A stretch of 64,000 bases of DNA from Candidatus Sulfotelmatomonas gaucii (GTDB lineage Bacteria; Acidobacteriota; Terriglobia; Terriglobales; Acidobacteriaceae), in contig OKRB01000108.1 in assembly GCA_900290245.1 (NCBI GenBank), positions 47,541 through 111,540 on the forward strand. Direction: 5' to 3'. The notes beneath the pieces were generated by a model. That model did not search any database. It saw only the letters and a program-made list of their open reading frames with translations, and was not told the origin of the DNA. This document shows positions 1 through 64,000 of the stretch, piece after piece; within the stretch, counting starts at the first letter, position 1; every line of letters starts with the position of its first letter. Both the position numbers and the translations under genes were made by a program.

Positions 1-2
1 CG

Positions 3-365
3 GCGCAACTCGCCGCCATGCCGCAAACCACTGTGACGGTCAACAATGAGCACACCAAGGCCACCGAAACCTACACCGGCGTGCCGCTAATGGACCTGCT
101 CACGCAACTGGGCGTGCCCGCCGTCCCGCACGGCAAAGACATGCTGCTTTATCTTGTCGCCGTTGGCTCCGACGGCTATGAAGCAGTCTACGCAGTCGCG
201 GAGGTAAACCCCAGCCTGCATGATGCTACGGTGATTGTGGCCGACACCGAAAACGGCAAGCCGCTCACCGCCGACGGCCCGCTCAAGCTGATCGACACGC
301 GCGAGAAGCGCCCGGCGCGCTGGGTCCGCAACCTCGCCGCCATCCATGTGCTCTCAGGGGAGTGA
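3..365 (+). CDS. Small molybdopterin-dependent oxidoreductase-like (Oxidored_molyb-type) protein, 5' partial
   Basis: Frame open from the window start. Motifs TYTGVPLMDLL, GSDGYEAVY, DGPLKL..RPARWVRNL resemble this family. Confidence 0.55.
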   Translation, partial: AQLAAMPQTTVTVNNEHTKATETYTGVPLMDLLTQLGVPAVPHGKDMLLYLVAVGSDGYEAVYAVAEVNPSLHDATVIVADTENGKPLTADGPLKLIDTREKRPARWVRNLAAIHVLSGE

Positions 366-382
366 TGCAGGGGCCGGCTAGT

Positions 383-408
383 CCCGGGCACTTCGCTAGT
401 GGCCCGGG
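383..408. terminator. Hairpin between convergent genes
   Basis: cccgggcac-ttcgcta-gtg(g)cccggg between the stops at 365 and 433; no clear U-tract. Confidence 0.3.
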
Positions 409-432
409 TGTTCGCCGTTCCGGCTGGTCATC

Positions 433-1458
433 TCACCGGTGATGCTGGTCGCCTTGGCCCCCGCCGCGATTTTGCGACCCGCCATGATTCTGCGAACCGC
501 CACGATTCTGCGACCCGCCCTGATTCTGCCACCGCTGCGTAGGCTGCACATTGCGGTCGGCTGGCAGCGGCTTGCTGATGGCTGGAGTAGCAGGCCTGCC
601 ATGATTCTGGGCCGCAAATTGGCCGCGAACCCCGCCATAAGTCTGCGCGTGCTGCACCTGCGAGCTCATCCGCGGAGCCGTTGGCTCATGCCATGCCGAC
701 GCGTCCGACTGCCTTGGCCTTACCTGCACGCCGCCCTGCCCGCCCCGATAACTCGTGCGGGGAACATTCTCGACATGCACGTTGGCGTGATAGCTGTATA
801 CGTTGTGCACCGAGCGCACATTGATGTTGTTGTACGCGCGGTTATAGAAGAAGTGGTTGCCGTGCCAGTAGCCCCCCTCATAGCCGAGGCCGACGTAGCC
901 AAATCCGTAATTGATTCCGCCGTAGAAGCCGATATGCATGCCCCAGTGGCCGGGATAGAACATATACCGGCCGCCGTAAAAGCCCCAATAGCCAGGCGTC
1001 CACAGCGCTGCCGTATAAGGTGGCTCGACCCAAGCCCCCGGCACCCAGTAATAGCCGTTCGGTCCCCACGCCCAATAGCCCGGCGTCCAGATGTAGTCAT
1101 CGCCCGGCGGCGGTGGCTGCTGGTAGTCGGGCAGCGGCGGCGGTGGCTGGTCTGCTGTTTCCGTTGGCTGCTCGGCGTACCCGGAGTCATCAGGAGCCTG
1201 GCCCGGAGCAGCCGACTGGTCGGGCAGCGGCGGGGCCTCTGTGGTGTACGAGGGACCCGATGGCGCCTGGTTTACGGCGGCAGGATCCGGCCCTTGATCC
1301 GCCGGAGGCGCCTGATCCTGCGCACCCGCCACTGCGGCACTGACGACTGATCCAGACGAAGTGAACTTGGACTGTGATCCCGCCAAAATGAAGACCACTG
1401 CGGCAGCGAGCGAGGTGTAAAGCGCGATTCGAGGAAGTGTGTTCATCTTACCCTCCAA
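433..1458 (-). CDS. Secreted YXWGXW (WXXGXW) repeat protein with Pro/Gln-rich linker and Gly-rich tail
   Basis: Hydrophobic N-terminus; repeats YIWTPGYWAW, YYWVPGAWV, LWTPGYWGF; GGAGG upstream. Confidence 0.8.
   Translation of the reverse strand: MEGKMNTLPRIALYTSLAAAVVFILAGSQSKFTSSGSVVSAAVAGAQDQAPPADQGPDPAAVNQAPSGPSYTTEAPPLPDQSAAPGQAPDDSGYAEQPTETADQPPPPLPDYQQPPPPGDDYIWTPGYWAWGPNGYYWVPGAWVEPPYTAALWTPGYWGFYGGRYMFYPGHWGMHIGFYGGINYGFGYVGLGYEGGYWHGNHFFYNRAYNNINVRSVHNVYSYHANVHVENVPRTSYRGGQGGVQVRPRQSDASAWHEPTAPRMSSQVQHAQTYGGVRGQFAAQNHGRPATPAISKPLPADRNVQPTQRWQNQGGSQNRGGSQNHGGSQNRGGGQGDQHHR
461..532. repeat. 4 x 18-bp tandem repeat encoding (N/H/R)GGSQN-type units
   Basis: ccgcc(a/g/c)(c/t)gatt(c/t)tgc.a. 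starting at 461, 479, 497 and 515. Confidence 0.8.
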
Positions 1459-1623
1459 CCTTCTAATTGATTAAACACCGCCGCGGGTAGCTAAGTCTCG
1501 AATTCCCTTGAAATAGTTCCCCTCAGCCGTAACTTGTCGGTTGTCAATGAACTGCGGTCAGCCAGCGTCTCTGGCGGCCACCGGGTGGCGCAGCAGGCAT
1601 GGGCCAATCGAATTCAGCTAAAT

Positions 1624-2805
1624 TTACTTCTGCACAAAAAACTCTCCCATCGGCGGCGCATTGGCCGTAGCGCCAGGCGGATTGGTGAGCCCCAGCGCAT
1701 CCATCACCGTCAGCAACATGCTTTCGTGCTGGTAAATCGTCGCGGAGGTCTGCTGGTACCCGGCTTTCACATCCGGACCCCAGAGCACCGGCGCCACGTG
1801 ACCTCCGCCGTACGCGGTGTCCCTGTCCAGGGATTCATCAAAGTCCATGATCAGGATGCCGTCGCCGCCGGCTTGGAATGCTGCAGTGCTGGAAAGCGGC
1901 GCGACCACATTCGCCTGCAGCCATGTGTCGGCTTCGAGCGGCGTGCCGTCGTGCGCATCGTCGTCGACGTTGGGCACAATAAATGAAAATTCGGGCAGCG
2001 TGTTTGCGGCCACGTCGGCGGCAAATTGCGAAAACGGCCAGATCGTCTGCCCAGCCACCTGCGCATTGCCGGCTACGTCAGAGAGCATGGCGAACGGATT
2101 GTGGTGGATCACGTAGAGACCCGTGTCCCCGCCGACATAACCCTGCGTGATCCCTTCCGCGTACACCCGGAACGAAACGCCGGCTGCGAGCATGCGGCGC
2201 GCGATGTTGTCTACGTTCCACACCTGTGTCGAGCTGTCGTCGTTGGTCAGGATCTGGCCGGTGGTCAGCATGAAATAGTTGCCAATCGAGGGGTGCGTGT
2301 CTGCGTAGTAGTTCGTCGGCAGGGCTCCCTTGCCGATCAATGCATTCAAATAGGGCCAGTCCGTTGTGTTGCCCGCCACCGTCGAGTAGCTCTGGTTTTC
2401 TTCCAGCACCATGACCACATGCTTACTGGGCGGGATCATGAATGCGACGGTCACCGCTGCGGTGCCCGAGACTGTGCCGTCCTGAACGCTGGTGGCTGTC
2501 ACCGTCACCTGTCCGGGAGAAGCCGGTCCGGTGAAGACTCCGCTGGAGCTGATGCTTCCCGCACTCGCCGACCACGTCACCGCCAGATTGGCTGAGCCGC
2601 TACCCTGCAATGTGGCGCTGCATTGCGAAGTCGCGCCGGGAGCGATCGACGCCGGCGCGCAGGACACTGAAACCGATGACACCGTGCTTGCAACCGAAGT
2701 CGCAATGTGTTGCGAACCGCCGCAGGCCGCGCAACACAGCAGGATTGTGCTTGCGGCAAAGACCCATGCCACGCTGCGGCCACGAATATCGTCTCTCGCG
2801 TTCAT
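1624..2805 (-). CDS. Lipoprotein: Ig-like domain plus phosphoesterase/acid-phosphatase (alkaline phosphatase superfamily) domain
   Basis: Lipobox-like LLCCAAC; HVVMVLEEN, THPSIGNYF, HNPFAM, PNVDDDAHDG, FDES motifs. Confidence 0.75.
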   Translation of the reverse strand: MNARDDIRGRSVAWVFAASTILLCCAACGGSQHIATSVASTVSSVSVSCAPASIAPGATSQCSATLQGSGSANLAVTWSASAGSISSSGVFTGPASPGQVTVTATSVQDGTVSGTAAVTVAFMIPPSKHVVMVLEENQSYSTVAGNTTDWPYLNALIGKGALPTNYYADTHPSIGNYFMLTTGQILTNDDSSTQVWNVDNIARRMLAAGVSFRVYAEGITQGYVGGDTGLYVIHHNPFAMLSDVAGNAQVAGQTIWPFSQFAADVAANTLPEFSFIVPNVDDDAHDGTPLEADTWLQANVVAPLSSTAAFQAGGDGILIMDFDESLDRDTAYGGGHVAPVLWGPDVKAGYQQTSATIYQHESMLLTVMDALGLTNPPGATANAPPMGEFFVQK

Positions 2806-3001
2806 GCACGGCTCAAATCGATCGCTTCACGCGCCGGCTCAAAAAGCGCATTCCGCCGCCCAGGGAACACTGCGCCTTGCTGTTCTGCCTGGTTTTCCAT
2901 GAGTCGTTGGATGCGGGCCGTCGGCGAGGCTTTGTCTCGCAAAAACTCGAATTCGAGTTTCAGCCCTGATGATTTCGTGCTCCGCAGGGAACGCCCCGTC
3001 C

Positions 3002-3886
3002 TTAGTGCCGGCCGCCCGGCGGCGACGAATGCCCAACGTTGTTCGCGGGCGGCGTGGTTGCAGGCTTGCGCTGCGGTTCCTTGTTCAATAACTGTTCGCA
3101 AAGCGCCGAATCCTGTCCCCGCACCACGCCCTGCACTGTGTCCTGGCCCCGGCAGAGGCGCAGCTCCATTGCCTCCTCGTTCTCTCTTCCCGTCACTTCC
3201 ACCGTCCGGTCCAGGCCGCTGAGAGGGTCCACATCGTAGCAAAAAATGGTGTTGCTCGGCGGCTTCAGCTTTCCGAAGTCGAAGTGGTTCCAGGTGCAAA
3301 GTTCCGCCACCCCGTTGCCTCCGCTCAGCTCGGCATAAACCTGCGTCCACACAATCCCGTTGCTGCTCGGCGGAACCGCGCTCCATGCCAGGGCGCCCTG
3401 CCCTCCGCGTATCCAGCGCGCCGCCCACATGTGATGCGGAAGATCGTAATAGAGCGCCGTGAAGTAGGTGCTCGCCGCGCAGTTGCTGCAATTGTCGTAG
3501 AGCATCGTCAGCTCTTCCGGCTTGCCCTGCTCAAAGTGCTCCCAGTCCAGCCACCGCAGGTTCACACCCTTCAGCAGCGGAGCCACCACGTGGCTGGTAA
3601 GCGAGACGTTCCAGATGGTGAACGTGTCGCTGCTCGGCGGCGCTTGCGGATTGGTGCGGTCGCTGGTGACCACGAGCGCCGCGTCATATTCCACGCCGAT
3701 TTCGCGGATCGCCGTCCAGTCCTCCACCTGCATGGATCGCGTGACCCACGCAACGATGTTCTGATCCTTCGGCGAGTGAAAGTCGATCCATCGAAACGTG
3801 TCTGAAGTTTGCTGTGCGCAGAGTTGGATGGTGAAGGCCAGGGCCGCGGCACCGCAAATGAGGCGCCTGACAAGGTGAACCTGCAT
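3002..3886 (-). CDS. Hypothetical secreted protein
   Basis: Signal peptide MQVHLVRRLICGAAALAFTIQLCA; several Cys. Start trimmed from the ORF track, whose extension runs through a REP and the upstream gene. Confidence 0.7.
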   Translation of the reverse strand: MQVHLVRRLICGAAALAFTIQLCAQQTSDTFRWIDFHSPKDQNIVAWVTRSMQVEDWTAIREIGVEYDAALVVTSDRTNPQAPPSSDTFTIWNVSLTSHVVAPLLKGVNLRWLDWEHFEQGKPEELTMLYDNCSNCAASTYFTALYYDLPHHMWAARWIRGGQGALAWSAVPPSSNGIVWTQVYAELSGGNGVAELCTWNHFDFGKLKPPSNTIFCYDVDPLSGLDRTVEVTGRENEEAMELRLCRGQDTVQGVVRGQDSALCEQLLNKEPQRKPATTPPANNVGHSSPPGGRH

Positions 3887-3920
3887 GAATTTAGATATAA
3901 CAGAGCCGCTGTCCCGCCGT

Positions 3921-3963
3921 GTTGCCCCATCCTTCGCGCGCTCTTTTTGCGAAGGGTGGGACC
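3921..3963 (+). repeat. REP family A palindrome
   Basis: gttgcccc-atccttcgc-gcgctctttt-tgcgaagggtggg; same design as the copies at 8011, 23268, 32993 and 54201. Confidence 0.8.
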
Positions 3964-3974
3964 ACCAATCCACC

Positions 3975-4892
3975 CTACTTTTGCGCCGGCTTGATCTGCT
4001 TTCCAAAATCCCGCGGAGGCGCATCCTGCGTCGCGCTCGATTCCACCAGCGCGTCCCACCCCTCATCGGCGCCGTGGTACGTCGTGTATTTCCCCTTGCA
4101 GTACTTCTCCATGTCGCTCGCATCCTGCGGGAAGGCCGCGCTCTTCGAAAGTTGAATCGCCCTGGCGCAGTACCAGAATCCATTTGTGTCAAGCGGTGTC
4201 GTCTCCAGGTCCGCAATCGCAAGCTCGTACGCATCCTGTGCGCTGGTTGGGTCAATCTGCAAGGCCTGCGTAAGCCATTTCTTTCCTTGCGAATAATCCT
4301 TATTCTGCACCATGCAAAAGCCCTCTGCCCCGGTGAACAGAGCGTTCATGAGCTTGCTTAACGACACAAAGTCGGCCTGTGCCATGTTTGCCGGCTTTTG
4401 CCACATGGGAACCGCAAGCATTCCTCCGGAAGCATCGGCGCACATCTCGCTGAGTGCTGCCTGGTCTCCTTGCGTCGCGCTCACCCGGTCGAGCGCCACC
4501 ACGATGCCCAGCGCACGAATGTTGCCATGGTCCAGATCAAGCAGCCGCTTAGCCGTTTTCTTCACTTCGCCCGAGTCGCCCGCCGCCTGCCACGCCGCCA
4601 TCTCCTGCTCCAGGGCGCCACCTAGGACCACACTCGTCGGATAATTCTGCACAAAGGCCGCCAGCCCCTCGGCACGCGCAGTGGCGTCCTGCGTATTCAA
4701 GGCGGACATATAGGCATCGTATTCGGCCTTCGACTGGATCACCTTCTGTCCCGGCGCCGGCTGCTGCGCTGGCTGTTGTGCCGGTTGCTGTGCTCCCGCC
4801 GCCATCGCGCAAGCCAGCAGCAGGCTCAGCAAGCCTGCGACGCCGTGCAGCCTGCGCAGCACCCTCAACCCGCAATCGAGATTCCGCTTCAT
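3975..4892 (-). CDS. Secreted TPR-like helical protein with QQPA repeats
   Basis: Signal peptide, QQPAQQPAQQPA, TPR-like segments (LTQALQIDPTSAQDAYELA). Start 4892 avoids overlap with the HD gene. Confidence 0.65.
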   Translation of the reverse strand: MKRNLDCGLRVLRRLHGVAGLLSLLLACAMAAGAQQPAQQPAQQPAPGQKVIQSKAEYDAYMSALNTQDATARAEGLAAFVQNYPTSVVLGGALEQEMAAWQAAGDSGEVKKTAKRLLDLDHGNIRALGIVVALDRVSATQGDQAALSEMCADASGGMLAVPMWQKPANMAQADFVSLSKLMNALFTGAEGFCMVQNKDYSQGKKWLTQALQIDPTSAQDAYELAIADLETTPLDTNGFWYCARAIQLSKSAAFPQDASDMEKYCKGKYTTYHGADEGWDALVESSATQDAPPRDFGKQIKPAQK

Positions 4893-4902
4893 GCTTTCCA
4901 TC

Positions 4903-5568
4903 TCACTTATCGTTTGGCTCACGTCCAACCACCTTCCGGGCGGTTGTCTTCGATGCCTCGCTCGCGCTCAACGACGCGAGCTCCGCCACAACGCGCTGCA
5001 GCTCGTCGACGATCCGGTTGCTCATCCGCAGTTGAAAAACCGCAATGAGCGAATCGAAATACCAGAGCTGCTCGTTTCTCCCACGCTTGAATCTCTTCCA
5101 GACCTCCGGCCCGATTTCCTTGTAGTCGTCAAGGACCGCCTTGGCGTTGTAGAGCTTGTCCGCCGCAGAAATGAGGAGCACGTCTTCCGGTTCATTGCGC
5201 AGCTTCCTGAGATACCCGACTTTGCGCTCCTCCCAGCCTTCTTTCTGGTCGTGATCCTCGGCAAGTGTGTCCGACAGCCCTTCAACCATCCGCGCCACAT
5301 CCGCGCCGAAAGACTTTCTCACGTCGTCTAGCCGGGACTTGCCGCCATGATCTTCCACGGTATCGTGAAGAACGGCGGCAATCACCATATCTTCGGTCAC
5401 AGGAACCGAACGGCCGGCCTCGCTCATCACCAGCGCCGCCACGCCCAGCAGATGCGCCATGTAGGGGATCTGCGACCCCTTGCGAGTTTCCGTGTGCAAT
5501 TTCCGCGCATAGTCGACGGCGCGCGTCAAGCGATCGGTCAATACAAGACTTTGTCCGGGTTTCGTCAT
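4903..5568 (-). CDS. HD-domain protein, Mesh1/small alarmone hydrolase-like
   Basis: H..ETRKGSQIPYMAHL, AVLHDTVED, ADKLYNA match the RelA/SpoT hydrolase pattern; no synthetase domain. Confidence 0.8.
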   Translation of the reverse strand: MTKPGQSLVLTDRLTRAVDYARKLHTETRKGSQIPYMAHLLGVAALVMSEAGRSVPVTEDMVIAAVLHDTVEDHGGKSRLDDVRKSFGADVARMVEGLSDTLAEDHDQKEGWEERKVGYLRKLRNEPEDVLLISAADKLYNAKAVLDDYKEIGPEVWKRFKRGRNEQLWYFDSLIAVFQLRMSNRIVDELQRVVAELASLSASEASKTTARKVVGREPNDK

Positions 5569-5621
5569 CTCTTAGTATCTCATCCAGAATTATGCCGCAT
5601 CAAAATGGTCACCGGGCTCGT

Positions 5622-5650
5622 TTGACGGGCAGGGGAATATATTCGATACT
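5622..5650 (+). promoter_or_regulatory. Putative sigma70-type promoter
   Basis: TTGACG-17 nt-GATACT, ending 9 nt before ATG 5660. Confidence 0.45.
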
Positions 5651-5659
5651 TGTCGCGTC

Positions 5660-6500
5660 ATGCACGCGAAAGCCTTCTTCGTTCTTTTTGGGGCTTCAAT
5701 GATTCTGGTGGGCTGCGGTTCCCCACCCACCACTTCCACCTCCAACTCTGCTCCTCTCGATCTCACCGGCAACTGGCAAATCCAATCCAATGTCATCTCC
5801 AATATCGTTCCTCCGGTGGGAGTCCTGCTTCTCGGTGCGCTCCAGAGCACCGGCAACCAGGTTGCCGGAACATTCCGATTCGCGAACCTCGCCCAGCCAA
5901 CGCAGTGCGGCCTCGATCAGGTCGTAACCATCACCGGCGCCGTCGATTCCAAAAACAATCTCACCCTCGCCTCAGCCGCTATGCCGAACGGAACCACGGT
6001 CAAAGTTCTTCTCGCAATCACCGGCTCGCAGCAACCATACGCGGGCAATGGATCTATCGAAGTCGACGGCTCGACCTGCACCTTCCCATCCACAGGCGCC
6101 ATCGGCCAGCAGTTCCAAAACATAGCCCGGACTTTCACCGGAACGCTCACTCCCGGCACGCTGGTCTCGCCCGGGACCGGCCCATCGGCCACGGCCTCGC
6201 TCACCCTCGCGCAGTCACTCAACCCGCAGTCCGACGGCCAGTTTCCTGCACCGGCTCACTCAACTACACAATCGGAACGTGCACAGGCAGCGTCTCTCTC
6301 AGCGGAACCGTCAGCGGCGTCGGCGTGATCCTGTCCTCTACAATCGCGCCACCTGCGAATCTTCAGATTGTGAGTTTCGTGGGCACTTCCAACCCACCGC
6401 AACGACGATTAGCGTGGGCGTATTGTCATTTGAGCCTGCGCCATGCTCTGCGGACCCGAACTCAAGCGCTTCCTACTTCGGATCGCTGACTCGTCAGTAA
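5660..6500 (+). pseudogene. Beta-rich lipoprotein split by two single-base deletions (pseudogene or assembly error)
   Basis: Lipobox ILVGC. Protein-like text continues across frames at ~6249 (FP/TGSLNYTIG) and ~6394 (TSN/TATTISVG) to TAA 6500. Confidence 0.7.
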
Positions 6501-6510
6501 TTCGCTCTCG

Positions 6511-8211
6511 CTACAGTCCCAGCTTCGCCCACATCGCGTCCACCTTGGCCTTCGTCGCGCGATCCATCTCGATCATCGCCGGCCACGGCCGCGCGAACCC
6601 TTCCGCCTTCCACTTCCGCGTTGCATCCACTCCCATTTTTGATCCGTAGTTCGGCAATCGAGATGCGTGGTCGAGCGAGTCCACCGGCCCCAGGGTGAAC
6701 TGGATGTCGCGGTCGGGATCGATATTGTTGGCCACGCGCAGCACCACTTCGCCCATATCCTGCACGTCGCAGTCCTCATCCACCACGATGATGCACTTGG
6801 TGAACATCGCTTGCCCCAGCGACCAGATCGCGTTCATCACCTTGCGCGCCTGGCCCGGATAGCTCTTCTTGATCGACACGATCATCATGTTGTGAAAGAC
6901 GGCCTCGACCGGCAGATTGATGTCCACTAGCTCTGGAATCGTCATCTTCATCGCCGGCAGAAAAATCCGCTCTACCGCCTTGCCCATCCACGCGTCTTCC
7001 ATCGGCGGCTTGCCCACAATGGTCGCGGCATAAATCGGATCCTTGCGATGCGTGATGCACGTGAGATGAAAAACGGGGTACTCATCTTCGAGCGTGTAAA
7101 AGCCGGTGTGGTCGCCGAAAGGGCCCTCCGGCCGGAGCTCACCCAGTTCCACGTAGCCTTCGAGCACGATCTCCGCCTGCGCCGGCACCTCAAGATCGAC
7201 GGTCTCGCACTTCACAATCTCCACCGGTTCCCCGCGCAGAAATCCCGCTATCAGAAACTCCTCCACTTCGGGCGGCGCAGGCACAATCGCGGCAAAGGTC
7301 GTCGCGGGATCCGTACCAATGGCCACGGCCACCTCCATCCGCGAGCCCTTCACATTGCCAACCGCAACCTGGCCCACCGCTCCATCGGCAAAGCTCGTTG
7401 CGCCACCGGCCGACTCCGCCATCATCGCCACGCGCGCCGCCTTCGCGCTCAGCGTCGGGTCTTCTTCCGCTCCCGCCGCAGCAGCATTGCGCAGCGCCTC
7501 GCGATAGTGTTCGGCGGCCACCTTCTGCCGCTGCCAGTGCATGCCCGTGGTCTGCCCGTCGTACACCTGCATGCGATATATGCCGATGTTGCGCTTGCCC
7601 GTTCCCCCTCCGCCTCTAGGATCGCGCGTATGCACGCAGGGCAGCGTGATGAACCGTCCGCCATCGTGCGGCCAGCACTTGAGAATCGGAAAATAATTCA
7701 GATCAAACTTCTCGTGTCGCACCACTTCTTTGCACGGTGCATCTTTGCCGCTCACCGTTTTGGGAAATGCACTGGTCAGCGCGCCAAGTTGCGGCAGCAT
7801 CTTCAACTTGTCGAACAGCCCCTCAGGAGCCTTCACGTTCATCAAACCGGTAATTCGTTCGGCAATCTCATCCAGCCGCTCCACGCCCAGCGCCATGGTC
7901 ATGCGCCGCTCGCTGCCGAATTGATTGATAAGAACCTTGTGACCCGGATGGCCCTTCACATTTTCAAATAGCAGCGCCGGCCCCCCGGGAGCATACTTCC
8001 CACTGAAATCGGTTGCCCCATCTTTTCCGCGCTCTTTGCGGAAAGGGCGGGAACCGGAACCGATCTTGCTCACGCGGTCGGTAATCTCCGTAATTTCGAG
8101 CTCCGGCGAAACCTCTTCGCGGATGCGCTTGAGCTCGCCGTGCTTCTCAAGCGTCTTGATCCAGTCGCGCAAATCCTTGTAGGCCAAAGGCGTGCTCCGT
8201 GCGGTCGTCAC
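6511..8211 (-). CDS. ubiD: UbiD-family decarboxylase (possibly menaquinone futalosine-route type)
   Basis: GGPALLFENV, CWPHDGGRFITLP, RNIGIYRMQ, EGPFGDHTGFY, GKPPMED, MGVDATRK motifs. Confidence 0.9.
   Translation of the reverse strand: MTTARSTPLAYKDLRDWIKTLEKHGELKRIREEVSPELEITEITDRVSKIGSGSRPFRKERGKDGATDFSGKYAPGGPALLFENVKGHPGHKVLINQFGSERRMTMALGVERLDEIAERITGLMNVKAPEGLFDKLKMLPQLGALTSAFPKTVSGKDAPCKEVVRHEKFDLNYFPILKCWPHDGGRFITLPCVHTRDPRGGGGTGKRNIGIYRMQVYDGQTTGMHWQRQKVAAEHYREALRNAAAAGAEEDPTLSAKAARVAMMAESAGGATSFADGAVGQVAVGNVKGSRMEVAVAIGTDPATTFAAIVPAPPEVEEFLIAGFLRGEPVEIVKCETVDLEVPAQAEIVLEGYVELGELRPEGPFGDHTGFYTLEDEYPVFHLTCITHRKDPIYAATIVGKPPMEDAWMGKAVERIFLPAMKMTIPELVDINLPVEAVFHNMMIVSIKKSYPGQARKVMNAIWSLGQAMFTKCIIVVDEDCDVQDMGEVVLRVANNIDPDRDIQFTLGPVDSLDHASRLPNYGSKMGVDATRKWKAEGFARPWPAMIEMDRATKAKVDAMWAKLGL
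8011..8055 (+). repeat. REP family A copy inside the ubiD coding sequence
   Basis: ggttgcccc-atcttttccgc-gctcttt-gcggaaagggcggg-aacc; read in ubiD as SRPFRKERGKDGAT. Confidence 0.8.
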
Positions 8212-8318
8212 CGTTCCTCAACCACAGTTCATCAACCATGTTACGGCAGGAATGATGGATGAAACGCGGGAAAGCCGTTTACCCGAACCCCACCCGCAGT
8301 TTCGCCACGCGCCCGCTC

Positions 8319-8570
8319 TCAGTCGATCGTATCTTCGCGTCTGGGCGGTTCGCCGCCCTTGCGGTTGAGGATGCGCAGAAATGCCTTGCGGTCCGCGCGT
8401 TTTCTCCGGTCGAGAAAAAACTCCTCGGTCTGCATCGCGGCAATCTTTTCCGCAGCGGCAATCACGAGGAATTGATTCATGCTGGTCCCATCGCGGTCAC
8501 TGATCGTCTCGATTGCCGACTTCAAAGAAACAGGCAAGCGAAGCGGGAAAGTCGCTACCTTCGTGGTCAT
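8319..8570 (-). CDS. Putative antitoxin (HicB-like/ribbon-helix-helix)
   Basis: TFPLRLPVSLK..I...DGTSMNQFLVIAAAEKI; start overlaps the PIN gene stop (ATGA). Confidence 0.75.
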   Translation of the reverse strand: MTTKVATFPLRLPVSLKSAIETISDRDGTSMNQFLVIAAAEKIAAMQTEEFFLDRRKRADRKAFLRILNRKGGEPPRREDTID

Positions 8571-8989
8571 GGTTTGATCCTCCTGAGAAGTTCGCCTGGG
8601 CGGAGAACCTCAATATCGAAACTTCGTCGAGCCTCCTGCAAATCTCTCTCGTTGAACGTCACAATTGCTGAAGCTCGTCCGTTTACTGCGGCTTCGAGAA
8701 CCAATTCGTCTCCGGGATCGCGAAGCTGCGGACGCCAGCGAAAAAACAACTGAACCGGCTCTGCCATTGCGATAAGGCCGGTCACAAATATGTCTGTCTG
8801 CGCCAAAGAAAGTCCAGCCGCCAGCCGGTGCTCCGCCAGCATGCAAATCGCTTCGTACTCCAAGGCAAGAGCTACACTCACGAGCATTGTTGCCCGGCCA
8901 CCGTCAATGTGCCGCAGCAATTCAGCAGATGCTCCCCGCGGACTTCGCATCGCGGCCACCACCACATCGGTGTCGAGCACAATTCTCAC
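8567..8989 (-). CDS. PIN-domain toxin (VapC-like)
   Basis: RIVLDTDVVV, LEYE, LRDPGDELVLEAA, IVTFNERD: conserved acidic PIN residues. Confidence 0.85.
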   Translation of the reverse strand: MRIVLDTDVVVAAMRSPRGASAELLRHIDGGRATMLVSVALALEYEAICMLAEHRLAAGLSLAQTDIFVTGLIAMAEPVQLFFRWRPQLRDPGDELVLEAAVNGRASAIVTFNERDLQEARRSFDIEVLRPGELLRRIKP

Positions 8990-8996
8990 TATGAAT

Positions 8997-9005
8997 ATGA
9001 TATCA
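8997..9005 (-). promoter_or_regulatory. Extended -10 promoter (TGnTATCAT), leaderless PIN mRNA likely
   Basis: Minus strand TG-a-TATCAT, then 7 nt, then GTG 8989; no SD; overlaps the palindrome tgatatca. Confidence 0.5.
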
Positions 9006-9108
9006 CATCACCGGCGATGTCATAATCGGCGGCCTGACAACCCTGCCAAGGGCCTTTGCCTTCATCGCATGATTGTGCAATCCTCGCTTTGAATAATCGG
9101 AGGTTTTC

Positions 9109-10203
9109 ATGACGAACTCCCCCACGTTCGGCAGCAGGGCCTACTTCAAGCTGCCCAAGGACCCTCGCGCCGCTGCCGCTACCGCATGGAATGTGCCCGA
9201 CCTTTGCGCGGCCTACAACTGGCCCAGCGGCAAGCCCGGCGGCGGAGTCATTGCCATCGTCGAGCTCGGCGGCGGATGGGTCGCGTCCGACATCGATGCA
9301 TTCTTCCAGTCCCTCGGCCAGCCCACGCCTTCTGTCACAGACGTTTCAGTGGACGGCACCCAGAACACTCCCAATCAAAGCGGCTCGGCCGGCGATGCCG
9401 ACTACGAAGTCGCGCTCGATATTGAGGTGGCCGGCGCGGCCTACTATGCGGCCACCGGCCACGCCGCAACCATCCGAATGTACTGGTCGCAGGACATCGG
9501 CCAAGCCGTTGCAAAAGCCGCCTCCGACCACTGCGATGTATGCAGCATCTCTTGGGGCGCGGACGAAGCCGAGTGGGGCGCAACCGCGGCGGAGCAGATG
9601 GAGTCGGCTGCCGAGTCCGCCGTCGCCGGCGGCATGATTGTCTTCGCTGCTTCCGGCGATAACGACTCCAGCGACGGCGGTTCCACTCCAGCCAACGTCG
9701 ATTGCCCATCGTCTTGCCCGCATGTAGTGGGCTGCGGAGGCACCACGAAAACCTCGACGCAGGAGACCGTCTGGAACGACGACCCCGGCCAGACCAACGG
9801 CGAAGGAACCGGCGGCGGCTACTCAACCCTCTTTCCCATGCAAAGCTTCCAGATCGGCGCGCCGGCGGCACCGGCCAACACTCAGTACGGCAACGGCCGC
9901 ATGGTACCCGACGTCAGCGCCGACGCCGATCCCAACACCGGCTACAACATTTATGTTCACGGATCTGTCACGGTGGTCGGGGGAACCAGCGCCGTGGCTC
10001 CACTCTACGCGGGCCTATTCGCTGCCTTTGGAACCAAGTTGGGATTCGTGACCCCCACTCTTTGGAAAAACCAGAAGGCCTTCCACGACATCACCGTGGG
10101 CGGCAACGGACTCTACAACGCTGCCGTCGGTCCCGACCCCTGCACCGGTATCGGATCGCCGGTCGCCTCGAGCATTGCCGTGATCTTTGAACCGCAAACG
10201 TGA
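9109..10203 (+). CDS. Peptidase S53 (sedolisin/kumamolisin) catalytic domain, no propeptide
   Basis: EVALDIE (E..D), ASGD, GGTSAVAP, Ca-site HDITVGGN...GPDPCTGIG; GGAGG RBS. Confidence 0.85.
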   Translation: MTNSPTFGSRAYFKLPKDPRAAAATAWNVPDLCAAYNWPSGKPGGGVIAIVELGGGWVASDIDAFFQSLGQPTPSVTDVSVDGTQNTPNQSGSAGDADYEVALDIEVAGAAYYAATGHAATIRMYWSQDIGQAVAKAASDHCDVCSISWGADEAEWGATAAEQMESAAESAVAGGMIVFAASGDNDSSDGGSTPANVDCPSSCPHVVGCGGTTKTSTQETVWNDDPGQTNGEGTGGGYSTLFPMQSFQIGAPAAPANTQYGNGRMVPDVSADADPNTGYNIYVHGSVTVVGGTSAVAPLYAGLFAAFGTKLGFVTPTLWKNQKAFHDITVGGNGLYNAAVGPDPCTGIGSPVASSIAVIFEPQT

Positions 10204-10207
10204 GTTT

Positions 10208-11182
10208 TTACTTGGCCGGCGCAACCGCCTGGATCATCGGCATCACCGGCGGGATCGCATCCATTGGGTAGCCGAGCCGCTTCCACTCGTCAAAGCCGCC
10301 ACGCAACGGGCGCACCCGCTCTATGCCGAGCTTGTGCAGCGCCAACGCGGTCTTGGCCGACGTAGCCTCGCTGGGGCACGTGCAATATAGCACCACATCC
10401 CTGTCGCGCGGAATCTCATGCTGGCGCGCGGTCAGAGCCTCGGGCGAAATGTGCACTGCGCCCGGCAGCGTATACGGATCGGGCAAGAGCTCCAGCGGAT
10501 GGCGCAGGTCCACAATGTAGACCTCCTCGCCCGCTTCGAGCTGGCGCATCAGTTCCTCCGGCTCGAGCCGTGACGCAGCCAGCGCTTTCAATATCACGCG
10601 GCGGAGGAGGACGCGCGCCACGAAAAAGCCCGCAATGCCAAGCAGCAGCAGCGCGCCCGAGAACCGGCCGGCCCAATTCAGCACGCTCGGGTTGCGATTG
10701 AGCAGGTCGCCGAAGAGCCGTCCGGCAGTCAGCAGGACGCTCACCCACAGCGTGACGCCGATCGCGTCAAAGAACAAGAACGGGCCAAATTCCATGCCGT
10801 TCTGGCCAGCCACCGGTGGCGCCAGCATGCCCAGGCCAGGGACGAACTTGGCAAACATCAGCATCACGCCGCGGCGCCGGCCGAACGAGTCCTGGGTTCG
10901 ACGAACGCAAGTGGTTGGCTCTATTGACAACTTGCACAGAATGCGCAGCACGTGGTGCCCGTGTTTGCGCCCGATGAGAAACCATGTGCAGTCTGCACTT
11001 AGTGCGGCAACCACGGCGGCCAACAGCGCAAGGGGGAACCGGATCGGCCCGTCGACCGAAAGCGCTCCTGCAGCCAGCAACACAGGCGTAGCCGGCAGCG
11101 GAACACCGATCTGCTCGACAAACACCCAGGCGAAGAGCAGCAGGTATCCGTACATCATCAGCACGTGTGTCGGCAGCGCCAT
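10208..11182 (-). CDS. DedA/VTT membrane protein fused to a rhodanese domain
   Basis: EQIGVPLPATPVLLAAG, AKFVPG; C-terminal VDLR..., VLYCTCPSE, LRGGFDEW. Confidence 0.85.
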   Translation of the reverse strand: MALPTHVLMMYGYLLLFAWVFVEQIGVPLPATPVLLAAGALSVDGPIRFPLALLAAVVAALSADCTWFLIGRKHGHHVLRILCKLSIEPTTCVRRTQDSFGRRRGVMLMFAKFVPGLGMLAPPVAGQNGMEFGPFLFFDAIGVTLWVSVLLTAGRLFGDLLNRNPSVLNWAGRFSGALLLLGIAGFFVARVLLRRVILKALAASRLEPEELMRQLEAGEEVYIVDLRHPLELLPDPYTLPGAVHISPEALTARQHEIPRDRDVVLYCTCPSEATSAKTALALHKLGIERVRPLRGGFDEWKRLGYPMDAIPPVMPMIQAVAPAK

Positions 11183-11322
11183 TTGGACTTCCAGTCTACG
11201 GGGATTGGGGAATCGCGCCACCCGTCTTCAACGACAATCAGGCAGCCTTTTCTAATTATCGGATGTTGCGGCGCGAATTTCGTTGCAGAAGCGCAAGGAA
11301 AATATCGCCGGGTGGCCCCGTC

Positions 11323-12276
11323 TCAGGCCTTGGCCTCTTGCGACCGGGCCACCTGCTCGATCGCCCAGTCTGTCCAGGCGCCTTGCTCCGCGGGGCAGGC
11401 CAGCAGCGCCGCGTTGCCGGCCAGCACGGCATCTACAAAATTCTCCACAGCCGGATAATGCAGATTCTCATGCGGCGGCAGCTCTTCCACGCGCCCGGCC
11501 ACGCGCAGCTTCGGCCCGTTCAAGGGATCGAGCCCGATCTCTCCGTCCACGCCGATGATCCGGAACTGGTCCCGCGCCACGCGCGAATTCCAGCGCACAT
11601 CGACCACGCCGTGCACGCCTCCCGGAAACTTCATCACCACCGTCGCCGAATCTTCAACGCCCATGCGATGCACCGCATTCGATCGCATGCCGCAGGCGCG
11701 CTCCACTTTGCCGAACAGAAAATTCATCGCATCGATGCGATGCGACGCCGTGTCAAACAGCGGTCCTCCGCCAGCCAGCGCCGGATCCCGCAGCCAATCG
11801 CGCCCCTGGGTCTCGAGCCAGCCATGGCAATTGGCATCGGCCAGCAGCGGCGCTCCAATCGCGCCCTCCGCAATCAGTTGCCTGGCGCGGATCAGCTTGG
11901 GATACAGCCGCCGATAATACGAGACGCCCAGCAGCTGCCCCGATGCGCGGCTCTCGGCCACCATGCGCTCCGCCTGCGCATAATTCAGCGCCATCGGCTT
12001 CTCGCACAGCACGTGCTTGCCTACGCGCAGTGCCGCGATCGCAGCCCCCGCGTGCATCGCCACCGGCAATGCAATGTAGACCGCATCCACCGCCGGGTCC
12101 GCGACAGCTTCTTCAACCGTGGCCCACACCCGCGTGCCGGTGTATGCTTCGGCCTTGGCCCGATCGCGCGTGACAAATCCGTAAAGCACGCTTCGCTTTT
12201 CCGCCTGGATCGCCGCAATCACGCGCCTGCGCGCAATGTCGCCGATCCCCGCCAGCACCCAACGCACCTTACTCAT
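11323..12276 (-). CDS. Gfo/Idh/MocA family oxidoreductase
   Basis: LAGIGDIA, VDAVYIALP, HVLCEKPMA, GGGPLFDTASH; start with GGAGAG at 12276. Confidence 0.9.
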   Translation of the reverse strand: MSKVRWVLAGIGDIARRRVIAAIQAEKRSVLYGFVTRDRAKAEAYTGTRVWATVEEAVADPAVDAVYIALPVAMHAGAAIAALRVGKHVLCEKPMALNYAQAERMVAESRASGQLLGVSYYRRLYPKLIRARQLIAEGAIGAPLLADANCHGWLETQGRDWLRDPALAGGGPLFDTASHRIDAMNFLFGKVERACGMRSNAVHRMGVEDSATVVMKFPGGVHGVVDVRWNSRVARDQFRIIGVDGEIGLDPLNGPKLRVAGRVEELPPHENLHYPAVENFVDAVLAGNAALLACPAEQGAWTDWAIEQVARSQEAKA

Positions 12277-12534
12277 CTCTCCGTAAGAATATCCCGCCGC
12301 TGTGAGTCGGGAACCACAACTGCGTGATTTCGGAATGAAGCGTGATTGATTTCGGAGCCTGGCGGCGGCCTGCAGGCTTGTAGCGCCGGACTCCTGTCCG
12401 GCTGTCGCGTGGGCGTCCACGCCCGCGCCTGCGATGCGGTTGCCCCACCTTGTCCTATCGCCCCGGCGACCGAAAGGGCGAGAATCACCAGCCACATGAG
12501 CTGCACAAAACCTCGTCCAGGTCATCTCCACAGC

Positions 12535-12558
12535 AAAAAAGCCGCCCGCAGGCGGCTT
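12535..12558 (-). terminator. Intrinsic terminator after the PBP-like gene
   Basis: Minus strand aagccgcc-tgcg-ggcggc-tttttt. Confidence 0.75.
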
Positions 12559-12593
12559 CATGCAATTCAGTTGCTCTGGAAAATCCGACGCCT

Positions 12594-13967
12594 CTACTGC
12601 TCGGCCCCCGCAGCCGGAGCCGGTGTCGCCGAGTTGCCCGCATCCTGGTTCTTCACCTGGAAGAAGTCGTGATCCCAGAGGTCTCTATAGAAATCGCCCG
12701 TCAGTTCTGCGGCTTTGGGCCCAAAGGTCGGCCTGCCTCCCTCGAGGAAAAACACTGTCACCAGGCTCCCCTCGGCCGAATTGGAGTAGGAAGCAAACCA
12801 GCCAAACCGCGTTCCGTTGTCGGAACACGTGCCAGTCTTCCCGAAAACCGGCAGATCACGGAAGTTCACGCGCAGGCTCCGCGCAGTTCCATATTCCACC
12901 GCCCCGGCCATCCCGTCCTCAAGATCGGGGACGTACTTGGCGATATTGAGTACCCGCTTTACCTTGGGCCGGAAGTTCGCGATTTCTTCCGGAGTCGTGG
13001 GATGCTGCAGATAGTACAAAGTTCCGCCATTCGCAATTGCCGCCACAAGGGCGCCAAGTTGCAGCGGTGTCAGTGATACTCCCTGGCCAAAGCTGCACAT
13101 GCGGGCCACGCCGCCTTCCGATTCGGGAATCGGCTGGTCGGGATATTCGCCCAGTTGCTCTCCGGAAATCTCGTAGCCGGCCAGCTCACCCAAGCCGAAT
13201 TCTGTCGCATAATGGCGCACGCGGTCGAAGCCCAGCTCGCGTCCCAACTCTTCAAAGTAGAGGTTGTTGCTCTTGGCCAGCGCCTGCGTCATATTCATGC
13301 GAAAGCCCGGCAACTGCACCATGGTGTCGCGCGTGACCAGTCCCTCTGACAGCGCAGCCAGCGCCACCGTGAGCTTGATGGTTGAGCAAGGCTCGGCGCC
13401 CGGCGAGAGGGCCAGCTTCTGGTTCACCATCGCCAGGATGCGCCCATTGGAGGGGTTAATCACCACCGCTGTGCCGTTCATGTCGCCCAGCGCGTCGATC
13501 GCCGCTTGCCGCACCACCGGGTCCTCGCCCGCCGTGATATCGCCTTCTCCAACGCCGCCCACGACAAATGAACTCGCCGTAAACCTCTCGTAATAACGAT
13601 GGCGGCGATGCAGCGATGTCCTGCGCAGGTAAGCGGTTCTCGTCGTGGCTGTCCCGCTCACAACGGCTGCGCCTGCCATGAGATGAGCAGAACCGATGTG
13701 TGATGTCGTCGAGCGTGTCGAGGCAACGTGGGTCCTCGACGAGTGGGTTGACCTGCTGGATGTATGCGCAGAACTCGCGCGGGCTGACGTCGTCGCGGCG
13801 CTGTGATGCACCACTGCATGACGCGCGCTGGAAACGTGCGAAGCGGTTTTTGATTTTGAATGGTGCACAGTCGTCGACTGCGGGACGTTCAACGCCGCCG
13901 CTCCGGCACAGAAGACGCCGAAGACAAACAGAAAAAATGCAATGGCCCTAACGCGAGACAACCTCAT
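12594..13967 (-). CDS. Penicillin-binding transpeptidase-domain protein with long Ser/His/Thr-rich N-terminal region
   Basis: SxxK (CSTIK), SxN (SNN) and KTG (KTGT) motifs; signal peptide; no recognisable dimerisation domain. Confidence 0.8.
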   Translation of the reverse strand: MRLSRVRAIAFFLFVFGVFCAGAAALNVPQSTTVHHSKSKTASHVSSARHAVVHHSAATTSARASSAHTSSRSTHSSRTHVASTRSTTSHIGSAHLMAGAAVVSGTATTRTAYLRRTSLHRRHRYYERFTASSFVVGGVGEGDITAGEDPVVRQAAIDALGDMNGTAVVINPSNGRILAMVNQKLALSPGAEPCSTIKLTVALAALSEGLVTRDTMVQLPGFRMNMTQALAKSNNLYFEELGRELGFDRVRHYATEFGLGELAGYEISGEQLGEYPDQPIPESEGGVARMCSFGQGVSLTPLQLGALVAAIANGGTLYYLQHPTTPEEIANFRPKVKRVLNIAKYVPDLEDGMAGAVEYGTARSLRVNFRDLPVFGKTGTCSDNGTRFGWFASYSNSAEGSLVTVFFLEGGRPTFGPKAAELTGDFYRDLWDHDFFQVKNQDAGNSATPAPAAGAEQ

Positions 13968-14438
13968 CCAGCCGACATCCTCTCAACCCTTGGAATTCGT
14001 GCCGCGCGTTCACCCGTGAGCGGCGCGCTCCGTGCTGCCGGTCCCGAAACGCATCTTTCGCGAATCGCGATTCGGCAATCTTCTCTTTCCGGCCCCGGAG
14101 CGACTTCCATTTCCGGCCCCACCTGCCGTTTCTTCCGACAGGCTGCCCCACACAGGGGGAACGCGACCCTCTACTCGGTCATAGCTTGTTTCTTACAATA
14201 ACCCGGAAAGCAGAAAACCGCGTCGGGTTGCCATCACCCTTCGTACAACTTTCGGGGGGCTTTTTGGTTACTATAACCGCTTTTTACCTTTTTTGGAACT
14301 TCCGCGTCCCAACAACGGTGACGAATCGCACTCACTTTCGCATCTCGTTCGTCACTGGGGCCCGGGTTCCGGGTTGATTCAAATTAACGGCACACGTGTC
14401 GGCTTCAAATAAACAGGGCCGATCCAGCAGGTCATCGT

Positions 14439-15974
14439 CTAGAACTTCAAACGTCTCAAAAAAGTAGGAACGTCCAGATCGCGTTCCGGTTGCCCGGCGG
14501 GTTCGGCGAACATCGGCGACGAGGCCTGCCCGCCGTTCTGCGCTGGCTCGGCCACTGCGTTTGCGTTCTCCGTGAAGTCCCCCGCGTAATCGCGATTCGT
14601 TGCCGGGCGCTCCGCCCCGTCGCTCCTCGCGTTCAACGGTGTCTTGGCTGCGGCATTCCCGCTCTCCATTCCGAACTTGCCGTCGAGATCCGCATCGGAT
14701 CTGTCGGTCGGTGCGGCCACCGTTACAGTGGTTGCCACTCCTGGCGCAGCCGCCGCGAAGAAAAATCCATCGTCGCCGGTCTCCTCGGCTTCCTCTTCCT
14801 CGCTCATAAAACGCGCTGGCTCGGCCGCAGGCTGCGGCTTGTTTTCCCGCATCCAGTTGTTGGTCGCCACCACCGGCACTGAAACCACCGGCGTCTCCTC
14901 CACATTCAACATGCGCGCGCGCCGCTCGGGCATCTGGTCGCGGAAGCCGGTGGCAATCACCGTGATCTTCACATCTTCGCCCATCCTCTCGTTGAGCACG
15001 GCGCCAAAGATGATGTTGGCGTCTTCGTGCGCGGCCGACTGGATCAGCGACGACGCCGCGTTTACCTCGGAAAGCTTCAGTGTGCTCGATCCCGTAATGT
15101 TGATCAGGATGCCGCGCGCGCCGTCGATGGCTCCCGCTTCCAGCAGCGGCGATGCCATGGCTGCCTGCGCAGCCTCGAGCGCGCGATTCTCGCCCGCGCG
15201 CACCGCCGTACCCATCACCGCCTGCCCCATCCCTGCCATCGTCGTCTTCACGTCGGCAAAGTCGCGGTTGATAATGCCGGGAATCGTGATAATGTCGCTG
15301 ATTCCCTGCACGCCCTGCCGTAGCACATCGTCGGCGATGCGGAAGCTCTCGAAGAACCCCGCGTCCTTGGCCACGGCCAGCAGCTTTTCGTTCGGAATCA
15401 CGATCATCGTGTCCACGCTGTCGACCAGTTCCTTCAGGCCGCGCTCGGCCTGCGCCAGGCGGCGCTTGCCTTCAAACGCGAAGGGTTTCGTCACCACGGC
15501 CACAGTCAGAATGCCCATCTCACTGGCCAACGAAGCAATCACCGGCGCCGCGCCCGTTCCCGTGCCCCCGCCAAGGCCCGCCGTCACAAACACCATGTCG
15601 GCGCCCTCCAGCGCCTCGATAATCTTCTCCGAATCCTCCAGCGCCGCCCTGCGCCCCACGTCAGGATTCGAGCCCGCGCCCAGCCCCGAAGTCAGCCGTA
15701 CTCCCAATTGCAGCTTTACCGGAGCCTGCGACAGCTTGAGAGCCTGCACATCGGTGTTGGCGGCGATAAAATCCACGCCCTCCATGTGGGCCTGGATCAT
15801 GCGATTCACGGCGTTGCTCCCGCCTCCGCCCACCCCGATCACCTTGATGTGCGCGCCACGCACCGTCTCGTCGTGGAATGTAATGCGCATCTCTCCGGCT
15901 TCATTCTTCTGGCGCATTTCTCCGCCTTCATTCTTCTTGCGCATCTCTCCGGCTTCACTCTTTTTCTGTTCCAT
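14439..15974 (-). CDS. ftsZ: Cell division GTPase FtsZ
   Basis: [32 protein letters not shown]-terminal LDVPTFLR. Confidence 0.98.
15885..15965 (-). repeat. 3 x 27-bp tandem repeat at the ftsZ 5' end
   Basis: Plus-strand gcgcat(c/t)tctccg(g/c)cttca(t/c)tctt... at 15885, 15912 and 15939; encodes (K/Q)K(S/N)E(A/G)GEMR x3. Confidence 0.9.
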
Positions 15975-16032
15975 TGGGCTCTGCTCCCCTCAACTCAAAT
16001 GTCCTGCTCTGCCGTTCTCGAACTCGCTTCCG

Positions 16033-16060
16033 CTCCCTGTTCCCTGATCCCTGTTCCCTG
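16033..16060 (-). repeat. Heptamer tract (CAGGGAA/UC)x4 after the ftsA stop
   Basis: Plus-strand CCC at 16035, 16042, 16049 and 16056 (period 7). Confidence 0.8.
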
Positions 16061-16063
16061 CCT

Positions 16064-17287
16064 CTAGAAACTCGCCGCAAACATCGCCCGCAACTTCGCG
16101 CGCAAACTGTGGTCCTCGCTCGCTCGTGTCATCTTGGTGCGATGCGTGTAAAGAACCATGCCGATGGCGGCTGCCCACGCCGGGTGGTTTAAGTCCACCG
16201 GCATTTGCGGCAGGCGCACGGGCAAACCGGCGCGCGCCGGCACGCGCAGCTGGCTCTCCGTCACGTCCAGCATTCCCGCCAGCATCGAACCACCGCCAGT
16301 GAGCACGCATCCCGCGCCCAGAGCTTCCATGACGCCGCCATGCCGCAGGCTTTCTTTCACGTAGTACATCAGTTCCCGCGCGCGCGGCTCCAGAATCTCC
16401 GCAATCATGCGCAGCGGCAATGTCGCCGCCGCTCCCTGCGGGTTCGTGATCTCGATCGTTGCCAGTTGCGGAACCGCGGTTACCACCGCATTCCCATACT
16501 GCCTCTTCAGTTCCTCCGCCTGCGCCAACGGCAGTTGCAAGCCGATGGCAAGATCGTTGGTGAAATGCGCTCCGCCGATTGGCACCGACGCGGTGTACGC
16601 AACCGCGCCCTCAAAAAATACGGCCAGGTCGCTGGAATGCGCGCCGACGTCGAGCAGGCAAACGCCCAGCTCGCGCTCGTCGGCTGAGAGCGTGCACTCC
16701 GCCGAAGCCAGCGATTCCAGCACCGCCTCTGAAACCTCAAGTCCCGCGCGATTGGCGCAGGTGACCGTGCTTTGCAGGGCACTGCCCGAGCAGGTGGCGA
16801 TGTGCAATTCCACCTCCAGCCGCGCTCCCACCATCCCCACCGGGTCGAAGATACCCGGCTGCTCATCGAGAATGAATTGCCGCGGCAGCAGGTGCAGGAT
16901 CTCGCGATCCGGCGGCCGCTCAATGGCGCGCGCCCGATCCACCGCAGCGCGCACATCTTCGTGAGTAATCTCGCGCATGCCGCGGCTCAACTGGAATCCG
17001 CCATTCGTGTTCAATCCGCGAACGTGCGGGCCGCCCACGCCCGCCACGCACTCGTCGATATTCATGCGAGCCACATGCTCCGCCTGCTCGCTGGCCGCGC
17101 GCACCGCCTTCGCCGCCGGTCCCAGCTCTGCGATCAGGCCTTTGCGCATTCCCACCGATTCCACCGCGCCGTGGCCGCGATAGCGCAAGACTCCCTCATT
17201 CACATCGGCGGCCAGCACGCGCGTCCATGCGCTGCCGATGTCGAGCACCACGATCAGGTTGTCCTGCTTCTGCGCCATCCTCTTCAC
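16064..17287 (-). CDS. ftsA: Cell division protein FtsA
   Basis: VVLDIGS, GMRKG, ILHLLPRQFILD, CLLDVGAHSSD, GCVLTGGGSML. Confidence 0.95.
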   Translation of the reverse strand: MKRMAQKQDNLIVVLDIGSAWTRVLAADVNEGVLRYRGHGAVESVGMRKGLIAELGPAAKAVRAASEQAEHVARMNIDECVAGVGGPHVRGLNTNGGFQLSRGMREITHEDVRAAVDRARAIERPPDREILHLLPRQFILDEQPGIFDPVGMVGARLEVELHIATCSGSALQSTVTCANRAGLEVSEAVLESLASAECTLSADERELGVCLLDVGAHSSDLAVFFEGAVAYTASVPIGGAHFTNDLAIGLQLPLAQAEELKRQYGNAVVTAVPQLATIEITNPQGAAATLPLRMIAEILEPRARELMYYVKESLRHGGVMEALGAGCVLTGGGSMLAGMLDVTESQLRVPARAGLPVRLPQMPVDLNHPAWAAAIGMVLYTHRTKMTRASEDHSLRAKLRAMFAASF

Positions 17288-18618
17288 CCGCCCTGCGACA
17301 AGCCCGCTGTAGCGCCGGCCTTCCGGCCTGCGGTACGTGCAGCGTCCATGCCGCGCGGAATCAGCTTCTTTCCACTCTGCGCGCCAGTCCGCCTCGCTGG
17401 CGCCGCGTGCTTCTTCACATGCGACGGTTTGCTCTTTCTCGTTGCACCTCCGGCGGCCTTCGTTCCCGGTTTCGCCTTCGCATCCGCCGCTGCTGCGTCG
17501 CTGGCCGTTGCAGCCGCGTTTGCCGGCCCGGCACTTCCCGGCGCTGTCTGCTCAGCTTCCTTGCCCGACACCATCTGCAGCACCACTTGGTTGTCGTAAC
17601 GCAGATCCACCGAAGCCAGATGCGGATACTGCTGCCGCCACTCCGCGATGTGCGCTTGGTATCGCTCGTAGCGTTCCTGGAAATGATCCTCGCCAAAATG
17701 CGCCAGGATATCGCCGCCCTGCTCAGGAATCAGCACGCGCGCATCCTCGGGATCAGTCAGGTCAATCTCAGATATCTGTTCGGAGTCGTGCTTCCCGCCC
17801 GCATCCAGCTCCGACATCAGCCGCCGATACACTTCCATCCGCTCTTTGCGCCCGGCCGCCGAATCGCCCGGATCCAGTCCTGTCAGCACTGGGAACGAAT
17901 AGTGGCGCTTCGCCATGGTCGCCGGCGTCATGTTCAGCAGAACTCCATTCGCGTCCACCAGCCCGATCTGCGCACCGTGTCGCGTGAAGGCCACCGGCGT
18001 CCGCTCCACAACCGACACTCGAATCTGGCTCGGCAAAAGCCGCATCACGATCGCGTGTTCGATCCATGGAATCTGTTCCAACTCCCTGCGCCGCTCGCTG
18101 AGTGGAACGAAAAAGATGTTGCGCCCGATGTCTTCGCCGAAGACCGGCAGCATCTGCGCGCGGCTCACTTCGGTCAGCCCGGTGGCTTGAATGTTCTCTG
18201 ATCCTGCAATGCGAAAGCGCGCGTCGCGGTCGAGCGAGCGCTTCATCATCAGGCCGGCCGTAATCAGGCTGCCCAACACCACTACCGCGCCGGTCGCGAG
18301 AAAGATGCGTCCCACCCTGCCCGCCGGCCGCCACCACGGAGTCTTTGGTTTGGCAAACCGATCTTTGATGGGGCGCAGATTGCCGTCGCCGTCTGGATCT
18401 TCAAATTCCAGCGGCATCCCTGGTCCGCCGCGCCTGCTTGCCGCGGCTGGCCGGAACGCTCCCGCCGCAGGCGAGCCCTCCCGCGCGCGCCGCGGACGAA
18501 TCTCCGCGGGCGGGTCATCCTCCCACAACAACGGCCGGTTTGTGGTATTCCCTTGGTTCGTCACGCCTGAGCTGGGTCGTGCACGTCGCCAGCGCAATTT
18601 CAGAATGTTCTTCAACAT
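17284..18618 (-). CDS. ftsQ: Cell division protein FtsQ/DivIB
   Basis: Single TM, POTRA (IPWIEHAIVMRLLPSQIRVSVVERTP), VDLRY; directly upstream of ftsA. Confidence 0.9.
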   Translation of the reverse strand: MLKNILKLRWRRARPSSGVTNQGNTTNRPLLWEDDPPAEIRPRRAREGSPAAGAFRPAAASRRGGPGMPLEFEDPDGDGNLRPIKDRFAKPKTPWWRPAGRVGRIFLATGAVVVLGSLITAGLMMKRSLDRDARFRIAGSENIQATGLTEVSRAQMLPVFGEDIGRNIFFVPLSERRRELEQIPWIEHAIVMRLLPSQIRVSVVERTPVAFTRHGAQIGLVDANGVLLNMTPATMAKRHYSFPVLTGLDPGDSAAGRKERMEVYRRLMSELDAGGKHDSEQISEIDLTDPEDARVLIPEQGGDILAHFGEDHFQERYERYQAHIAEWRQQYPHLASVDLRYDNQVVLQMVSGKEAEQTAPGSAGPANAAATASDAAAADAKAKPGTKAAGGATRKSKPSHVKKHAAPARRTGAQSGKKLIPRGMDAARTAGRKAGATAGLSQGG

Positions 18619-18792
18619 TCTGAGACTGCCGCAGATTTCACTATAGAACGGGGTTTCGTGCAGGATTTACGCGGGTTTCGTAGGGGTATCTAAAAGATAA
18701 CGGGAAAGACGAAAAAACAGAAATTTCAACTCCAATCCTGTGGAAAAAAGGGCCCCGATTCTCCGATCGGAGCTCTGCATCGGAATTCTCGA

Positions 18793-20220
18793 TCAGCCGG
18801 TCCGCTCGTTCAGCGCCGCCAGAATCTGCGGACCGAGTTGGCTCACGCTGCCCGCGCCCAGCGTCAGAATCAAATCGCCTTCGCGCGCCGCCGCCGCAGC
18901 CGACCGCACCGCATCACCAAACTCCGGGACAAATTCCACTTGCGGCCCGGCCGGCTTATTCCCCAATGCTTCATTCCTGATGCGCTCCGCCAGCCGCTCC
19001 GCCGTCACGCCCGCAATCGGCTCCTCGCTCGCTGCATAGATCGGCAGCACAATCACGGTGTCGGCATCTTTGAATGCGCCGCCAAACTCTTCCAGAAGAT
19101 CCCTGGTGCGTGAGTACCGGTGCGGCTGGAAAACGACGTGCAGCCTGCCTTTGCTGTACGCGCGCGCCGCTTCCAATGTGGCGCGAATTTCCGTGGGATG
19201 ATGCCCATAGTCGTCCACCACCACCACGCCGCGCGCCTGCCCGCGTTGCTGGAACCGCCGGTCCACACCGCGAAAGTGGCTGATTCCCTCCGCGATCTTC
19301 TCCGGCGAAATCTCAAGCTGCCGCGCAATCGCCACCGCCGCCGTCGCGTTCAGCACGTTGTGCCGTCCCGGAACGTGCAGCTCGAACGGCCCCAGCGGTC
19401 CGCTCGCCGTATGCACCTGGAATCGCGAAAAACAGCTTTCCAGCCCGGCCGCCCCGCCTGCGGTTTCGCAACCGCCCAGCAGTTCCAGCCGGAAATCAGC
19501 ACCCGCCGCCTCGCCATACGTGAACACACGCCGTTTCACCCGCGGCAGAATTCCCTTAAGCAGCGCATTGTCCACGCACGCCGTTACCGCTCCGTAAAAC
19601 GGCACGCGGTCCATGAAGTCTACAAACGCGCGCTCCACGTCCGCCATGTCGTGGTAGCAATCCATGTGTTCTCGGTCCAGGTTCGTCACGACGGCGAGAA
19701 TCGGAGAGAGCTTCAGAAACGAGCGGTCGCTTTCGTCGGACTCGGCGACCAGGTATTGCGTCGTTCCCAGCCGCGCGTTCGATCCCATCGCATCCACGCG
19801 TCCGCCCACCACCACCGTGGGATCCAGTCCGCCCGCCGCCAGCACTGCGGCCACCATCGATGTAGTCGTCGTCTTGCCGTGCATCCCGGCAATCACGATG
19901 CCGTACTTCAGCCGCATCAGTTCGGCCAGCATCTCTCCGCGCTGGATCACGGGAATCTTGCGCGCGTGCGCCTCCAGCACCTCGGGATTGTTCTTGCTCA
20001 CGGCGGAGCTGGTCACCACCACCGTCGCGCCCGTCACATTCGCCGCGTTGTGCCCCTCGTACACGGTCGCGCCCAGATGCGCCAGCCGGTCGGTCAACGC
20101 GCTGCGCCTCAAATCCGAGCCAGACACCTTCATCCCCAGGTTCAGCAGAATCTCGGCTATTCCACTCATGCCGATCCCGCCGATTCCGATGAAGTGCGCG
20201 TGCTGCGAAGTAGCAAACAT
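18793..20220 (-). CDS. murC: UDP-N-acetylmuramate--L-alanine ligase
   Basis: HFIGIGGIGMSG, GMHGKTTTT, ESDESD, DDYGHHPTE, FQPHRYSRT. Confidence 0.97.
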   Translation of the reverse strand: MFATSQHAHFIGIGGIGMSGIAEILLNLGMKVSGSDLRRSALTDRLAHLGATVYEGHNAANVTGATVVVTSSAVSKNNPEVLEAHARKIPVIQRGEMLAELMRLKYGIVIAGMHGKTTTTSMVAAVLAAGGLDPTVVVGGRVDAMGSNARLGTTQYLVAESDESDRSFLKLSPILAVVTNLDREHMDCYHDMADVERAFVDFMDRVPFYGAVTACVDNALLKGILPRVKRRVFTYGEAAGADFRLELLGGCETAGGAAGLESCFSRFQVHTASGPLGPFELHVPGRHNVLNATAAVAIARQLEISPEKIAEGISHFRGVDRRFQQRGQARGVVVVDDYGHHPTEIRATLEAARAYSKGRLHVVFQPHRYSRTRDLLEEFGGAFKDADTVIVLPIYAASEEPIAGVTAERLAERIRNEALGNKPAGPQVEFVPEFGDAVRSAAAAAREGDLILTLGAGSVSQLGPQILAALNERTG

Positions 20221-20303
20221 GAGAGGTGAAGGTTCAGGTTAGCAGAGGACAGCGGTTAGAGGTCGGCGATCAACCAAAAGTCGCCTCGTAGCGCGATGCA
20301 CGG

Positions 20304-21086
20304 CTAATTTGCTGTTGGATAGCGTTCGACATGGTCGATCGAAATCACTTCGACCGGACCCTTCACTGGAACAAGTCTGAATCCAAGCTGTTCGCGGATC
20401 GCCGTAAAGATCGATGGCCGATCGTCATCTGCCGGCATGTCTTCGGGAGAAGCTCCCTCGGGCCGCCACACTAAGGTGAAATCGAAAACCGAATTGAATC
20501 CCGTCTTGTCTTCTACGTAGCGTCCAAGTTGGTTCGATAGAACCTTCGCCAGCATTGCAGCGGTGACGTGCGTACCCGAAAGACGCCCCAGCACCATCAT
20601 ATTGAACGGGTCCTGGCTCACGACGGTTTCTGGATCAAGAACATGAACTCTCGGACCGCCGTCGTCCATTTCCAATCTGTAGAGCGAAAGTTGCCTCTGC
20701 TCTCTGTGAACCCTTAGGTTGAAGCGATCTGCAAGGAGCGTCTGCACCATGAGGTGTAGTTGATCGTGGGTCGGGTGCTCGATCGGCGATTTGCCTGTAA
20801 CGTCGAATCTCGCCGAGTCGAGCCAACCCGGCGTTGCCACTAACCGCTCAGCGGTGATGTCGTAGGCCCAGGTAATCAGCAGCCGGAGAGAGGTGTTTGA
20901 TGTGATAAAGCGCCCTCCCGGTGAATAACGGATCGCCACAATGCTTGTTGGGTCGCTCGATTTGACGGTTGCAACTTCGAATGCCGTCGGCGCAACGGTC
21001 GTCGATGCTGCGGCCTGCGCCGGCCCAAACGCTCCGCTGATTACCATAAAGCTTCCGGCCGCGATGGTCCTTGCTATTCGCAGCAT
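20304..21086 (-). CDS. TIGR03435-type (DUF3738) secreted protein
   Basis: FEVATVK, PGWLDSARFDVTGK, LLADRFNLRVH, VEDKTG, SIFTAIREQLG, IDHVERYPTAN. Confidence 0.85.
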   Translation of the reverse strand: MLRIARTIAAGSFMVISGAFGPAQAAASTTVAPTAFEVATVKSSDPTSIVAIRYSPGGRFITSNTSLRLLITWAYDITAERLVATPGWLDSARFDVTGKSPIEHPTHDQLHLMVQTLLADRFNLRVHREQRQLSLYRLEMDDGGPRVHVLDPETVVSQDPFNMMVLGRLSGTHVTAAMLAKVLSNQLGRYVEDKTGFNSVFDFTLVWRPEGASPEDMPADDDRPSIFTAIREQLGFRLVPVKGPVEVISIDHVERYPTAN

Positions 21087-21122
21087 TGTCGTGGTTCCTC
21101 AAACTCCCGCCGTGGCCGTTCT

Positions 21123-21509
21123 TCATTCCGGCAGCAGATACTCCAGCTCGTAAAAGTGCTCTCCGTCCTCCACGCGAATCGTGAACGTACCCTCGATCCC
21201 CTTCAGCTCGCCCGTCCCCGATCCCGGCACCACGATCACCTGCATCTTCGGCCCGCTTCCGTCCATCGTGGCAAAGTGCTGCAGCGCGAAGCTCCCATGC
21301 TTGCCGTGCAACATCCCTGTCGCCACTTCAATTGCAACGTATCCCGCCGCTCCCTGTTTCGGATCGCCGCAGGTAAACATCTCGCCGAGCGTCGTCGCTT
21401 CCACGTCGCCGTGGATTTGCTTGTTGATCGAAAAGCGTCCCACCCCCTCAACCGGCGCAGGCGTAAGCGGGCGAATGTCGACGGTGAATGTACCGTGTGC
21501 ACTTTGCAT
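21123..21509 (-). CDS. DUF3224 family protein
   Basis: AHGTFTV, GYVAIE, GSFALQH, VPGSGTGELKGIEG, HFYELEY. Confidence 0.85.
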   Translation of the reverse strand: MQSAHGTFTVDIRPLTPAPVEGVGRFSINKQIHGDVEATTLGEMFTCGDPKQGAAGYVAIEVATGMLHGKHGSFALQHFATMDGSGPKMQVIVVPGSGTGELKGIEGTFTIRVEDGEHFYELEYLLPE

Positions 21510-21792
21510 CGGGAACTCCCTTCAACAGCCCGATCGGAGCAAAGTAGAACACTGCTCCGCAACGATCGGCATCCATTGCATGCAATTCAGAATATCGCCC
21601 TGACCGCCGCCGTTTGACGCGCCCGCAGCAGAAAAGTTGCGCGTTTTTATTTTCGCGGAACATCCGCAACCTTTGCTCCTGCCGGTGTTTGAAATGGGCA
21701 GAACCGGAAAGCCAGGGGGCGGAAACCAAGCCCCAAAGGTGGTGGCGAACCGGTGGCGATCCGAAAGCTGGCTCGCCGGGAATGAAGGGATT

Positions 21793-22119
21793 ATGGGCAG
21801 CATTAAGAAATGGATGTTGGGAGCGGCATTGGCAATCGCGACCCTTGGACTGAGCGCAGCGCCTGCACAGGCAGCGCGCATCGGGGTCTACGTCGGCGTT
21901 CGCGGGCCGGTAGCTTATGTTCCGCCTTGCCCTGGACCGGGATACACATGGGTCGCGGGATATTGGGCCAATGGCTACTGGACGCCGGGCTACTGGAACT
22001 TCGTCGGCGTGGGCGTTGGCCGGCCGTTTATCGGCGGCCGGATTGTGGTCAATCGCGGCCCGGCCTTCTACCACCGCGATTTCGATCGCCACTTTGCCCC
22101 CGGACACTTTCGCAGGTAG
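21793..22119 (+). CDS. Small secreted YXWGXW-repeat protein
   Basis: Signal peptide ending AQA; PCPGPGYTWVAGYW..GYWTPGYW; GAAGGGA upstream. Confidence 0.75.
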   Translation: MGSIKKWMLGAALAIATLGLSAAPAQAARIGVYVGVRGPVAYVPPCPGPGYTWVAGYWANGYWTPGYWNFVGVGVGRPFIGGRIVVNRGPAFYHRDFDRHFAPGHFRR

Positions 22120-22146
22120 CTCCTCCTTCTGCTTCCTGCACTCGCA

Positions 22147-22177
22147 CGGCCTCTCCAAACTGGAGAGGCCGTTTTTT
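22147..22177 (+). terminator. Intrinsic terminator
   Basis: cggcctctcc-aaact-ggagaggccg-tttttt. Confidence 0.85.
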
Positions 22178-22461
22178 CTGTGTCCTTTGGCTTTTTGCCG
22201 CGTCTCATAAGGGCTGGCTGGCATACCCCGTCCGCCGGGGCGCGTCTTTGCGTTCTAAATTGATGAAATGCGGCAACTTGTTGCTTGTGTCAATCGTGGA
22301 CCGATTCTTTTGCCGGACCGCAACAAATAAGCGAAAATGCTGTTTAAGTAGATGAAGGCCGGCCAAAGATGAAAGAGGAACGGCCGGAGGGTGCTGGCGC
22401 CGGAGGCAACTCCGGGTCCCAGTCCGAAGAAATAAGGACAGGGCGGCACAAGGAGGGCGGT

Positions 22462-23151
22462 ATGAAAAAAGTCCGCTACATTGTTTTAGCAATGCTTTTG
22501 GTTCTACCCTTTGCCGTCATGGCAAATGCCCAGGTCGCGGTCGGAGTGGGTGTCGGCCCGGCAGTCGTCCAATATGACAACGGTTATTACGGCCCGCCCG
22601 ATTGCGAGTGGGGCTACTACTCCTATTACCCCTATGCTTGCGCTCCTTACGGCTTTTATGGTCCTGACTGGTTTGCAGGCGGCGTCTTCATCGGCGCTGG
22701 ACCATGGTATGGTTGGGGTCGTGGCTGGGGCCGTTACGGTTACGGCTATCGCGGTGGCTACGGCTATCGCGGCGGCTATGGTTATCGCGGCGGGTATGGG
22801 CGCGGATTCGCCAATGGCTATAACCACGGATACGCGGGTGGATACAACCACGGTTATGCCGGCGGCGTCGGCCGTGGCTTTGTCGGCGGAGGTGCCCGCG
22901 GATCCTACGGTGGTCCAGCCCGCGGCCCTGTCGGCGGCGGTTTTAGTGGCGGCGCTCGCGGCTTCAGTGGTCCAGCCCGCGGCCCTGTCGGCGGCGGTTT
23001 TAGTGGCGGCGCTCGCGGCTTCAGTGGCGGCACTCGCGGCGGCTTCAGCGGTGGCGCTCGCGGCTTCAGCGGCGGAGGCGGAGGCGGTGGTGGTGGCTTC
23101 CACGGTGGTGGCGGCGGCGGACACGGTGGCGGCGGTGGTGGACACCGGTAA
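22462..23151 (+). CDS. Secreted Gly/Tyr/Arg-rich low-complexity protein
   Basis: AGGAGG RBS; signal peptide ending ANA; CEWGYYSYYPYAC domain then YRGGY and GFSGGARG repeats and poly-Gly. Confidence 0.8.
   Translation: MKKVRYIVLAMLLVLPFAVMANAQVAVGVGVGPAVVQYDNGYYGPPDCEWGYYSYYPYACAPYGFYGPDWFAGGVFIGAGPWYGWGRGWGRYGYGYRGGYGYRGGYGYRGGYGRGFANGYNHGYAGGYNHGYAGGVGRGFVGGGARGSYGGPARGPVGGGFSGGARGFSGPARGPVGGGFSGGARGFSGGTRGGFSGGARGFSGGGGGGGGGFHGGGGGGHGGGGGGHR
22912..23025 (+). repeat. 2 x 57-bp exact tandem repeat (GPARGPVGGGFSGGARGFS)
   Basis: Identical units start at 22912 and 22969, followed by shorter degenerate units. Confidence 0.9.
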
Positions 23152-23196
23152 TTTCCGGCATCGTTAGCGGCGGGCGTAGTCCCGCCCAATCCCAGG

Positions 23197-23234
23197 AAGG
23201 GCTCGCCTGCTTCGGCAGTCGGGCCTTTTCTTTT
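23197..23234 (+). terminator. Intrinsic terminator with cUUCGg loop
   Basis: aagggctcg.ctgc-ttcg-gcag.cgggcc-ttttcttttc. Confidence 0.75.
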
Positions 23235-23267
23235 CTTACATACGTCCAATCTTGCCCCATTTGCAGT

Positions 23268-23311
23268 GTTACCCCATCCTTCGCACGATTCTTGCGCGAA
23301 GGGTGGGATCC
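23268..23311 (+). repeat. REP family A palindrome
   Basis: tgttacccc-atccttcgc-acgattcttgc-gcgaagggtgggatcc. Confidence 0.75.
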
Positions 23312-23534
23312 GCTCACTCGCTAATTCGCCTAATCCCTAATCCCTGGTCCCTGCTCCTCGTGCTTCCCCCCATTCGGGACGCCGTCCCGCCCGGCGGAGT
23401 AACATGGATTCGTGATCGCTTCGCCCGAATCTTCCCAATCGCTTTAGCAGGCTGTTCCCCAGCCGCTTCGGGCATTCGCAAAACAGACATCCTGGAAGTG
23501 AGCTAACGCTCGTCCTGTCGAGACTTAACGAGCT

Positions 23535-24512
23535 ATGAATCACCAGACACGCGTTTACGAAAACGTCTTTGAAATGATGCCGGATGAGGACAATCCCACG
23601 CCGCTCGTACGCGTCAACCGGCTCAATCCCAACGCGGACTTTCCCCTCTACGCCAAGCTCGAATGGATGAATCCCTTCGGCTCAGTCAAAGATCGCGCCG
23701 CCTGGTTCCTCCTCCGCGACCTTGAAGAACGCGGCGAGCTTTCCGACGGCCGCGGCTTGGTCGAGCCCACCTCGGGCAACACCGGCATCAGTCTTGCCGG
23801 CATGGCGCGCGCCCGGGGCCATCACATGCTGGCCATCGTCCCCAACAAAGTTCCGTTCGAGAAAAAGGTGTTGCTCAAAATTGCCGGCGCCGATCTCGAC
23901 ATCGTCTCCGACGAGCTCTGCCCCGCACCCGGCCTCGGCGACGGCTCCATCAACCTGGCCAAAACCTACGCGAAGGCGCAGGGCCACAAGTACGTCATGC
24001 CCAATCAGTATGAGAACCCGAAGAATGTTGAGGCCCACCTGAAAACCACCGGGCCTGAGATCTGGAAGCAGACCGGCGGCCGCGTCACGCACCTCTTCAC
24101 ATCGCTGGGCACCTGCGGCACCGTCACCGGCATCGGCCAGTATCTCCGCGAAAAAAATCCAAAAATCAAGATCATCGCCGTGCAGCCCACCGAGGGCCAC
24201 GACGTGCCTGGCCTCCGCAACGTCTCCCAGCTCAGCGTCTCCAGGCTCTTCGACCCTTCGCTGGTCGACGAGATTCTCGAAATCGACTTCAACCACGCCT
24301 ACACCCGCGCCCTTGAACTATGCCAGAATGAAGGCCTCATGGCCGGCCCCAGCTCCGGCCTCATTCTTGAAGGCGCTCTGCAGATTGCCGCACGCGACAA
24401 GAGCGGCTTCGGCGTCATGATCTTCCCCGACAACATCTTCAAATACACCTCCAACATGATCAAGCACATCCCCGAACTCAAACCTCAAGACGCAAAGGTG
24501 GAAATTCCATGA
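23535..24512 (+). CDS. PLP-dependent cysteine synthase family protein
   Basis: YAKLEWMNPFGSVKDR, EPTSGNTG, SLGTCGT, GPSSG; CysK versus CysM cannot be resolved by eye. Confidence 0.9.
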   Translation: MNHQTRVYENVFEMMPDEDNPTPLVRVNRLNPNADFPLYAKLEWMNPFGSVKDRAAWFLLRDLEERGELSDGRGLVEPTSGNTGISLAGMARARGHHMLAIVPNKVPFEKKVLLKIAGADLDIVSDELCPAPGLGDGSINLAKTYAKAQGHKYVMPNQYENPKNVEAHLKTTGPEIWKQTGGRVTHLFTSLGTCGTVTGIGQYLREKNPKIKIIAVQPTEGHDVPGLRNVSQLSVSRLFDPSLVDEILEIDFNHAYTRALELCQNEGLMAGPSSGLILEGALQIAARDKSGFGVMIFPDNIFKYTSNMIKHIPELKPQDAKVEIP

Positions 24513-25354
24513 CACAGTATGCTCATCCCGAAATCCTGGTCGACACAGACTGGGTGAAGCAGAATCTCGGCAAACCCGGGATCAAACTTGTAGAGGTCGA
24601 TGTGGACACGAAAGCGTACGACGCAGGCCACATCCGCGGCTCAGTCGGCTTCAACTGGCAGAGCCAGCTTCAGGATCAGGTCCGCCGCGACATCATCAGC
24701 AAGCAGGAATTTGAAAAGCTGATGAGCGACGCTGGCGTTTCCCCCAGCGATACCGTGATCCTGTACGGCGACAACAACAACTGGTTCGCTTCCTATGCCT
24801 TCTGGCTGTTCAAGATGTACGGCCACAAGGATGTCCGGCTGATGAACGGCGGCCGCGTCAAGTGGCTCAACGAATCGGACAAGGAGCTCACCACCGAGCC
24901 CACGAAGATCACTCCCACGCAGTACCGCGCCTCCGACCCCGATCTCAGCCTGCGCGCCCTCTTGCCTGAAGTGCTGAAAGTGCAGGCGGAAAAACGCCAC
25001 AACCTGGTCGACGTGCGCAGTCCCGACGAGTATTCCGGCAAGGTCATCGCGCCTCCGGGCATGACCGAAACCGCGCAGCGCGGCGGCCACATCCCCGGCG
25101 CCAAAAGCATTCCCTGGAGCACGGCAGCCAACGCCGACGGCACCTTCAAGTCCGCCGACGAACTGCGCAAGATCTATCTCGAAGACAAGGGCGTGGATGC
25201 GAAAAAAGACACCATCGCATACTGCCGCATCGGCGAGCGCTCAAGTCACACATGGGTCGTGCTCAAATATCTGCTTGGACTTTCCAACGTGAAGAACTAC
25301 GACGGCAGCTGGACTGAATACGGCAGCATCGTCGGCGCCCCCATCGAAAAATAA
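24509..25354 (+). CDS. Tandem-rhodanese thiosulfate sulfurtransferase
   Basis: YDAGHIRG, DVRSPDEYSG, GHIPGA, active-site loop CRIGER, NYDGSWTEY; ATGA overlap with the upstream gene. Confidence 0.92.
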   Translation: MTQYAHPEILVDTDWVKQNLGKPGIKLVEVDVDTKAYDAGHIRGSVGFNWQSQLQDQVRRDIISKQEFEKLMSDAGVSPSDTVILYGDNNNWFASYAFWLFKMYGHKDVRLMNGGRVKWLNESDKELTTEPTKITPTQYRASDPDLSLRALLPEVLKVQAEKRHNLVDVRSPDEYSGKVIAPPGMTETAQRGGHIPGAKSIPWSTAANADGTFKSADELRKIYLEDKGVDAKKDTIAYCRIGERSSHTWVVLKYLLGLSNVKNYDGSWTEYGSIVGAPIEK

Positions 25355-25385
25355 CCCACTTCATTTGGGAATAACTCACTCCACT

Positions 25386-25498
25386 GGGTGCCTCAGGTCC
25401 CGATTTTGGGACCTGGGAATGGCGCATGTCACCAGAAATGGGTGCCCCGTCCAAGCTCTGCTTGGGCGGGGTATCGGGATCGGGTGCCCCATCCTTTT
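25386..25498 (+). repeat. Cluster of three co-oriented REP family A variants
   Basis: gggtgcct-caggtccc-gatttt-gggacctg-gg (25386); gggtgcccc-gtccaagc-tct-gcttgggc-ggg (25440); degenerate gggtgccccatcctt (25482). Confidence 0.75.
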
Positions 25499-25540
25499 CA
25501 CAGCCCAATCCTGCAAATAGTGGCGTTGAGGTTCTGTTCC

Positions 25541-26635
25541 CTATTCCCTATTCCCTGTTTTTCCCATCTCCGCCAGCCGATCCGCAATCCGCTCCGCCGC
25601 GCCGGCGTGCGCCTGTGTCCGCGCCGCCGCGCCCATCGCCGCCAGCTTCGCCGGATCTTTCAGCAAGCCGGTCAACGCATCGAGCAGTTTCCCCGGAACC
25701 TCGAGGTCCGTCTCCGTCAGCATCACCGCCGCTCCGGCCGCCGCCATGGCTTCGGCATTGCGCCGTTGGTGCTCATCGGTCGCCGCGGCAAAGGGAACCA
25801 GCAGCGCCGGCTTGTTTGCAGCAGCCTCTTCAGCCACGGTAGTCGCCCCGCTGCGCGACAGGATCAGGTGCGCCCGCGCAAACTCCTCCGCCATCTTGTC
25901 GAGGAACGCGCGAACCACCCAGCGTGCAGGATCGGCGCCGCTCGCTTCATATGCTGCCTGCGTCGGTTCAAAATGCCGCAGCCCGCTCTGGTGCAGAACC
26001 GTCAGCCCCGGAACCGCCGCCAGCAGCTCTTTCACAATCCGCGGCATGTGCGTGTTGAATAAGCGCGCGCCCTGCGAACCGCCAAACACCAGCAGATGCA
26101 GCGTTCCACTCGGCGGCGGCGCCAAAGAAAAAAACTCCGCTCGCACCGGAACGCCCGTCACTTCGGCATTGCGGAACCACTTCGCCGCCGCCGGAAAGCT
26201 GATCGCCGCCGCCTGCACCCGCTTGCCGACCAGCCGGTTCGCGAAGCCCGGCATGGCATTCGGCTCATATGCCATCGTCGGAATCTTCGTCCACAGCGCC
26301 GCCGCCATGGCCGGACCCGAAGCGTAGCCTCCCACGCCCAGCACCGCGCTGGGTTGGAAGCGCCGGATGATTTTTTTGCAGTCAAAGATGCTGTCGGGTA
26401 AATGCGCGAGGGTCCGCAGCCGGGTCATCCAAGACACGCTTTTCAACGGGCCGACATCAATCAGTCGCAGTTCGAATCCCGCCTCGGGAATCAGCCTCGT
26501 CTCCAGCCCGCGCGCCGTGCCGACAATAAGAATCTCTGCCCCGTGCCGCTTCACCAGTTCCCGCGCCACCGCAAGCGCGGGAAACACATGCCCTCCCGTC
26601 CCCCCGCCGGCAATGAGGATTCTCAGTTCAGCCAT
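25541..26635 (-). CDS. murG: Undecaprenyl-PP-MurNAc-pentapeptide GlcNAc transferase
   Basis: AGGGTGGHVFP, GGYAS, EPNAMPG.AN, GGSQGA, SRSGATT. Confidence 0.97.
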   Translation of the reverse strand: MAELRILIAGGGTGGHVFPALAVARELVKRHGAEILIVGTARGLETRLIPEAGFELRLIDVGPLKSVSWMTRLRTLAHLPDSIFDCKKIIRRFQPSAVLGVGGYASGPAMAAALWTKIPTMAYEPNAMPGFANRLVGKRVQAAAISFPAAAKWFRNAEVTGVPVRAEFFSLAPPPSGTLHLLVFGGSQGARLFNTHMPRIVKELLAAVPGLTVLHQSGLRHFEPTQAAYEASGADPARWVVRAFLDKMAEEFARAHLILSRSGATTVAEEAAANKPALLVPFAAATDEHQRRNAEAMAAAGAAVMLTETDLEVPGKLLDALTGLLKDPAKLAAMGAAARTQAHAGAAERIADRLAEMGKTGNRE

Positions 26636-26642
26636 TCCTTTG

Positions 26643-26677
26643 CTCTGATCTCTGATCTCTTGTCTCTGGCCTCTGGC
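26643..26677 (-). repeat. Heptamer tract (CAGAGAU-like)x5 between ftsW and murG
   Basis: Plus strand ctctgat ctctgat ctcttgt ctctggc ctctggc. Confidence 0.7.
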
Positions 26678-26680
26678 GCT

Positions 26681-27775
26681 TCACTCCGCCTGCCGCGAGA
26701 TACTCAGCAAAATCCCGATCGACGCCAGCGTGCAAAACAGCGACGTCCCTCCGTGCGAGATCAGCGGCAGCGGAATGCCCTTGTTGGGAACCAGCGAAAG
26801 CACCACACTGATGTTGAAAAACGCCTGCAGCAGGATCGTGATCGTGATGCCGAAGGCCGCCAGCCGCGCGAATGGATTGCTGCTCCGGAAAGCCGTACGC
26901 AGCCCGCGCACGCCAAACGTGACAAACAACAACACGATGAACATTGCGCCGATAAAACCCAGCTCCTCGGCGATGTTGGCGAAGATGAAGTCGGTCGAGG
27001 CCTCGGGCAGATAAAACAGCTTCTGCATTCCTTCCATGTAGCCGCGGCCGGTTAGGCCGCCGGTTCCCACGGCAATCAGCGACTGGTAAATGTGATACCC
27101 GGCGCCCAGCGGGTCAGACTCCGGACTGAGAAACACCAGCAGGCGCTCGCGCCGCCACGGCACCCAAAGCAACAGAGCTGCCAGTGCGGGCGCGGCCGCG
27201 CATGCTCCGGCGAGCAGATACCTCCATTCCATCCCTGCCAGCACCAGCATCATGGCTGTTACGCCGGCCAGCACCAGCGCCGTGCCCAGGTCAGGTTGCG
27301 CCACCACCAGCACGGTAAACAGCACAGGGATGAGCGCCGCGGGAACGAGCGTTTGCCGCCAGTCGCGCATTTGCCCAAGCCGGTTGTGCAGGAACCACGC
27401 CAGGAACAGCACCAGGACGGGCTTGGCAATCTCAGAGGGCTGAAAGGTGAAAAAATCGCCGAAGCGAATCCAGCGATGCGTGTGATGCGAGCCCGGCATC
27501 AGAAAGACCAGCAGAAGCAGCACCGTGGTGATGCACAGGGCCGGATAAATAAATCGCGGCGAGTTGTAATGGCTCACGTCCACGTGCATCAGAACCAGCA
27601 TCGTCATCACACCCAGCAGCGCCCAAATGCCCTGCGTCAGCACGAAAGTGTAAGCCGAATGGTACCGCGCCTGATCGACGACGGCCGATGCGGAAAAAAC
27701 CATCACCAGGCCGGTCACAACCAGCACCAGCGTGGTGAAGAACAGCCATTTATCGACCCCGACTCGCTTCGCCAT
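26681..27775 (-). CDS. ftsW: SEDS peptidoglycan polymerase FtsW
   Basis: RWIRFG.FTFQPSEIAK, QPDLGT, PEASTDFIFANIAEELG, GIPLPLISHGGTS; dcw position. Confidence 0.95.
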   Translation of the reverse strand: MAKRVGVDKWLFFTTLVLVVTGLVMVFSASAVVDQARYHSAYTFVLTQGIWALLGVMTMLVLMHVDVSHYNSPRFIYPALCITTVLLLLVFLMPGSHHTHRWIRFGDFFTFQPSEIAKPVLVLFLAWFLHNRLGQMRDWRQTLVPAALIPVLFTVLVVAQPDLGTALVLAGVTAMMLVLAGMEWRYLLAGACAAAPALAALLLWVPWRRERLLVFLSPESDPLGAGYHIYQSLIAVGTGGLTGRGYMEGMQKLFYLPEASTDFIFANIAEELGFIGAMFIVLLFVTFGVRGLRTAFRSSNPFARLAAFGITITILLQAFFNISVVLSLVPNKGIPLPLISHGGTSLFCTLASIGILLSISRQAE

Positions 27776-27781
27776 ATCGCT

Positions 27782-29164
27782 TTACGCGTTCTCTTTCACT
27801 TTCCAGTCGCGCTGTTCCGCCACGAGCTGCTTGAAGATGCGGCCGCGTTCCTCGTAATTTTCAAACTGGTCGAAGCTGGAGCATGCCGGCGCCAACAACA
27901 CCACCTCGCCTGGCCGTGCCGCAGCCGCCGCAGCCTTCACGGCATTGGCGAGCGTCTCGCAAGATTGGATCGGCGCAATCCCGCGCAACTCCGATTCGAT
28001 TCTGCCCGCCGCCGCGCCGATGGTGTACACCGTGCGCACGCGCTCGCGCAGCAGCCGCTCCAGCGGCGCGTAGGGCGCGCCCTTGTCCTTGCCGCCGAGA
28101 ATCAGGTGGATGCCCCCAGCAAACGCCGCAATCGCCTTGGCTGTCGCATCTACGTTGGTCGCCTTCGAGTCGTTGTAGTACTCCACTCCATTGATCGCGG
28201 CAACAAACTCCAGCCGGTGCTCCACTGCCTGAAACTTTTCGACGGCGCCGGCAATGGTCTCCGCCGGCACCCTCGCGAGTCGCGCGGCGCACACCGCTGC
28301 CAGCACATTCTCCACGTTATGCTGGCCCTTCAGCGGAATCTTGTTCACCGGCATCACGCGCTCGATGGACCCTTGGTGAACGGCGCGATAGACCACCCAG
28401 CCTCTTTCTTGAAACGCGCCGGGCGACACCGAGTGTTTGGCCGAAAACCAGTACACCGGCGCCTGCGAACGGACAGCCGCAGCTTCCGTCCGCTCATCGT
28501 CTGCATTCACCACGAGTGAGTCGTTCTCGTCCTGCCTGGCAAAGATTCGCTCCTTGGCCATCGCATAGTTCTCAAACGTGCCGTGCCGGTCCAGGTGATC
28601 GGGCGTGATGTTCAGGATCACCCCAATCGCAGGATGGAACTGCTCCGTGCTCTCAAGCTGAAAGCTCGAAACCTCGAGTACCGACCACGTGTCCTCCGTG
28701 CTCTGCTCGATCAGGCCCACCACCGGCACGCCGATGTTGCCCGCCACCAGCGTGCGATAACCGGCCGCTTTCAGGATTTCGCCTGCAAGGGCCGTTGTTG
28801 TCGTCTTCCCATTCGATCCCGTGATGGCCAGAATCTTTCCCTTGAGGAAACGCGCAGCCAGCTCCAGCTCGCCGATAATCGGCCGCCCTACGTTCCTGGC
28901 CTGCACCAGCTCCGCCGTCTCCAGCGGCACCCCGGGACTCACCACGATCACATCCTGTCGGCGAAAAGTCAGCAACCCATGCCCGCCGGCCTCCACCATA
29001 ATTCCCTCATCCAGGAGCGCAGGGATCTCCTTGGCCAGCGACTCGGCCGACCGGATATCGGAAACCGTCACCTGCGCGCCTTGATGCCGCAAAAACAGCG
29101 CCGCCGCAAGCCCGGATTTCCCCAGGCCCACCACCAGAACCTTTTTGCCCTTCAGCTCCATCAT
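27782..29164 (-). CDS. murD: UDP-MurNAc-L-Ala--D-Glu ligase
   Basis: VVGLGKSG, ITGSNGKTTTT, LEVSSFQLE, NITPDHLDRH, NDSKATN, LAPACSSFDQF. Confidence 0.97.
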   Translation of the reverse strand: MMELKGKKVLVVGLGKSGLAAALFLRHQGAQVTVSDIRSAESLAKEIPALLDEGIMVEAGGHGLLTFRRQDVIVVSPGVPLETAELVQARNVGRPIIGELELAARFLKGKILAITGSNGKTTTTALAGEILKAAGYRTLVAGNIGVPVVGLIEQSTEDTWSVLEVSSFQLESTEQFHPAIGVILNITPDHLDRHGTFENYAMAKERIFARQDENDSLVVNADDERTEAAAVRSQAPVYWFSAKHSVSPGAFQERGWVVYRAVHQGSIERVMPVNKIPLKGQHNVENVLAAVCAARLARVPAETIAGAVEKFQAVEHRLEFVAAINGVEYYNDSKATNVDATAKAIAAFAGGIHLILGGKDKGAPYAPLERLLRERVRTVYTIGAAAGRIESELRGIAPIQSCETLANAVKAAAAAARPGEVVLLAPACSSFDQFENYEERGRIFKQLVAEQRDWKVKENA

Positions 29165-29234
29165 CCTGATCGATCCTTAAGGCCGGGTGCGACAACTTTA
29201 TTGTGCACCGCGCACCGCGCGCCGCGGGCTGTGC

Positions 29235-30371
29235 CTAACGCAATTTCAGCGTAGTGAGTGCAAACAATGCAAACACCAGTGCGCCGATCCAGAAGCGAAC
29301 GATGATTTTCGACTCGCTCCAGCCCAGTTGTTCGAAGTGGTGATGCAACGGCGCCATCTTGAAAATACGCTTCTTGCGCAGCTTGTAGCTGCCCACCTGC
29401 AGCAGCACCGACACCGCCTCGATAATAAAAATGCCGCCAATAAACGGCAGCAGCAGCTCCTGCCGGATGATGATGGCGACGGTGCCGATGGCCCCGCCCA
29501 GAGCCAGCGAGCCCACGTCGCCCATAAAGATCTCCGCCGGATGGGCGTTGTACCAAAGGAAACCGATCGACGCGCCCACCATCGATCCGCAGAACACCGT
29601 CAGCTCGCCCACCATGGGCATGCGCTGCAGCTCAAGGTAATCGGCAAAGACCACGTGGCCGCTCACATAGGTGAGCACCGCCAGCGCAGCGGCGGCGATA
29701 ATCGTGCAGCCGATGGCCAGCCCGTCCAGCCCATCCGTCAGATTTACGGCGTTCGACGTGCCCACCAGCCAAAGCATCACCCAGATCACGAACGGCACAA
29801 ACGCGAACAGCGCGAGATGCGGAATCGTGCTCGGCCACGCATGCCACAGCAAGTCAGGCCGCAGGCTCTTGATGAACGGCACAGAAACCCTGGTCGAGAA
29901 AAGCTTGAATTGATCCATCGCCACCAGCGCCGCAGCCACCAGCAACCCCACCATGCATTGCCAAAACAGCTTGGCGCGCACCGTCAGCCCCAGGTTGCGC
30001 CGCTGCACCACCTTGATGTAGTCGTCAGCGAAGCCGATGGCGCCGAAGGCGAACGTCGAAAACACGGTGATCCAGATAAATGGATTGGCGGGATCGGACC
30101 ACAGCACCGTCGGCAGCAGAATCGCAATGCCGATCAGCACGCCGCCCATCGTCGGGGTTCCGGTCTTCTTCAAGTGCGATTGTGGCCCGTCTTCGCGCAC
30201 AAACTGCCCGATCTGGAACTCGCGCAGCTTTTGAATCACCCAGGGGCCTATGAACAGCGCAATCAGCAGCGCGGTGAGCGAAGCAAACGCCGTACGAAAC
30301 GTCAGGTAGCGGAAGATCCGGAACGGGTGAAAGAACGGAAACAGCTTTTCGTACAGCAGCCAGTAAAGCAA
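29235..30371 (-). CDS. mraY: Phospho-MurNAc-pentapeptide translocase
   Basis: [48 protein letters not shown]; TTG start after GGAGG. Confidence 0.97.
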
Positions 30372-30544
30372 GGATCCTCCAGACCTTGATGAGACGGGTT
30401 TCAGGATGATTCTACCGTTACGGGGCCTGGCGCAGACCGGCGCGCATGCGATGCCGCATCTGCAACGACATCTCCGCGCTGCCACCAGCGGCCCGCGAGC
30501 GGGAATTACAATTTTTGTAGTTCAGTTGAGAGGATGGATTTGCG

Positions 30545-32890
30545 GTGAAACGAATTCATAAGTTTGCGTCGGCTTCAGAGATCGGTCTCTCGATTCACCT
30601 TTCACGACATTTCGCGCTGGCATGTGCTCTGCTTCTTTTTGCCGGCGTCGCCGTTGCCCAATCTCCTGCACCCACCGGGCCCGCCGCCAGCGTTAACCCG
30701 CTGATCGGTACCGGCGACGGACCGGGCGGCAATATCAACTTGTTCCCCGGCGCCACCACCCCGTTCGGCATGGTGCAGCTCAGCCCCGACACTGAGGGCC
30801 ACGGCTATGGCTATCACTACGGCCAATACGACATCCAGGGCTTCAGCTTGACGCATATGAGCGGCCCCGGCTGCACCAACGAGGGCGACGTGTCTTTCAC
30901 CGCGACCACCGGACCGCTCCATACGCTTGTGAATGACTACAAGTCTCCGTTCTCGCACAGCGCTGAATCCGCCGCGCCCGGGTACTACCAGGTAAAGCTG
31001 CTGCAGTGGGACATCGACGCCCAGTTGTCCGCAACCGACCGCACCGGTATCGCGAAGTTCACCTTTCCCGCCGGCGCGCCCGCCAATATTCTTGTGCCCG
31101 TCAGCCACACGCTGAACTTCACGACCGCGGCGTCCGTCCAGATCGTCGGCGATCACCAGGTCGAGGGCTATGTTGAAGACCGCGCCTTCTGCGGCAACCA
31201 GCAAACCTACAAAGTCTACTTCGTGATGGATTTCAGCCGGCCGTTTGCGCGGTTCGGCACCTGGAACGACCCGAATGCCCGTGGCCCCGAATCCATCGAA
31301 GAAGGCAGCCGCACCGCAACTCAGTCGGCGCCGTTCAAGTGGATCGGCGCCTACCTCACCTGGCCGTTCGAGGAGCATCCGCAAACCGTGACCGTGAAAA
31401 TCGGCATCTCCTACGTCGACCTCGACGGAGCCAGAAACAATCTCAAGGTCGAGTCGGCAGGCAAGGATTTCTCCGCGATTCGCAGTGATGCGCTGGCCGC
31501 CTGGAACCGGGCTCTGGGCTCGATTGATGTCTCGGGAGGCACTGCCGCCGAGCGCTCTGTCTTTTACACCGCGCTCTATCACAGCCTTCTCATGCCCAGC
31601 ATATTCAGCGATGCCGACGGGCGCTATCTCGGCTTCGACGGCAAAATCCATCAGGTCGAGCAGGGCCATCTCATCTACGCCAACTACTCAGGCTGGGACA
31701 TCTATCGCAGCGAAATGCCGTTGCTGGCAATGATCGAACCGCGCCGCATGGAAGACATGGCGCAATCCGTCGTCCTCATGTACCAGCAGGGCGGCTGGGT
31801 CGACCGCTGGCCGCAGATCAATCTCTACACCAATGTGATGTCAGGCAGCCCGCTCACCGTGTCGCTGGCCGCCGCGTGGCTCGGCGGTCTGCACGGATTC
31901 GACATGAAGACTGCCTGGGAGGGGATGCTCAAAGACGCAACCGAGGCTCCGCCGCCCGGCCATCCCTACAAAGGCGAAGACGGCATCGACTGGATCAACA
32001 AAGTTCACTTCGTGCCCGATGACAAAGTCACCTACGGTTCCGTCTCGCAGATTCAGGAAGACGCGATCGCCTACGCGTCGCTCTACCGTCTCGCGCTGGA
32101 CCTGGGAAAACCCGATGACGCCAAAATGCTCTACGACCGCGCCATCGATGAGCGCAACGTCTTTGACACCCAAGACCGCTTCTTCCGCCCGCGCAACGCC
32201 GACGGCCAGTGGGTTCCGAACTTCGATCCCGTGCAAGACGGCCACGGTTTCATTGAAGGAACTGGCTGGCACTATCAATGGCTCGCGCCGTCTGATATGG
32301 CATGGCTCGTTCACGCCGTCGGGCCCGACCTCTTCAACCAGCGCCTCTCGGAATTCTTCAATTACAAATTGCCGGGCTGGTACGGCCAGTACTACAGCCC
32401 CTACAACGAAACCGATCTTGAAGCGCCCTTCGAATTCAACTTCTCCGGTCGTCCGTGGGAAACGCAGCGTGTCGTCCGCCGCGTGCTCAACGAAAACTAC
32501 ACCGCAACTCCCGACGGCGTTCCCGGCAACGACGATTGCGGCGAGATGTCCTCGTGGGCGGTTCTCAGCATGATGGGCATTTACACCGTCGATCCGGCAA
32601 GCCTTGCCTACGAACTTGTCGGCCCGGTCTTCCCCAAGGTCGTCGTTCATCTCCACGATCCCTATCCGGGCAAGACTTTCACCATTGTCGCCACAGACGC
32701 GGCCGGCAACTCGCCGTATATCGAGAGCGCGGATCTGAACGGACATCCACATCACGAAAACTGGGTCTCGTTCCACGACATCGCTGCCGGCGGTACGCTC
32801 CACTTCACGCTCGGCACCGCTCCCAATCACGCATGGGGCGCTGCGCCGCAAGATGCGCCGCCCTCGCTGAGCATCGAGCAACAGCAATGA
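30545..32890 (+). CDS. GH92 alpha-mannosidase
   Basis: FPGATTPFGMVQLSPDT, FYTALYHSL, SGWDIYR, GNDDCGEMSSW; signal peptide. Confidence 0.92.
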   Translation: MKRIHKFASASEIGLSIHLSRHFALACALLLFAGVAVAQSPAPTGPAASVNPLIGTGDGPGGNINLFPGATTPFGMVQLSPDTEGHGYGYHYGQYDIQGFSLTHMSGPGCTNEGDVSFTATTGPLHTLVNDYKSPFSHSAESAAPGYYQVKLLQWDIDAQLSATDRTGIAKFTFPAGAPANILVPVSHTLNFTTAASVQIVGDHQVEGYVEDRAFCGNQQTYKVYFVMDFSRPFARFGTWNDPNARGPESIEEGSRTATQSAPFKWIGAYLTWPFEEHPQTVTVKIGISYVDLDGARNNLKVESAGKDFSAIRSDALAAWNRALGSIDVSGGTAAERSVFYTALYHSLLMPSIFSDADGRYLGFDGKIHQVEQGHLIYANYSGWDIYRSEMPLLAMIEPRRMEDMAQSVVLMYQQGGWVDRWPQINLYTNVMSGSPLTVSLAAAWLGGLHGFDMKTAWEGMLKDATEAPPPGHPYKGEDGIDWINKVHFVPDDKVTYGSVSQIQEDAIAYASLYRLALDLGKPDDAKMLYDRAIDERNVFDTQDRFFRPRNADGQWVPNFDPVQDGHGFIEGTGWHYQWLAPSDMAWLVHAVGPDLFNQRLSEFFNYKLPGWYGQYYSPYNETDLEAPFEFNFSGRPWETQRVVRRVLNENYTATPDGVPGNDDCGEMSSWAVLSMMGIYTVDPASLAYELVGPVFPKVVVHLHDPYPGKTFTIVATDAAGNSPYIESADLNGHPHHENWVSFHDIAAGGTLHFTLGTAPNHAWGAAPQDAPPSLSIEQQQ

Positions 32891-32926
32891 GGCCGATTTG
32901 AGATCGCTGCATTATTAACCTCCGCT

Positions 32927-32974
32927 TGTCATCCTGAGCGGAGTCCGCTGCGGCGGACGAAGCCGAAGGATCTG
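32927..32974 (+). repeat. Palindromic element family B
   Basis: tgtcatcctgag-cgga-gtccgc-tgcg-gcggac-gaagc-cgaaggatct; flanks shared with the copy at 49899. Confidence 0.7.
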
Positions 32975-32992
32975 CATTTGCTTTAAATCGAT

Positions 32993-33035
32993 GTTGCCCC
33001 ATCCTTTCGCGCCTTTTTGCGAAAGGGTGGGAACC
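32993..33035 (+). repeat. REP family A palindrome
   Basis: gttgcccc-atcctttcgc-gccttttt-gcgaaagggtggg-aacc. Confidence 0.8.
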
Positions 33036-33077
33036 GGCTCAACCGGTCTTGAAACATTCAACAACAAGGGATACTCC

Positions 33078-34403
33078 ATGAAGAAATCAACCCTCATTTT
33101 GATTTGCATGATCGTCGCGCTGACCGTGCCCCTCGCTCCCGCGCAAGCCCCCGGCGCATCCGTCGCGAAAAACGACGCCGAGCTCGCCAAACAAATCCGC
33201 GCCGACCAATCGCTGCGCCATGTGCATCAGATGGCGCTCGACCTGCTCAAGGGCGGCCTTAACGCCGGGAGCGGTTACAGGCAGGTCTGGATTCGCGACA
33301 TGAATACCTTCATTGAATTGTCGCTTGAAGCCAATCCGCCCGCGCTCCTCCGCGACGCGCTGCTCACGTTCTTCAAGTTTCAAGGCCCGCTGGGTGACAT
33401 CGTCGACGGCTACCGCACCCTCGACCCCGCGCAAAAGGAGAAGCCCTACCGCCTCACTCCGCTCGCTCCCGGGCTCACCTCCTACAAGAACACCGTCGAG
33501 GTTGACCAGGAATCCTCGCTGGTGCAGGCCGTCTACAAGTACGTCACCGTCACCGGCGATCGCTCCATCCTCGATGAGCGCATCGCCGATCGAACCGTCC
33601 GCGATCGCATGGGCTTTGCCATGCAATACCTCCTCACCCAGCGCTACGACCCGCAGCACGATCTGATCTGGAGCGCCACCCGCGCCGATTGGGGCGACGT
33701 GCAGCCGGAGTCGCCGCGAGGCGTCTGGCTCGACGCAAATTCGCATCGCGCCCTCTCGGTCTACGACAATGCCATGCTGCTCCTCGCCATCAATGACTAT
33801 CTCCAGCTCATCGGCCCAAACGATCCCCAGGCCGCTCATTGGCGCAAAACCCGCGATGAACTCAAACGAAACATCCGTAAATACCTCTGGGATGCGAAGG
33901 ATCAGAAGTTCATCCCGCATGTCTATCTCGACGGCTCGCCGTTCCCCAAAGATTTCGACGAGAACGCGATCAACTACCACGGCGGTACGGCGGTCGCCAT
34001 CGAAGCCGGCGTCCTCACACACAAGGAGGTCGCTCACGCCGTCACCCGCATGGATGCCGATGTGCGCGACGCTGGCGCAGCCACCATCGGCCTCACCATG
34101 TACCCGGCGTACCCGCTTGGCTTTTTCAAGAATCCGGAATTGACCGCGCCCTACACCTACCAGAACGGCGGCGACTGGACCTGGTTCGGCGGGCGCATGG
34201 TCCAGGACCTTGTCGAAGAGGGATACGCCGCCGATGCCTATCGCGAGATCCGGCCGATGATCGCGCGCGTCGAGCGGGTCAAAGGCTTTTACGAGTGGTG
34301 GACGCGCGACAACCACCCCCGCGGCTCCGCCAATTTCCGCGGCTCCGCCGGCGTCCTTGGCCGCGCCATCGAATTACTCGAAGCCTGGGCCGAGAAGCAT
34401 TAA
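33078..34403 (+). CDS. Secreted six-hairpin (alpha/alpha)6 glycosidase-like protein
   Basis: Signal peptide; VWIRD, DWGDVQPE, YQNGGDWTW and FYEWW motifs typical of inverting six-hairpin GHs; family not resolved. Confidence 0.6.
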   Translation: MKKSTLILICMIVALTVPLAPAQAPGASVAKNDAELAKQIRADQSLRHVHQMALDLLKGGLNAGSGYRQVWIRDMNTFIELSLEANPPALLRDALLTFFKFQGPLGDIVDGYRTLDPAQKEKPYRLTPLAPGLTSYKNTVEVDQESSLVQAVYKYVTVTGDRSILDERIADRTVRDRMGFAMQYLLTQRYDPQHDLIWSATRADWGDVQPESPRGVWLDANSHRALSVYDNAMLLLAINDYLQLIGPNDPQAAHWRKTRDELKRNIRKYLWDAKDQKFIPHVYLDGSPFPKDFDENAINYHGGTAVAIEAGVLTHKEVAHAVTRMDADVRDAGAATIGLTMYPAYPLGFFKNPELTAPYTYQNGGDWTWFGGRMVQDLVEEGYAADAYREIRPMIARVERVKGFYEWWTRDNHPRGSANFRGSAGVLGRAIELLEAWAEKH

Positions 34404-34529
34404 GCGGTCTCTGGAGAATCCAAAGATAAGCATTCCGTCCAGGTGGGGCCGGGTGCCCGTTGCACATTGTTAGAGCCTTGGATATGGGTATAGAATCGTG
34501 CCGTCTTTCCAGTCAAAGAGGAGGTTCCA

Positions 34530-35057
34530 GTGAAATCGACAAGCTATTCGAGCCTGTTGCCGAGAGTTCTCGTCGTTCTTGGAGACCTGGGCATGCTGGT
34601 TGGCGCGATTGATCCAATGGAGGGATCGGCAGTGATTCTTCCGGGCTGTGGCTTGGTGGCGCTTGGCACCTACCTCGAGCGAGGCGAACGCCGGTTGATT
34701 ACTTACAGGGTTTTGGTCTTCATTCTAGTTGCGGTTGGAGTGGGAGCGCTGTGGGCGTTGAGCAGTCTCGGAGGCTTTGGAGGCGGCTCTGGACATTCCA
34801 TGTGGTGGGGAATGCTGATTCTGCCCTATCTGATTGGCTGGTCGATGGGGATTTGGGGACCGGGGTCTCCGCGCTGGATGCTATGGCTCGGCATGGCGGT
34901 CAGTCTTTGGTATCTTGCACTGGCCGTGATGGTCCAGCTGCATCCGCGGCCGTCGCACAACCTTGTGAGTGTGGTCATGGGCGCCCTCGGCTTGCTGACC
35001 ATCGGTGGTTGCATCAGCCGGCTAAGAAACCAAGCCTCCACAAGCGGCACCTCTTAG
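34530..35057 (+). CDS. Hypothetical multi-pass membrane protein
   Basis: GAGGAGG RBS, GTG start, about six hydrophobic segments. Confidence 0.65.
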   Translation: MKSTSYSSLLPRVLVVLGDLGMLVGAIDPMEGSAVILPGCGLVALGTYLERGERRLITYRVLVFILVAVGVGALWALSSLGGFGGGSGHSMWWGMLILPYLIGWSMGIWGPGSPRWMLWLGMAVSLWYLALAVMVQLHPRPSHNLVSVVMGALGLLTIGGCISRLRNQASTSGTS

Positions 35058-35100
35058 CACCAAGTTGGAGCCAACACCCAACCGCACTTTGAGCTGCTTT

Positions 35101-36180
<1,080 letters not shown>

Positions 36181-36280
36181 TCAATGGCACAATGCCACTC
36201 ATTCCAAACTGCAGCCGCGAAGAGATCGAAAAATCCGTGCAAGTTCTTTTTCGATTGAAAAAATGGAGGCCTCAAGCCGC

Positions 36281-36898
36281 CTAAGCCTTTACAAACGTCG
36301 TTAACCCCCGGCGGGTGCGCTCGCGAAGTTGGCAGTTCCGCAATTCATCCGCGAGAGACTCCGGGTGAGGTACTCCATAGATTGAAAAATTCTCGAGTTC
36401 CGCATCGGATGAAAACAGATGCAGGGATGCCTGGCCAAGCAAACGCTTCCCCAGCGGTTTGCGCAACTCAAAATGGTCAATGCGAAACAGTTCGAGCGAC
36501 TCCTGAACTTTCGAAAGCAGGCCGCGCTCCAGTTTGATCCGTTGCGTTGTGATCTCGTAGTGGACTCTTCGGCTCCGCAGGTAGTAATGGATACCGATCG
36601 CTGCGCACGCGATTAGAAAACACAGGCTCAAATAAGCGATGCTGCGATCGGAGCTCCCAATGTACCCGGCCTTCATCAGGTATCCGACAATGATTGCGAC
36701 GGCGATCACGACGACAAACGGTGTCAGCTGACCGACGGTATAGATAACTGCCGGATGCCCGACGAACAGATCCTTTTCGGTTTCCTGCTCCTTTGTCGCT
36801 GAATACGCAGTCAGATCTGTGTTGCAGAAACGGCACTTGATTGCGGCGGCCTTGATGGTCTCACCGCAGACTGGACAGGTTTTCGTGTCAGCGTCCAT
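36281..36898 (-). CDS. Zinc-ribbon plus bacterial PH-domain membrane protein
   Basis: CPVCGETIKAAAIKCRFC; two TM segments; YEITTQRIKLERGLLS..ESLEL.RI pattern of bPH_2-like domains. Confidence 0.75.
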   Translation of the reverse strand: MDADTKTCPVCGETIKAAAIKCRFCNTDLTAYSATKEQETEKDLFVGHPAVIYTVGQLTPFVVVIAVAIIVGYLMKAGYIGSSDRSIAYLSLCFLIACAAIGIHYYLRSRRVHYEITTQRIKLERGLLSKVQESLELFRIDHFELRKPLGKRLLGQASLHLFSSDAELENFSIYGVPHPESLADELRNCQLRERTRRGLTTFVKA

Positions 36899-36916
36899 CC
36901 GTCTTTCCTCTCAAGC

Positions 36917-36944
36917 CAGAATCATAACCCCAGAATCATAACCC
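36917..36944. repeat. Exact 14-bp tandem duplication upstream of the PH-domain gene
   Basis: cagaatcataaccc x2; contains TATGAT on the minus strand. Confidence 0.8.
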
Positions 36945-36983
36945 ATGCCCTCGCCCGTCATGGCAGAGAACGAGGACCTCCGC

Positions 36984-37565
36984 TCACTCGACTTCGCCTG
37001 TGACGATGTCTGGAGCAAGCTCCGCTTCCCGCTCCGCAGACTCGGCCTCGCTCACGCCCATCGCCCTCACCACGCTGCTCAAGTGATGCCCGCGACGCAT
37101 CGTCATCTTTCCGCTGCGGCAAAGCTCCAGGACGCGCCCTTCGTCCTCGCGCAGAATCTCAATGAGCCCTTCTATCTTGCTTTCCACGCCGGTCATCTCA
37201 ATGATGAGCGACTCCGACGTCAGATCGACGATGCGCGCGCGGAAAACCTCTGCCAGATCGAAAATCTGCCCGCGGTTCTGCGGAGTCGCCGCAATCTTGA
37301 TCAGCGCCAGCTCGCGCGTCACTGAAGGCGCCTGGGCAATGTCGTCCACGTCAACAACATTCTCCAGTTTAAACAAGCTTGCGCGGATGCGGTGCCCTGC
37401 CTCCGCCGATGCCTCGGCGACGATTGTCATGCGGGAAAGTCCGGCGCGTTCGCTGCGCCCCACCGTCAGCGAAATGATGTTGATATTCAACCGCCGAAAC
37501 AGCGACGCGACGCGCGTCAGCACGCCCGGCAAATCTTCAACGTATGCAACAAATGTATGCAGCAT
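36984..37565 (-). CDS. ilvN: Acetolactate synthase small subunit
   Basis: VEDLPGVLTRVASLFRRLNINIISL, RELALIKI, FRARIVD, RSG. Confidence 0.95.
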   Translation of the reverse strand: MLHTFVAYVEDLPGVLTRVASLFRRLNINIISLTVGRSERAGLSRMTIVAEASAEAGHRIRASLFKLENVVDVDDIAQAPSVTRELALIKIAATPQNRGQIFDLAEVFRARIVDLTSESLIIEMTGVESKIEGLIEILREDEGRVLELCRSGKMTMRRGHHLSSVVRAMGVSEAESAEREAELAPDIVTGEVE

Positions 37566-37568
37566 AAA

Positions 37569-37677
37569 GCAGCTCCTAGCCTTTAGCTCCTAGCTTTTAG
37601 CCTTGCTTGTCAACCTCCGCTACTGCTCGTCGCCACATTCATGCAGCTAGGAGCTAGAAGCTAGCAGCTAGAAGCTG
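37569..37677 (-). repeat. Inverted AGCTNCT heptamer arms at the ilvB-ilvN junction
   Basis: Arms 37643-37677 and 37569-37602 pair on the mRNA strand over 33 positions with 4 mismatches and 4 G.U pairs. Confidence 0.8.
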
Positions 37678-37683
37678 TGTTTG

Positions 37684-39519
37684 TTACTTGTCTTCCGCCG
37701 TCTCTTCCAGCGGATCCTGCTCCGGCCTGCGAATCATCTCGTGCAACGCGCTTCCCGCCGGAATCATCGGGTACACCGAGTCTTCCTTCTCCACCATAAA
37801 GTTCAGCAGAAACGCTCTCGTAGACGAACGCGCTTCGTTCACGGCCGCCTCAACTTCGCTGCGTTTCCGCACCGCGCGTCCGGGGATTCCGTGCGCATCC
37901 GCCAGCTTCACAAAATCCGGGCTCACCAGCGGCGTGGCCTCGTAGTTGCGCTCGTAGAAGAACTCCTGCCACTGCCGCACCATGCCCAAGTAGCCGTTGT
38001 TGATCACGGCGATGTTGATCTTGATCTTCTCCTGCACAATGGTGGCCAGCTCCGCAGCTGTCATCTGGAATCCGCCATCCCCCGCAATCACCCACACTTC
38101 TTTCTCCGGGCAGGCGATCTTTGCTCCAATCGCCGCCGGCAACGCGAATCCCATCGTTCCCAAGCCGCCGCTGGTGATCAGCGTGCGCGGCTTCTCGTGC
38201 TTGTAGTACTGCGCCTCCCACATCTGGTGCTGGCCCACGTCGGTCACAATAATCGCGTCGCCCGCGGTCATGCGCCACAAATCGTGCATCACGTGCGCGG
38301 CGTAAAGATGTCCGAGGTCGGGCAGGTTCTTGATGTCTCGCACAGTCACCGCGCCCTTGCTCGCTTCAATCGTCTTGAGCCACACGGATCCATCGCGCCC
38401 TCCCTGGTTCCGAGTCCCGATACGCGGCAGCAGTTGCTCCAGCACTTCGCGCAGATCGCCCACCAGGGCCACATCAACTTTTACATTCTTGTTGATCTCC
38501 GCGGGATCGACTTCAATATGAATCTTCTTCGCCTTCATCGCGTAGTCCGTCAACTTGCCGGTCACGCGATCGTCGAAGCGCATGCCGCACGCGATCAGTA
38601 GATCGGCCTCCTGGATCGCGTGATTCACCCAGCTTTCCCCATGCATGCCCATCATGCCCAGGCAGAGCGGATGCGACATGGGGAATCCCCCGATCCCCAG
38701 CAACGTGAGCCCTACCGGAATCTGCGCGCGCTCGGCCAGCGTTCGCACTTGCTCCATCGCGCCCGAATCCATCACCCCGTGGCCCGCCAGGATCACCGGC
38801 CTTTTCGAGTTGCGGATCAACTCGGCAGCCTCCGCCAGTCCCGACTCCTCCACGCGCAGCATGGGATGCGGCTGATAGGGGCGCGGTTTAGCCGCTTCAA
38901 AATCGAAGATCGCCGAAGCTTGCTGCGCATCTTTTGTGATGTCCACTAGCACCGGCCCGGGCCGCCCCGACTTGGCAATCTGGAACGCATGCCGAAGCAC
39001 CTTCGCCAGGTCCTCCGCCTTGTTCACCAGAAAGTTGTGCTTTGTCACCGGCAGCGTGATTCCCGTGATGTCCACTTCCTGAAATGCGTCGGTACCCAGC
39101 ACCTTGCTCGATACGTTGCCCGTGATGCACACAATGGGAATCGAATCCAGCATCGCCGTGGCAATGCCCGTCACCAGGTTCGTCGCGCCCGGGCCGCTGG
39201 TGGCGACGGCGACGCCCACCTTGCCCGATGCGCGCGCGTAGCCGTCGGCCATGTGCGCCGCGCCCTGCTCGTGCCGCACCAGCACGTGCTTCACAGGAAA
39301 CTTGCGCAACGCGTCGTACGCCGGCAGAATGGCCCCGCCCGGATAGCCGAAGACATCCGTCACGCCCTCGCCGGCAAGCGTGGCCCACAGAATCTCCGCG
39401 CCCGTAAGCCGCGTCGGCGTGTTCAGGTGCGCATTCGCATCTGCCGCATCTGCATTCGGTGCTGCCGCGTTTGCGTTCGATGCGTTCTCTTTCGTCTTCG
39501 CGTTTCCCTTGTGTCCCAT
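37684..39519 (-). CDS. ilvB: Acetolactate synthase large subunit
   Basis: FGYPGGA, RHEQGA, TSGPGATN, DVGQHQMW, GDGGFQM, NNGYLGMVRQWQ; AAGGAG RBS at ATG 39519. Confidence 0.97.
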   Translation of the reverse strand: MGHKGNAKTKENASNANAAAPNADAADANAHLNTPTRLTGAEILWATLAGEGVTDVFGYPGGAILPAYDALRKFPVKHVLVRHEQGAAHMADGYARASGKVGVAVATSGPGATNLVTGIATAMLDSIPIVCITGNVSSKVLGTDAFQEVDITGITLPVTKHNFLVNKAEDLAKVLRHAFQIAKSGRPGPVLVDITKDAQQASAIFDFEAAKPRPYQPHPMLRVEESGLAEAAELIRNSKRPVILAGHGVMDSGAMEQVRTLAERAQIPVGLTLLGIGGFPMSHPLCLGMMGMHGESWVNHAIQEADLLIACGMRFDDRVTGKLTDYAMKAKKIHIEVDPAEINKNVKVDVALVGDLREVLEQLLPRIGTRNQGGRDGSVWLKTIEASKGAVTVRDIKNLPDLGHLYAAHVMHDLWRMTAGDAIIVTDVGQHQMWEAQYYKHEKPRTLITSGGLGTMGFALPAAIGAKIACPEKEVWVIAGDGGFQMTAAELATIVQEKIKINIAVINNGYLGMVRQWQEFFYERNYEATPLVSPDFVKLADAHGIPGRAVRKRSEVEAAVNEARSSTRAFLLNFMVEKEDSVYPMIPAGSALHEMIRRPEQDPLEETAEDK

Positions 39520-39534
39520 AACGGCTCCTTTAAA

Positions 39535-39703
39535 AGCTGCTAGCCTCAAGCTCCTAGCTTCTAGCTCGTTCTAGTCACTCTCAAGAACTCTCATTTCAGC
39601 AACCCGTCTTGCTCGTCCAACTTCCAAAACCAAACTGGTTCAGCCTATGCCGTTAGTTTGGGTTTCTGGCTATCAGCTAGAAGCTAGCAGCTAATAGCTG
39701 CTT
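39535..39703 (-). repeat. Inverted AGCTNCT heptamer arms at the ilvD-ilvB junction
   Basis: cagctagaagctagcagct (39674-) versus agctcctagcttctagct (39549-); ~100 nt spacer. Confidence 0.75.
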
Positions 39704-39704
39704 T

Positions 39705-41393
39705 TTACGTTGTCGCTCCGACCGACGCCGACGCCACCCGATCCACGTACTTGCGAAACACACCCTTCGGCCAGCGCAACGCCGGCGGCTTGAAGTCTTT
39801 GAGCCGCGCCGCCATCTCGGCATCGCTGATCTCCACGTTCAGCGTGCGCTTGGGAATATCAAACGCGATGATGTCGCCTTCGCGCACCGCCGCGATCGGC
39901 CCACCCACGAACGCCTCGGGCGCCACGTGCCCCGCGGTAAATCCGCGCGTCGCGCCGCTGAATCGTCCATCGGTAAGCAACGCAACTTGCGCGCTCAGTT
40001 CGGCGTTCGACGAGATGGCCGCAGTCACCTGCAGCATCTCGCGCATCCCTGGGCCGCCCTTCGGCCCTTCGTAGCGAATCACCACCACGTCGCCGGGCTT
40101 GATGCCACCGGCCTGCACCACTTTGAAGCAGTCTTCCTCGCAGTCAAACACGCGGGCAGGCCCGCGATGCTCGTACTTGCCCGCCGCCGCAATCTTCATT
40201 ACACAGCCTTCGGGCGCGAGATTCCCTTTCAGAATCACCAGGCCACCGTTGGGCTTGATGGGCTTTTCGAAAGTGTGAATGACGTCCTGGCCCGGAGTCT
40301 CGTTTGCCGTCGCAGCTTCTTCGGCGAGCGTCTTGCCGCTGATGGTGAGTGCCGAACCGTCCGCATGGCCCGCTTCGATCATGCGCTTCGCCAGCAGACG
40401 CGAACCGCCCGCTGCCTGGTAATCGGATGCCACATACTTACCCGCTGGCGTGAGAGAACAAATGTACGGCGTGCGCGATGAGATCGCGTCAAAATCGTCG
40501 ATATTGAGCTCGACACCGAGCTCGCGCGCGATTGCCAGCAGGTGCAGCACCGCATTCGTCGATCCGCCGCTCGCCGCCACGCTGGCAATGGTGTTCTCGA
40601 GAGATTTGCGAGTGATGATCTGCGAAGGCCTGCGATTGGCGCGGACAGCATCCATGAGAATGTGGCCCGCCTTGCGCGTCGCTTCCAGCTTTTCAGGAGC
40701 GGTGGCCGGAACGCCCGAAAGCTCAATCGGCGAAATACCCAGGATCTCGCCGCTCATCGCCATGGTGTTGGCTGTGAACTGGCCCCCGCATGCGCCCGCC
40801 CCGGGACAGGCATTCGCTTCCAGTGCCTCGAGGCCCGCATCGTCGATGCGCCCCGCGGCATACGAGCCGATGCCTTCAAAAACATTCTGAATCGTGATGT
40901 CGATTTTTTCGCCATGGGGGCCGTTCAGCTTGCCCGGCGCAATCGATCCGCCGTAGTACATCATCCCCGGAATATCCAGCCGGCACAGCGCCATGATGAT
41001 GCCCGGCATGTTCTTGTCGCATCCGCCGATACCCACCAGGCCGTCAAAAAGATTGCCGCGCGCCATCAGTTCAATCGAATCCGCAATCAGCTCGCGGCTC
41101 ACCAGCGACGCCTTCATGCCCTGCGTGCCCATGGTGATGCCGTCGGAGATGGTCACAGTGTTGAACTCCATCGGCGTGCCGCCGGCCTCGCGAATGCCCT
41201 GCTTCATCGCCTCTGCGATCTCGCGCAGGTGCACGTTGCACGTGCCGATCTCCGTCCACGTGTTGGCAACGCCAATAATCGGCTTGTGCAAGTCTTCTTT
41301 TTTGAATCCCGCCCCACGCAGATACGACCGCGCCGCCGCGCGGCTTGGGCCCTCAGTCAACGGAATGCTTTGTCGCTTGCCTTCGATAGTCAT
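39705..41393 (-). CDS. ilvD: Dihydroxy-acid dehydratase
   Basis: GTCNVH, TISDGITMG, GGCDKNMPG, GACGGQFTANTM, GGPGMREML, TDGRFSG, HVAPEA. Confidence 0.97.
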   Translation of the reverse strand: MTIEGKRQSIPLTEGPSRAAARSYLRGAGFKKEDLHKPIIGVANTWTEIGTCNVHLREIAEAMKQGIREAGGTPMEFNTVTISDGITMGTQGMKASLVSRELIADSIELMARGNLFDGLVGIGGCDKNMPGIIMALCRLDIPGMMYYGGSIAPGKLNGPHGEKIDITIQNVFEGIGSYAAGRIDDAGLEALEANACPGAGACGGQFTANTMAMSGEILGISPIELSGVPATAPEKLEATRKAGHILMDAVRANRRPSQIITRKSLENTIASVAASGGSTNAVLHLLAIARELGVELNIDDFDAISSRTPYICSLTPAGKYVASDYQAAGGSRLLAKRMIEAGHADGSALTISGKTLAEEAATANETPGQDVIHTFEKPIKPNGGLVILKGNLAPEGCVMKIAAAGKYEHRGPARVFDCEEDCFKVVQAGGIKPGDVVVIRYEGPKGGPGMREMLQVTAAISSNAELSAQVALLTDGRFSGATRGFTAGHVAPEAFVGGPIAAVREGDIIAFDIPKRTLNVEISDAEMAARLKDFKPPALRWPKGVFRKYVDRVASASVGATT

Positions 41394-41410
41394 TGTGCTC
41401 GCTTCGCTCG

Positions 41411-41596
41411 CCAGCTATTAGCTTCTAGCTCCTAGCCTCTAGCTTGTTCATGCTGCCGTTAAGAATTCTCTCTATCCGCCTTTTCTTTGAAGGGTGCGGG
41501 CTTTAGCCCCTGAGGGAAGTTTCCCGCCCGCTTGCTGCCGCCGCTGTTTGCCCGCTGACACCAGCTAGTAGCTGGAAGCTAGGAGCTAGAAGCTGC
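41411..41596 (-). repeat. Inverted AGCTNCT heptamer arms at the leuD-ilvD junction
   Basis: Arms 41561-41596 (containing the leuD stop) and 41411-41445; spacer holds a gaagggtgcgggctttagcccc REP-like half element. Confidence 0.75.
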
Positions 41597-42204
41597 TCTC
41601 GCCTTCAGCCACCCTGCCTCATCATGCTGGGTCTCAAACTTGTCCAGCGCTGCCGCATGCCGCAACGTAAGTCCGATATCATCCAGTCCTTCCAGCAAAC
41701 AGAACTTGCGAAATGGATCGAACTCGAACTTCGCGTTGAATCCGCGCCCGTCCGTCACCGTCTGCGCCTCGAGCGAAACGGTAAGCTGATAATTCGCAAT
41801 CTGCTGTGCGTTCTTCAGCAGTTCCCCAACCTCTCGTTCGCTCAGCCGCACGAGCACGATGCCGTTCTTGCCCGCATTCGAAAAGAAAATATCGGCGAAG
41901 GTGGGTGCGATCACCACGCGGAATCCGTAGTCGCTCAGTGCCCATGCAGCATGCTCGCGGCTCGATCCGCAGCCGAAATTCTTGTCCGCAATCAGGATCT
42001 TTGCGCCCTTGTAGCGCGGATCGTTGAGAACGAAATCCGCAATCGGCTTTCCGTCCGGCGTCTGCCGCCAGTCGAAGAACAGAAAATCGCCGTAGCCGGT
42101 GCGTTCGATCCGCTTCAAAAACTGCTTGGGAATGATCTGGTCGGTATCCACGTTGGCGCGGTCGAGCGGCGCCGCCAGCGCGGTCAATGTCTTGAAAGGT
42201 TCCA

Positions 42205-42205
<1 letters not shown>
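41579..42205 (-). CDS. leuD: 3-isopropylmalate dehydratase small subunit
   Basis: [40 protein letters not shown]. Confidence 0.98.
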
Positions 42206-43643
<1,438 letters not shown>

Positions 43644-43647
<4 letters not shown>

Positions 43648-44354
43648 GATCCTGCTCCAGGGCTTGCGTGCGATCCGGTTGCGCCGAGGCCGAAGATTTC
43701 TGGTCCCATATCCAACATGACTCCATTCGGCTGCACGATCGTCGCGAGCGAAAAGTTGTAGCGATATCCATGCGTGCCCGCGTATGGATCCGTGCCAATG
43801 GTGACAAGCCAGCGATGCAGACTGGACAGAAACGGCGAAGGAATCTTTTGCCAGCTCAGCTTCTCGCTCGTGTAGATCCATAGGTGACTCTTCGACGGCG
43901 TGGTATTGCTGGTGATCGAGTCGATTCCGGCGAAGATGATGACGGCGGGATCGGTCCTGGTATCGACCCAAAGCATGCCCCGATTGTCACAATCATGCGG
44001 CACGCATCCATCGATCGAGACATAACGATCCTCATCGAGAATTGCGTTACCGGGAACCCCCATGAAGACTTGCATCAACTCCGGCAGCGGCGTCAGTTTC
44101 CAATGGTCGTACCAGAACCATTGCTTCTGCGGAAAAGATTCCTTGAGCAAAGAAGCGAACCGCGCATCCATGTTGATCCGGTTTTCCTGACCGATTGGCA
44201 TACCCGAGGTCGACGGCGGGCCGGGCGCGGCAAATGCGCGCGTCCATGCGGCGTTGCGGCTCGCGTCCGTTGTCGGGGCCTGTGCAGGAACGCCCTGACA
44301 TCCTCCTCCGATAGCTCCCAGCAGCAGACCGATAATAAGTAGTTTGAAATTCAC
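43644..44354 (-). CDS. Putative lipoprotein with Ivy-like CxPHDC loop
   Basis: GGAGAGG RBS, GTG start, signal ending GGGC; [13 protein letters not shown]. Confidence 0.6.
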
Positions 44355-44389
44355 TCGCGTGTGTTCCTCTCCGCGACAATTATTGAAAA

Positions 44390-45481
44390 TCACGCATTCA
44401 CCAAATGCTGCTTCACCGTCTCCCGCACTTTCGCGCCCATTTCCTTCGTCGAGAGCACGGTGATGCCTTGCGTGTTGCCGCGGGCGAGATCGGGTGTGCG
44501 GAAGCCCTGCTCCAGCACCTTGCGCACCGATGACTCAATAGCAGTGGCCTCGGCTTCCAGTCCGCCCGAGTGGCGCAGAACCAGCGCTCCGGTCAGAATC
44601 GCGCCCAGCGGATTCGCCAATCCCTTGCCCGCGATGTCCGGCGCCGACCCATGCACCGGCTCATACAAATTCACCTTGCCGCCAATGGTCGCCGAGGGCA
44701 GCATGCCCAGCGAACCTGTGATCACTGCCGACTCGTCGCTCAGAATGTCGCCGAACAGGTTCTCCGTCAGCACCACATCAAAATCGCACGGTCGGTTCAT
44801 CAGGTGCATCGCCATCGCATCCACATATTGGTGCTCCACCATCACGCCCGGGAACTCCTTCGCCACCTCGTCCACCGTCGCGCGCCACAATTGTGAAACC
44901 TCCAGCACGTTCGCCTTGTCCACGCTCGTTAATCTCTTGCGGCGCTTGGCCGCCAACCCGAACGCGATCCGCGCCACGCGCGCCACTTCCTCGCGCGTAT
45001 AACGCATCGTGTTCCACGCCTCGCCCTTCGCCTTGTTCCACTCGCGCGGTTTGCCAAAGTAGAGCCCACCCAGCAGCTCGCGCACGAACAACACATCCGC
45101 TCCGTCCACGATCTCTGGCCGCAAGGGGCTGTTCACCGCCAGCACTTTGAACGCGAACGCAGGCCGCAGATTGGCAAACCCGCCTAGTGCCGCGCGAATC
45201 GCCAGCAGCCCGGCCTCGGGCCGTTTATCCGGAGGCAGCGAATTGAACTCGTTGCCGCCCACCGCGCCCAGCAGCACCGCATCGGCCGCAAGCGCCGCGT
45301 CCAGCGTGTCCTTGGGCAGCGGAGTTCCGTCCTGCACAATCGCCACGCCGCCAATGCGCTTTTCGGTAAATACAAAATCGTGTCCACCCTGCGAGGCGAT
45401 GTCTTTCAGTATCGCAACCGCTTCGTTGGTCACTTCCGGCCCGATGCCGTCACCGGCCGTCACTAAAATCTTCAGCTTCAT
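44390..45481 (-). CDS. leuB: 3-isopropylmalate dehydrogenase
   Basis: GDGIGPEV, ANLRP, VDKANVL, ENLFGDILSDE, YEPVHGSAPDIAG. Confidence 0.98.
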   Translation of the reverse strand: MKLKILVTAGDGIGPEVTNEAVAILKDIASQGGHDFVFTEKRIGGVAIVQDGTPLPKDTLDAALAADAVLLGAVGGNEFNSLPPDKRPEAGLLAIRAALGGFANLRPAFAFKVLAVNSPLRPEIVDGADVLFVRELLGGLYFGKPREWNKAKGEAWNTMRYTREEVARVARIAFGLAAKRRKRLTSVDKANVLEVSQLWRATVDEVAKEFPGVMVEHQYVDAMAMHLMNRPCDFDVVLTENLFGDILSDESAVITGSLGMLPSATIGGKVNLYEPVHGSAPDIAGKGLANPLGAILTGALVLRHSGGLEAEATAIESSVRKVLEQGFRTPDLARGNTQGITVLSTKEMGAKVRETVKQHLVNA

Positions 45482-45495
45482 TCGTCAGTTCCCGA

Positions 45496-45600
45496 TTCTC
45501 AGTTGTCAGTTGTCAGTAGTCAGTTTTCAAACGGTCGCGGCGGCTGGTTCCCCTGGTCCCTTGGTCCCTTGGTCCCTCGTTCCCTTGCTCTTTTGTTCCC
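45496..45600 (-). repeat. Two short tandem tracts between leuA and leuB
   Basis: Period-8 plus-strand CCC tracts at 45550-45600 (mRNA AAGGGACC) and a period-7 tcagttg tract at 45496-45526. Confidence 0.8.
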
Positions 45601-45608
45601 TGTCTTTT

Positions 45609-46805
<1,197 letters not shown>

Positions 46806-46891
46806 GTGTGCGCCTGCTCAAGTTCTTGCTGTGTGCCTGCCGGGGAAAACCGCCGTCCTGCTTACTATCCTATTTTCGCCGATTCCCCTCC

Positions 46892-46937
46892 ATAAGACAA
46901 AGTTATAATTCTTTTAGATTAGATTACAATTGCTTAT
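46892..46937. promoter_or_regulatory. Two LysR-type T-N11-A boxes in the leuA/LysR divergent intergenic region
   Basis: ATAA-gacaaag-TTAT (46892-46906) and ATTA-caattgc-TTAT (46923-46937). Confidence 0.65.
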
Positions 46938-47044
46938 AGAGGCAGCCTTTAGCTCTCAGCTTCTAGCCCGGCAGATGCACCCGAAACTGCGTCAACAGGG
47001 CGGCGTGCAGGTTGCCTGTGGCATCGGCTCATCCGGAGGATGCC

Positions 47045-47968
47045 ATGGAACTCGCCCAACTCGAGGCTTTTCTCGCCGTCGCGGAAGAACGTAGTTTCTC
47101 CCGCGCCGCCGTCCGCCTGCACCGCACCCAGCCCGCCGTCAGCCAGGTCATCCGCAAGCTGGAGCAAGCAGTCGGCGAAACGCTCTTCGACCGCGCCGCG
47201 CGCGACGGCTCCCTCACCGCCGCCGGCGTGTTGTTGCGTGACTATGCGCTCCGCCTCCTCGCCCTCCGCCGCGAAGCCTCCAGCGCCATCGACGAGCTCA
47301 AAAGCCTCGAGCGCGGCCACCTGCAACTGGCCGCCAACGAGTACACCTGCATGTACCTGTTGCCCGCCATCGATGCCTTCCGCCGCGAATTCCCCAACAT
47401 CGACGTCACCGTGCAGCGCATGCTGGCCTCGCGCATCCCCGAGGAGCTCAGCCTGCGCAGCTTCGAGCTCGGCGTCATCTCCTTCCGCCCCGACCCCGCG
47501 CAGATCCGCTCCATCGCCGTCTATGGAGACAGCCTCGCTCTCATCGTCAGCCCGCGCCACCCACTCGCCGGCAAAAAGAGTGTCTCCATCCGCGATCTCG
47601 GCAACGAAAACTTCATCGCTCACAATGTTGCCTCGCCGCTCCGCCGCAAGGTCATCGAAGCCTTCCAGCGCCACCGCACTCGGCTGCACATGGGCATCGA
47701 GCTGCCCACCATTGAGGCCATCAAGCGATTTGTGGCCATGGGCAATGGCGTGGCGCTGGTTCCCCACCTCACCGTGGCCCGCGAACTCGAAACGGGAGAC
47801 CTGGTGCGCGTACCAGTCGACGAACTGGATGTGCGCCGCGTGCTCCGCATGGCACATCGCCGCCAGGCCACACTCTCCTACGCAGCCAAAGCCTTTCTCC
47901 ATACGCTCAGGAATCTCGCGCGCGAAAAAGGACCGCCCTTCTTCTACCATGTCGAACGGGCGGGGTGA
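47045..47968 (+). CDS. LysR-family transcriptional regulator
   Basis: MELAQLEAF..VAEERSFSRAA..LHRTQPAVSQVIRKLE; GGAGG RBS. Confidence 0.95.
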   Translation: MELAQLEAFLAVAEERSFSRAAVRLHRTQPAVSQVIRKLEQAVGETLFDRAARDGSLTAAGVLLRDYALRLLALRREASSAIDELKSLERGHLQLAANEYTCMYLLPAIDAFRREFPNIDVTVQRMLASRIPEELSLRSFELGVISFRPDPAQIRSIAVYGDSLALIVSPRHPLAGKKSVSIRDLGNENFIAHNVASPLRRKVIEAFQRHRTRLHMGIELPTIEAIKRFVAMGNGVALVPHLTVARELETGDLVRVPVDELDVRRVLRMAHRRQATLSYAAKAFLHTLRNLAREKGPPFFYHVERAG

Positions 47969-47973
47969 AAAGC

Positions 47974-48155
47974 AGGGACCGAGGGGACTGCGGGACTACG
48001 GGACTCAGCAGACCGCGCGCTCAGAGAGCAAGTATTGATGTTATTGCAACGAAGACCATGGAGTGCGGTATTCCGAACGGCCAACGCCACGAGGCGTCGT
48101 GGCTCGCGAACTTCTGCATTGCGCAGTCCCGTCGTCCCGCAGTCCCCCGGTCCCT
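47974..48155. mobile_element. MITE-like element with ~32-bp terminal inverted repeats made of 8-nt units
   Basis: agggaccgaggggactgcgggactacgggact (47974-48005) versus agtcccgtcgtcccgcagtcccccggtccct (48125-48155). Confidence 0.55.
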
Positions 48156-48351
48156 TGCTCCCGCGTTCCCTTGCCGTGCGTCTATAGCCTCAGCAGCTTT
48201 CATACGTGCCCTGGGCTCGCGACCCGGCCCCGGCCATTTACAATGCTTTGAGCGGGGCCCGTAGGGAATTCGGCGCGCCGGACCAGAGTGCGGAAATCGG
48301 CATGCTCGTTGCCGGCCGCCCAGTTGTGCAAAATAAGAGGATCAGGATCGA

Positions 48352-48954
48352 ATGAAGAAGATCGCCTTTCTAGTCTCTCTGTTGGCCGCGTTCGCGGCCG
48401 CAGCCAGCGCGCAGGAGAGCCGCCAGGACATCAGCCTTAGCGGAACCGCGCTGATTGAGCCATTCATGGCTTCTTCCACCACCGTGCAGGTGCACTCCAC
48501 CACCGCCTACGGCGCCGCGCTCAGCTATCGCTTTATGCTCACGCCAAATAGCGCTCTCGAGGCCAGCTATGGCATCACCTACCAAAACAGCCTCCACTAC
48601 TACGTAGTCCCCAACAACTACAAGGTCCTCACCCGCACCGAGGCAATCACGGGTGCTTACGTGCGCTCCTTCGTATTCAAGAACTGGAATCCCTTCGTCG
48701 AAGCGGGCCCGGGCGGCTTCATCTTTATGCCCATCCGCAACTCCGGCACCACGAATCTGGATGTGAAGCGGCAGACTGAGGTTGGCGGAGTCTACGGCGC
48801 CGGTTTTGCCTATGAAATTAGCCCCAGCTTCGACATTCGCGCCGAATACCAGGGCTGGGTCACTAAGGTGCCGACCTTCGGGGATTCGCAATTTACCACC
48901 AATCGCTGGTACAACATCTCCGTTCCCATCGTCGGCGTGGCTTACCACTTCTAA
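48352..48954 (+). CDS. Outer-membrane beta-barrel protein (OmpA/porin-like)
   Basis: Signal peptide; alternating beta strands; NPFVEAGPG, DIRAEYQG, terminal GVAYHF. Confidence 0.85.
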   Translation: MKKIAFLVSLLAAFAAAASAQESRQDISLSGTALIEPFMASSTTVQVHSTTAYGAALSYRFMLTPNSALEASYGITYQNSLHYYVVPNNYKVLTRTEAITGAYVRSFVFKNWNPFVEAGPGGFIFMPIRNSGTTNLDVKRQTEVGGVYGAGFAYEISPSFDIRAEYQGWVTKVPTFGDSQFTTNRWYNISVPIVGVAYHF

Positions 48955-48978
48955 AAACAGGGATCAGGGGTCAGAAAG

Positions 48979-49010
48979 CCTAAGGGATGGACCGAGGTCC
49001 ATCCCTTAGG
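48979..49010. terminator. Perfect 15-bp hairpin between convergent genes (bidirectional terminator candidate)
   Basis: cctaagggatggacc-ga-ggtccatcccttagg, flanked by agaaa and tttct. Confidence 0.7.
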
Positions 49011-49035
49011 CGTTTCTGGATTCTGTGCTCCGCCC

Positions 49036-49854
49036 TCAGATCTCTGCTTCCCGGTACCGCCCCAGCTCCTTTACCATTCCGCAGTGCGCGCGCAGCGCGT
49101 CCAAAGAGTGCGCTCCCTCTTCGCTTGAGCCGATCTGGTAATCCACGTAGAAGATGTACTCCCACGGCTTGCCCTGCACCGGGCGCGACTCGATCTTGGT
49201 CAGGTTCGTGCCCATTGCGCTCAGCGCGCTCAGCGCCGCCACCAGCGACCCCGTCCGGTTTTCCAGTGAAAAGGCCACGCTCATCTTGTTCGCCTCGGGA
49301 TCGGTCTCCGCTTCTGCCTCCCGGTGCACCAGGAAAAAGCGCGTATAGTTCTCCGCATCGTCCTCAATTTCGGTCTCGAGAATTTCAGCGCCATAATATA
49401 TAGCCGCCTGCTCGCTGGCAATCGCCGCCGCGTGCTTGTCGCGCAGCGCCACCAGTTGCTTCACGCTCCCCGCGGTATCGTAAAAGGCAACCGCCTTCAT
49501 CTTCTTGTGTTCCGCCAAAAAGCGCCTGCACTGCGCCAGCGCCACGGCATGCGAAAACACGCGGTCGATCTCGTCCAGCGACGCGCCTCGTATCGCAATC
49601 AGGTTGTGCCGGATGCGCAGCAGCGTCTCCCGCACGACTTTCACATCGTGTTTCAGCAGGAGGTCAAAGTGCTCCAGCACGGAACCGGCCAGGCTGTTCT
49701 CGATGGGAATCACCGCGGCATCCGCTGCTTTCGAATCCAGCGCCGCAAACACCTCTGCCGAGAGCGCGCACGGCAAAATCTCCGCGCCTGCCACCAGCTT
49801 CAGCGCCGCCTCGTGGCTGAATGACCCCGGTTCCCCCTGAATCGCGATCTTCAT
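49036..49854 (-). CDS. pheA: Prephenate dehydratase
   Basis: IAIQGEPGSFS, PIENSLAGSV, SHAVALAQC, NYTRFF, NLTKIESRP. Confidence 0.95.
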   Translation of the reverse strand: MKIAIQGEPGSFSHEAALKLVAGAEILPCALSAEVFAALDSKAADAAVIPIENSLAGSVLEHFDLLLKHDVKVVRETLLRIRHNLIAIRGASLDEIDRVFSHAVALAQCRRFLAEHKKMKAVAFYDTAGSVKQLVALRDKHAAAIASEQAAIYYGAEILETEIEDDAENYTRFFLVHREAEAETDPEANKMSVAFSLENRTGSLVAALSALSAMGTNLTKIESRPVQGKPWEYIFYVDYQIGSSEEGAHSLDALRAHCGMVKELGRYREAEI

Positions 49855-49898
49855 GCTGTCGCTTCGTCCCCTTGCTGAGCCCTGCAACAATCCACTGC

Positions 49899-49943
49899 TG
49901 TCATCCTGAGTGAGGTCGCCGCGGCGACCGAGTCGAAGGATCT
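49899..49943 (+). repeat. Palindromic element family B
   Basis: tgtcatcctgag-tga-ggtcgcc-gc-ggcgacc-gagt-cgaaggatct. Confidence 0.7.
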
Positions 49944-50039
49944 CCGGCTGTCTTTCCCTCTCGCACCATACCACACGCCCATCAGCCTGTTACTCCGCAC
50001 CTACGAGTGCCGGAAAACCTGGACTTGTCTCTTAGTCCT

Positions 50040-50180
50040 CTTTTCCCTCGCTACCTTGCTCCCTTGTTCCCTCGTTTCCTGCTCCTCGTTCCCTCGTTCT
50101 TCAATATCGCCGCGCAATCCACTAAACGAGCTAGCAGCTCGGAGCCAGAAGCTGGAAGCTCGCAACGTTCCTCGCTCCCT
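50040..50180 (-). repeat. Mixed short tandem tracts between the UbiA-family gene and pheA
   Basis: Period-8 ttccctcg/ctccttg units (50040-50098) and AGCT-type units (50128-50162). Confidence 0.6.
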
Positions 50181-50181
50181 G

Positions 50182-51048
50182 TTATCTCTTCATCCACAAG
50201 TCCGCCGAAACAAATCCCAGAAACACCATCGCGATCACGCCATTCATTGTGAAAAACGCGGCATTCAGCCGGCGCAAATCGCGCGGCGACACGATGGAGT
50301 GCTCGTAAGCCAGCAGCAATCCCACCGCAGCCACTCCCAGCCATCCGGCCAGGCCAAAATCAAACAGCCGCCCGAACCATACCAGCAGCGCCAGCATCGC
50401 CAGGTGCATCAGCCGCGCCGTCCAGAACGCAACCGCAACCCCGCTCGCCTGCGGCAGGCTATGCAGTCCCGCCGTGCGGTCGTGCTCATAATCCTGGCAC
50501 GCATAAAGAACATCGAATCCCCCCGCCCATAGCGTCACCGCCGCCGTCAGCACAAGGATCCGCGGATCCAGGCTGCCGCGCACCGCAATCCATGCCGCCG
50601 CGGGCGCCAGTCCCAGCGCCAGTCCCAGGCCAAAGTGCGACCACTGCGTCACTCGTTTCAGATAGCTGTAGCCCAGCAGCACCACCAGCACCACGGGAGT
50701 CAGTTCCAGCGCCAGCCGGTTCAGCTCGGCGGCCGCCGCCATAAACACGGCCACGGCAATGCACGTAAACCCCAGCACGAAGCCCCGCGACAGCAGCCCC
50801 GCCGGAATCGCGCGACTCTTCGTTCGCGGATTTTCCGCGTCCAGGTCCGCATCAGCCCAGCGATTAAATGCCATTGCGGCCGACCGCGCCGCCACCATGG
50901 CCACCACAATCCAACCTACCGTCCGCCAGCCCGGCAGCCCGTCTGCCGCCAGCAGCATCGCTGTCAGCGCAAACGGCAGCGCGAAGATCGAGTGCTCCCA
51001 CTTGATCATCTCCAGCGTGGTGTGAATTTTCTTCAGGATCCCGGCCAT
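50182..51048 (-). CDS. ubiA: UbiA-family polyprenyltransferase (MqnP-like)
   Basis: IKWEHSIFALPF, AMAFNRWADADLDAENPRT, GGFDVLYACQD. Confidence 0.85.
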   Translation of the reverse strand: MAGILKKIHTTLEMIKWEHSIFALPFALTAMLLAADGLPGWRTVGWIVVAMVAARSAAMAFNRWADADLDAENPRTKSRAIPAGLLSRGFVLGFTCIAVAVFMAAAAELNRLALELTPVVLVVLLGYSYLKRVTQWSHFGLGLALGLAPAAAWIAVRGSLDPRILVLTAAVTLWAGGFDVLYACQDYEHDRTAGLHSLPQASGVAVAFWTARLMHLAMLALLVWFGRLFDFGLAGWLGVAAVGLLLAYEHSIVSPRDLRRLNAAFFTMNGVIAMVFLGFVSADLWMKR

Positions 51049-51188
51049 GAACCACCCTCTTTAATCTAATTGAGCCGGCGACACCCGCCGCTCCACGCCT
51101 GCGGCCAACTCCAAAGCCCAAAATTGGCTGCCCCGCCAACCCTTCTCCCGGCGCCTGCCAACGCAGATCGCTGAAGATCACTCCCCAT

Positions 51189-51204
51189 CGTGACATCCAT
51201 CACC
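51189..51204. promoter_or_regulatory. CRP-type box, near consensus
   Basis: CGTGA-catcca-TCACC (8/10 match to TGTGA-N6-TCACA), 57 nt before ATG 51262. Confidence 0.55.
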
Positions 51205-51261
51205 AATGCCAAACCTCAATCAGTGGAATGATTAGCCTCAACGTTCCTGTGGAGGAGATCC

Positions 51262-51702
51262 ATGGCAGCCTCTAGCCCCCGAGAACGACCCCTGGCGCAA
51301 ATGGACCCAAAAGGTTTTGTCGGTGACCCGGAACTGATTCGACTGCTTGAACAGCATTCGGTTCCCGCACCCTGCGATGCGGATGGTGCTCTGTTCCGGC
51401 AGGGCGACCTGCCCGCGGGCTTGTACATCTTTCGCGACGGCATGGTTACGTTAAGCATGATTTCCGACGATGGCCATTCGCTCTTCGCCGCGCAGGCGCT
51501 GCCCGGTTCCCTGCTCGGCCTTCCCGCCGTCGTCAGCAATCAACCGTACACAATCACTGCGACAGCGTGCGCCGGCGCGCGAGTCTCCTTTATCAGCCGG
51601 CAAGACTTCTCTCGGCTCATGTTGTCATTCCCTCCGTTGTCCGTCAGGATTCTGAAGGTCCTTGCTGCCCAGGTCCGCAGCGCCCGCCGCGCCCTCTACT
51701 AG
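51262..51702 (+). CDS. Stand-alone cNMP-binding (Crp sensor) domain protein, no HTH
   Basis: LFRQGDLPAGLYIFRDGMV, PGSLLGLPAV..QPYTITA, C-helix-like LSVRILKVLAAQVRSARR then stop; GGAGGAG RBS. Confidence 0.85.
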   Translation: MAASSPRERPLAQMDPKGFVGDPELIRLLEQHSVPAPCDADGALFRQGDLPAGLYIFRDGMVTLSMISDDGHSLFAAQALPGSLLGLPAVVSNQPYTITATACAGARVSFISRQDFSRLMLSFPPLSVRILKVLAAQVRSARRALY

Positions 51703-51767
51703 CTCGTGTCGACCTCTCGCAACACACTTCCGGCTCGTCCCTGACCGGGAATCACGCGGGACTCTAC

Positions 51768-51783
51768 TGTGATTTACATCACA
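51768..51783. promoter_or_regulatory. Perfect CRP consensus box
   Basis: TGTGA-tttaca-TCACA in the intergenic region before the second cNMP-domain gene. Confidence 0.8.
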
Positions 51784-51876
51784 CAACCCGAGCGACAACC
51801 GATGCGATGATATCTGCGTCGCCTCAATCGGGCTCGGGCCGGATAAACTCCTAATTTTCATAAGGAAAGCAAAGCT

Positions 51877-52284
51877 GTGCCGCCAGATTCATCAGCATTT
51901 GTCGCCGATCCGGAGCTACATCAAGCCCTTCAGGAACGGTCTACCCCCGTCCCGTGTGAGACAGATCGTCTTCTCTTCCAGCAAGATGCGCCGGCAGATG
52001 GCGTTTACCTCCTCCAACAGGGCGCGGTCAAGCTTACGATGAACTCCCACGATGGACGAACGATCTTCTCCATCCAGGCGATGCCTGGTTCCGTGCTCGG
52101 CCTTCCAGCGCTCGTCAGTGATCAACCTTACTCGCTCAGTGCGATTGCCCGTGCCGAAGCGCAGGTAAGTTTCGTCAGCCGCGCGGATTTCTTCGCGATC
52201 ATGAACGCGCATCCCGCACTTTCTCTCAAAATATTGCAGGTTCTTGCCGCCGAAGTTCGCACCGCCCGCAAGGCCCTCTTTTAG
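51877..52284 (+). CDS. Stand-alone cNMP-binding (Crp sensor) domain protein, paralog of 51262
   Basis: LFQQDAPADGVYLLQQG, PGSVLGLPALVSDQPYSLSA, LSLKILQVLAAEVRTARK; AAGGA RBS. Confidence 0.85.
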   Translation: MPPDSSAFVADPELHQALQERSTPVPCETDRLLFQQDAPADGVYLLQQGAVKLTMNSHDGRTIFSIQAMPGSVLGLPALVSDQPYSLSAIARAEAQVSFVSRADFFAIMNAHPALSLKILQVLAAEVRTARKALF

Positions 52285-52452
52285 CCCGCAAAAACTTCCG
52301 GTCTGCGTGACCATTCGCTCTCGCCGGCTGTCGAACGGCAACGTGCGTCAGCTAATCTTCCAGCTCAGCATTGTCGGTTTCGGAATCGGGCGTGAGCGGC
52401 AGATCGGCATTAGTTCTTTGACCGACCCTTACCTGCTAAACTCACTCTGGTC

Positions 52453-53085
52453 GTGCCCCTCGCAAGCCTCGTTATCGCCGCCGCAGCCTACCTCCTCGGA
52501 TCCATTCCCATGGGGTACCTGCTCGTCCGCATTTTTCGACATGAGGACATTCGCTCGGTCGGCAGCGGCAACATCGGCGCTACCAATGTTCTCCGCGCCG
52601 GTGGCAAAGGGCTCGCCGCCGCCACGTTTCTTCTCGACGTCCTCAAGGGCAGCGCCTCGGTCTGGCTCGGCGGCTTGCTCGGCGCGCTTCTCATGCCCGA
52701 CGTCCCTTTGCGCACGGCGCAGGCCATCGCCGCTCTCTTCGCCGTCCTCGGCCACATGTTCACCTGCTGGTTGCGCTTCCGCGGTGGCAAGGGCGTGGCC
52801 ACTGGTTTTGGAGTCTTCCTCGTTGCCTCGCCCCTTGCTGCTTTGGCCGCCATCGGCGTCTTTGCCGTAGTCTTCGCCATCAGCCGCATCGTCTCCGTCT
52901 CGTCCATCGTCGGCGCGGCCAGCTTTCCCCTCTTCGCCTGGTTTCTTGTCACCGGCCCCCGCCCCCCTGCCTTCTTTGTTGTCCAATGCGCCGTTGCCTT
53001 GCTCATCATCGCTAAGCATCACGAGAACATTCGGCGCCTGCTTGCCGGCACCGAATCTCGCTTCGGAGCCAAGAAGACTGCATGA
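52453..53085 (+). CDS. plsY: Glycerol-3-phosphate acyltransferase
   Basis: YLLGSIP, DIRSVGSGNIGATN, GHMF...FRGGKGVAT, KHHENIRRL. Confidence 0.95.
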   Translation: MPLASLVIAAAAYLLGSIPMGYLLVRIFRHEDIRSVGSGNIGATNVLRAGGKGLAAATFLLDVLKGSASVWLGGLLGALLMPDVPLRTAQAIAALFAVLGHMFTCWLRFRGGKGVATGFGVFLVASPLAALAAIGVFAVVFAISRIVSVSSIVGAASFPLFAWFLVTGPRPPAFFVVQCAVALLIIAKHHENIRRLLAGTESRFGAKKTA

Positions 53086-54089
53086 GTCGTATCGCTATTT
53101 TGGGTTGCGGCGCCTGGGGCACCGCCCTCGCTCTCTCTCTCCACCGTCGCGGCGGCCACAAGATCACGTTGTGGGCCCACACGCCCGAGCTCGCCCATGA
53201 GATCCTCGCAGCCAAAGAGAACAGTCAATTCCTCCCCGGCTTCCCGCTTCCCGATGGCATCATCATCACTGGCGACGGCGCCGCCATCTCCGACGCCCAG
53301 ATTGTGGTCTCCGTCATTCCCTCGGAGTTTCTTCGTCCAACTCTGCTTCGGGTCCGCTCCCACTTGCGCATCGGCCAGTTCATCGTCAGCGCCACCAAGG
53401 GTCTTGAAGACCAAACACTTTACCGCATGACAGAAGTTCTTTCAGCGGCCCTGGAGCCGGTCGGGCTTTTGGTCTCCATCGGCGCTCTCTCCGGGCCCAG
53501 CTTCGCTCAGGAGGTGGCAATGGGCCAGCCTACCGCCGTGACCGTTGCGTTCAGCGATCCGCAAGTCGCTTCGCTCATCCGGCAGGAATTCTCCTCTGAA
53601 TTCCTCCGCCTCTACACCTCCACCGACGTCGTCGGCGTTGAGTTGGGCGGCGCGCTCAAGAATGTCATCGCCATTGCCGCCGGCGTCGCCGTGGGCACCG
53701 GCCTGGGACATAATTCGATCGCCGCGCTCATCACCCGCGGCATCGCTGAGATTACGCGCCTCGCCGTGGCCTGCGGCGCGCGCCGTGAAACCCTCGCCGG
53801 CCTCTCCGGCATTGGCGATCTCGTCCTCACATGCACCGGGAGCCTCAGCCGCAATCGCACGGTCGGCCTCGCTCTTGGCGAAGGCCGCAAACTTCCTGAA
53901 GCGCTGGCCGCACTCGGCGGCAAAGTGGCTGAAGGCGTGCACACCACCCATGTTGCTCTCGGCCTGGCTCGCGAGCACTCCATCGAAATGCCCATCACCG
54001 CGCAAATGGAATTGATCTTCAACAAGGGCAAGGACCCACGCGAAGCCATCCGCGATCTCATGCTCCGCCCCGGCAGGGACGAACACTAA
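53082..54089 (+). CDS. gpsA: NAD(P)H-dependent glycerol-3-phosphate dehydrogenase
   Basis: LGCGAWGTA, ATKGLE, SGPSFA, GGALKNVIAI, GDLVLTC..SLSRNR. Confidence 0.97.
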   Translation: MSRIAILGCGAWGTALALSLHRRGGHKITLWAHTPELAHEILAAKENSQFLPGFPLPDGIIITGDGAAISDAQIVVSVIPSEFLRPTLLRVRSHLRIGQFIVSATKGLEDQTLYRMTEVLSAALEPVGLLVSIGALSGPSFAQEVAMGQPTAVTVAFSDPQVASLIRQEFSSEFLRLYTSTDVVGVELGGALKNVIAIAAGVAVGTGLGHNSIAALITRGIAEITRLAVACGARRETLAGLSGIGDLVLTCTGSLSRNRTVGLALGEGRKLPEALAALGGKVAEGVHTTHVALGLAREHSIEMPITAQMELIFNKGKDPREAIRDLMLRPGRDEH

Positions 54090-54126
54090 GCAGCAACGTG
54101 GGTTTGTCGGTAAGGTGGGAACCCTG

Positions 54127-54237
54127 GGGTGCCCCGTCCTAGCTTTGCTAGGGCGGGGTAAGAATTTGCCGCGCTACTTCACTCTCTCAACTTGCTCCGG
54201 CTTGCCCCACCCTTTCGCGCCTTATGCGAAGGGTGAG
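54127..54237 (+). repeat. Two REP family A variants after gpsA
   Basis: gggtgcccc-gtcctagc-ttt-gctagggc-ggg (54127); cttgcccc-accctttcgc-gccttat-gcgaagggtg (54201). Confidence 0.75.
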
Positions 54238-54340
54238 TTTCGAGAACGTGGTCGCCCCATCCCTGCTCCCTACTCCCTGTTTTCTGGCCTACAATAAACG
54301 CAATCCACGTCGCGTGATCCTTCAGCCCGGGGGCCGGACC

Positions 54341-57300
54341 TTGCGCCACCGAACCATTCTCACCGCTCTTTGCCCCGCGATCGCACTCTTCGCCGCGACG
54401 AATTCCTTCCTTTGCCTTTCCGGCCGCGCCGCGCAAACTTCTTCCACCGCTGAATCCGCCGTGCCCGCATTGGGCCCCGAAGCGCAACAGAAGCTCAATC
54501 ATCTCCAGGCCGCCCTCCGTTCCGCGCACGCATCGCATCACGCCAAAAACGAAGCGGCGGCGCTGATCCAACTGGGCGACTTCAATCTCGTCATCTCCGA
54601 AGAAAAGCAAGCCCTCGACGCCTACAACCAGGCGCTCGCCCTGGCCCGTTCCGCAAACGACCCGACCCTCGAGGCCTCCGCCCTCATCGGAATCGCGGAC
54701 TGCCGCAGAACCGAATCCGCGAACGATGATGCGCACCGCACGTATCAGCAGGCTCTCGATCTGGCGCAAGCCGCTGGCGACATCAAGCGTCAGGCTGCTG
54801 CCCTCAACGGCATGGGATGGGTGAATGACAATACCCACGACCTCCAGAAAGGTCTGGACCTGCACAACCAGGCGCTCGCGCTCGCCCGGCAGGCCGGCGA
54901 TCTCGATCTCGAGGCCCAGATCCTCAACCGCATCGGCGCCGACAACGACGATCTTGGCAACACCTCGAAAGCGCTCGATTTTTACAATCAGGCGCTCGGA
55001 AAATGGCGCGCGGCAAACGACATCGACGGCCAGGCCAAGGCCCTGAACAATCTCGGCATTCTTGCCGCCGAATCCGGTGATCCCTCAACCGCTCTCGCCG
55101 ACTACACCCAGGCGCTGCCTCTCTATCATCGGGCAGGCGATCGCGCCGGCGAAGCCGGAGCCTTGAACAACATGGGTGTTCTCTACAAAAACACCGGCCA
55201 GGAACAGAAGGCGCTCGGCTACTTCTTTGAGATCCTTCCATTGCAACGCGCTTTGGCAAATCGCAACGGCGAAGCCGCGGCGCTCAACAATCTCGGCAAT
55301 GTTTACTCGCAGCTCGGCGAGAATCAGCAAGCCCTGGATGCCTTCAACCAGTCATTGATCCTCGATCAGAGCCTGAACAATCCCGTAGGCCAGGCCGGCG
55401 TGTTGCTCAACATCGGCGAAGTGTGGGTTCGGCTGGGCGAAATACAAAAGGCACTTGAGGCTCTCGAACATTCGCTTGCGCTTTTTGCCACGTCGGGCGA
55501 ACCTCGCGGCCAGGCCAACACGCTCAATGCCATCGGAGTCGTCTACGACGATCTTGGCCAGCCGCAGCAGGCCCTCGGCTACTACACGCGCGCGCTCGCC
55601 ATGTACAAAGATCTGAACGATCCTGACGGCGAGGCGACAGCGCTGAACGACATCGCAGGAATCTACAACGCGCCGGACCAGAAGCAACATGCGCTCGAGA
55701 TTCACAATCAGGCGCTACAGCTTGAAAGGGCCGCGCAAAATCGCGACGGCGAAGCGCGCACCCTCAACAACATGGGCCTCGTCTACGAAGACCTTGGCCA
55801 AAAGCAAAAGGCGCTCGAGAGTTACCAGCAGGCGCTGCCCATCTGGCACGCAGTCGGCAGTCGCGATGGCGAAGCGCAGGTTCTCGATAACATCGGCAGC
55901 CTCATCTCCGATTCCGGCAATCCCGATGAAGCGCGCTCCTACTTTGCTCAGGCCCTCCCGCTCGCCGCCGAGGTCAATGACCCGCTGCGCGAAGCGCAGA
56001 TCTTTCACAACATGATGCTGAATGAAAAAGCCGCGCGCCCTGCGCTCGCCGTCTTCTACGGCAAACAAGGCGTCGACCTGCTGCAACACGTCCGCGGCCA
56101 GATTCAGGGTCTAGACCCGGCGCTGCAAAAGAGCTTCCTCGCCACGAAGACCGACTACTACCGCGACCTGGCCGCGCTGCTCATCGCACGGGGCCGCTTG
56201 CCCGAAGCGCAACAGGTCCTCGACCTGCTCAAGGAACAGGAATACGCTGACTACGTCCGCGGCGAAACCGCGAACACGCTTCAGCCACTCGCCCTCACGC
56301 CAGCCGAGCAGCAAGCCAAGGTCGAATACGACAAGTCGACCGCGCACATGATTGCCCTCGGGGAGCATTGGCTCGCGCTCAAGAACAACAGCGCCCGTAC
56401 CGCGGAGCAGGAAAAAACCTATCAGCAACTCTTCGACGAGCTCGACGCCGCCAGCAAAGGACTCAACGACTACTACGCCCGCCTCTATGTCGCATTCGGC
56501 AGCAACATTGAAGCCAATCGGCAACTGGCTGACGTAAAGGGCGACGTGAGCCGGTTGAAGCGCGTTCTGCAGGATTCGCCGCACACCGTGGCGCTCTACA
56601 CCCTGGTCGGCAAGGACCGTTACAGCGTTATCGTCATCACCGGCGCAACGGCTGTTGCCCGCGAATTCCCTATCGCCGAAGCCGATCTGAACGCCAAAGT
56701 CGCTGCCTTCCAGCAGGTGCTCCGCGATCCTGCGCGCGATCCCAGGCCGCTCGCCGCCGAACTCTACAAGATTCTCGTCGGCCCGGCCGCCGCCGACCTC
56801 GATCAAGCCAGGGCCGAGACCCTCGTCTGGTCGCTCGACGGCGCGCTGCGTTACATCCCAATGGCCGCACTCTTCGACGGCAGCAAATATCTCGTGGAGA
56901 AATACTCGATCGCCACCATCACTCCAGCGAGCATCGCCAGCCTCGACACTCCGCCCAAAGTGGCCAACCTGAGCATCGCCGCCATGGGCATCTCGCGCCA
57001 GTACCAAAACGATCTTCCCGCGCTGCCCGCCGTCGCTGTCGAGCTCGACGACGTGGTAAAGGATCCGCAAGCCAAAGACGCTCACGGCCCCTTGCCGGGA
57101 ACCATCCTTCTCAACGGCGACTTTACGCAGCAGGCGATGGACCGCCTCCTCGAGCGCGATTTTTCCGTCGTCCACATCGCCAGCCACTTCGTCTACCGGC
57201 CCGGCGACGACAGCCAGTCGTACCTGCTGCTCGCCGGCAAGGACACAGACAGCGCCGGCTATCATCTCACCGTTGCTGACTTCCGCGACGATCAGCGGCT

Positions 57301-57703
57301 CTCGCTCGAGAATACCGATCTGCTTACGCTCTCCGCCTGCGAAACCGGCATGAGCGGCTCGGCGAGTAATGGCCGCGAAGTCGATGGCCTGGGAACCACC
57401 GCGCAGCTCAGGGGAGCGAAAGCGGTCATCTCGTCGCTTTGGGACGTGAATGACGTGAGCACCGGCTCGCTGATGGCCGATTTCTACAAGCGATGGGCTG
57501 ATGGCGTCGGCAAGGTCACCAAAGGGGAGGCGCTACGCCAGGCGCAGTTGGACCTGCTCGAGGGCCGGCTTTCGCCGAAGCCCGGCGCCGGCGGCAGAGG
57601 TCTCGGCGTCGTCGAGAGCGCACCCGCGCCGCAGCCGGGCCCCGCAGGCTACGCGCATCCATATTACTGGGCGCCCTTCGTCCTCATGGGCAATTGGAAG
57701 TAG
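54341..57703 (+). CDS. TPR-repeat plus CHAT (caspase-like) domain protein
   Basis: Many ~40-aa TPR units (GEA.ALNN.G.VY..LG..QKAL); catalytic VHIASHF and LSACETG; HPYYWAPFVLMGNW end; probable TTG start with signal peptide. Confidence 0.9.
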   Translation: MRHRTILTALCPAIALFAATNSFLCLSGRAAQTSSTAESAVPALGPEAQQKLNHLQAALRSAHASHHAKNEAAALIQLGDFNLVISEEKQALDAYNQALALARSANDPTLEASALIGIADCRRTESANDDAHRTYQQALDLAQAAGDIKRQAAALNGMGWVNDNTHDLQKGLDLHNQALALARQAGDLDLEAQILNRIGADNDDLGNTSKALDFYNQALGKWRAANDIDGQAKALNNLGILAAESGDPSTALADYTQALPLYHRAGDRAGEAGALNNMGVLYKNTGQEQKALGYFFEILPLQRALANRNGEAAALNNLGNVYSQLGENQQALDAFNQSLILDQSLNNPVGQAGVLLNIGEVWVRLGEIQKALEALEHSLALFATSGEPRGQANTLNAIGVVYDDLGQPQQALGYYTRALAMYKDLNDPDGEATALNDIAGIYNAPDQKQHALEIHNQALQLERAAQNRDGEARTLNNMGLVYEDLGQKQKALESYQQALPIWHAVGSRDGEAQVLDNIGSLISDSGNPDEARSYFAQALPLAAEVNDPLREAQIFHNMMLNEKAARPALAVFYGKQGVDLLQHVRGQIQGLDPALQKSFLATKTDYYRDLAALLIARGRLPEAQQVLDLLKEQEYADYVRGETANTLQPLALTPAEQQAKVEYDKSTAHMIALGEHWLALKNNSARTAEQEKTYQQLFDELDAASKGLNDYYARLYVAFGSNIEANRQLADVKGDVSRLKRVLQDSPHTVALYTLVGKDRYSVIVITGATAVAREFPIAEADLNAKVAAFQQVLRDPARDPRPLAAELYKILVGPAAADLDQARAETLVWSLDGALRYIPMAALFDGSKYLVEKYSIATITPASIASLDTPPKVANLSIAAMGISRQYQNDLPALPAVAVELDDVVKDPQAKDAHGPLPGTILLNGDFTQQAMDRLLERDFSVVHIASHFVYRPGDDSQSYLLLAGKDTDSAGYHLTVADFRDDQRLSLENTDLLTLSACETGMSGSASNGREVDGLGTTAQLRGAKAVISSLWDVNDVSTGSLMADFYKRWADGVGKVTKGEALRQAQLDLLEGRLSPKPGAGGRGLGVVESAPAPQPGPAGYAHPYYWAPFVLMGNWK

Positions 57704-57908
57704 CAACCGCGCGCTTCATCGACGCATTCGCGAACCACATCCTGATACAACCCGATTTGCATTTCGAGCTTCTATATAGCTGCTGGATCTAGTCGGCCCC
57801 TATAATCGCTGGTTCAAATCGATATTTAGCTGCTCGTTCACGTCGATCCTGTCTATTCGTTCATGTAGATGCCCGGCTCGCTCGCGAGTTCTCCCTCAGG
57901 AGTGCCCC

Positions 57909-59791
57909 ATGCTGTCGAGAAGTTGTATGCTTTCCGCCGCCCTGTGTGCGGCGACGTCCGCCTCCGCTTGCTTCGCCCAGTCCTACACCAATTGGAGTCT
58001 TATCCCCTCCGGCTCAGACCCCGGTTTATACGGCGGCAGTACTTACGCTGTCGATCTCAACAACGACGGCGTCCCCGATCTCGTTACAAATGAAGTATTT
58101 CAAAACGCCAACAATCTGTCGCCGGACTTCGCCGTGTTCATCGCCAACGGCGACGGCACCTTCCAGGCGCCCGTTCTGTATCAGTATTCTCCCGCCTCGA
58201 TTCCGCCCGGCGATACCGGCCCGTACAACATACCCATGGCGTTCGGCGACTTCAATGGCGACGGGAATGTAGACGTCGCCATGCCCGTCGGCAATGACAC
58301 CATCGCCGTCTATCTCGGCAAAGGCGACGGCACGTTCGCGAATCCCTGGTACTCAGTAATTTCGCTCCCGTCCAACCAATATGTCCTTACTTCCTACCCG
58401 GTGTTCGTCGCGGCCGACTTCAATCATGACGGCAAACTTGACCTCGCCCTGGTTGGCGTAAACACAGACGAAAGCGGTGAGACGGTTTACGTCCTGCCGG
58501 ATGAAGGCAACGGTCTGTTTTCAACTGTCGACCCCGTCCTCAACGTCGCGACCTATCCAAATGGAAGTGGGGGTGTCCGGGAGTTGCTGACGGGCGATTT
58601 CGATGGCGACACCAACGCCGATCTGGCGGCCGAAATCAGTGCCGGCTCACAGAACGGCGAAAGCCTCGGCGCCACCACGGTTCACGTTCTTTACGGAGAC
58701 GGAAATCTCGGCTTCAACGATACAATCCCCATCAACAATCCCAATTCCCTCGGCCAGCTCAACGTGGGTGATCTGAACAGCGACGGCAAATCTGACCTCT
58801 ATGTGATTGGCAGTACCATGCTCACCTGGTACGGGCAGTGGGGCGAGACGTTTGCCAGCCACAGCCAGCAGATCGCTCCGGCCGAATATCGAACCAGCTT
58901 CCAGCCGATGGCGGACTTCAATAACGACGGCCTGAACGACCTTGTCGCAACGGCGCAGACCTATACCGATTCGTTTCTGGTCTTCCTGCTGGCCACGCCA
59001 CTCCCGGCCAGTTCGATGTTCAGACATGGAACACACCCCCCTACTTGTCGGCTCCTACCGGCGGCTCCGGCATCGATTCGCTTCCGGTAGCGGGCAACTT
59101 CAAAAGCAATGACGAAAAACCCGACATTGCGTACATTGCTTACACCGGCCCCGAGTCCTACGCAATCAACACTTCTGTCCCGTACGTTGGTTTGAACGCC
59201 ACCGTCGGCGCACTCTGGAGCAACTGCCCCTATCCGGCATCCGGCAATGGCATCAGCCTGTGCTCGCCGGCGCTCATGTCGGGCAACCAGGTGAACTTCA
59301 ATGCCACCGCTCACTCCAATCGTGATCTGCGCAAACTCGAGGTGTGGGTCGACGGCACCAAGCTCGGCGAGCAGTACAACACGTGGGAAGGCAACGCATA
59401 TTTCAGCTTGAGCGCGACGCTCGCGCCCGGTACGCACTCCGGAACCTACTACGCGGCTGACTGGGACGACACACTCCTGCAATACAACTTCAATTTCACG
59501 GTTCCATCCGATTGCAGCGCTCCCACGTCGCCCGGGGTAAACATCTGCGCTCCAACTGACGGGTCCAGCATCTCCTCGCAATCGGTACTGGTGCAGGCAA
59601 CTTCGAATATCACGGGTACGCTCGCGCGCATGGAGATCTGGGTAGACTCGGCGAAGGAATACACCGAGACCACCTCAACCTCGCTCTCGGCCGCGGTCGC
59701 CGCAAGCCCTGGAACACACACGATTACTGTCTTCGCGGTGAACACAGACGGCACGGCCTGGAGCCAGGCCGCCAGCGTCACAATCCAATGA
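57909..59791 (+). pseudogene. FG-GAP/VCBS repeat protein with two C-terminal Ig-like domains, one frameshift (pseudogene or assembly error)
   Basis: Repeated DxNxDGxxD motifs; at ~58998 the second frame continues TPGQFDVQTWNTPPYLSAPT to TGA 59791. Confidence 0.75.
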
Positions 59792-59874
59792 ATGCGCCGA
59801 GCGTCCAGCACGAGCATCTGGTTTTAGTCCTGCTCGTTGTTCGGCAGCTGGCCAACTCATCCTTGTATCGGGAG

Positions 59875-59913
59875 CTGTGCCCCGTTCATCGCGGCCTTAT
59901 CGCGATGAGCGGG
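59875..59913 (+). repeat. Left REP of the RAYT locus
   Basis: ctgtgcccc-gttcatcgcg-gcctta-tcgcgatgagc-ggg. Confidence 0.85.
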
Positions 59914-60320
59914 TCCCCGCGCAAGATCCCAGCGGAGTAACGATAGCACCATGCCATACGGCCTGAACCGGTTCCAGAAGGCCGATGCACTTCACTTCAT
60001 TACGTTCAGTTGCTTCCACCGTCTTCCGTTCCTTGAAGCGCCGCCAACCAGGGAAACGTTTGAATTCGTTCTGGAACAGACTCGGTCACGTCACCGGGCC
60101 AGGGTCTACGCTTACGTCCTGATGCCTGAACATATCCACTTGCTGATCAACGAGCCGCCGCTGATCCTGGTGGCGCAGTTTCTGATAGGCGCTCAAGCAG
60201 ATCACTTCACGCGAACTGCGGGGCGATCGCCGGCAGTTTTGGCAGGACCGTTATTTTGACGCTAACATCCATGGTGAAACAGCCCGGTCCGAAGTGATCC
60301 GATATATCCACCGAAACCCC

Positions 60321-60363
60321 CGGGGGCCCCGGCGACAGGTCGTCGTCGCTGGGGTGGAAGCCC
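60321..60363 (+). mobile_element. 43-bp palindromic insertion (family C) inside RAYT
   Basis: Stem ccccggcgac/gtcgctgggg; removing it restores aac ccc gta aaa agg gga (NPVKRG). Confidence 0.8.
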
Positions 60364-60483
60364 GTAAAAAGGGGACTGGTCGCATCGCCCGAGCAGTACC
60401 GATGGAGCAGCTTCAACCACTACGCTACCGGAATCCGAGGAGTCGTTGAAATCGAGTCGCAGTGGATGGCAAGAATTCGCGGA

Positions 60484-60521
60484 CCACTCATCGCGATAAG
60501 GCCGCGATCAATAGGGCACAG
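60484..60521 (-). repeat. Right REP of the RAYT locus, inverted relative to the left REP
   Basis: Reverse complement ctgtgccctattgatcgcggccttatcgcgatgagtgg matches the copy at 59875. Confidence 0.85.
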
Positions 60522-60604
60522 ACTTACCTGTTTGCGAAGCCCAGGCGGGTGGCTGGATCGGTGAGCGGGCCACCTGGCGCGCAAACGTCGCCCCGCCCAC
60601 CCCA

Positions 60605-60813
60605 TCCCGGAGGAATGGATGGAAATTAGCCCAGGGTGAAACCCTGGGATACGAGCCCACTATTTTTCGAGAAATAAAGCACGCGGCGAAGCCGCGTCTA
60701 ACCCCGGGGCGCTCCACCCTCCAGACGTTTTTGTTTTTGCCGCCAAGGCAGGATCGTCTGGAGGTCGTCACTCCTCACCCTGTCACTTCCGGATGTTTGC
60801 CGGAGAGCAACTG
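60605..60813. repeat. ~210-bp direct repeat, copy 1 (family D REP hairpins)
   Basis: 46 bp (60615-60660) identical to 61708-61753; hairpins cccagggt-gaa-accctggg and cgcggc-gaa-gccgcg. Confidence 0.85.
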
Positions 60814-60935
60814 AAGAGTAGACGACAATCCGTCCGCGGCTTCAGGGTACTGACCTGCCACCGAGTTTGGCGAGTTATCATCTAAGATGGCCGCGACCGG
60901 CTCTTCATTTCGAGGCCCCTCGGGGTGGCAATGCC

Positions 60936-61604
60936 TTGAAAACTCCTGCTTCGCTTTTCGCCATTCTTCTCGTTGTGCCAGCATCCTGCGCAGCGCAGAT
61001 TCCGCTCATAAGCGTTTCTCAACTCGACCTGCGAAACGCACAAGCGGAAGTGACTACCTATCATGGACAGTCGGCGCTCGAGCTCACCGAAACAAGCCAA
61101 GGCTCCGCTCAGGCGCTCGCAATCCTTAAGAACCGTACCTTCCATGATGGCGTTATCGCGCTGGACGTAGCCGGCGCCCCATCGAAATCCGCCTTCGAAG
61201 GTGCGCGCGGCTTCATCGGAATCGCATTTCACGTGAGTGCCGATGCCTCGCACTACGAATGCATCTACATCCGGCCCACCAACGGGCGTGCTGACGACCA
61301 GCTTCGGCGTAATCACTCGACACAATATATATCTGCTCCTGATTGGCCCTGGGACCGGCTGCGCAAGGAGACCCCGGGAGTGTACGAATCCTACGCCGAC
61401 ATGGTCGCGGGCGAGTGGACGCACCTCCGCATCGTGATCCACGGAACCAATGCGGCTCTGTATGTGGGAAATGCCGAGCAGCCCTGCCTGCTGGTCCACG
61501 ATCTCAAGCTCGGAGACTCGCAAGGCGCAATCGCCCTATGGATAGGGCCAGGGACCGAGGGCTATTTCCGCAATCTCAGCGTTGAAGATCAGGGCCGGAA
61601 TTAG
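60936..61604 (+). CDS. Secreted ConA-like/DUF1080-type beta-sandwich protein
   Basis: Signal peptide; GFIGIAFHV, YECIYIRPTN, GEWTHLRIVI, GAIALWIG, YFRNL. Confidence 0.65.
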   Translation: MKTPASLFAILLVVPASCAAQIPLISVSQLDLRNAQAEVTTYHGQSALELTETSQGSAQALAILKNRTFHDGVIALDVAGAPSKSAFEGARGFIGIAFHVSADASHYECIYIRPTNGRADDQLRRNHSTQYISAPDWPWDRLRKETPGVYESYADMVAGEWTHLRIVIHGTNAALYVGNAEQPCLLVHDLKLGDSQGAIALWIGPGTEGYFRNLSVEDQGRN

Positions 61605-61697
61605 TTCGAGGCTTCCGCGCGCGCGTTGACGACAAACCTGCGCACCTTCTTCGCATACCGCTCAGGGTAGCTGTAGCGCTCGGTTCCGCGCGCACCG

Positions 61698-61908
61698 TCC
61701 CGGAGGGATGGATGGAAATTAGCCCAGGGTGAAACCCTGGGATACGAGCCCACCATTTTCCCGAAAAACAAGGCACGCGGCGAAGCCGCGCATAACCCCA
61801 GGGTGCTCCACCCTCCTGACGTTTTTGTTTTTGCTGCCAAAGCACGATCGTCTGGAAGCCGCCACAGCCCAATCCTGTGACCTCCGGATGCTTTCTGGTT
61901 TGCAACTG
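61698..61908. repeat. ~210-bp direct repeat, copy 2
   Basis: Colinear with 60605-60813 through gcaactg. Confidence 0.85.
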
Positions 61909-62004
61909 GGGGGAGGTGACAACTCGACCGGAATCCAGAAGTGGAATCTGAGGGTTCCGCATCGCGGTGGCTGTTACGGCTTTTGCATCCGCCAACCCCG
62001 GTCG

Positions 62005-64000
62005 CTACGATCGCTGCTCCTGTTCCGCTGTGATCGCGAAAAGAGCAAGCCAATTCCGCGTATCCACAACCTTACACCGCATTGACGCGATCATTTCTGC
62101 TTTAATCTGCGGCGTGGAGTAGAGCAGGATCTGATACTGCTCGCGAGCAACATCCTTGATGTACTCGATTGCCGCCTGAGCCTCCGCAGCAACGGGCAGA
62201 ATGCGCGTGCCATCGTGAATCATATTGCCCTGGACCACTTCGAACCCCCAGCGCAACGGGATCTCCGTCACCTTGCCGCTGCTGCAGCGCCGCTCAAACG
62301 TCGCGGCAACTTCACCTGGTTTCCCGGCAATGGGATATCCCAGCGGCAGTGAAATGTTTCCCAAAACATGGAGCCGCGTGCAGCGCTGCCGGATGGGAAT
62401 CTCCAGTTCGAAGTCGCTGCCGCAGACGAGCGGCCGAACGTGTCCGTTCAGGAGCGCCGGACGGAACTGGACACCCGCCAACAGAATCTCGTCTTCTGAG
62501 TCTTGGCGCCACAACTCGAATTTCGATCCCGAGCGCTCCCACTGATCCCCAGCGCGTACCGCAGGCCAGTATTTTTCCATCGCCGCTTCAAAAGCCTTCC
62601 ACGCTCCAGTGTTTGCAGCGAGTACTTCGTCAAGCGGAATCGGCAAGAATTCGCTGCGCGTCGCCCACGGAATCCTCCGCAGCGGAAGAATGGCCGGCCT
62701 CGGCTCGACCGTCGCAAACTGCGCGCGCCCTTCAAACAGCCGTTTCAACTCCATGTACGCCTCAGGCCTGGGCTCGCGCGACTCCGTCACCACGCCGGAC
62801 TCAAGAATGCCGTCGTGCATTTCGGGATCGACGCGTGTGTATTGCCTGAGGTCCTGCCACGACCAAAATGACGTCCCGGAGATCTTACCTTCCTGCTCCA
62901 GCCTCAAAATCATGTTCACGGTCTCCTGCATTTCGGCCAGTCCCTGCCCAATCGCCTTGCCGCCCCACTCTGTGAACGTCAGCGGCTTGCCTGAACTGTA
63001 GAAGTCCGCTTCTTTTTCGAAATCCTCCACCTGAAACGTGTAAAGGTGCCTGTCAAAGAAGTCCATCCCTGCCTCTTCATACATTGGCTTTGTGATCTCT
63101 GGCCTGCGATCGTTCGCGGCCGAGACTAACCGGCGGAGCGGATCGATCGCATTGCAGCGGCGTTTGCCTTCTTTAAGGAATTCCGTCGTAAGGGAGCATT
63201 CATTCGCGAGCAACCACGCCACCACGCTTGGGGAGTTCCAATCGCGCCGAATGGTGCGCTCCAGGGTTTCGTAACCAAGCTCAGTCTCGCCGCGCGACAA
63301 GGTGTGAAAGTCCTGTTGCCAGTATCCTGGTTCTTCGCTCACCATAAGGCCGATCTCATCGGCCAACTCCACAATGTGCCGGTCATGCGGATAGTGAACC
63401 AGGCGCACATAATTGCAGCCGAGATCCTTGATCATCCGCATGTCCTTGCGTTGTTGGGCGTGCGTCAACGTAAAGCCCTGGTCCTTCCACATGTCGTGGC
63501 GGCACACTCCGTGGAGAATGTAGCGTTTTCCATTCAAACGAAACTCGCGGCCCACGGCCTTCATCTCGCGAAATCCTGTGCGGCAGGCCCATGTGTCGAT
63601 GGCATCGCCCGACTTGAGCTGCACATCGAACCGATATAGCGCGGGAGTCGCCGGCGACCATAGCGCTGGATTGTCAACGTTAAAGTTGAAGGCTGCTGTC
63701 CCTTCGCTCGCCGGCAACTTCGCCGTCTGCGCCATATGCGCCGCTTCGAAATCGTTGTGGACAAGACGAAACGAGATCTCGGCGTTAGCCGTAGCGGCGC
63801 TTGAAATCATTACTTGCGCCGTGCATCGCGCCCGCTTGAAATCCTCGGTTAGCTCGTATTCCAGCCGAACATTCTCGATGAACGTCGCGGGGCGCAACTC
63901 AATATAGACATCGCGGATGATTCCGCTATAAGCTTCCCAGCCGGGACTCACGCCGAGCGCGATCTCGTCCGATCCCGAGCCGTCAGCAAACGGAACCAGG
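62005..64000 (-). CDS. GH2 glycoside hydrolase (beta-galactosidase/glucuronidase-like), 5' partial
   Basis: GIIRDVY, LWSPATPALY, GCNYVRLVHYPHD, WLLANE (acid/base), TFTEWG (nucleophile); frame open to the window edge. Confidence 0.9.
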   Translation of the reverse strand, partial: LVPFADGSGSDEIALGVSPGWEAYSGIIRDVYIELRPATFIENVRLEYELTEDFKRARCTAQVMISSAATANAEISFRLVHNDFEAAHMAQTAKLPASEGTAAFNFNVDNPALWSPATPALYRFDVQLKSGDAIDTWACRTGFREMKAVGREFRLNGKRYILHGVCRHDMWKDQGFTLTHAQQRKDMRMIKDLGCNYVRLVHYPHDRHIVELADEIGLMVSEEPGYWQQDFHTLSRGETELGYETLERTIRRDWNSPSVVAWLLANECSLTTEFLKEGKRRCNAIDPLRRLVSAANDRRPEITKPMYEEAGMDFFDRHLYTFQVEDFEKEADFYSSGKPLTFTEWGGKAIGQGLAEMQETVNMILRLEQEGKISGTSFWSWQDLRQYTRVDPEMHDGILESGVVTESREPRPEAYMELKRLFEGRAQFATVEPRPAILPLRRIPWATRSEFLPIPLDEVLAANTGAWKAFEAAMEKYWPAVRAGDQWERSGSKFELWRQDSEDEILLAGVQFRPALLNGHVRPLVCGSDFELEIPIRQRCTRLHVLGNISLPLGYPIAGKPGEVAATFERRCSSGKVTEIPLRWGFEVVQGNMIHDGTRILPVAAEAQAAIEYIKDVAREQYQILLYSTPQIKAEMIASMRCKVVDTRNWLALFAITAEQEQRS

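Follow-up and report, generated by a model that had tools for sequence, protein, structure and literature searches.

Heptamer arm pairs in an ilv/leu operon as probable gene-less copies of an inverted-repeat element of Acidobacteriaceae

Three successive junctions of an ilv/leu operon carry tandem heptamer arrays in inverted pairs. These pairs are probably gene-less copies of heptamer-armed inverted-repeat elements, which are widespread in Acidobacteriaceae; they do not constitute a purpose-built control device of the operon. The data establish the membership of the arms in a genome-wide class, their fixed geometry, a filled and an empty site, their fast turnover, and the lack of a strand-specific pairing signature. 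The analysis covered the 64-kb window (the whole stretch of DNA under study), the genome to which it belongs, and the genomes of relatives.

Arm pairs in the ilv/leu operon

The genes of the operon were named with NCBIfam (Table 1). At leuD-ilvD, ilvD-ilvB, and ilvB-ilvN, the transcript reads stop, (AGCUNCU)n, spacer, (AGNAGCU)n, start, as described in the first-pass annotation; the arms that follow the stop and precede the start are referred to as L and R, respectively. Period-7 arrays were detected with TRF at 6 of 6 arms. With at least three head-to-tail copies of 7 nt, a mainly intergenic location, and a dispersed distribution, they belong to the heptanucleotide tandem-repeat (STRR / long SSR) class. 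The AGCTNCTAGCTNCTAGCT pattern, allowing up to 2 mismatches, has 21 matches in the window compared with 0.01 in shuffles. The spacers of the arm pairs measure 42–118 nt.

Table 1. Genes and heptamer arms of the ilv/leu region (positions in the window)
Feature	Positions	Strand	Details
leuD	41579-42205	minus	NCBIfam
L arm, leuD-ilvD	41563-41594	minus	AGCTTCT AGCTCCT AGCTTCC AGCTACT AGCT
Unique spacer, leuD-ilvD	41446-41562	minus	
R arm, leuD-ilvD	41413-41444	minus	AGCTAGA GGCTAGG AGCTAGA AGCTAAT AGCT
ilvD	39705-41393	minus	NCBIfam
L arm, ilvD-ilvB	39668-39699	minus	begins 5 nt past ilvD stop TAA (39705-39707)
R arm, ilvD-ilvB	39535-39566	minus	
ilvB	37684-39519	minus	NCBIfam
L arm, ilvB-ilvN	37645-37677	minus	33 nt; begins 6 nt past ilvB stop TAA (37684-37686)
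R arm, ilvB-ilvN	37570-37602	minus	33 nt; last unit contains ilvN SD AGGAG
ilvN	36984-37565	minus	NCBIfam
Lone arm	46944-46970	minus	AGAAGCT GAGAGCT AAAGGCT; divergent region upstream of leuA
Lone L-type arm	50128-50162	minus	AGCTTCC AGCTTCT GGCTCCG AGCTGCT AGCT; ~20 nt past a stop

The L arm of leuD-ilvD is the source of both the leuD stop codon (TAG, 41579-41581), which had been placed within an arm from the outset, and the C-terminal tail AASSS of the protein. The R arm of the same junction ends 19 nt before the ilvD ATG. The ilvN SD, AGGAG, occupies 37573-37577, 7 nt from the ATG (37563-37565), and at ilvD-ilvB a separate SD, AAGGAG (39525-39530), lies outside the R arm, ahead of the ilvB ATG (39517-39519). 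The leuD-ilvD spacer also contains a dispersed REP-like palindrome (41494-41522), of which the genome has 11 or more further copies. Both lone arms that had been reported are present, and an unrelated array of G-rich octamers (50043-50099) comes after the L-type one.

RNA folding, which had been suggested as a check, gives stems of arm with arm at all three junctions, 18–33 bp in length, with sense-strand energies of -55.5, -66.9, and -90.4 kcal/mol and z-scores of -4.3, -3.2, and -4.2. The 33 aligned positions of the ilvB-ilvN arms comprise 25 Watson-Crick pairs, 4 G.U, 3 A.C, and 1 transversion, which agrees with the eight mismatches, four of them G.U, counted previously; the ilvN SD is paired in the MFE structure, as had been proposed. 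The long terminal inverted-repeat stem of IVS-like cassettes (about 20–30 bp) has a counterpart here in stems of 18–33 aligned positions, which are paired in the MFE structures. The genome encodes RNase III (rnc). Scans of the junctions found no sense-strand intrinsic terminator (a compact GC-rich hairpin with a small loop, followed by a U-tract, was sought) and no promoter in the spacers, and there is no Rfam match at E <= 0.1 within 34000-52000. T-runs after R arms are modestly enriched (9/44 versus 6% in controls).

The genome-wide class and its geometry

Genome-wide, 165 arms with an AGCY core were identified, of which 157 are non-coding. They adjoin the upstream stop and the downstream start, and the same arm type occurs at at least 54 unrelated junctions as well as beside a tRNA gene; about 70 arms have no detectable partner. 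A genome-wide search for paired arms, another check proposed earlier, revealed that their orientation is not random, with 30 strict pairs in the L->R order and 1 in the R->L order. In a more sensitive partner search, L arms had a partner to the right in 50 cases versus 3, and R arms had one to the left in 32 versus 10, which amounts to 82 versus 13 in favour of the convergent geometry for both arm types together. The strict pairs lie mostly between co-directional genes (26/30, against a baseline of 58%), and in approximately one quarter of the pairs the R arm is at most 12 nt from the start, so that the arm acts as the SD. The constant order of the arms does not support selection on the transcript, as an inverted pair is identical when read on either strand. 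The real finding is that only one of two possible geometries occurs, which is shared with the PF05635 cassettes of relatives described below.

The same grammar is common to all 7-nt array families of this genome, which contains 353 non-coding period-7 arrays: (YAGNNNN)n after stops and (NNNNCTR)n before starts. YAG is found in 143 of 164 arrays after stops and CTR in 79 of 99 before starts, and the arrays lie at median distances of 4 nt (stop) and 13 nt (start). Numerous unrelated heptamer and octamer families, some of them G-rich, exist side by side, and the genome also has REPs and a RAYT. All-against-all and genome BLAST comparisons of 30 spacers revealed no shared interior; a MITE was rejected on the same grounds, together with the lack of a target-site duplication at sucC-sucD (see below). 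Small genes within arm pairs of this genome were likewise dismissed, as each wide-gap pair merely combines arms of two successive junctions, R of the first and L of the second. Such pairs flank ordinary genes, for example rpsD.

Turnover, PF05635 cassettes, and the proposed element

At the orthologous junctions of 21 relatives and of the genus, arms are absent, of the AGCT type, or built from another heptamer, and each junction gains, loses, or switches heptamer type within the genus. Sister species can carry different heptamers at one junction, beside conserved anchor sequence. The arm pattern is present in 43 of 121 genera of the family, where a reversed control gave 0–1 matches, and in 2 of approximately 230 genomes outside of it.

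PF05635 is the 23S rRNA intervening-sequence protein family, an Avd-like four-helix bundle. Relatives contain 4 loci with AGCTNCT arms around a PF05635 ORF and, within the family, inverted arms flank 80 of the 90 PF05635 genes examined, and in 75 cases the arms have period 7. Among these 75 period-7 cassettes, 51 have a 5' arm unit of the YAG type. Protein distance is correlated with heptamer distance (Mantel rho 0.22, p = 0.001), and AGCTNCT arrays occur in 40/95 where PF05635 is present versus 3/26 where it is absent (p = 0.005), both values being uncorrected for kinship. PF05635 is encoded in 27 of the 31 genomes of the genus. In this genome, an HMM search and tblastn with four family proteins found no PF05635 gene, so the arms here are orphans that persist without the protein, and the link to the cassettes rests on the relatives. 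The best tblastn match, on contig C48, was discarded as a repeat protein on the other strand, and the spacers of this genome have no homology to PF05635 genes.

A filled and an empty site could be compared at sucC-sucD. In the relative G062, sucC ends with GCAGCTTCTAGCTCCTAG, inside an arm, and sucD begins after AGCTAGGAGCTgtttttcATG, whereas the junction of this genome reads 'ttaaATG'. The filled site thus has about 430 nt in place of the TAAATG overlap, with no target-site duplication seen at this pair, and the insert supplies an upstream stop and a downstream SD, as at leuD and ilvN. leuD of this genome ends with GCAGCTTCTAGCTCCTAG, identical to sucC of G062.

A full element would consist of (YAGNNNN)n, a small PF05635 gene, and (NNNNCTR)n, located between the stop codon of one cistron and the start of the following one. 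In the AGCTNCT version, TAG appears in all three frames of both arms, which can therefore end an upstream reading frame, and the 3' arm has the sequence AGGAGCU or AGAAGCU, in many cases with a U-rich stretch behind it, and can thus be the SD of the downstream gene. With such built-in stop and SD adaptors, an essential operon could tolerate insertion between its cistrons, and the adaptors would account for the position of the leuD stop and of the ilvN SD within arms. By analogy with rRNA intervening sequences, the stems of 18–33 bp in the operon transcript are probably cut by RNase III, which would excise the spacer, part the cistrons, and release the half of the 3' arm that bears the SD; the ilvN SD would stay masked as long as the stem is neither cut nor unwound. 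Possible side effects are translational coupling or segmental mRNA stability. Cassette decay, arm-only copying, and slippage after insertion are candidate origins of the gene-less copies with unique spacers.

A broader proposal, which is possible but which we regard with some doubt, is that arms and PF05635 gene form an undescribed kind of insertion element between cistrons that brings its own adaptors, is removed from the transcript by RNase III, and has a pentameric protein that reads its own 7-nt unit. If so, rRNA intervening sequences would be merely its best-known case, gene-less copies would explain much of the bacterial heptanucleotide-repeat excess, and this genome, where hundreds of arrays occur in the absence of the protein, would be a natural orphan. 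The over-representation of heptanucleotide repeats between bacterial genes has been recognized since 2007 and has no accepted cause (PMC4692102). The present locus is an unusually readable setting for them, as it is an essential amino-acid operon in which arms supply the stop of one gene and the ribosome-binding site of another. The family-wide data, by linking the arms to PF05635 (Avd-like), suggest a candidate partner and an RNA-level fate, namely, RNase III excision as in rRNA IVS. For annotation, caution is warranted: protein tails such as AASSS and SDs at such junctions derive from repeats, and a long hairpin between two cistrons of these genomes is not to be taken for an operon-specific regulator.

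Rival readings and comparison with known systems

The first-pass annotation proposed that the pairs are purpose-built ilv/leu hairpins, which would either couple translation, with the SD masked until the upstream ribosome relieves it, or confer segmental mRNA stability. The good folding of the stems, the ilvN SD within one of them, the proximity of arms to stops and starts, and the use of R arms as SDs are consistent with this idea, and 31 of 44 pairs fold better on the sense strand, although the difference in folding energy from the antisense strand is not significant (Wilcoxon p = 0.11). The G.U pairs that had been put forward as evidence of RNA selection do not carry the argument, as the sense strand of the 44 co-directional pairs has 75 G.U versus 81 A.C (p = 0.69); at ilvB-ilvN, the 3 A.C are G.U on the other strand, which makes 4 versus 3 the fair comparison. 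On these counts, together with the folding of sense versus antisense, an RNA-level strand asymmetry was rejected. Complementarity scores of 19.1 for cognate and 17.2 for non-cognate arms indicate little pair-specific covariation, and the lack of such covariation and of a G.U excess argues against strong RNA-level selection on pairing. Conservation at orthologous junctions, G.U excess, and compensatory change, the marks of a conserved cis-regulatory hairpin, were all wanting. Specificity for ilv/leu is not supported, in view of these scores, of the dispersal of the arms across the genome, including the unrelated junctions and the tRNA gene, and across the bacterial family, and of the variability of the junctions among the 21 relatives and within the genus. 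Moreover, given the 6-nt gap, a ribosome halted at the ilvB stop would cover no more than ~3 nt of the L arm and would leave AGGAG unexposed. Taken together, purpose-built hairpins are improbable.

Home-grown neutral arrays, formed in place by replication slippage in the only DNA that tolerates a 7-nt period and given an inverted partner by template switching, with a secondary resemblance to PF05635 cassettes, are somewhat easier to entertain but still unlikely. They would fit the unique spacers, the many unrelated heptamer and octamer families, the different heptamers beside a conserved anchor in sister species, the partnerless arms, and a genome without PF05635. However, slippage alone does not explain matched arms 40–140 nt apart, and this reading is at odds with the single geometry across all families, with the identical arm type that encloses a gene in relatives, where most PF05635 genes are armed, and with the clean filled/empty site. 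The arrays might also be binding sites for an oligomeric protein that reads YAG every 7 nt, or DNA cruciforms, with a role in transcription or the nucleoid, which we consider very improbable. The YAG/CTR core at a 7-nt period in all families and the co-variation of PF05635 protein and heptamer point in this direction, and HutP, which binds UAG-N4 three times, provides a precedent. The pentameric four-helix-bundle structure of PF05635 proteins and their relationship to Avd (PMC10053308) also count for this reading. Yet co-inheritance can explain the co-variation, and the genome has neither a PF05635 gene nor a HutP homologue, with no candidate binder identified; a HutP-like reader of UAG-N4 repeats was rejected, as PF09021 is absent from the genome.

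The preferred reading, that of gene-less copies of an armed element, relates the arms to several known repeats. Short dispersed intergenic palindromic repeats after stops, with mRNA hairpins and rapid turnover, are also typical of REP/BIME and MITEs, but REP/BIME are single imperfect palindromes with a conserved head instead of tandem 7-mer arms, and, unlike MITEs, the pairs here have a unique interior and no target-site duplication was seen. The 23S rRNA IVS of Coxiella, Leptospira, and Salmonella have an often decaying ORF with adjoining heptamers (PMC4990558); in Coxiella, a 28-bp stem is cut by RNase III, and the IVS contains an S23p ORF and tandem heptamers in variable number (PMC4990558). 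The long inverted-repeat stem is shared with these IVS, as is the architecture of stem and PF05635 ORF in the AGCTNCT cassettes of relatives. Unlike rRNA IVS, which occupy 23S helix 25 or 45, the elements here lie between protein-coding cistrons, their copies in this genome have no ORF, and the entire arm is a heptamer array. TAACTGA repeats, known from Beggiatoaceae, Cyanobacteria, and Bacteroidetes, are tandem heptamers in intergenic DNA immediately ahead of start codons (MacGregor, 2015; PMC4679880). They contain stop codons, and a post-transcriptional role was proposed for them (PMC4679880). They are almost exclusively direct (one indirect in 170 sets, with no paired geometry reported), whereas the arms here are paired and have another unit.

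Xanthomonas GGGAATC arrays include 70–75 'convergent' inverted pairs per genome that are capable of forming stem-loops (Rehm et al, 2015; PMC4692102). Like these and the STRR arrays of heterocystous cyanobacteria, the arms are dispersed tandem 7-nt units, mostly intergenic and near the 3' end of the upstream ORF; as in Xanthomonas, conservation of their presence between sister species is poor, and paired arms have one fixed orientation on opposite strands (30 versus 1 strict). They differ in phylum and in their unit, AGCTNCT/AGNAGCT, which has no G-tracts or G-quadruplex potential, and in their strict sense-strand grammar relative to genes, whereas the Xanthomonas arrays showed no strand preference. 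A further difference is that the arms here provide stop codons and an SD and, in relatives, enclose a PF05635 gene. The arm element is an additional case of a known, poorly understood kind of repeat.

Arm-bearing junctions of the leu/ilv operon

The host genome (5.29 Mb, 59.4% G+C) belongs to a Terracidiphilus-like member of Acidobacteriaceae. On the window's minus strand (C32:47541-111540, C32 being our label for the contig), the operon has the gene order leuA, leuB, unknown ORF, leuC, leuD, ilvD, ilvB, ilvN, unknown ORF, ilvC. The sense strand at leuD-ilvD, ilvD-ilvB and ilvB-ilvN reads stop codon, AGCUNCU run (L arm), spacer, AGNAGCU run (R arm) and start codon, with spacers of 118, 101 and 42 nt, respectively. 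This order, described in the first-pass annotation, is borne out by the sequence, and TRF detected period-7 arrays at six of six arms. A scan with the arm consensus matched 21 sites across the window vs 0.01 in shuffles.

Predicted folds pair the arms with each other at all three junctions (z-scores -3.2 to -4.3). At ilvB-ilvN, the alignment reproduced the annotated pairing over 33 positions, which comprises 25 Watson-Crick pairs and eight others (four G.U, three A.C and one transversion). The ilvN AGGAG does lie within this stem, where it is supplied by the R arm, and the leuD stop codon TAG lies within its L arm, the C-terminal tail being AASSS. Both annotated lone arms are also present (Table). 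No promoters, sense-strand terminators or Rfam families were found in the junctions. On the antisense strand, two arms fold on themselves, AGCT being palindromic, and a T-run complementary to the A-run behind the stop codon comes after each of them; these sites are terminator-like, against antisense transcription.

Outside the arms, the operon contains a further tandem repeat in the junction after ilvN and two ORFs that matched nothing in NCBIfam. One of these ORFs is overlapped by the longest leuC frame, in which the leuC match does not start until residue 112; the actual leuC start is therefore probably further downstream.

Table. Coordinates of repeats, arms and reading frames. Positions are those of the window unless a contig is named; G000 is the present genome and G062 a congener.
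Feature	Location	Description
ORF	36281-36898	205 aa, between ilvN and ilvC
Tandem repeat	36916-36944	14-nt unit CCAGAATCATAACC, 2.1 copies
Self-folding arm	37664-37678	plus strand
Self-folding arm	39686-39702	plus strand
REP-like palindrome	41494-41522	ggtgcgggctttagcccctgagggaagt; at least 11 further genomic copies
Longest leuC frame	42205-43971	
ORF	43644-44393	249 aa, between leuB and leuC
leuA-leuB junction	45499-45601	two arrays
Lone arm	46944-46970	
Lone arm	50128-50162	
sucC-sucD, empty	G000:C4:5526-5897	overlap ttaaATG
sucC-sucD, filled	G062:C12:10100-11400	locus L094
AGCT-type pair	G000:C52:106902-107060	directly upstream of tRNA gene
rpsD	G000:C84:11450-12361	flanked by one element's R arm and the following element's L arm
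FtsL-like ORF	G000:C36:13240-14035	flanked by one element's R arm and the following element's L arm

Genome-wide grammar and turnover of the arms

The arms are dispersed rather than operon-specific: a simple pattern scan found 165 AGCY-core arms in the genome, 157 of them non-coding. Among strict pairs, the pyrimidine-rich arm precedes the purine-rich arm in 30 cases vs one in the opposite order, and a sensitive partner search gave the same geometry (82 vs 13). The constant L-then-R order proposed at the outset is uninformative about the transcript, because an inverted pair reads alike on both strands; the non-trivial point is the occurrence of just one of the two possible arm geometries. Flanking genes are co-directional at 26 of the 30 pairs, vs 58% of comparable intergenic regions. 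L arms typically start 3-7 nt past the stop codon or contain it, and R arms end 5-25 nt ahead of the start codon.

Many further 7- and 8-nt array families are present, and all obey the same sense-strand grammar, with YAG in 143 of 164 stop-adjacent arrays (median distance 4 nt from the stop) and CTR in 79 of 99 start-adjacent ones (13 nt from the start). Read on the sense strand, two mutually non-complementary arrays fill the leuA-leuB junction, (CCAAGGGA)n after the leuA stop and (CAACTGA)n ahead of the leuB start, each following this grammar without pairing. The pair upstream of a tRNA gene indicates that the elements are not confined to protein-gene junctions. Around rpsD and the FtsL-like ORF, the bracketing R and L arms are complementary in sequence, and long-range pairing around the entire cistron would be possible in principle.

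The first-pass annotation had taken the G.U pairs at ilvB-ilvN as a sign of selection on RNA, a claim that failed: the comparison there is four to three, since the three A.C mismatches are G.U on the opposite strand, and the sense strands of 44 co-directional pairs hold 75 G.U vs 81 A.C (p = 0.69). Sense folds are better than antisense folds in 31 of the 44, a difference that is not significant (Wilcoxon p = 0.11). Cognate arms have a slight edge in complementarity score over non-cognate arms within a family (19.1 vs 17.2). The proposed role in translational coupling or segmental mRNA stability has partial support: the hairpins, the SD within the stem and the stop within the arm are real, but ilv-specific selection on the arms is not supported.

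Comparison of the ilvB-ilvN junction across 21 relatives revealed AGCT-type pairs in six, pairs of other heptamers in two (CAGTGGT/ACCACTG and CAGTGAA/TTCACTG), only a single array in some and a short repeat-free junction in about nine. Within the genus (IlvB 84-88% identical), all three junctions vary in array presence and in repeat unit, and at leuD-ilvD a different array adjoins the same conserved anchor sequence. Within the family, 43 of 121 genera have the AGCTNCT pattern, as does each scanned genome of the host's genus; it is nearly missing from the remainder of the phylum.

PF05635 cassettes and orphan arms

In four relatives (G013, G082, G062 and G008), coordinates and sequence place AGCTNCT arms around matches to PF05635, the 23S rRNA intervening-sequence protein family. 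These cassettes consist of (AGCTNCT)n, an ORF of 113-131 aa and (AGNAGCT)n, directly 3' of dprA or sucC. The dprA position is shared by G013, G082 and G008 (loci L092, L093 and L095), which represent three different genera; some cassettes are therefore old and locus-stable, whereas gene-less pairs turn over fast. Inverted arms flank 80 of 90 PF05635 genes sampled from the family, with period 7 in 75 of the 80; the 5' arm unit of these 75 is YAG-type in 51 and NAG-type in 62. Without phylogenetic correction, heptamer similarity increases with the similarity of the PF05635 proteins (Mantel rho 0.22, p = 0.001), and AGCTNCT arrays occur in 40 of 95 genomes with PF05635 vs three of 26 without (p = 0.005).

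In G062, the cassette separates sucC from sucD, which overlap in the host. The G062 sucC reads into the L arm, ending ...GCAGCTTCTAGCTCCTAG, with its C-terminus altered by the insert to ...KAASSS; the PF05635 ORF follows, and the sucD start is preceded by ...AGCTAGGAGCTgtttttcATG. Upstream stop and downstream SD are thus brought by the element itself. The leuD end in the window is the same 18 nt as this sucC end. As CTAG is palindromic, TAG recurs every 7 nt in both arms, in all three frames and on either strand.

Neither an HMM search nor tblastn found a PF05635 gene in the host genome, which makes its arms orphans; 27 of 31 genomes of the genus have one. Gene-less copies with unique spacers may have arisen by cassette decay, by copying of the arms only or by slippage after insertion. 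Several PF05635 copies in the genus (e.g., on G389:C46, G390:C42 and G383:C27) are fragmentary or carry in-frame stops, so gene decay inside arms is under way. No interior common to gene-less copies was found among the spacers, which are unique except for the REP-like palindrome, a repeat inside a repeat, in the leuD-ilvD spacer. No target-site duplication was found.

Putative processing and known heptamer-armed elements

The host encodes RNase III, which, by analogy with 23S rRNA intervening sequences, probably cuts the operon transcript within the arm stems; such a cut would free the spacer, and the half of the R arm that carries the SD would stay with the downstream fragment. Plain unmasking of the ilvN SD by the upstream ribosome is unlikely, as 6 nt separate the ilvB stop from the L arm and a ribosome terminating there would open no more than about 3 bp.

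The closest characterised relatives of the heptamer-armed elements are ORF-bearing 23S rRNA intervening sequences. In that of Coxiella, RNase III cuts the 28-bp terminal stem midway; the element also has an S23p (PF05635) ORF and tandem heptamers of strain-variable copy number (PMC4990558). PF05635 proteins are Avd-like, and the solved Xanthomonas representative is a pentamer (PMC10053308). The host element adds a new lineage and a new unit to the class of inverted heptamer arrays reported from Xanthomonas (PMC4692102); this class, recognised but unexplained, becomes more tractable through the tested tie to PF05635 cassettes.

What the first reader, a model, noticed from the sequence alone, without database searches (positions are those of the whole stretch)
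51189..52284. Tandem HTH-less Crp sensor-domain genes, each behind a CRP-type box: candidate anti-CRP feedback module
Seen in sequence: two paralogous 135-146 aa proteins with a cNMP beta-barrel and dimerisation C-helix but no DNA-binding domain; a perfect TGTGA-N6-TCACA before the second and an 8/10 box before the first. Both replace the phosphate-binding cassette GE...R of cAMP-binding CRP with GL...PY, so cAMP binding is doubtful. Inference: a CRP/FNR-family regulator induces these genes and the products heterodimerise with it or titrate its ligand, giving a dominant-negative loop. The first box also faces the divergent UbiA-family gene, hinting at a link to quinone or respiratory control.
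Basis: partly seen in the sequence, partly recalled or inferred. Interest (0 to 1): 0.72.

Follow-up and report, generated by a model that had tools for sequence, protein, structure and literature searches.

The report
Sensor-only Crp/Fnr paralogues behind conserved boxes
Two neighbouring small genes encode the sensing half of a Crp/Fnr-type regulator without its DNA-binding half; each sits behind a DNA box found upstream of all 85 related genes examined, a box that seems to mark a low-oxygen gene network in these soil Acidobacteria, so they are probably built-in modulators of that network, though how they act is untested.

Summary
Genes at 51262-51702 (146 aa) and 51877-52284 (135 aa) are 53% identical. 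Both encode only a Crp/Fnr beta-roll plus dimerisation helix, with no HTH. The cAMP-contacting Glu and Arg are invariantly Leu and Tyr.

They are not remnants. The family has constant length, is under purifying selection (dN/dS about 0.1), and is confined to Terracidiphilus-like Acidobacteriaceae. It is usually single-copy at the same UbiA | gene | plsY-gpsA locus.

Both boxes are real. A perfect GTGA-N6-TCAC core lies at a fixed distance upstream of all 85 gene copies in 80 genomes, followed by a conserved -10-like element.

In this genome the box marks a regulon: 85 of 126 cores are intergenic, against 22-26% for control words. Targets include multihaem cytochromes, cytochrome c maturation genes, HypD, a molybdoenzyme, Fe-S proteins and a universal stress protein. 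The likely regulators are FNR-like, with an N-terminal Cys motif and an SRETVTR recognition helix. The network therefore looks oxygen- or redox-responsive rather than cAMP-driven.

HTH-less partners of FNR-like regulators recur across the family, often in the regulator's own operon.

The proposed action, mixed dimers giving feedback, is plausible but untested (about 0.4). A link to UbiA is not supported.

The parts
51189..51204 (.). Box 1, CGTGACATCCATCACC. Perfect GTGA-N6-TCAC core, 73 nt upstream of the sCNB1 start codon.
   Evidence: The same core occupies the same position in all s1-type orthologues. PWM score 21.2 bits, among the top 10 in the genome.
51224..51232 (+). -10-like element TGGAATGAT (consensus TG.AAt.AT), 35-43 nt from the start of box 1. 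This puts the box centre near -42, a class II geometry (inferred).
   Evidence: Column conservation of 0.9-1.2 bits at +35..+43 in 85 box-anchored upstream regions. Sequence read.
51262..51702 (+). sCNB1: 146-aa HTH-less Crp/Fnr sensor-domain protein (beta-roll plus C-helix).
   Evidence: dN/dS 0.10-0.26 against orthologues.
51768..51783 (.). Box 2, TGTGATTTACATCACA (perfect), 109 nt upstream of the sCNB2 start codon.
   Evidence: 1 found, 0.02 expected. Conserved in orthologues. PWM score 22.1 bits.
51803..51811 (+). -10-like element TGCGATGAT, at the same offset from box 2.
51877..52284 (+). sCNB2: 135-aa HTH-less Crp/Fnr sensor-domain protein, GTG start.
   Evidence: dN/dS 0.09-0.14.
50182..51048 (-). 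Context only: divergent UbiA-family (MqnP-like) prenyltransferase. A conserved neighbour, not shown to be under the box.
   Evidence: Synteny in 46 of 80 loci. No conserved promoter element on its side of the box.
52453..54089 (+). Context only: plsY-gpsA, conserved downstream neighbours.
   Evidence: Synteny in 62 of 80 loci.

Best explanation
sCNB1 and sCNB2 are sensor-domain-only members of the Crp/Fnr superfamily. Each is transcribed from its own activator-dependent promoter, in which a GTGA-N6-TCAC box overlaps the -35 region. The box is the operator of the genome's FNR-like regulators, which have an N-terminal CxxCx8C motif and an SRETVTR recognition helix. The best candidate is the protein at G000:C116:145906-146670, followed by the one at C159:124353-125249. 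When these regulators are active, probably at low oxygen, they switch on about 60 promoters, including the sCNB genes. The sCNB proteins keep the dimerisation helix but cannot bind DNA and lack the cNMP-contacting residues. They most likely act back on the regulator by protein-protein contact, as mixed dimers or competition at the dimer interface. That would give negative feedback or threshold setting.

Shown: the domain content, family conservation, box conservation, genome-wide use of the box, and co-occurrence with the C116-type regulator.
Inferred: which regulator binds the box, the oxygen signal, and the whole protein-protein step.
For: 1. HTH-less but intact. Only cNMP_binding is detected. 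The AF2 model is a beta-roll plus C-helix. In alignment with full-length paralogues and E. coli FNR, the chain stops four to five residues before the hinge.

2. Functional. More than 350 homologues of 133-173 aa, 28 invariant columns including the C-helix motif LxVLAAxVxxAR, and dN/dS about 0.1.

3. Box. 85 of 85 copies in 80 genomes have a perfect core at a fixed distance, plus a -10-like element. All four paralogues in this genome with readable upstream DNA have one. The homologue in another genus has a 9/10 box at -109.

4. Regulon. 126 cores are found against about 70 expected. 85 of 126 are intergenic, against 22-26% for three same-composition control words. 39 of the 43 sites scoring at least 14 bits are intergenic (P about 5e-25). 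Targets are multihaem cytochromes, CcmF and CcsA-like proteins, HypD, a molybdopterin oxidoreductase, sirohaem synthase, Fe-S and radical-SAM proteins, a universal stress protein (USP) and a PAS hybrid kinase. No canonical TTGAT-N4-ATCAA site is intergenic.

5. Regulators. Three full-length paralogues carry RETVTR, and two of them carry CxxCx8C. Boxes lie before the C159 gene and before the USP-short168-FNR operon.

6. Guilt by association. In about 22-25 of 61 genera, the FNR-like gene is followed by a ~165-aa HTH-less paralogue that keeps the Cys motif. That paralogue had its own box in 16 of 16 pairs inspected. In the own genus, a 168-aa cNMP-only gene precedes the FNR-like gene in 36 of 41 genomes.

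7. Co-occurrence. Among 25 genomes at least 90% complete, sCNB, short168 and the 80-95%-identical C116-type regulator are all present in 22 and all absent in the same 3.

8. Precedent. FNR paralogues form heterodimers through the dimerisation helix (PMC5934665).
Against: No interaction was tested, and no multimer prediction was possible with these tools. sCNB is only 25-34% identical to any full-length regulator here. It forms its own clade, so it is not a recent copy of its supposed partner. Apart from the general L-x-[SA]-[GA]-E-[IVY] core, its C-helix is not especially like that of the C116 or C159 proteins. It evolves much faster (45-61% identity within the genus) than the C116-type regulator (89-95%), which is not what tight co-evolution would predict. 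The co-occurrence may reflect a single clade. The oxygen signal rests on gene content alone.
Confidence: 0.4

Rival explanations
1. sCNB is a regulon output rather than a feedback element. It would be a small sensor or adaptor that binds an unknown ligand (haem, a redox metabolite or a nucleotide other than cAMP, or a thiol signal via the invariant Cys27). It would act on a non-transcriptional target, for example as an accessory subunit of a low-oxygen enzyme, in the manner of HoxI of the soluble hydrogenase.
For: - The pocket residues are invariant but non-canonical (GLP...PY), and there is an invariant Cys27 and an invariant N-terminal DxxxFxxD motif.
- sCNB is not encoded beside a regulator, and it is phylogenetically separate from the regulators.
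- Earlier scan notes describe cNMP-only proteins as conserved hydrogenase subunits.
- The paralogue on C144 lies beside box-controlled redox genes.
Against: No enzyme gene is consistently adjacent. The conserved neighbours (UbiA, plsY, gpsA) are housekeeping genes kept by vertical synteny. They are not neighbours of the other three paralogues here or of the homologue in the other genus. The strongest conservation is in the dimerisation helix.
Confidence: 0.3
2. sCNB is a ligand or cofactor sink. The homodimer would buffer the effector that controls a full-length Crp/Fnr paralogue with a similar pocket, such as the C27 protein (ELP...PY...SA.A), without touching the regulator.
For: The LP...PY...SA.A pocket signature is shared with the full-length C27 protein, which is also the best full-length tblastn hit. 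Five paralogues in this genome would add buffering capacity.
Against: Most genomes have a single copy. No ligand is known. Nothing ties the C27-type regulator to the box.
Confidence: 0.12
3. The genes are decaying fragments of full-length regulators, and the boxes are chance matches.
For: The upstream box is only 8/10 and is not above chance within the window alone.
Against: Constant length in more than 350 homologues, dN/dS about 0.1, a clade of their own, and box cores conserved in 85 of 85 copies.
Confidence: 0.01

Closest known systems
Crp/Fnr superfamily transcription factors (E. coli FNR and CRP; S. meliloti Clr, PDB 7pza; M. tuberculosis CRP; C. glutamicum GlxR)
   Same: The same beta-roll and C-helix fold (TM up to 0.77). 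The C-helix core L-x-[SA]-[GA]-E-[IVY] aligns with FNR residues 146-151.
   Different: There is no winged HTH, as the chain ends before the hinge. The cNMP-contacting Glu and Arg are Leu and Tyr. The FNR N-terminal Cys cluster is absent.
FNR paralogue heterodimers (Herbaspirillum seropedicae Fnr1-Fnr3, PMC5934665)
   Same: Paralogous FNR-family proteins in one cell that interact through the dimerisation helix. This is the contact proposed here.
   Different: Both Herbaspirillum partners bind DNA and co-activate. Here one partner would be DNA-blind, so the expected effect is inhibitory. No interaction has been shown here.
FixT of the FixLJ-FixK oxygen pathway (Caulobacter, PMC7078487)
   Same: A single-domain protein, homologous to a pathway component, that feeds back negatively on an oxygen-sensing pathway.
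   Different: FixT is a receiver domain that inhibits a kinase. sCNB is a Crp/Fnr sensor domain whose target is unknown.
CbpA of Pseudomonas aeruginosa (Endoh and Engel 2009, listed as ref. 100 in PMC11139211; its control by Vfr is recalled from memory)
   Same: A cNMP-domain protein with no DNA-binding domain, in a cell that also has a Crp-family regulator.
   Different: CbpA binds cAMP with canonical residues and, from memory, has tandem domains. sCNB has one domain and lacks the phosphate-binding residues. The two were not compared by sequence here.
HoxI-type cNMP-only subunits of [NiFe] hydrogenases (a lead from earlier scan notes)
   Same: A stand-alone Crp-like sensor domain without canonical cNMP residues.
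   Different: Those genes sit inside hydrogenase operons. sCNB does not.

Membership tests
Crp/Fnr transcription factor | N-terminal cNMP-binding-type beta-roll | tested here: met
   Pfam PF00027, E 5e-15 and 4e-16. AF2 model and Foldseek matches.
Crp/Fnr transcription factor | Long C-helix used for dimerisation | tested here: met
   Helix 115-134 in the model. It aligns with the FNR and Clr C-helix. Whether it dimerises was not tested.
Crp/Fnr transcription factor | C-terminal winged helix-turn-helix | tested here: not met
   No HTH model hit. The chain ends before the hinge. This holds in all homologues.
cAMP/cGMP-binding CNB domain | Phosphate-binding cassette with Gly-Glu ... Arg-[Ser/Thr]-Ala | tested here: not met
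   The family has GL...YS where Clr has GE...RS. G75, L76, P77 and P84 are invariant and Y85 is nearly so.
FNR-type [4Fe-4S] oxygen sensor | N-terminal Cys cluster plus a fourth Cys | tested here: not met
   There is only one invariant Cys (C27), and it does not align with FNR C20, C23, C29 or C122.
Regulon of a GTGA-N6-TCAC-binding Crp/Fnr regulator | Conserved operator at activator distance from the promoter | tested here: met
   85 of 85 copies, at a fixed distance, with a conserved -10-like element 35-43 nt from the start of the box.
Regulon of a GTGA-N6-TCAC-binding Crp/Fnr regulator | Binding by, and dependence on, the regulator | not testable with these tools
   Needs EMSA, ChIP or reporter assays.
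Dominant-negative or anti-activator paralogue | Physical interaction with the full-length regulator | not testable with these tools
   Only indirect support: operon linkage of other HTH-less paralogues and co-occurrence.
HoxI-like hydrogenase subunit | Gene embedded in a hydrogenase operon | tested here: not met
   Neighbours are UbiA, plsY and gpsA, or unrelated genes.

The most novel reading that the evidence does not exclude
FNR-like oxygen regulators of Acidobacteriaceae may routinely work with DNA-blind sensor-domain partners expressed from the regulator's own box. Three lineages were seen here:
- a ~165-aa paralogue that keeps the Fe-S Cys motif and lies just downstream of the regulator gene;
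- a 168-aa cNMP-only protein just upstream of it;
- the sCNB family described in this report.

By forming mixed dimers, these partners would set the threshold, gain or shut-off of the low-oxygen response. That would be a bacterial counterpart of Id-type or microProtein dominant-negative regulators, and it has not been described for the Crp/Fnr superfamily.
Probability: 0.3. Interest if true: 0.8.

Novelty: new variant of a known kind. Interest (0 to 1): 0.62.

Why it matters
Crp/Fnr proteins are textbook one-component regulators: one chain senses and binds DNA. Here a sensor-only relative is hard-wired into the regulon. Its operator is conserved in every one of 85 copies examined. Related sensor-only genes sit in the operons of FNR-like regulators in much of a major soil bacterial family. 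If these proteins modulate the regulator, they add a previously undescribed layer, protein-level feedback by DNA-blind paralogues, to a very well-studied regulator family. They would also help explain how abundant peat and soil Acidobacteria tune their response to fluctuating oxygen. Independently of mechanism, the work gives a usable operator motif and a draft low-oxygen regulon for an uncultured Terracidiphilus-like genome.

Tried and rejected
- Truncated remnants: rejected on constant length, dN/dS about 0.1 and a separate clade.
- Canonical cAMP receptor: rejected, as the Glu and Arg are replaced invariantly. One weak class III cyclase-like domain exists in the genome, so cNMP signalling as such cannot be excluded.
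- Canonical FNR boxes: only 4 TTGAT-N4-ATCAA sites, none intergenic.
- RNA element in the leaders or the gap: no Rfam match at E up to 1.
- Sigma-70 consensus and terminator scan of the region: nothing informative.
- Functional link to UbiA or plsY-gpsA: the synteny is conserved, but there is no conserved promoter element on the UbiA side, and the other paralogues and the homologue in the other genus have different neighbours.
- sCNB as an offshoot of the operon-linked HTH-less FNR paralogue: the tree does not join them.
- Complementary distribution of sCNB and the ~165-aa paralogue: it is seen but amounts to one or two evolutionary events, so it carries little weight.
- Literature: four searches for HTH-less Crp/Fnr partners found nothing describing such proteins.
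- Earlier scan notes: nothing on this sequence.
- My crude gene caller mis-called sCNB2, so intergenic counts are approximate.

Full report
**What is there**

The window is G000:C32:47541-111540. Two co-oriented ORFs, 51262-51702 (146 aa, ATG, GGAGGAG RBS) and 51877-52284 (135 aa, GTG, AAGGA RBS), are 53% identical. I call them sCNB1 and sCNB2.

Each matches only Pfam cNMP_binding. NCBIfam gives only weak partial hits to the N-terminal halves of FtrB, Fnr, FixK and CRP models. An AF2 model of sCNB2 (pLDDT 94.4) is an eight-stranded roll followed by a helix at residues 115-134. Its best PDB matches are sensor domains of GlxR, Thermus and M. tuberculosis CRP, and Clr. Aligned with the genome's full-length paralogues and with E. 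coli FNR, the chains end four to five residues before the hinge, so the whole HTH is missing.

The profile-to-PDB alignment puts the family's G-L...Y-S opposite the G-E...R-S of Clr. G75, L76, P77 and P84 are invariant and Y85 nearly so. Canonical cNMP binding is therefore unlikely.

**They are real genes, not remnants**

More than 350 homologues were found, and the 120 listed are 133-173 aa apart from one 215-aa entry. All come from Terracidiphilus or Acidobacteriaceae metagenome bins. There are 28 invariant columns, including an N-terminal D-x3-F-x2-D motif, Cys27, GLP, P84 and the helix motif L-x-VLAA-x-V-xx-AR. dN/dS against orthologues is 0.09-0.26 for both copies. In a tree with the genome's other Crp/Fnr sensor domains, the family forms its own clade (support 92/93) and is not nested in any full-length group.

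Within the genus, 34 of 41 genomes carry it, and every genome except this one has a single copy. This genome has five copies. The tandem arrangement occurs in only 5 of 80 related loci. The locus itself is conserved: a divergent UbiA/MqnP-like gene upstream in 46 of 80 loci, and plsY-gpsA downstream in 62 of 80.

**The boxes**

The perfect TGTGA-N6-TCACA at 51768 is unique in the window, with 0.02 expected. The 8/10 site at 51189 is unremarkable by window statistics. Comparison with relatives settles the matter. Every one of 85 gene copies in 80 genomes has a perfect GTGA-N6-TCAC core 100-135 nt upstream of the conserved Asp codon. The flanking positions vary.

A second conserved element, TG.AAt.AT, lies 35-43 nt from the start of the box. 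In the window it is at 51224-51232 and 51803-51811. If it is the -10 element, the box centre falls near -42, which is a class II activator geometry. That step is inferred. No comparable element is conserved on the UbiA side.

All four paralogues in this genome that have upstream sequence available carry a box. The homologue in a second genus has a 9/10 box at -109.

**The regulon**

The genome has 126 GTGA-N6-TCAC cores, against about 70 expected from base composition. Of these, 85 (67%) are intergenic by a crude gene call. Three same-composition control words give 22-26%. All 13 perfect 10/10 sites are intergenic. Of 43 sites that score at least as high as the weakest training site, 39 are intergenic (P about 5e-25).

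Genes next to these sites include:
- two multihaem cytochrome c genes, plus CcmF and a CcsA-like protein;
- HypD, a molybdopterin oxidoreductase and a sirohaem synthase;
- a DHODH-like Fe-S protein, a polyferredoxin, a radical-SAM protein and a 2Fe-2S subunit;
- a tandem universal stress protein (USP), a CBS protein and a PAS hybrid kinase.

This is the content of a low-oxygen regulon. USP and kinase induction at nanomolar oxygen has been reported for Acidobacterium capsulatum (PMC11636273). Canonical FNR boxes are absent from intergenic DNA.

**Candidate regulators**

Five full-length Crp/Fnr genes were found. Three have the recognition helix [ST]RETVTR, where E. coli FNR has TVETISR. From established knowledge of the CRP/FNR specificity determinants (Arg180/Glu181/Arg185 against Val208/Glu209/Ser212/Arg213), this helix fits GTGA rather than TTGA.

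Two of the three, on contigs C116 and C159, have an N-terminal CxxCx8C motif. Two boxes lie between the C159 gene and a divergent multihaem cytochrome operon. One box precedes the operon USP - 168-aa cNMP-only protein - C116 regulator. The C116-type protein is 80-95% identical (89-95% in all but two) in 37 of 41 genomes of the genus.

**Sensor-only partners are a family-wide theme**

In about 22-25 of 61 Acidobacteriaceae genera, an FNR-like gene is followed 35-170 nt downstream by a ~165-aa paralogue. That paralogue keeps the CxxCx8C motif, the 'AC' Cys at the start of the helix and the whole C-helix, but stops at the hinge. In all 16 pairs inspected, a GTGA-N6-TCAC box lies just upstream of the short gene, at about 35-50 nt in the 13 pairs where the predicted start is clear and overlapping the predicted start in the other 3. 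Many pairs also have two boxes before the full-length gene.

The own genus lacks this form. Instead it has the 168-aa protein immediately upstream of the regulator in 36 of 41 genomes, plus sCNB. Among 25 genomes that are at least 90% complete, sCNB, the 168-aa protein and the C116-type regulator are all present in 22 and all absent in the same three. This may reflect a single clade.

**Mechanism**

What is shown: a conserved, selected, DNA-blind sensor domain that keeps a dimerisation helix; a conserved operator; genome-wide use of that operator; and association of sensor-only proteins with FNR-like regulators.

What is inferred: the FNR-like proteins bind the box; the signal is oxygen or redox; and sCNB acts on the regulator. 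FNR paralogues can heterodimerise through this helix (PMC5934665). Single-domain feedback inhibitors exist in another oxygen-sensing pathway (FixT, PMC7078487).

In the alignment, sCNB V127 and A130 (both invariant) fall opposite E. coli FNR I151 and D154. These are the positions whose substitution affects FNR dimerisation in that paper. The full-length acidobacterial proteins also lack the Asp at this position, so this feature does not single out sCNB.

Against the model: sCNB is only 25-34% identical to any regulator here, is not a recent copy of one, and evolves faster than the regulator. No interaction could be tested. I give the feedback-by-contact model about 0.4, an independent sensor or adaptor role about 0.3, a ligand sink about 0.1, and other roles the remainder.

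**Novelty**

Stand-alone cNMP-domain proteins are common in annotations, and a few have been studied (CbpA, HoxI). I found no description of Crp/Fnr sensor-only paralogues embedded in the regulator's own regulon or operon. I rate this a new variant of a known kind.

Noticed in passing
L160-L176 (for example L160:2367-3089 and L160:3167-3661): In about 22-25 of 61 Acidobacteriaceae genera, an FNR-like regulator gene is followed by a ~165-aa HTH-less paralogue. The paralogue keeps the N-terminal CxxCx8C motif and the whole C-helix. It had a GTGA-N6-TCAC box at or just upstream of its predicted start in 16 of 16 pairs inspected.
   Followed up: partly
G000:C116:145906-148510 (L175): An operon behind a box at C116:148494: tandem universal stress protein, then a 168-aa cNMP-only protein, then an FNR-like regulator. 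The 168-aa gene lies next to the regulator in 36 of 41 genomes of the genus. E. coli fnr also lies next to uspE.
   Followed up: partly
G000:C159:124353-129370: An FNR-like gene (CxxCx8C, TRETVTR) lies divergent from a multihaem cytochrome c gene and an 899-aa ORF with no Pfam match. Two boxes (125282 and 125409) lie between them.
   Followed up: partly
G000:C144:16454-21452: A third sCNB paralogue is followed by three boxes (17027, 17053, 17095). Next comes a 465-aa ORF with a CSGCH motif and no Pfam match, then a GltD-like Fe-S/FAD oxidoreductase.
   Followed up: no
whole genome G000: There are about 60 more intergenic GTGA-N6-TCAC sites than control words give, and no intergenic canonical FNR boxes. 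This is a draft low-oxygen regulon for this uncultured genome.
   Followed up: partly
box-anchored upstream alignment; about 8-13 nt upstream of the box in most orthologues: A further conserved element (consensus tTaACC) lies just upstream of the box in most orthologues, but it is not evident in the two window copies. Its role is unknown.
   Followed up: no
window 54224-57703: A 1159-aa ORF downstream of gpsA has many TPR-like repeats in its N-terminal half. It was not analysed.
   Followed up: no
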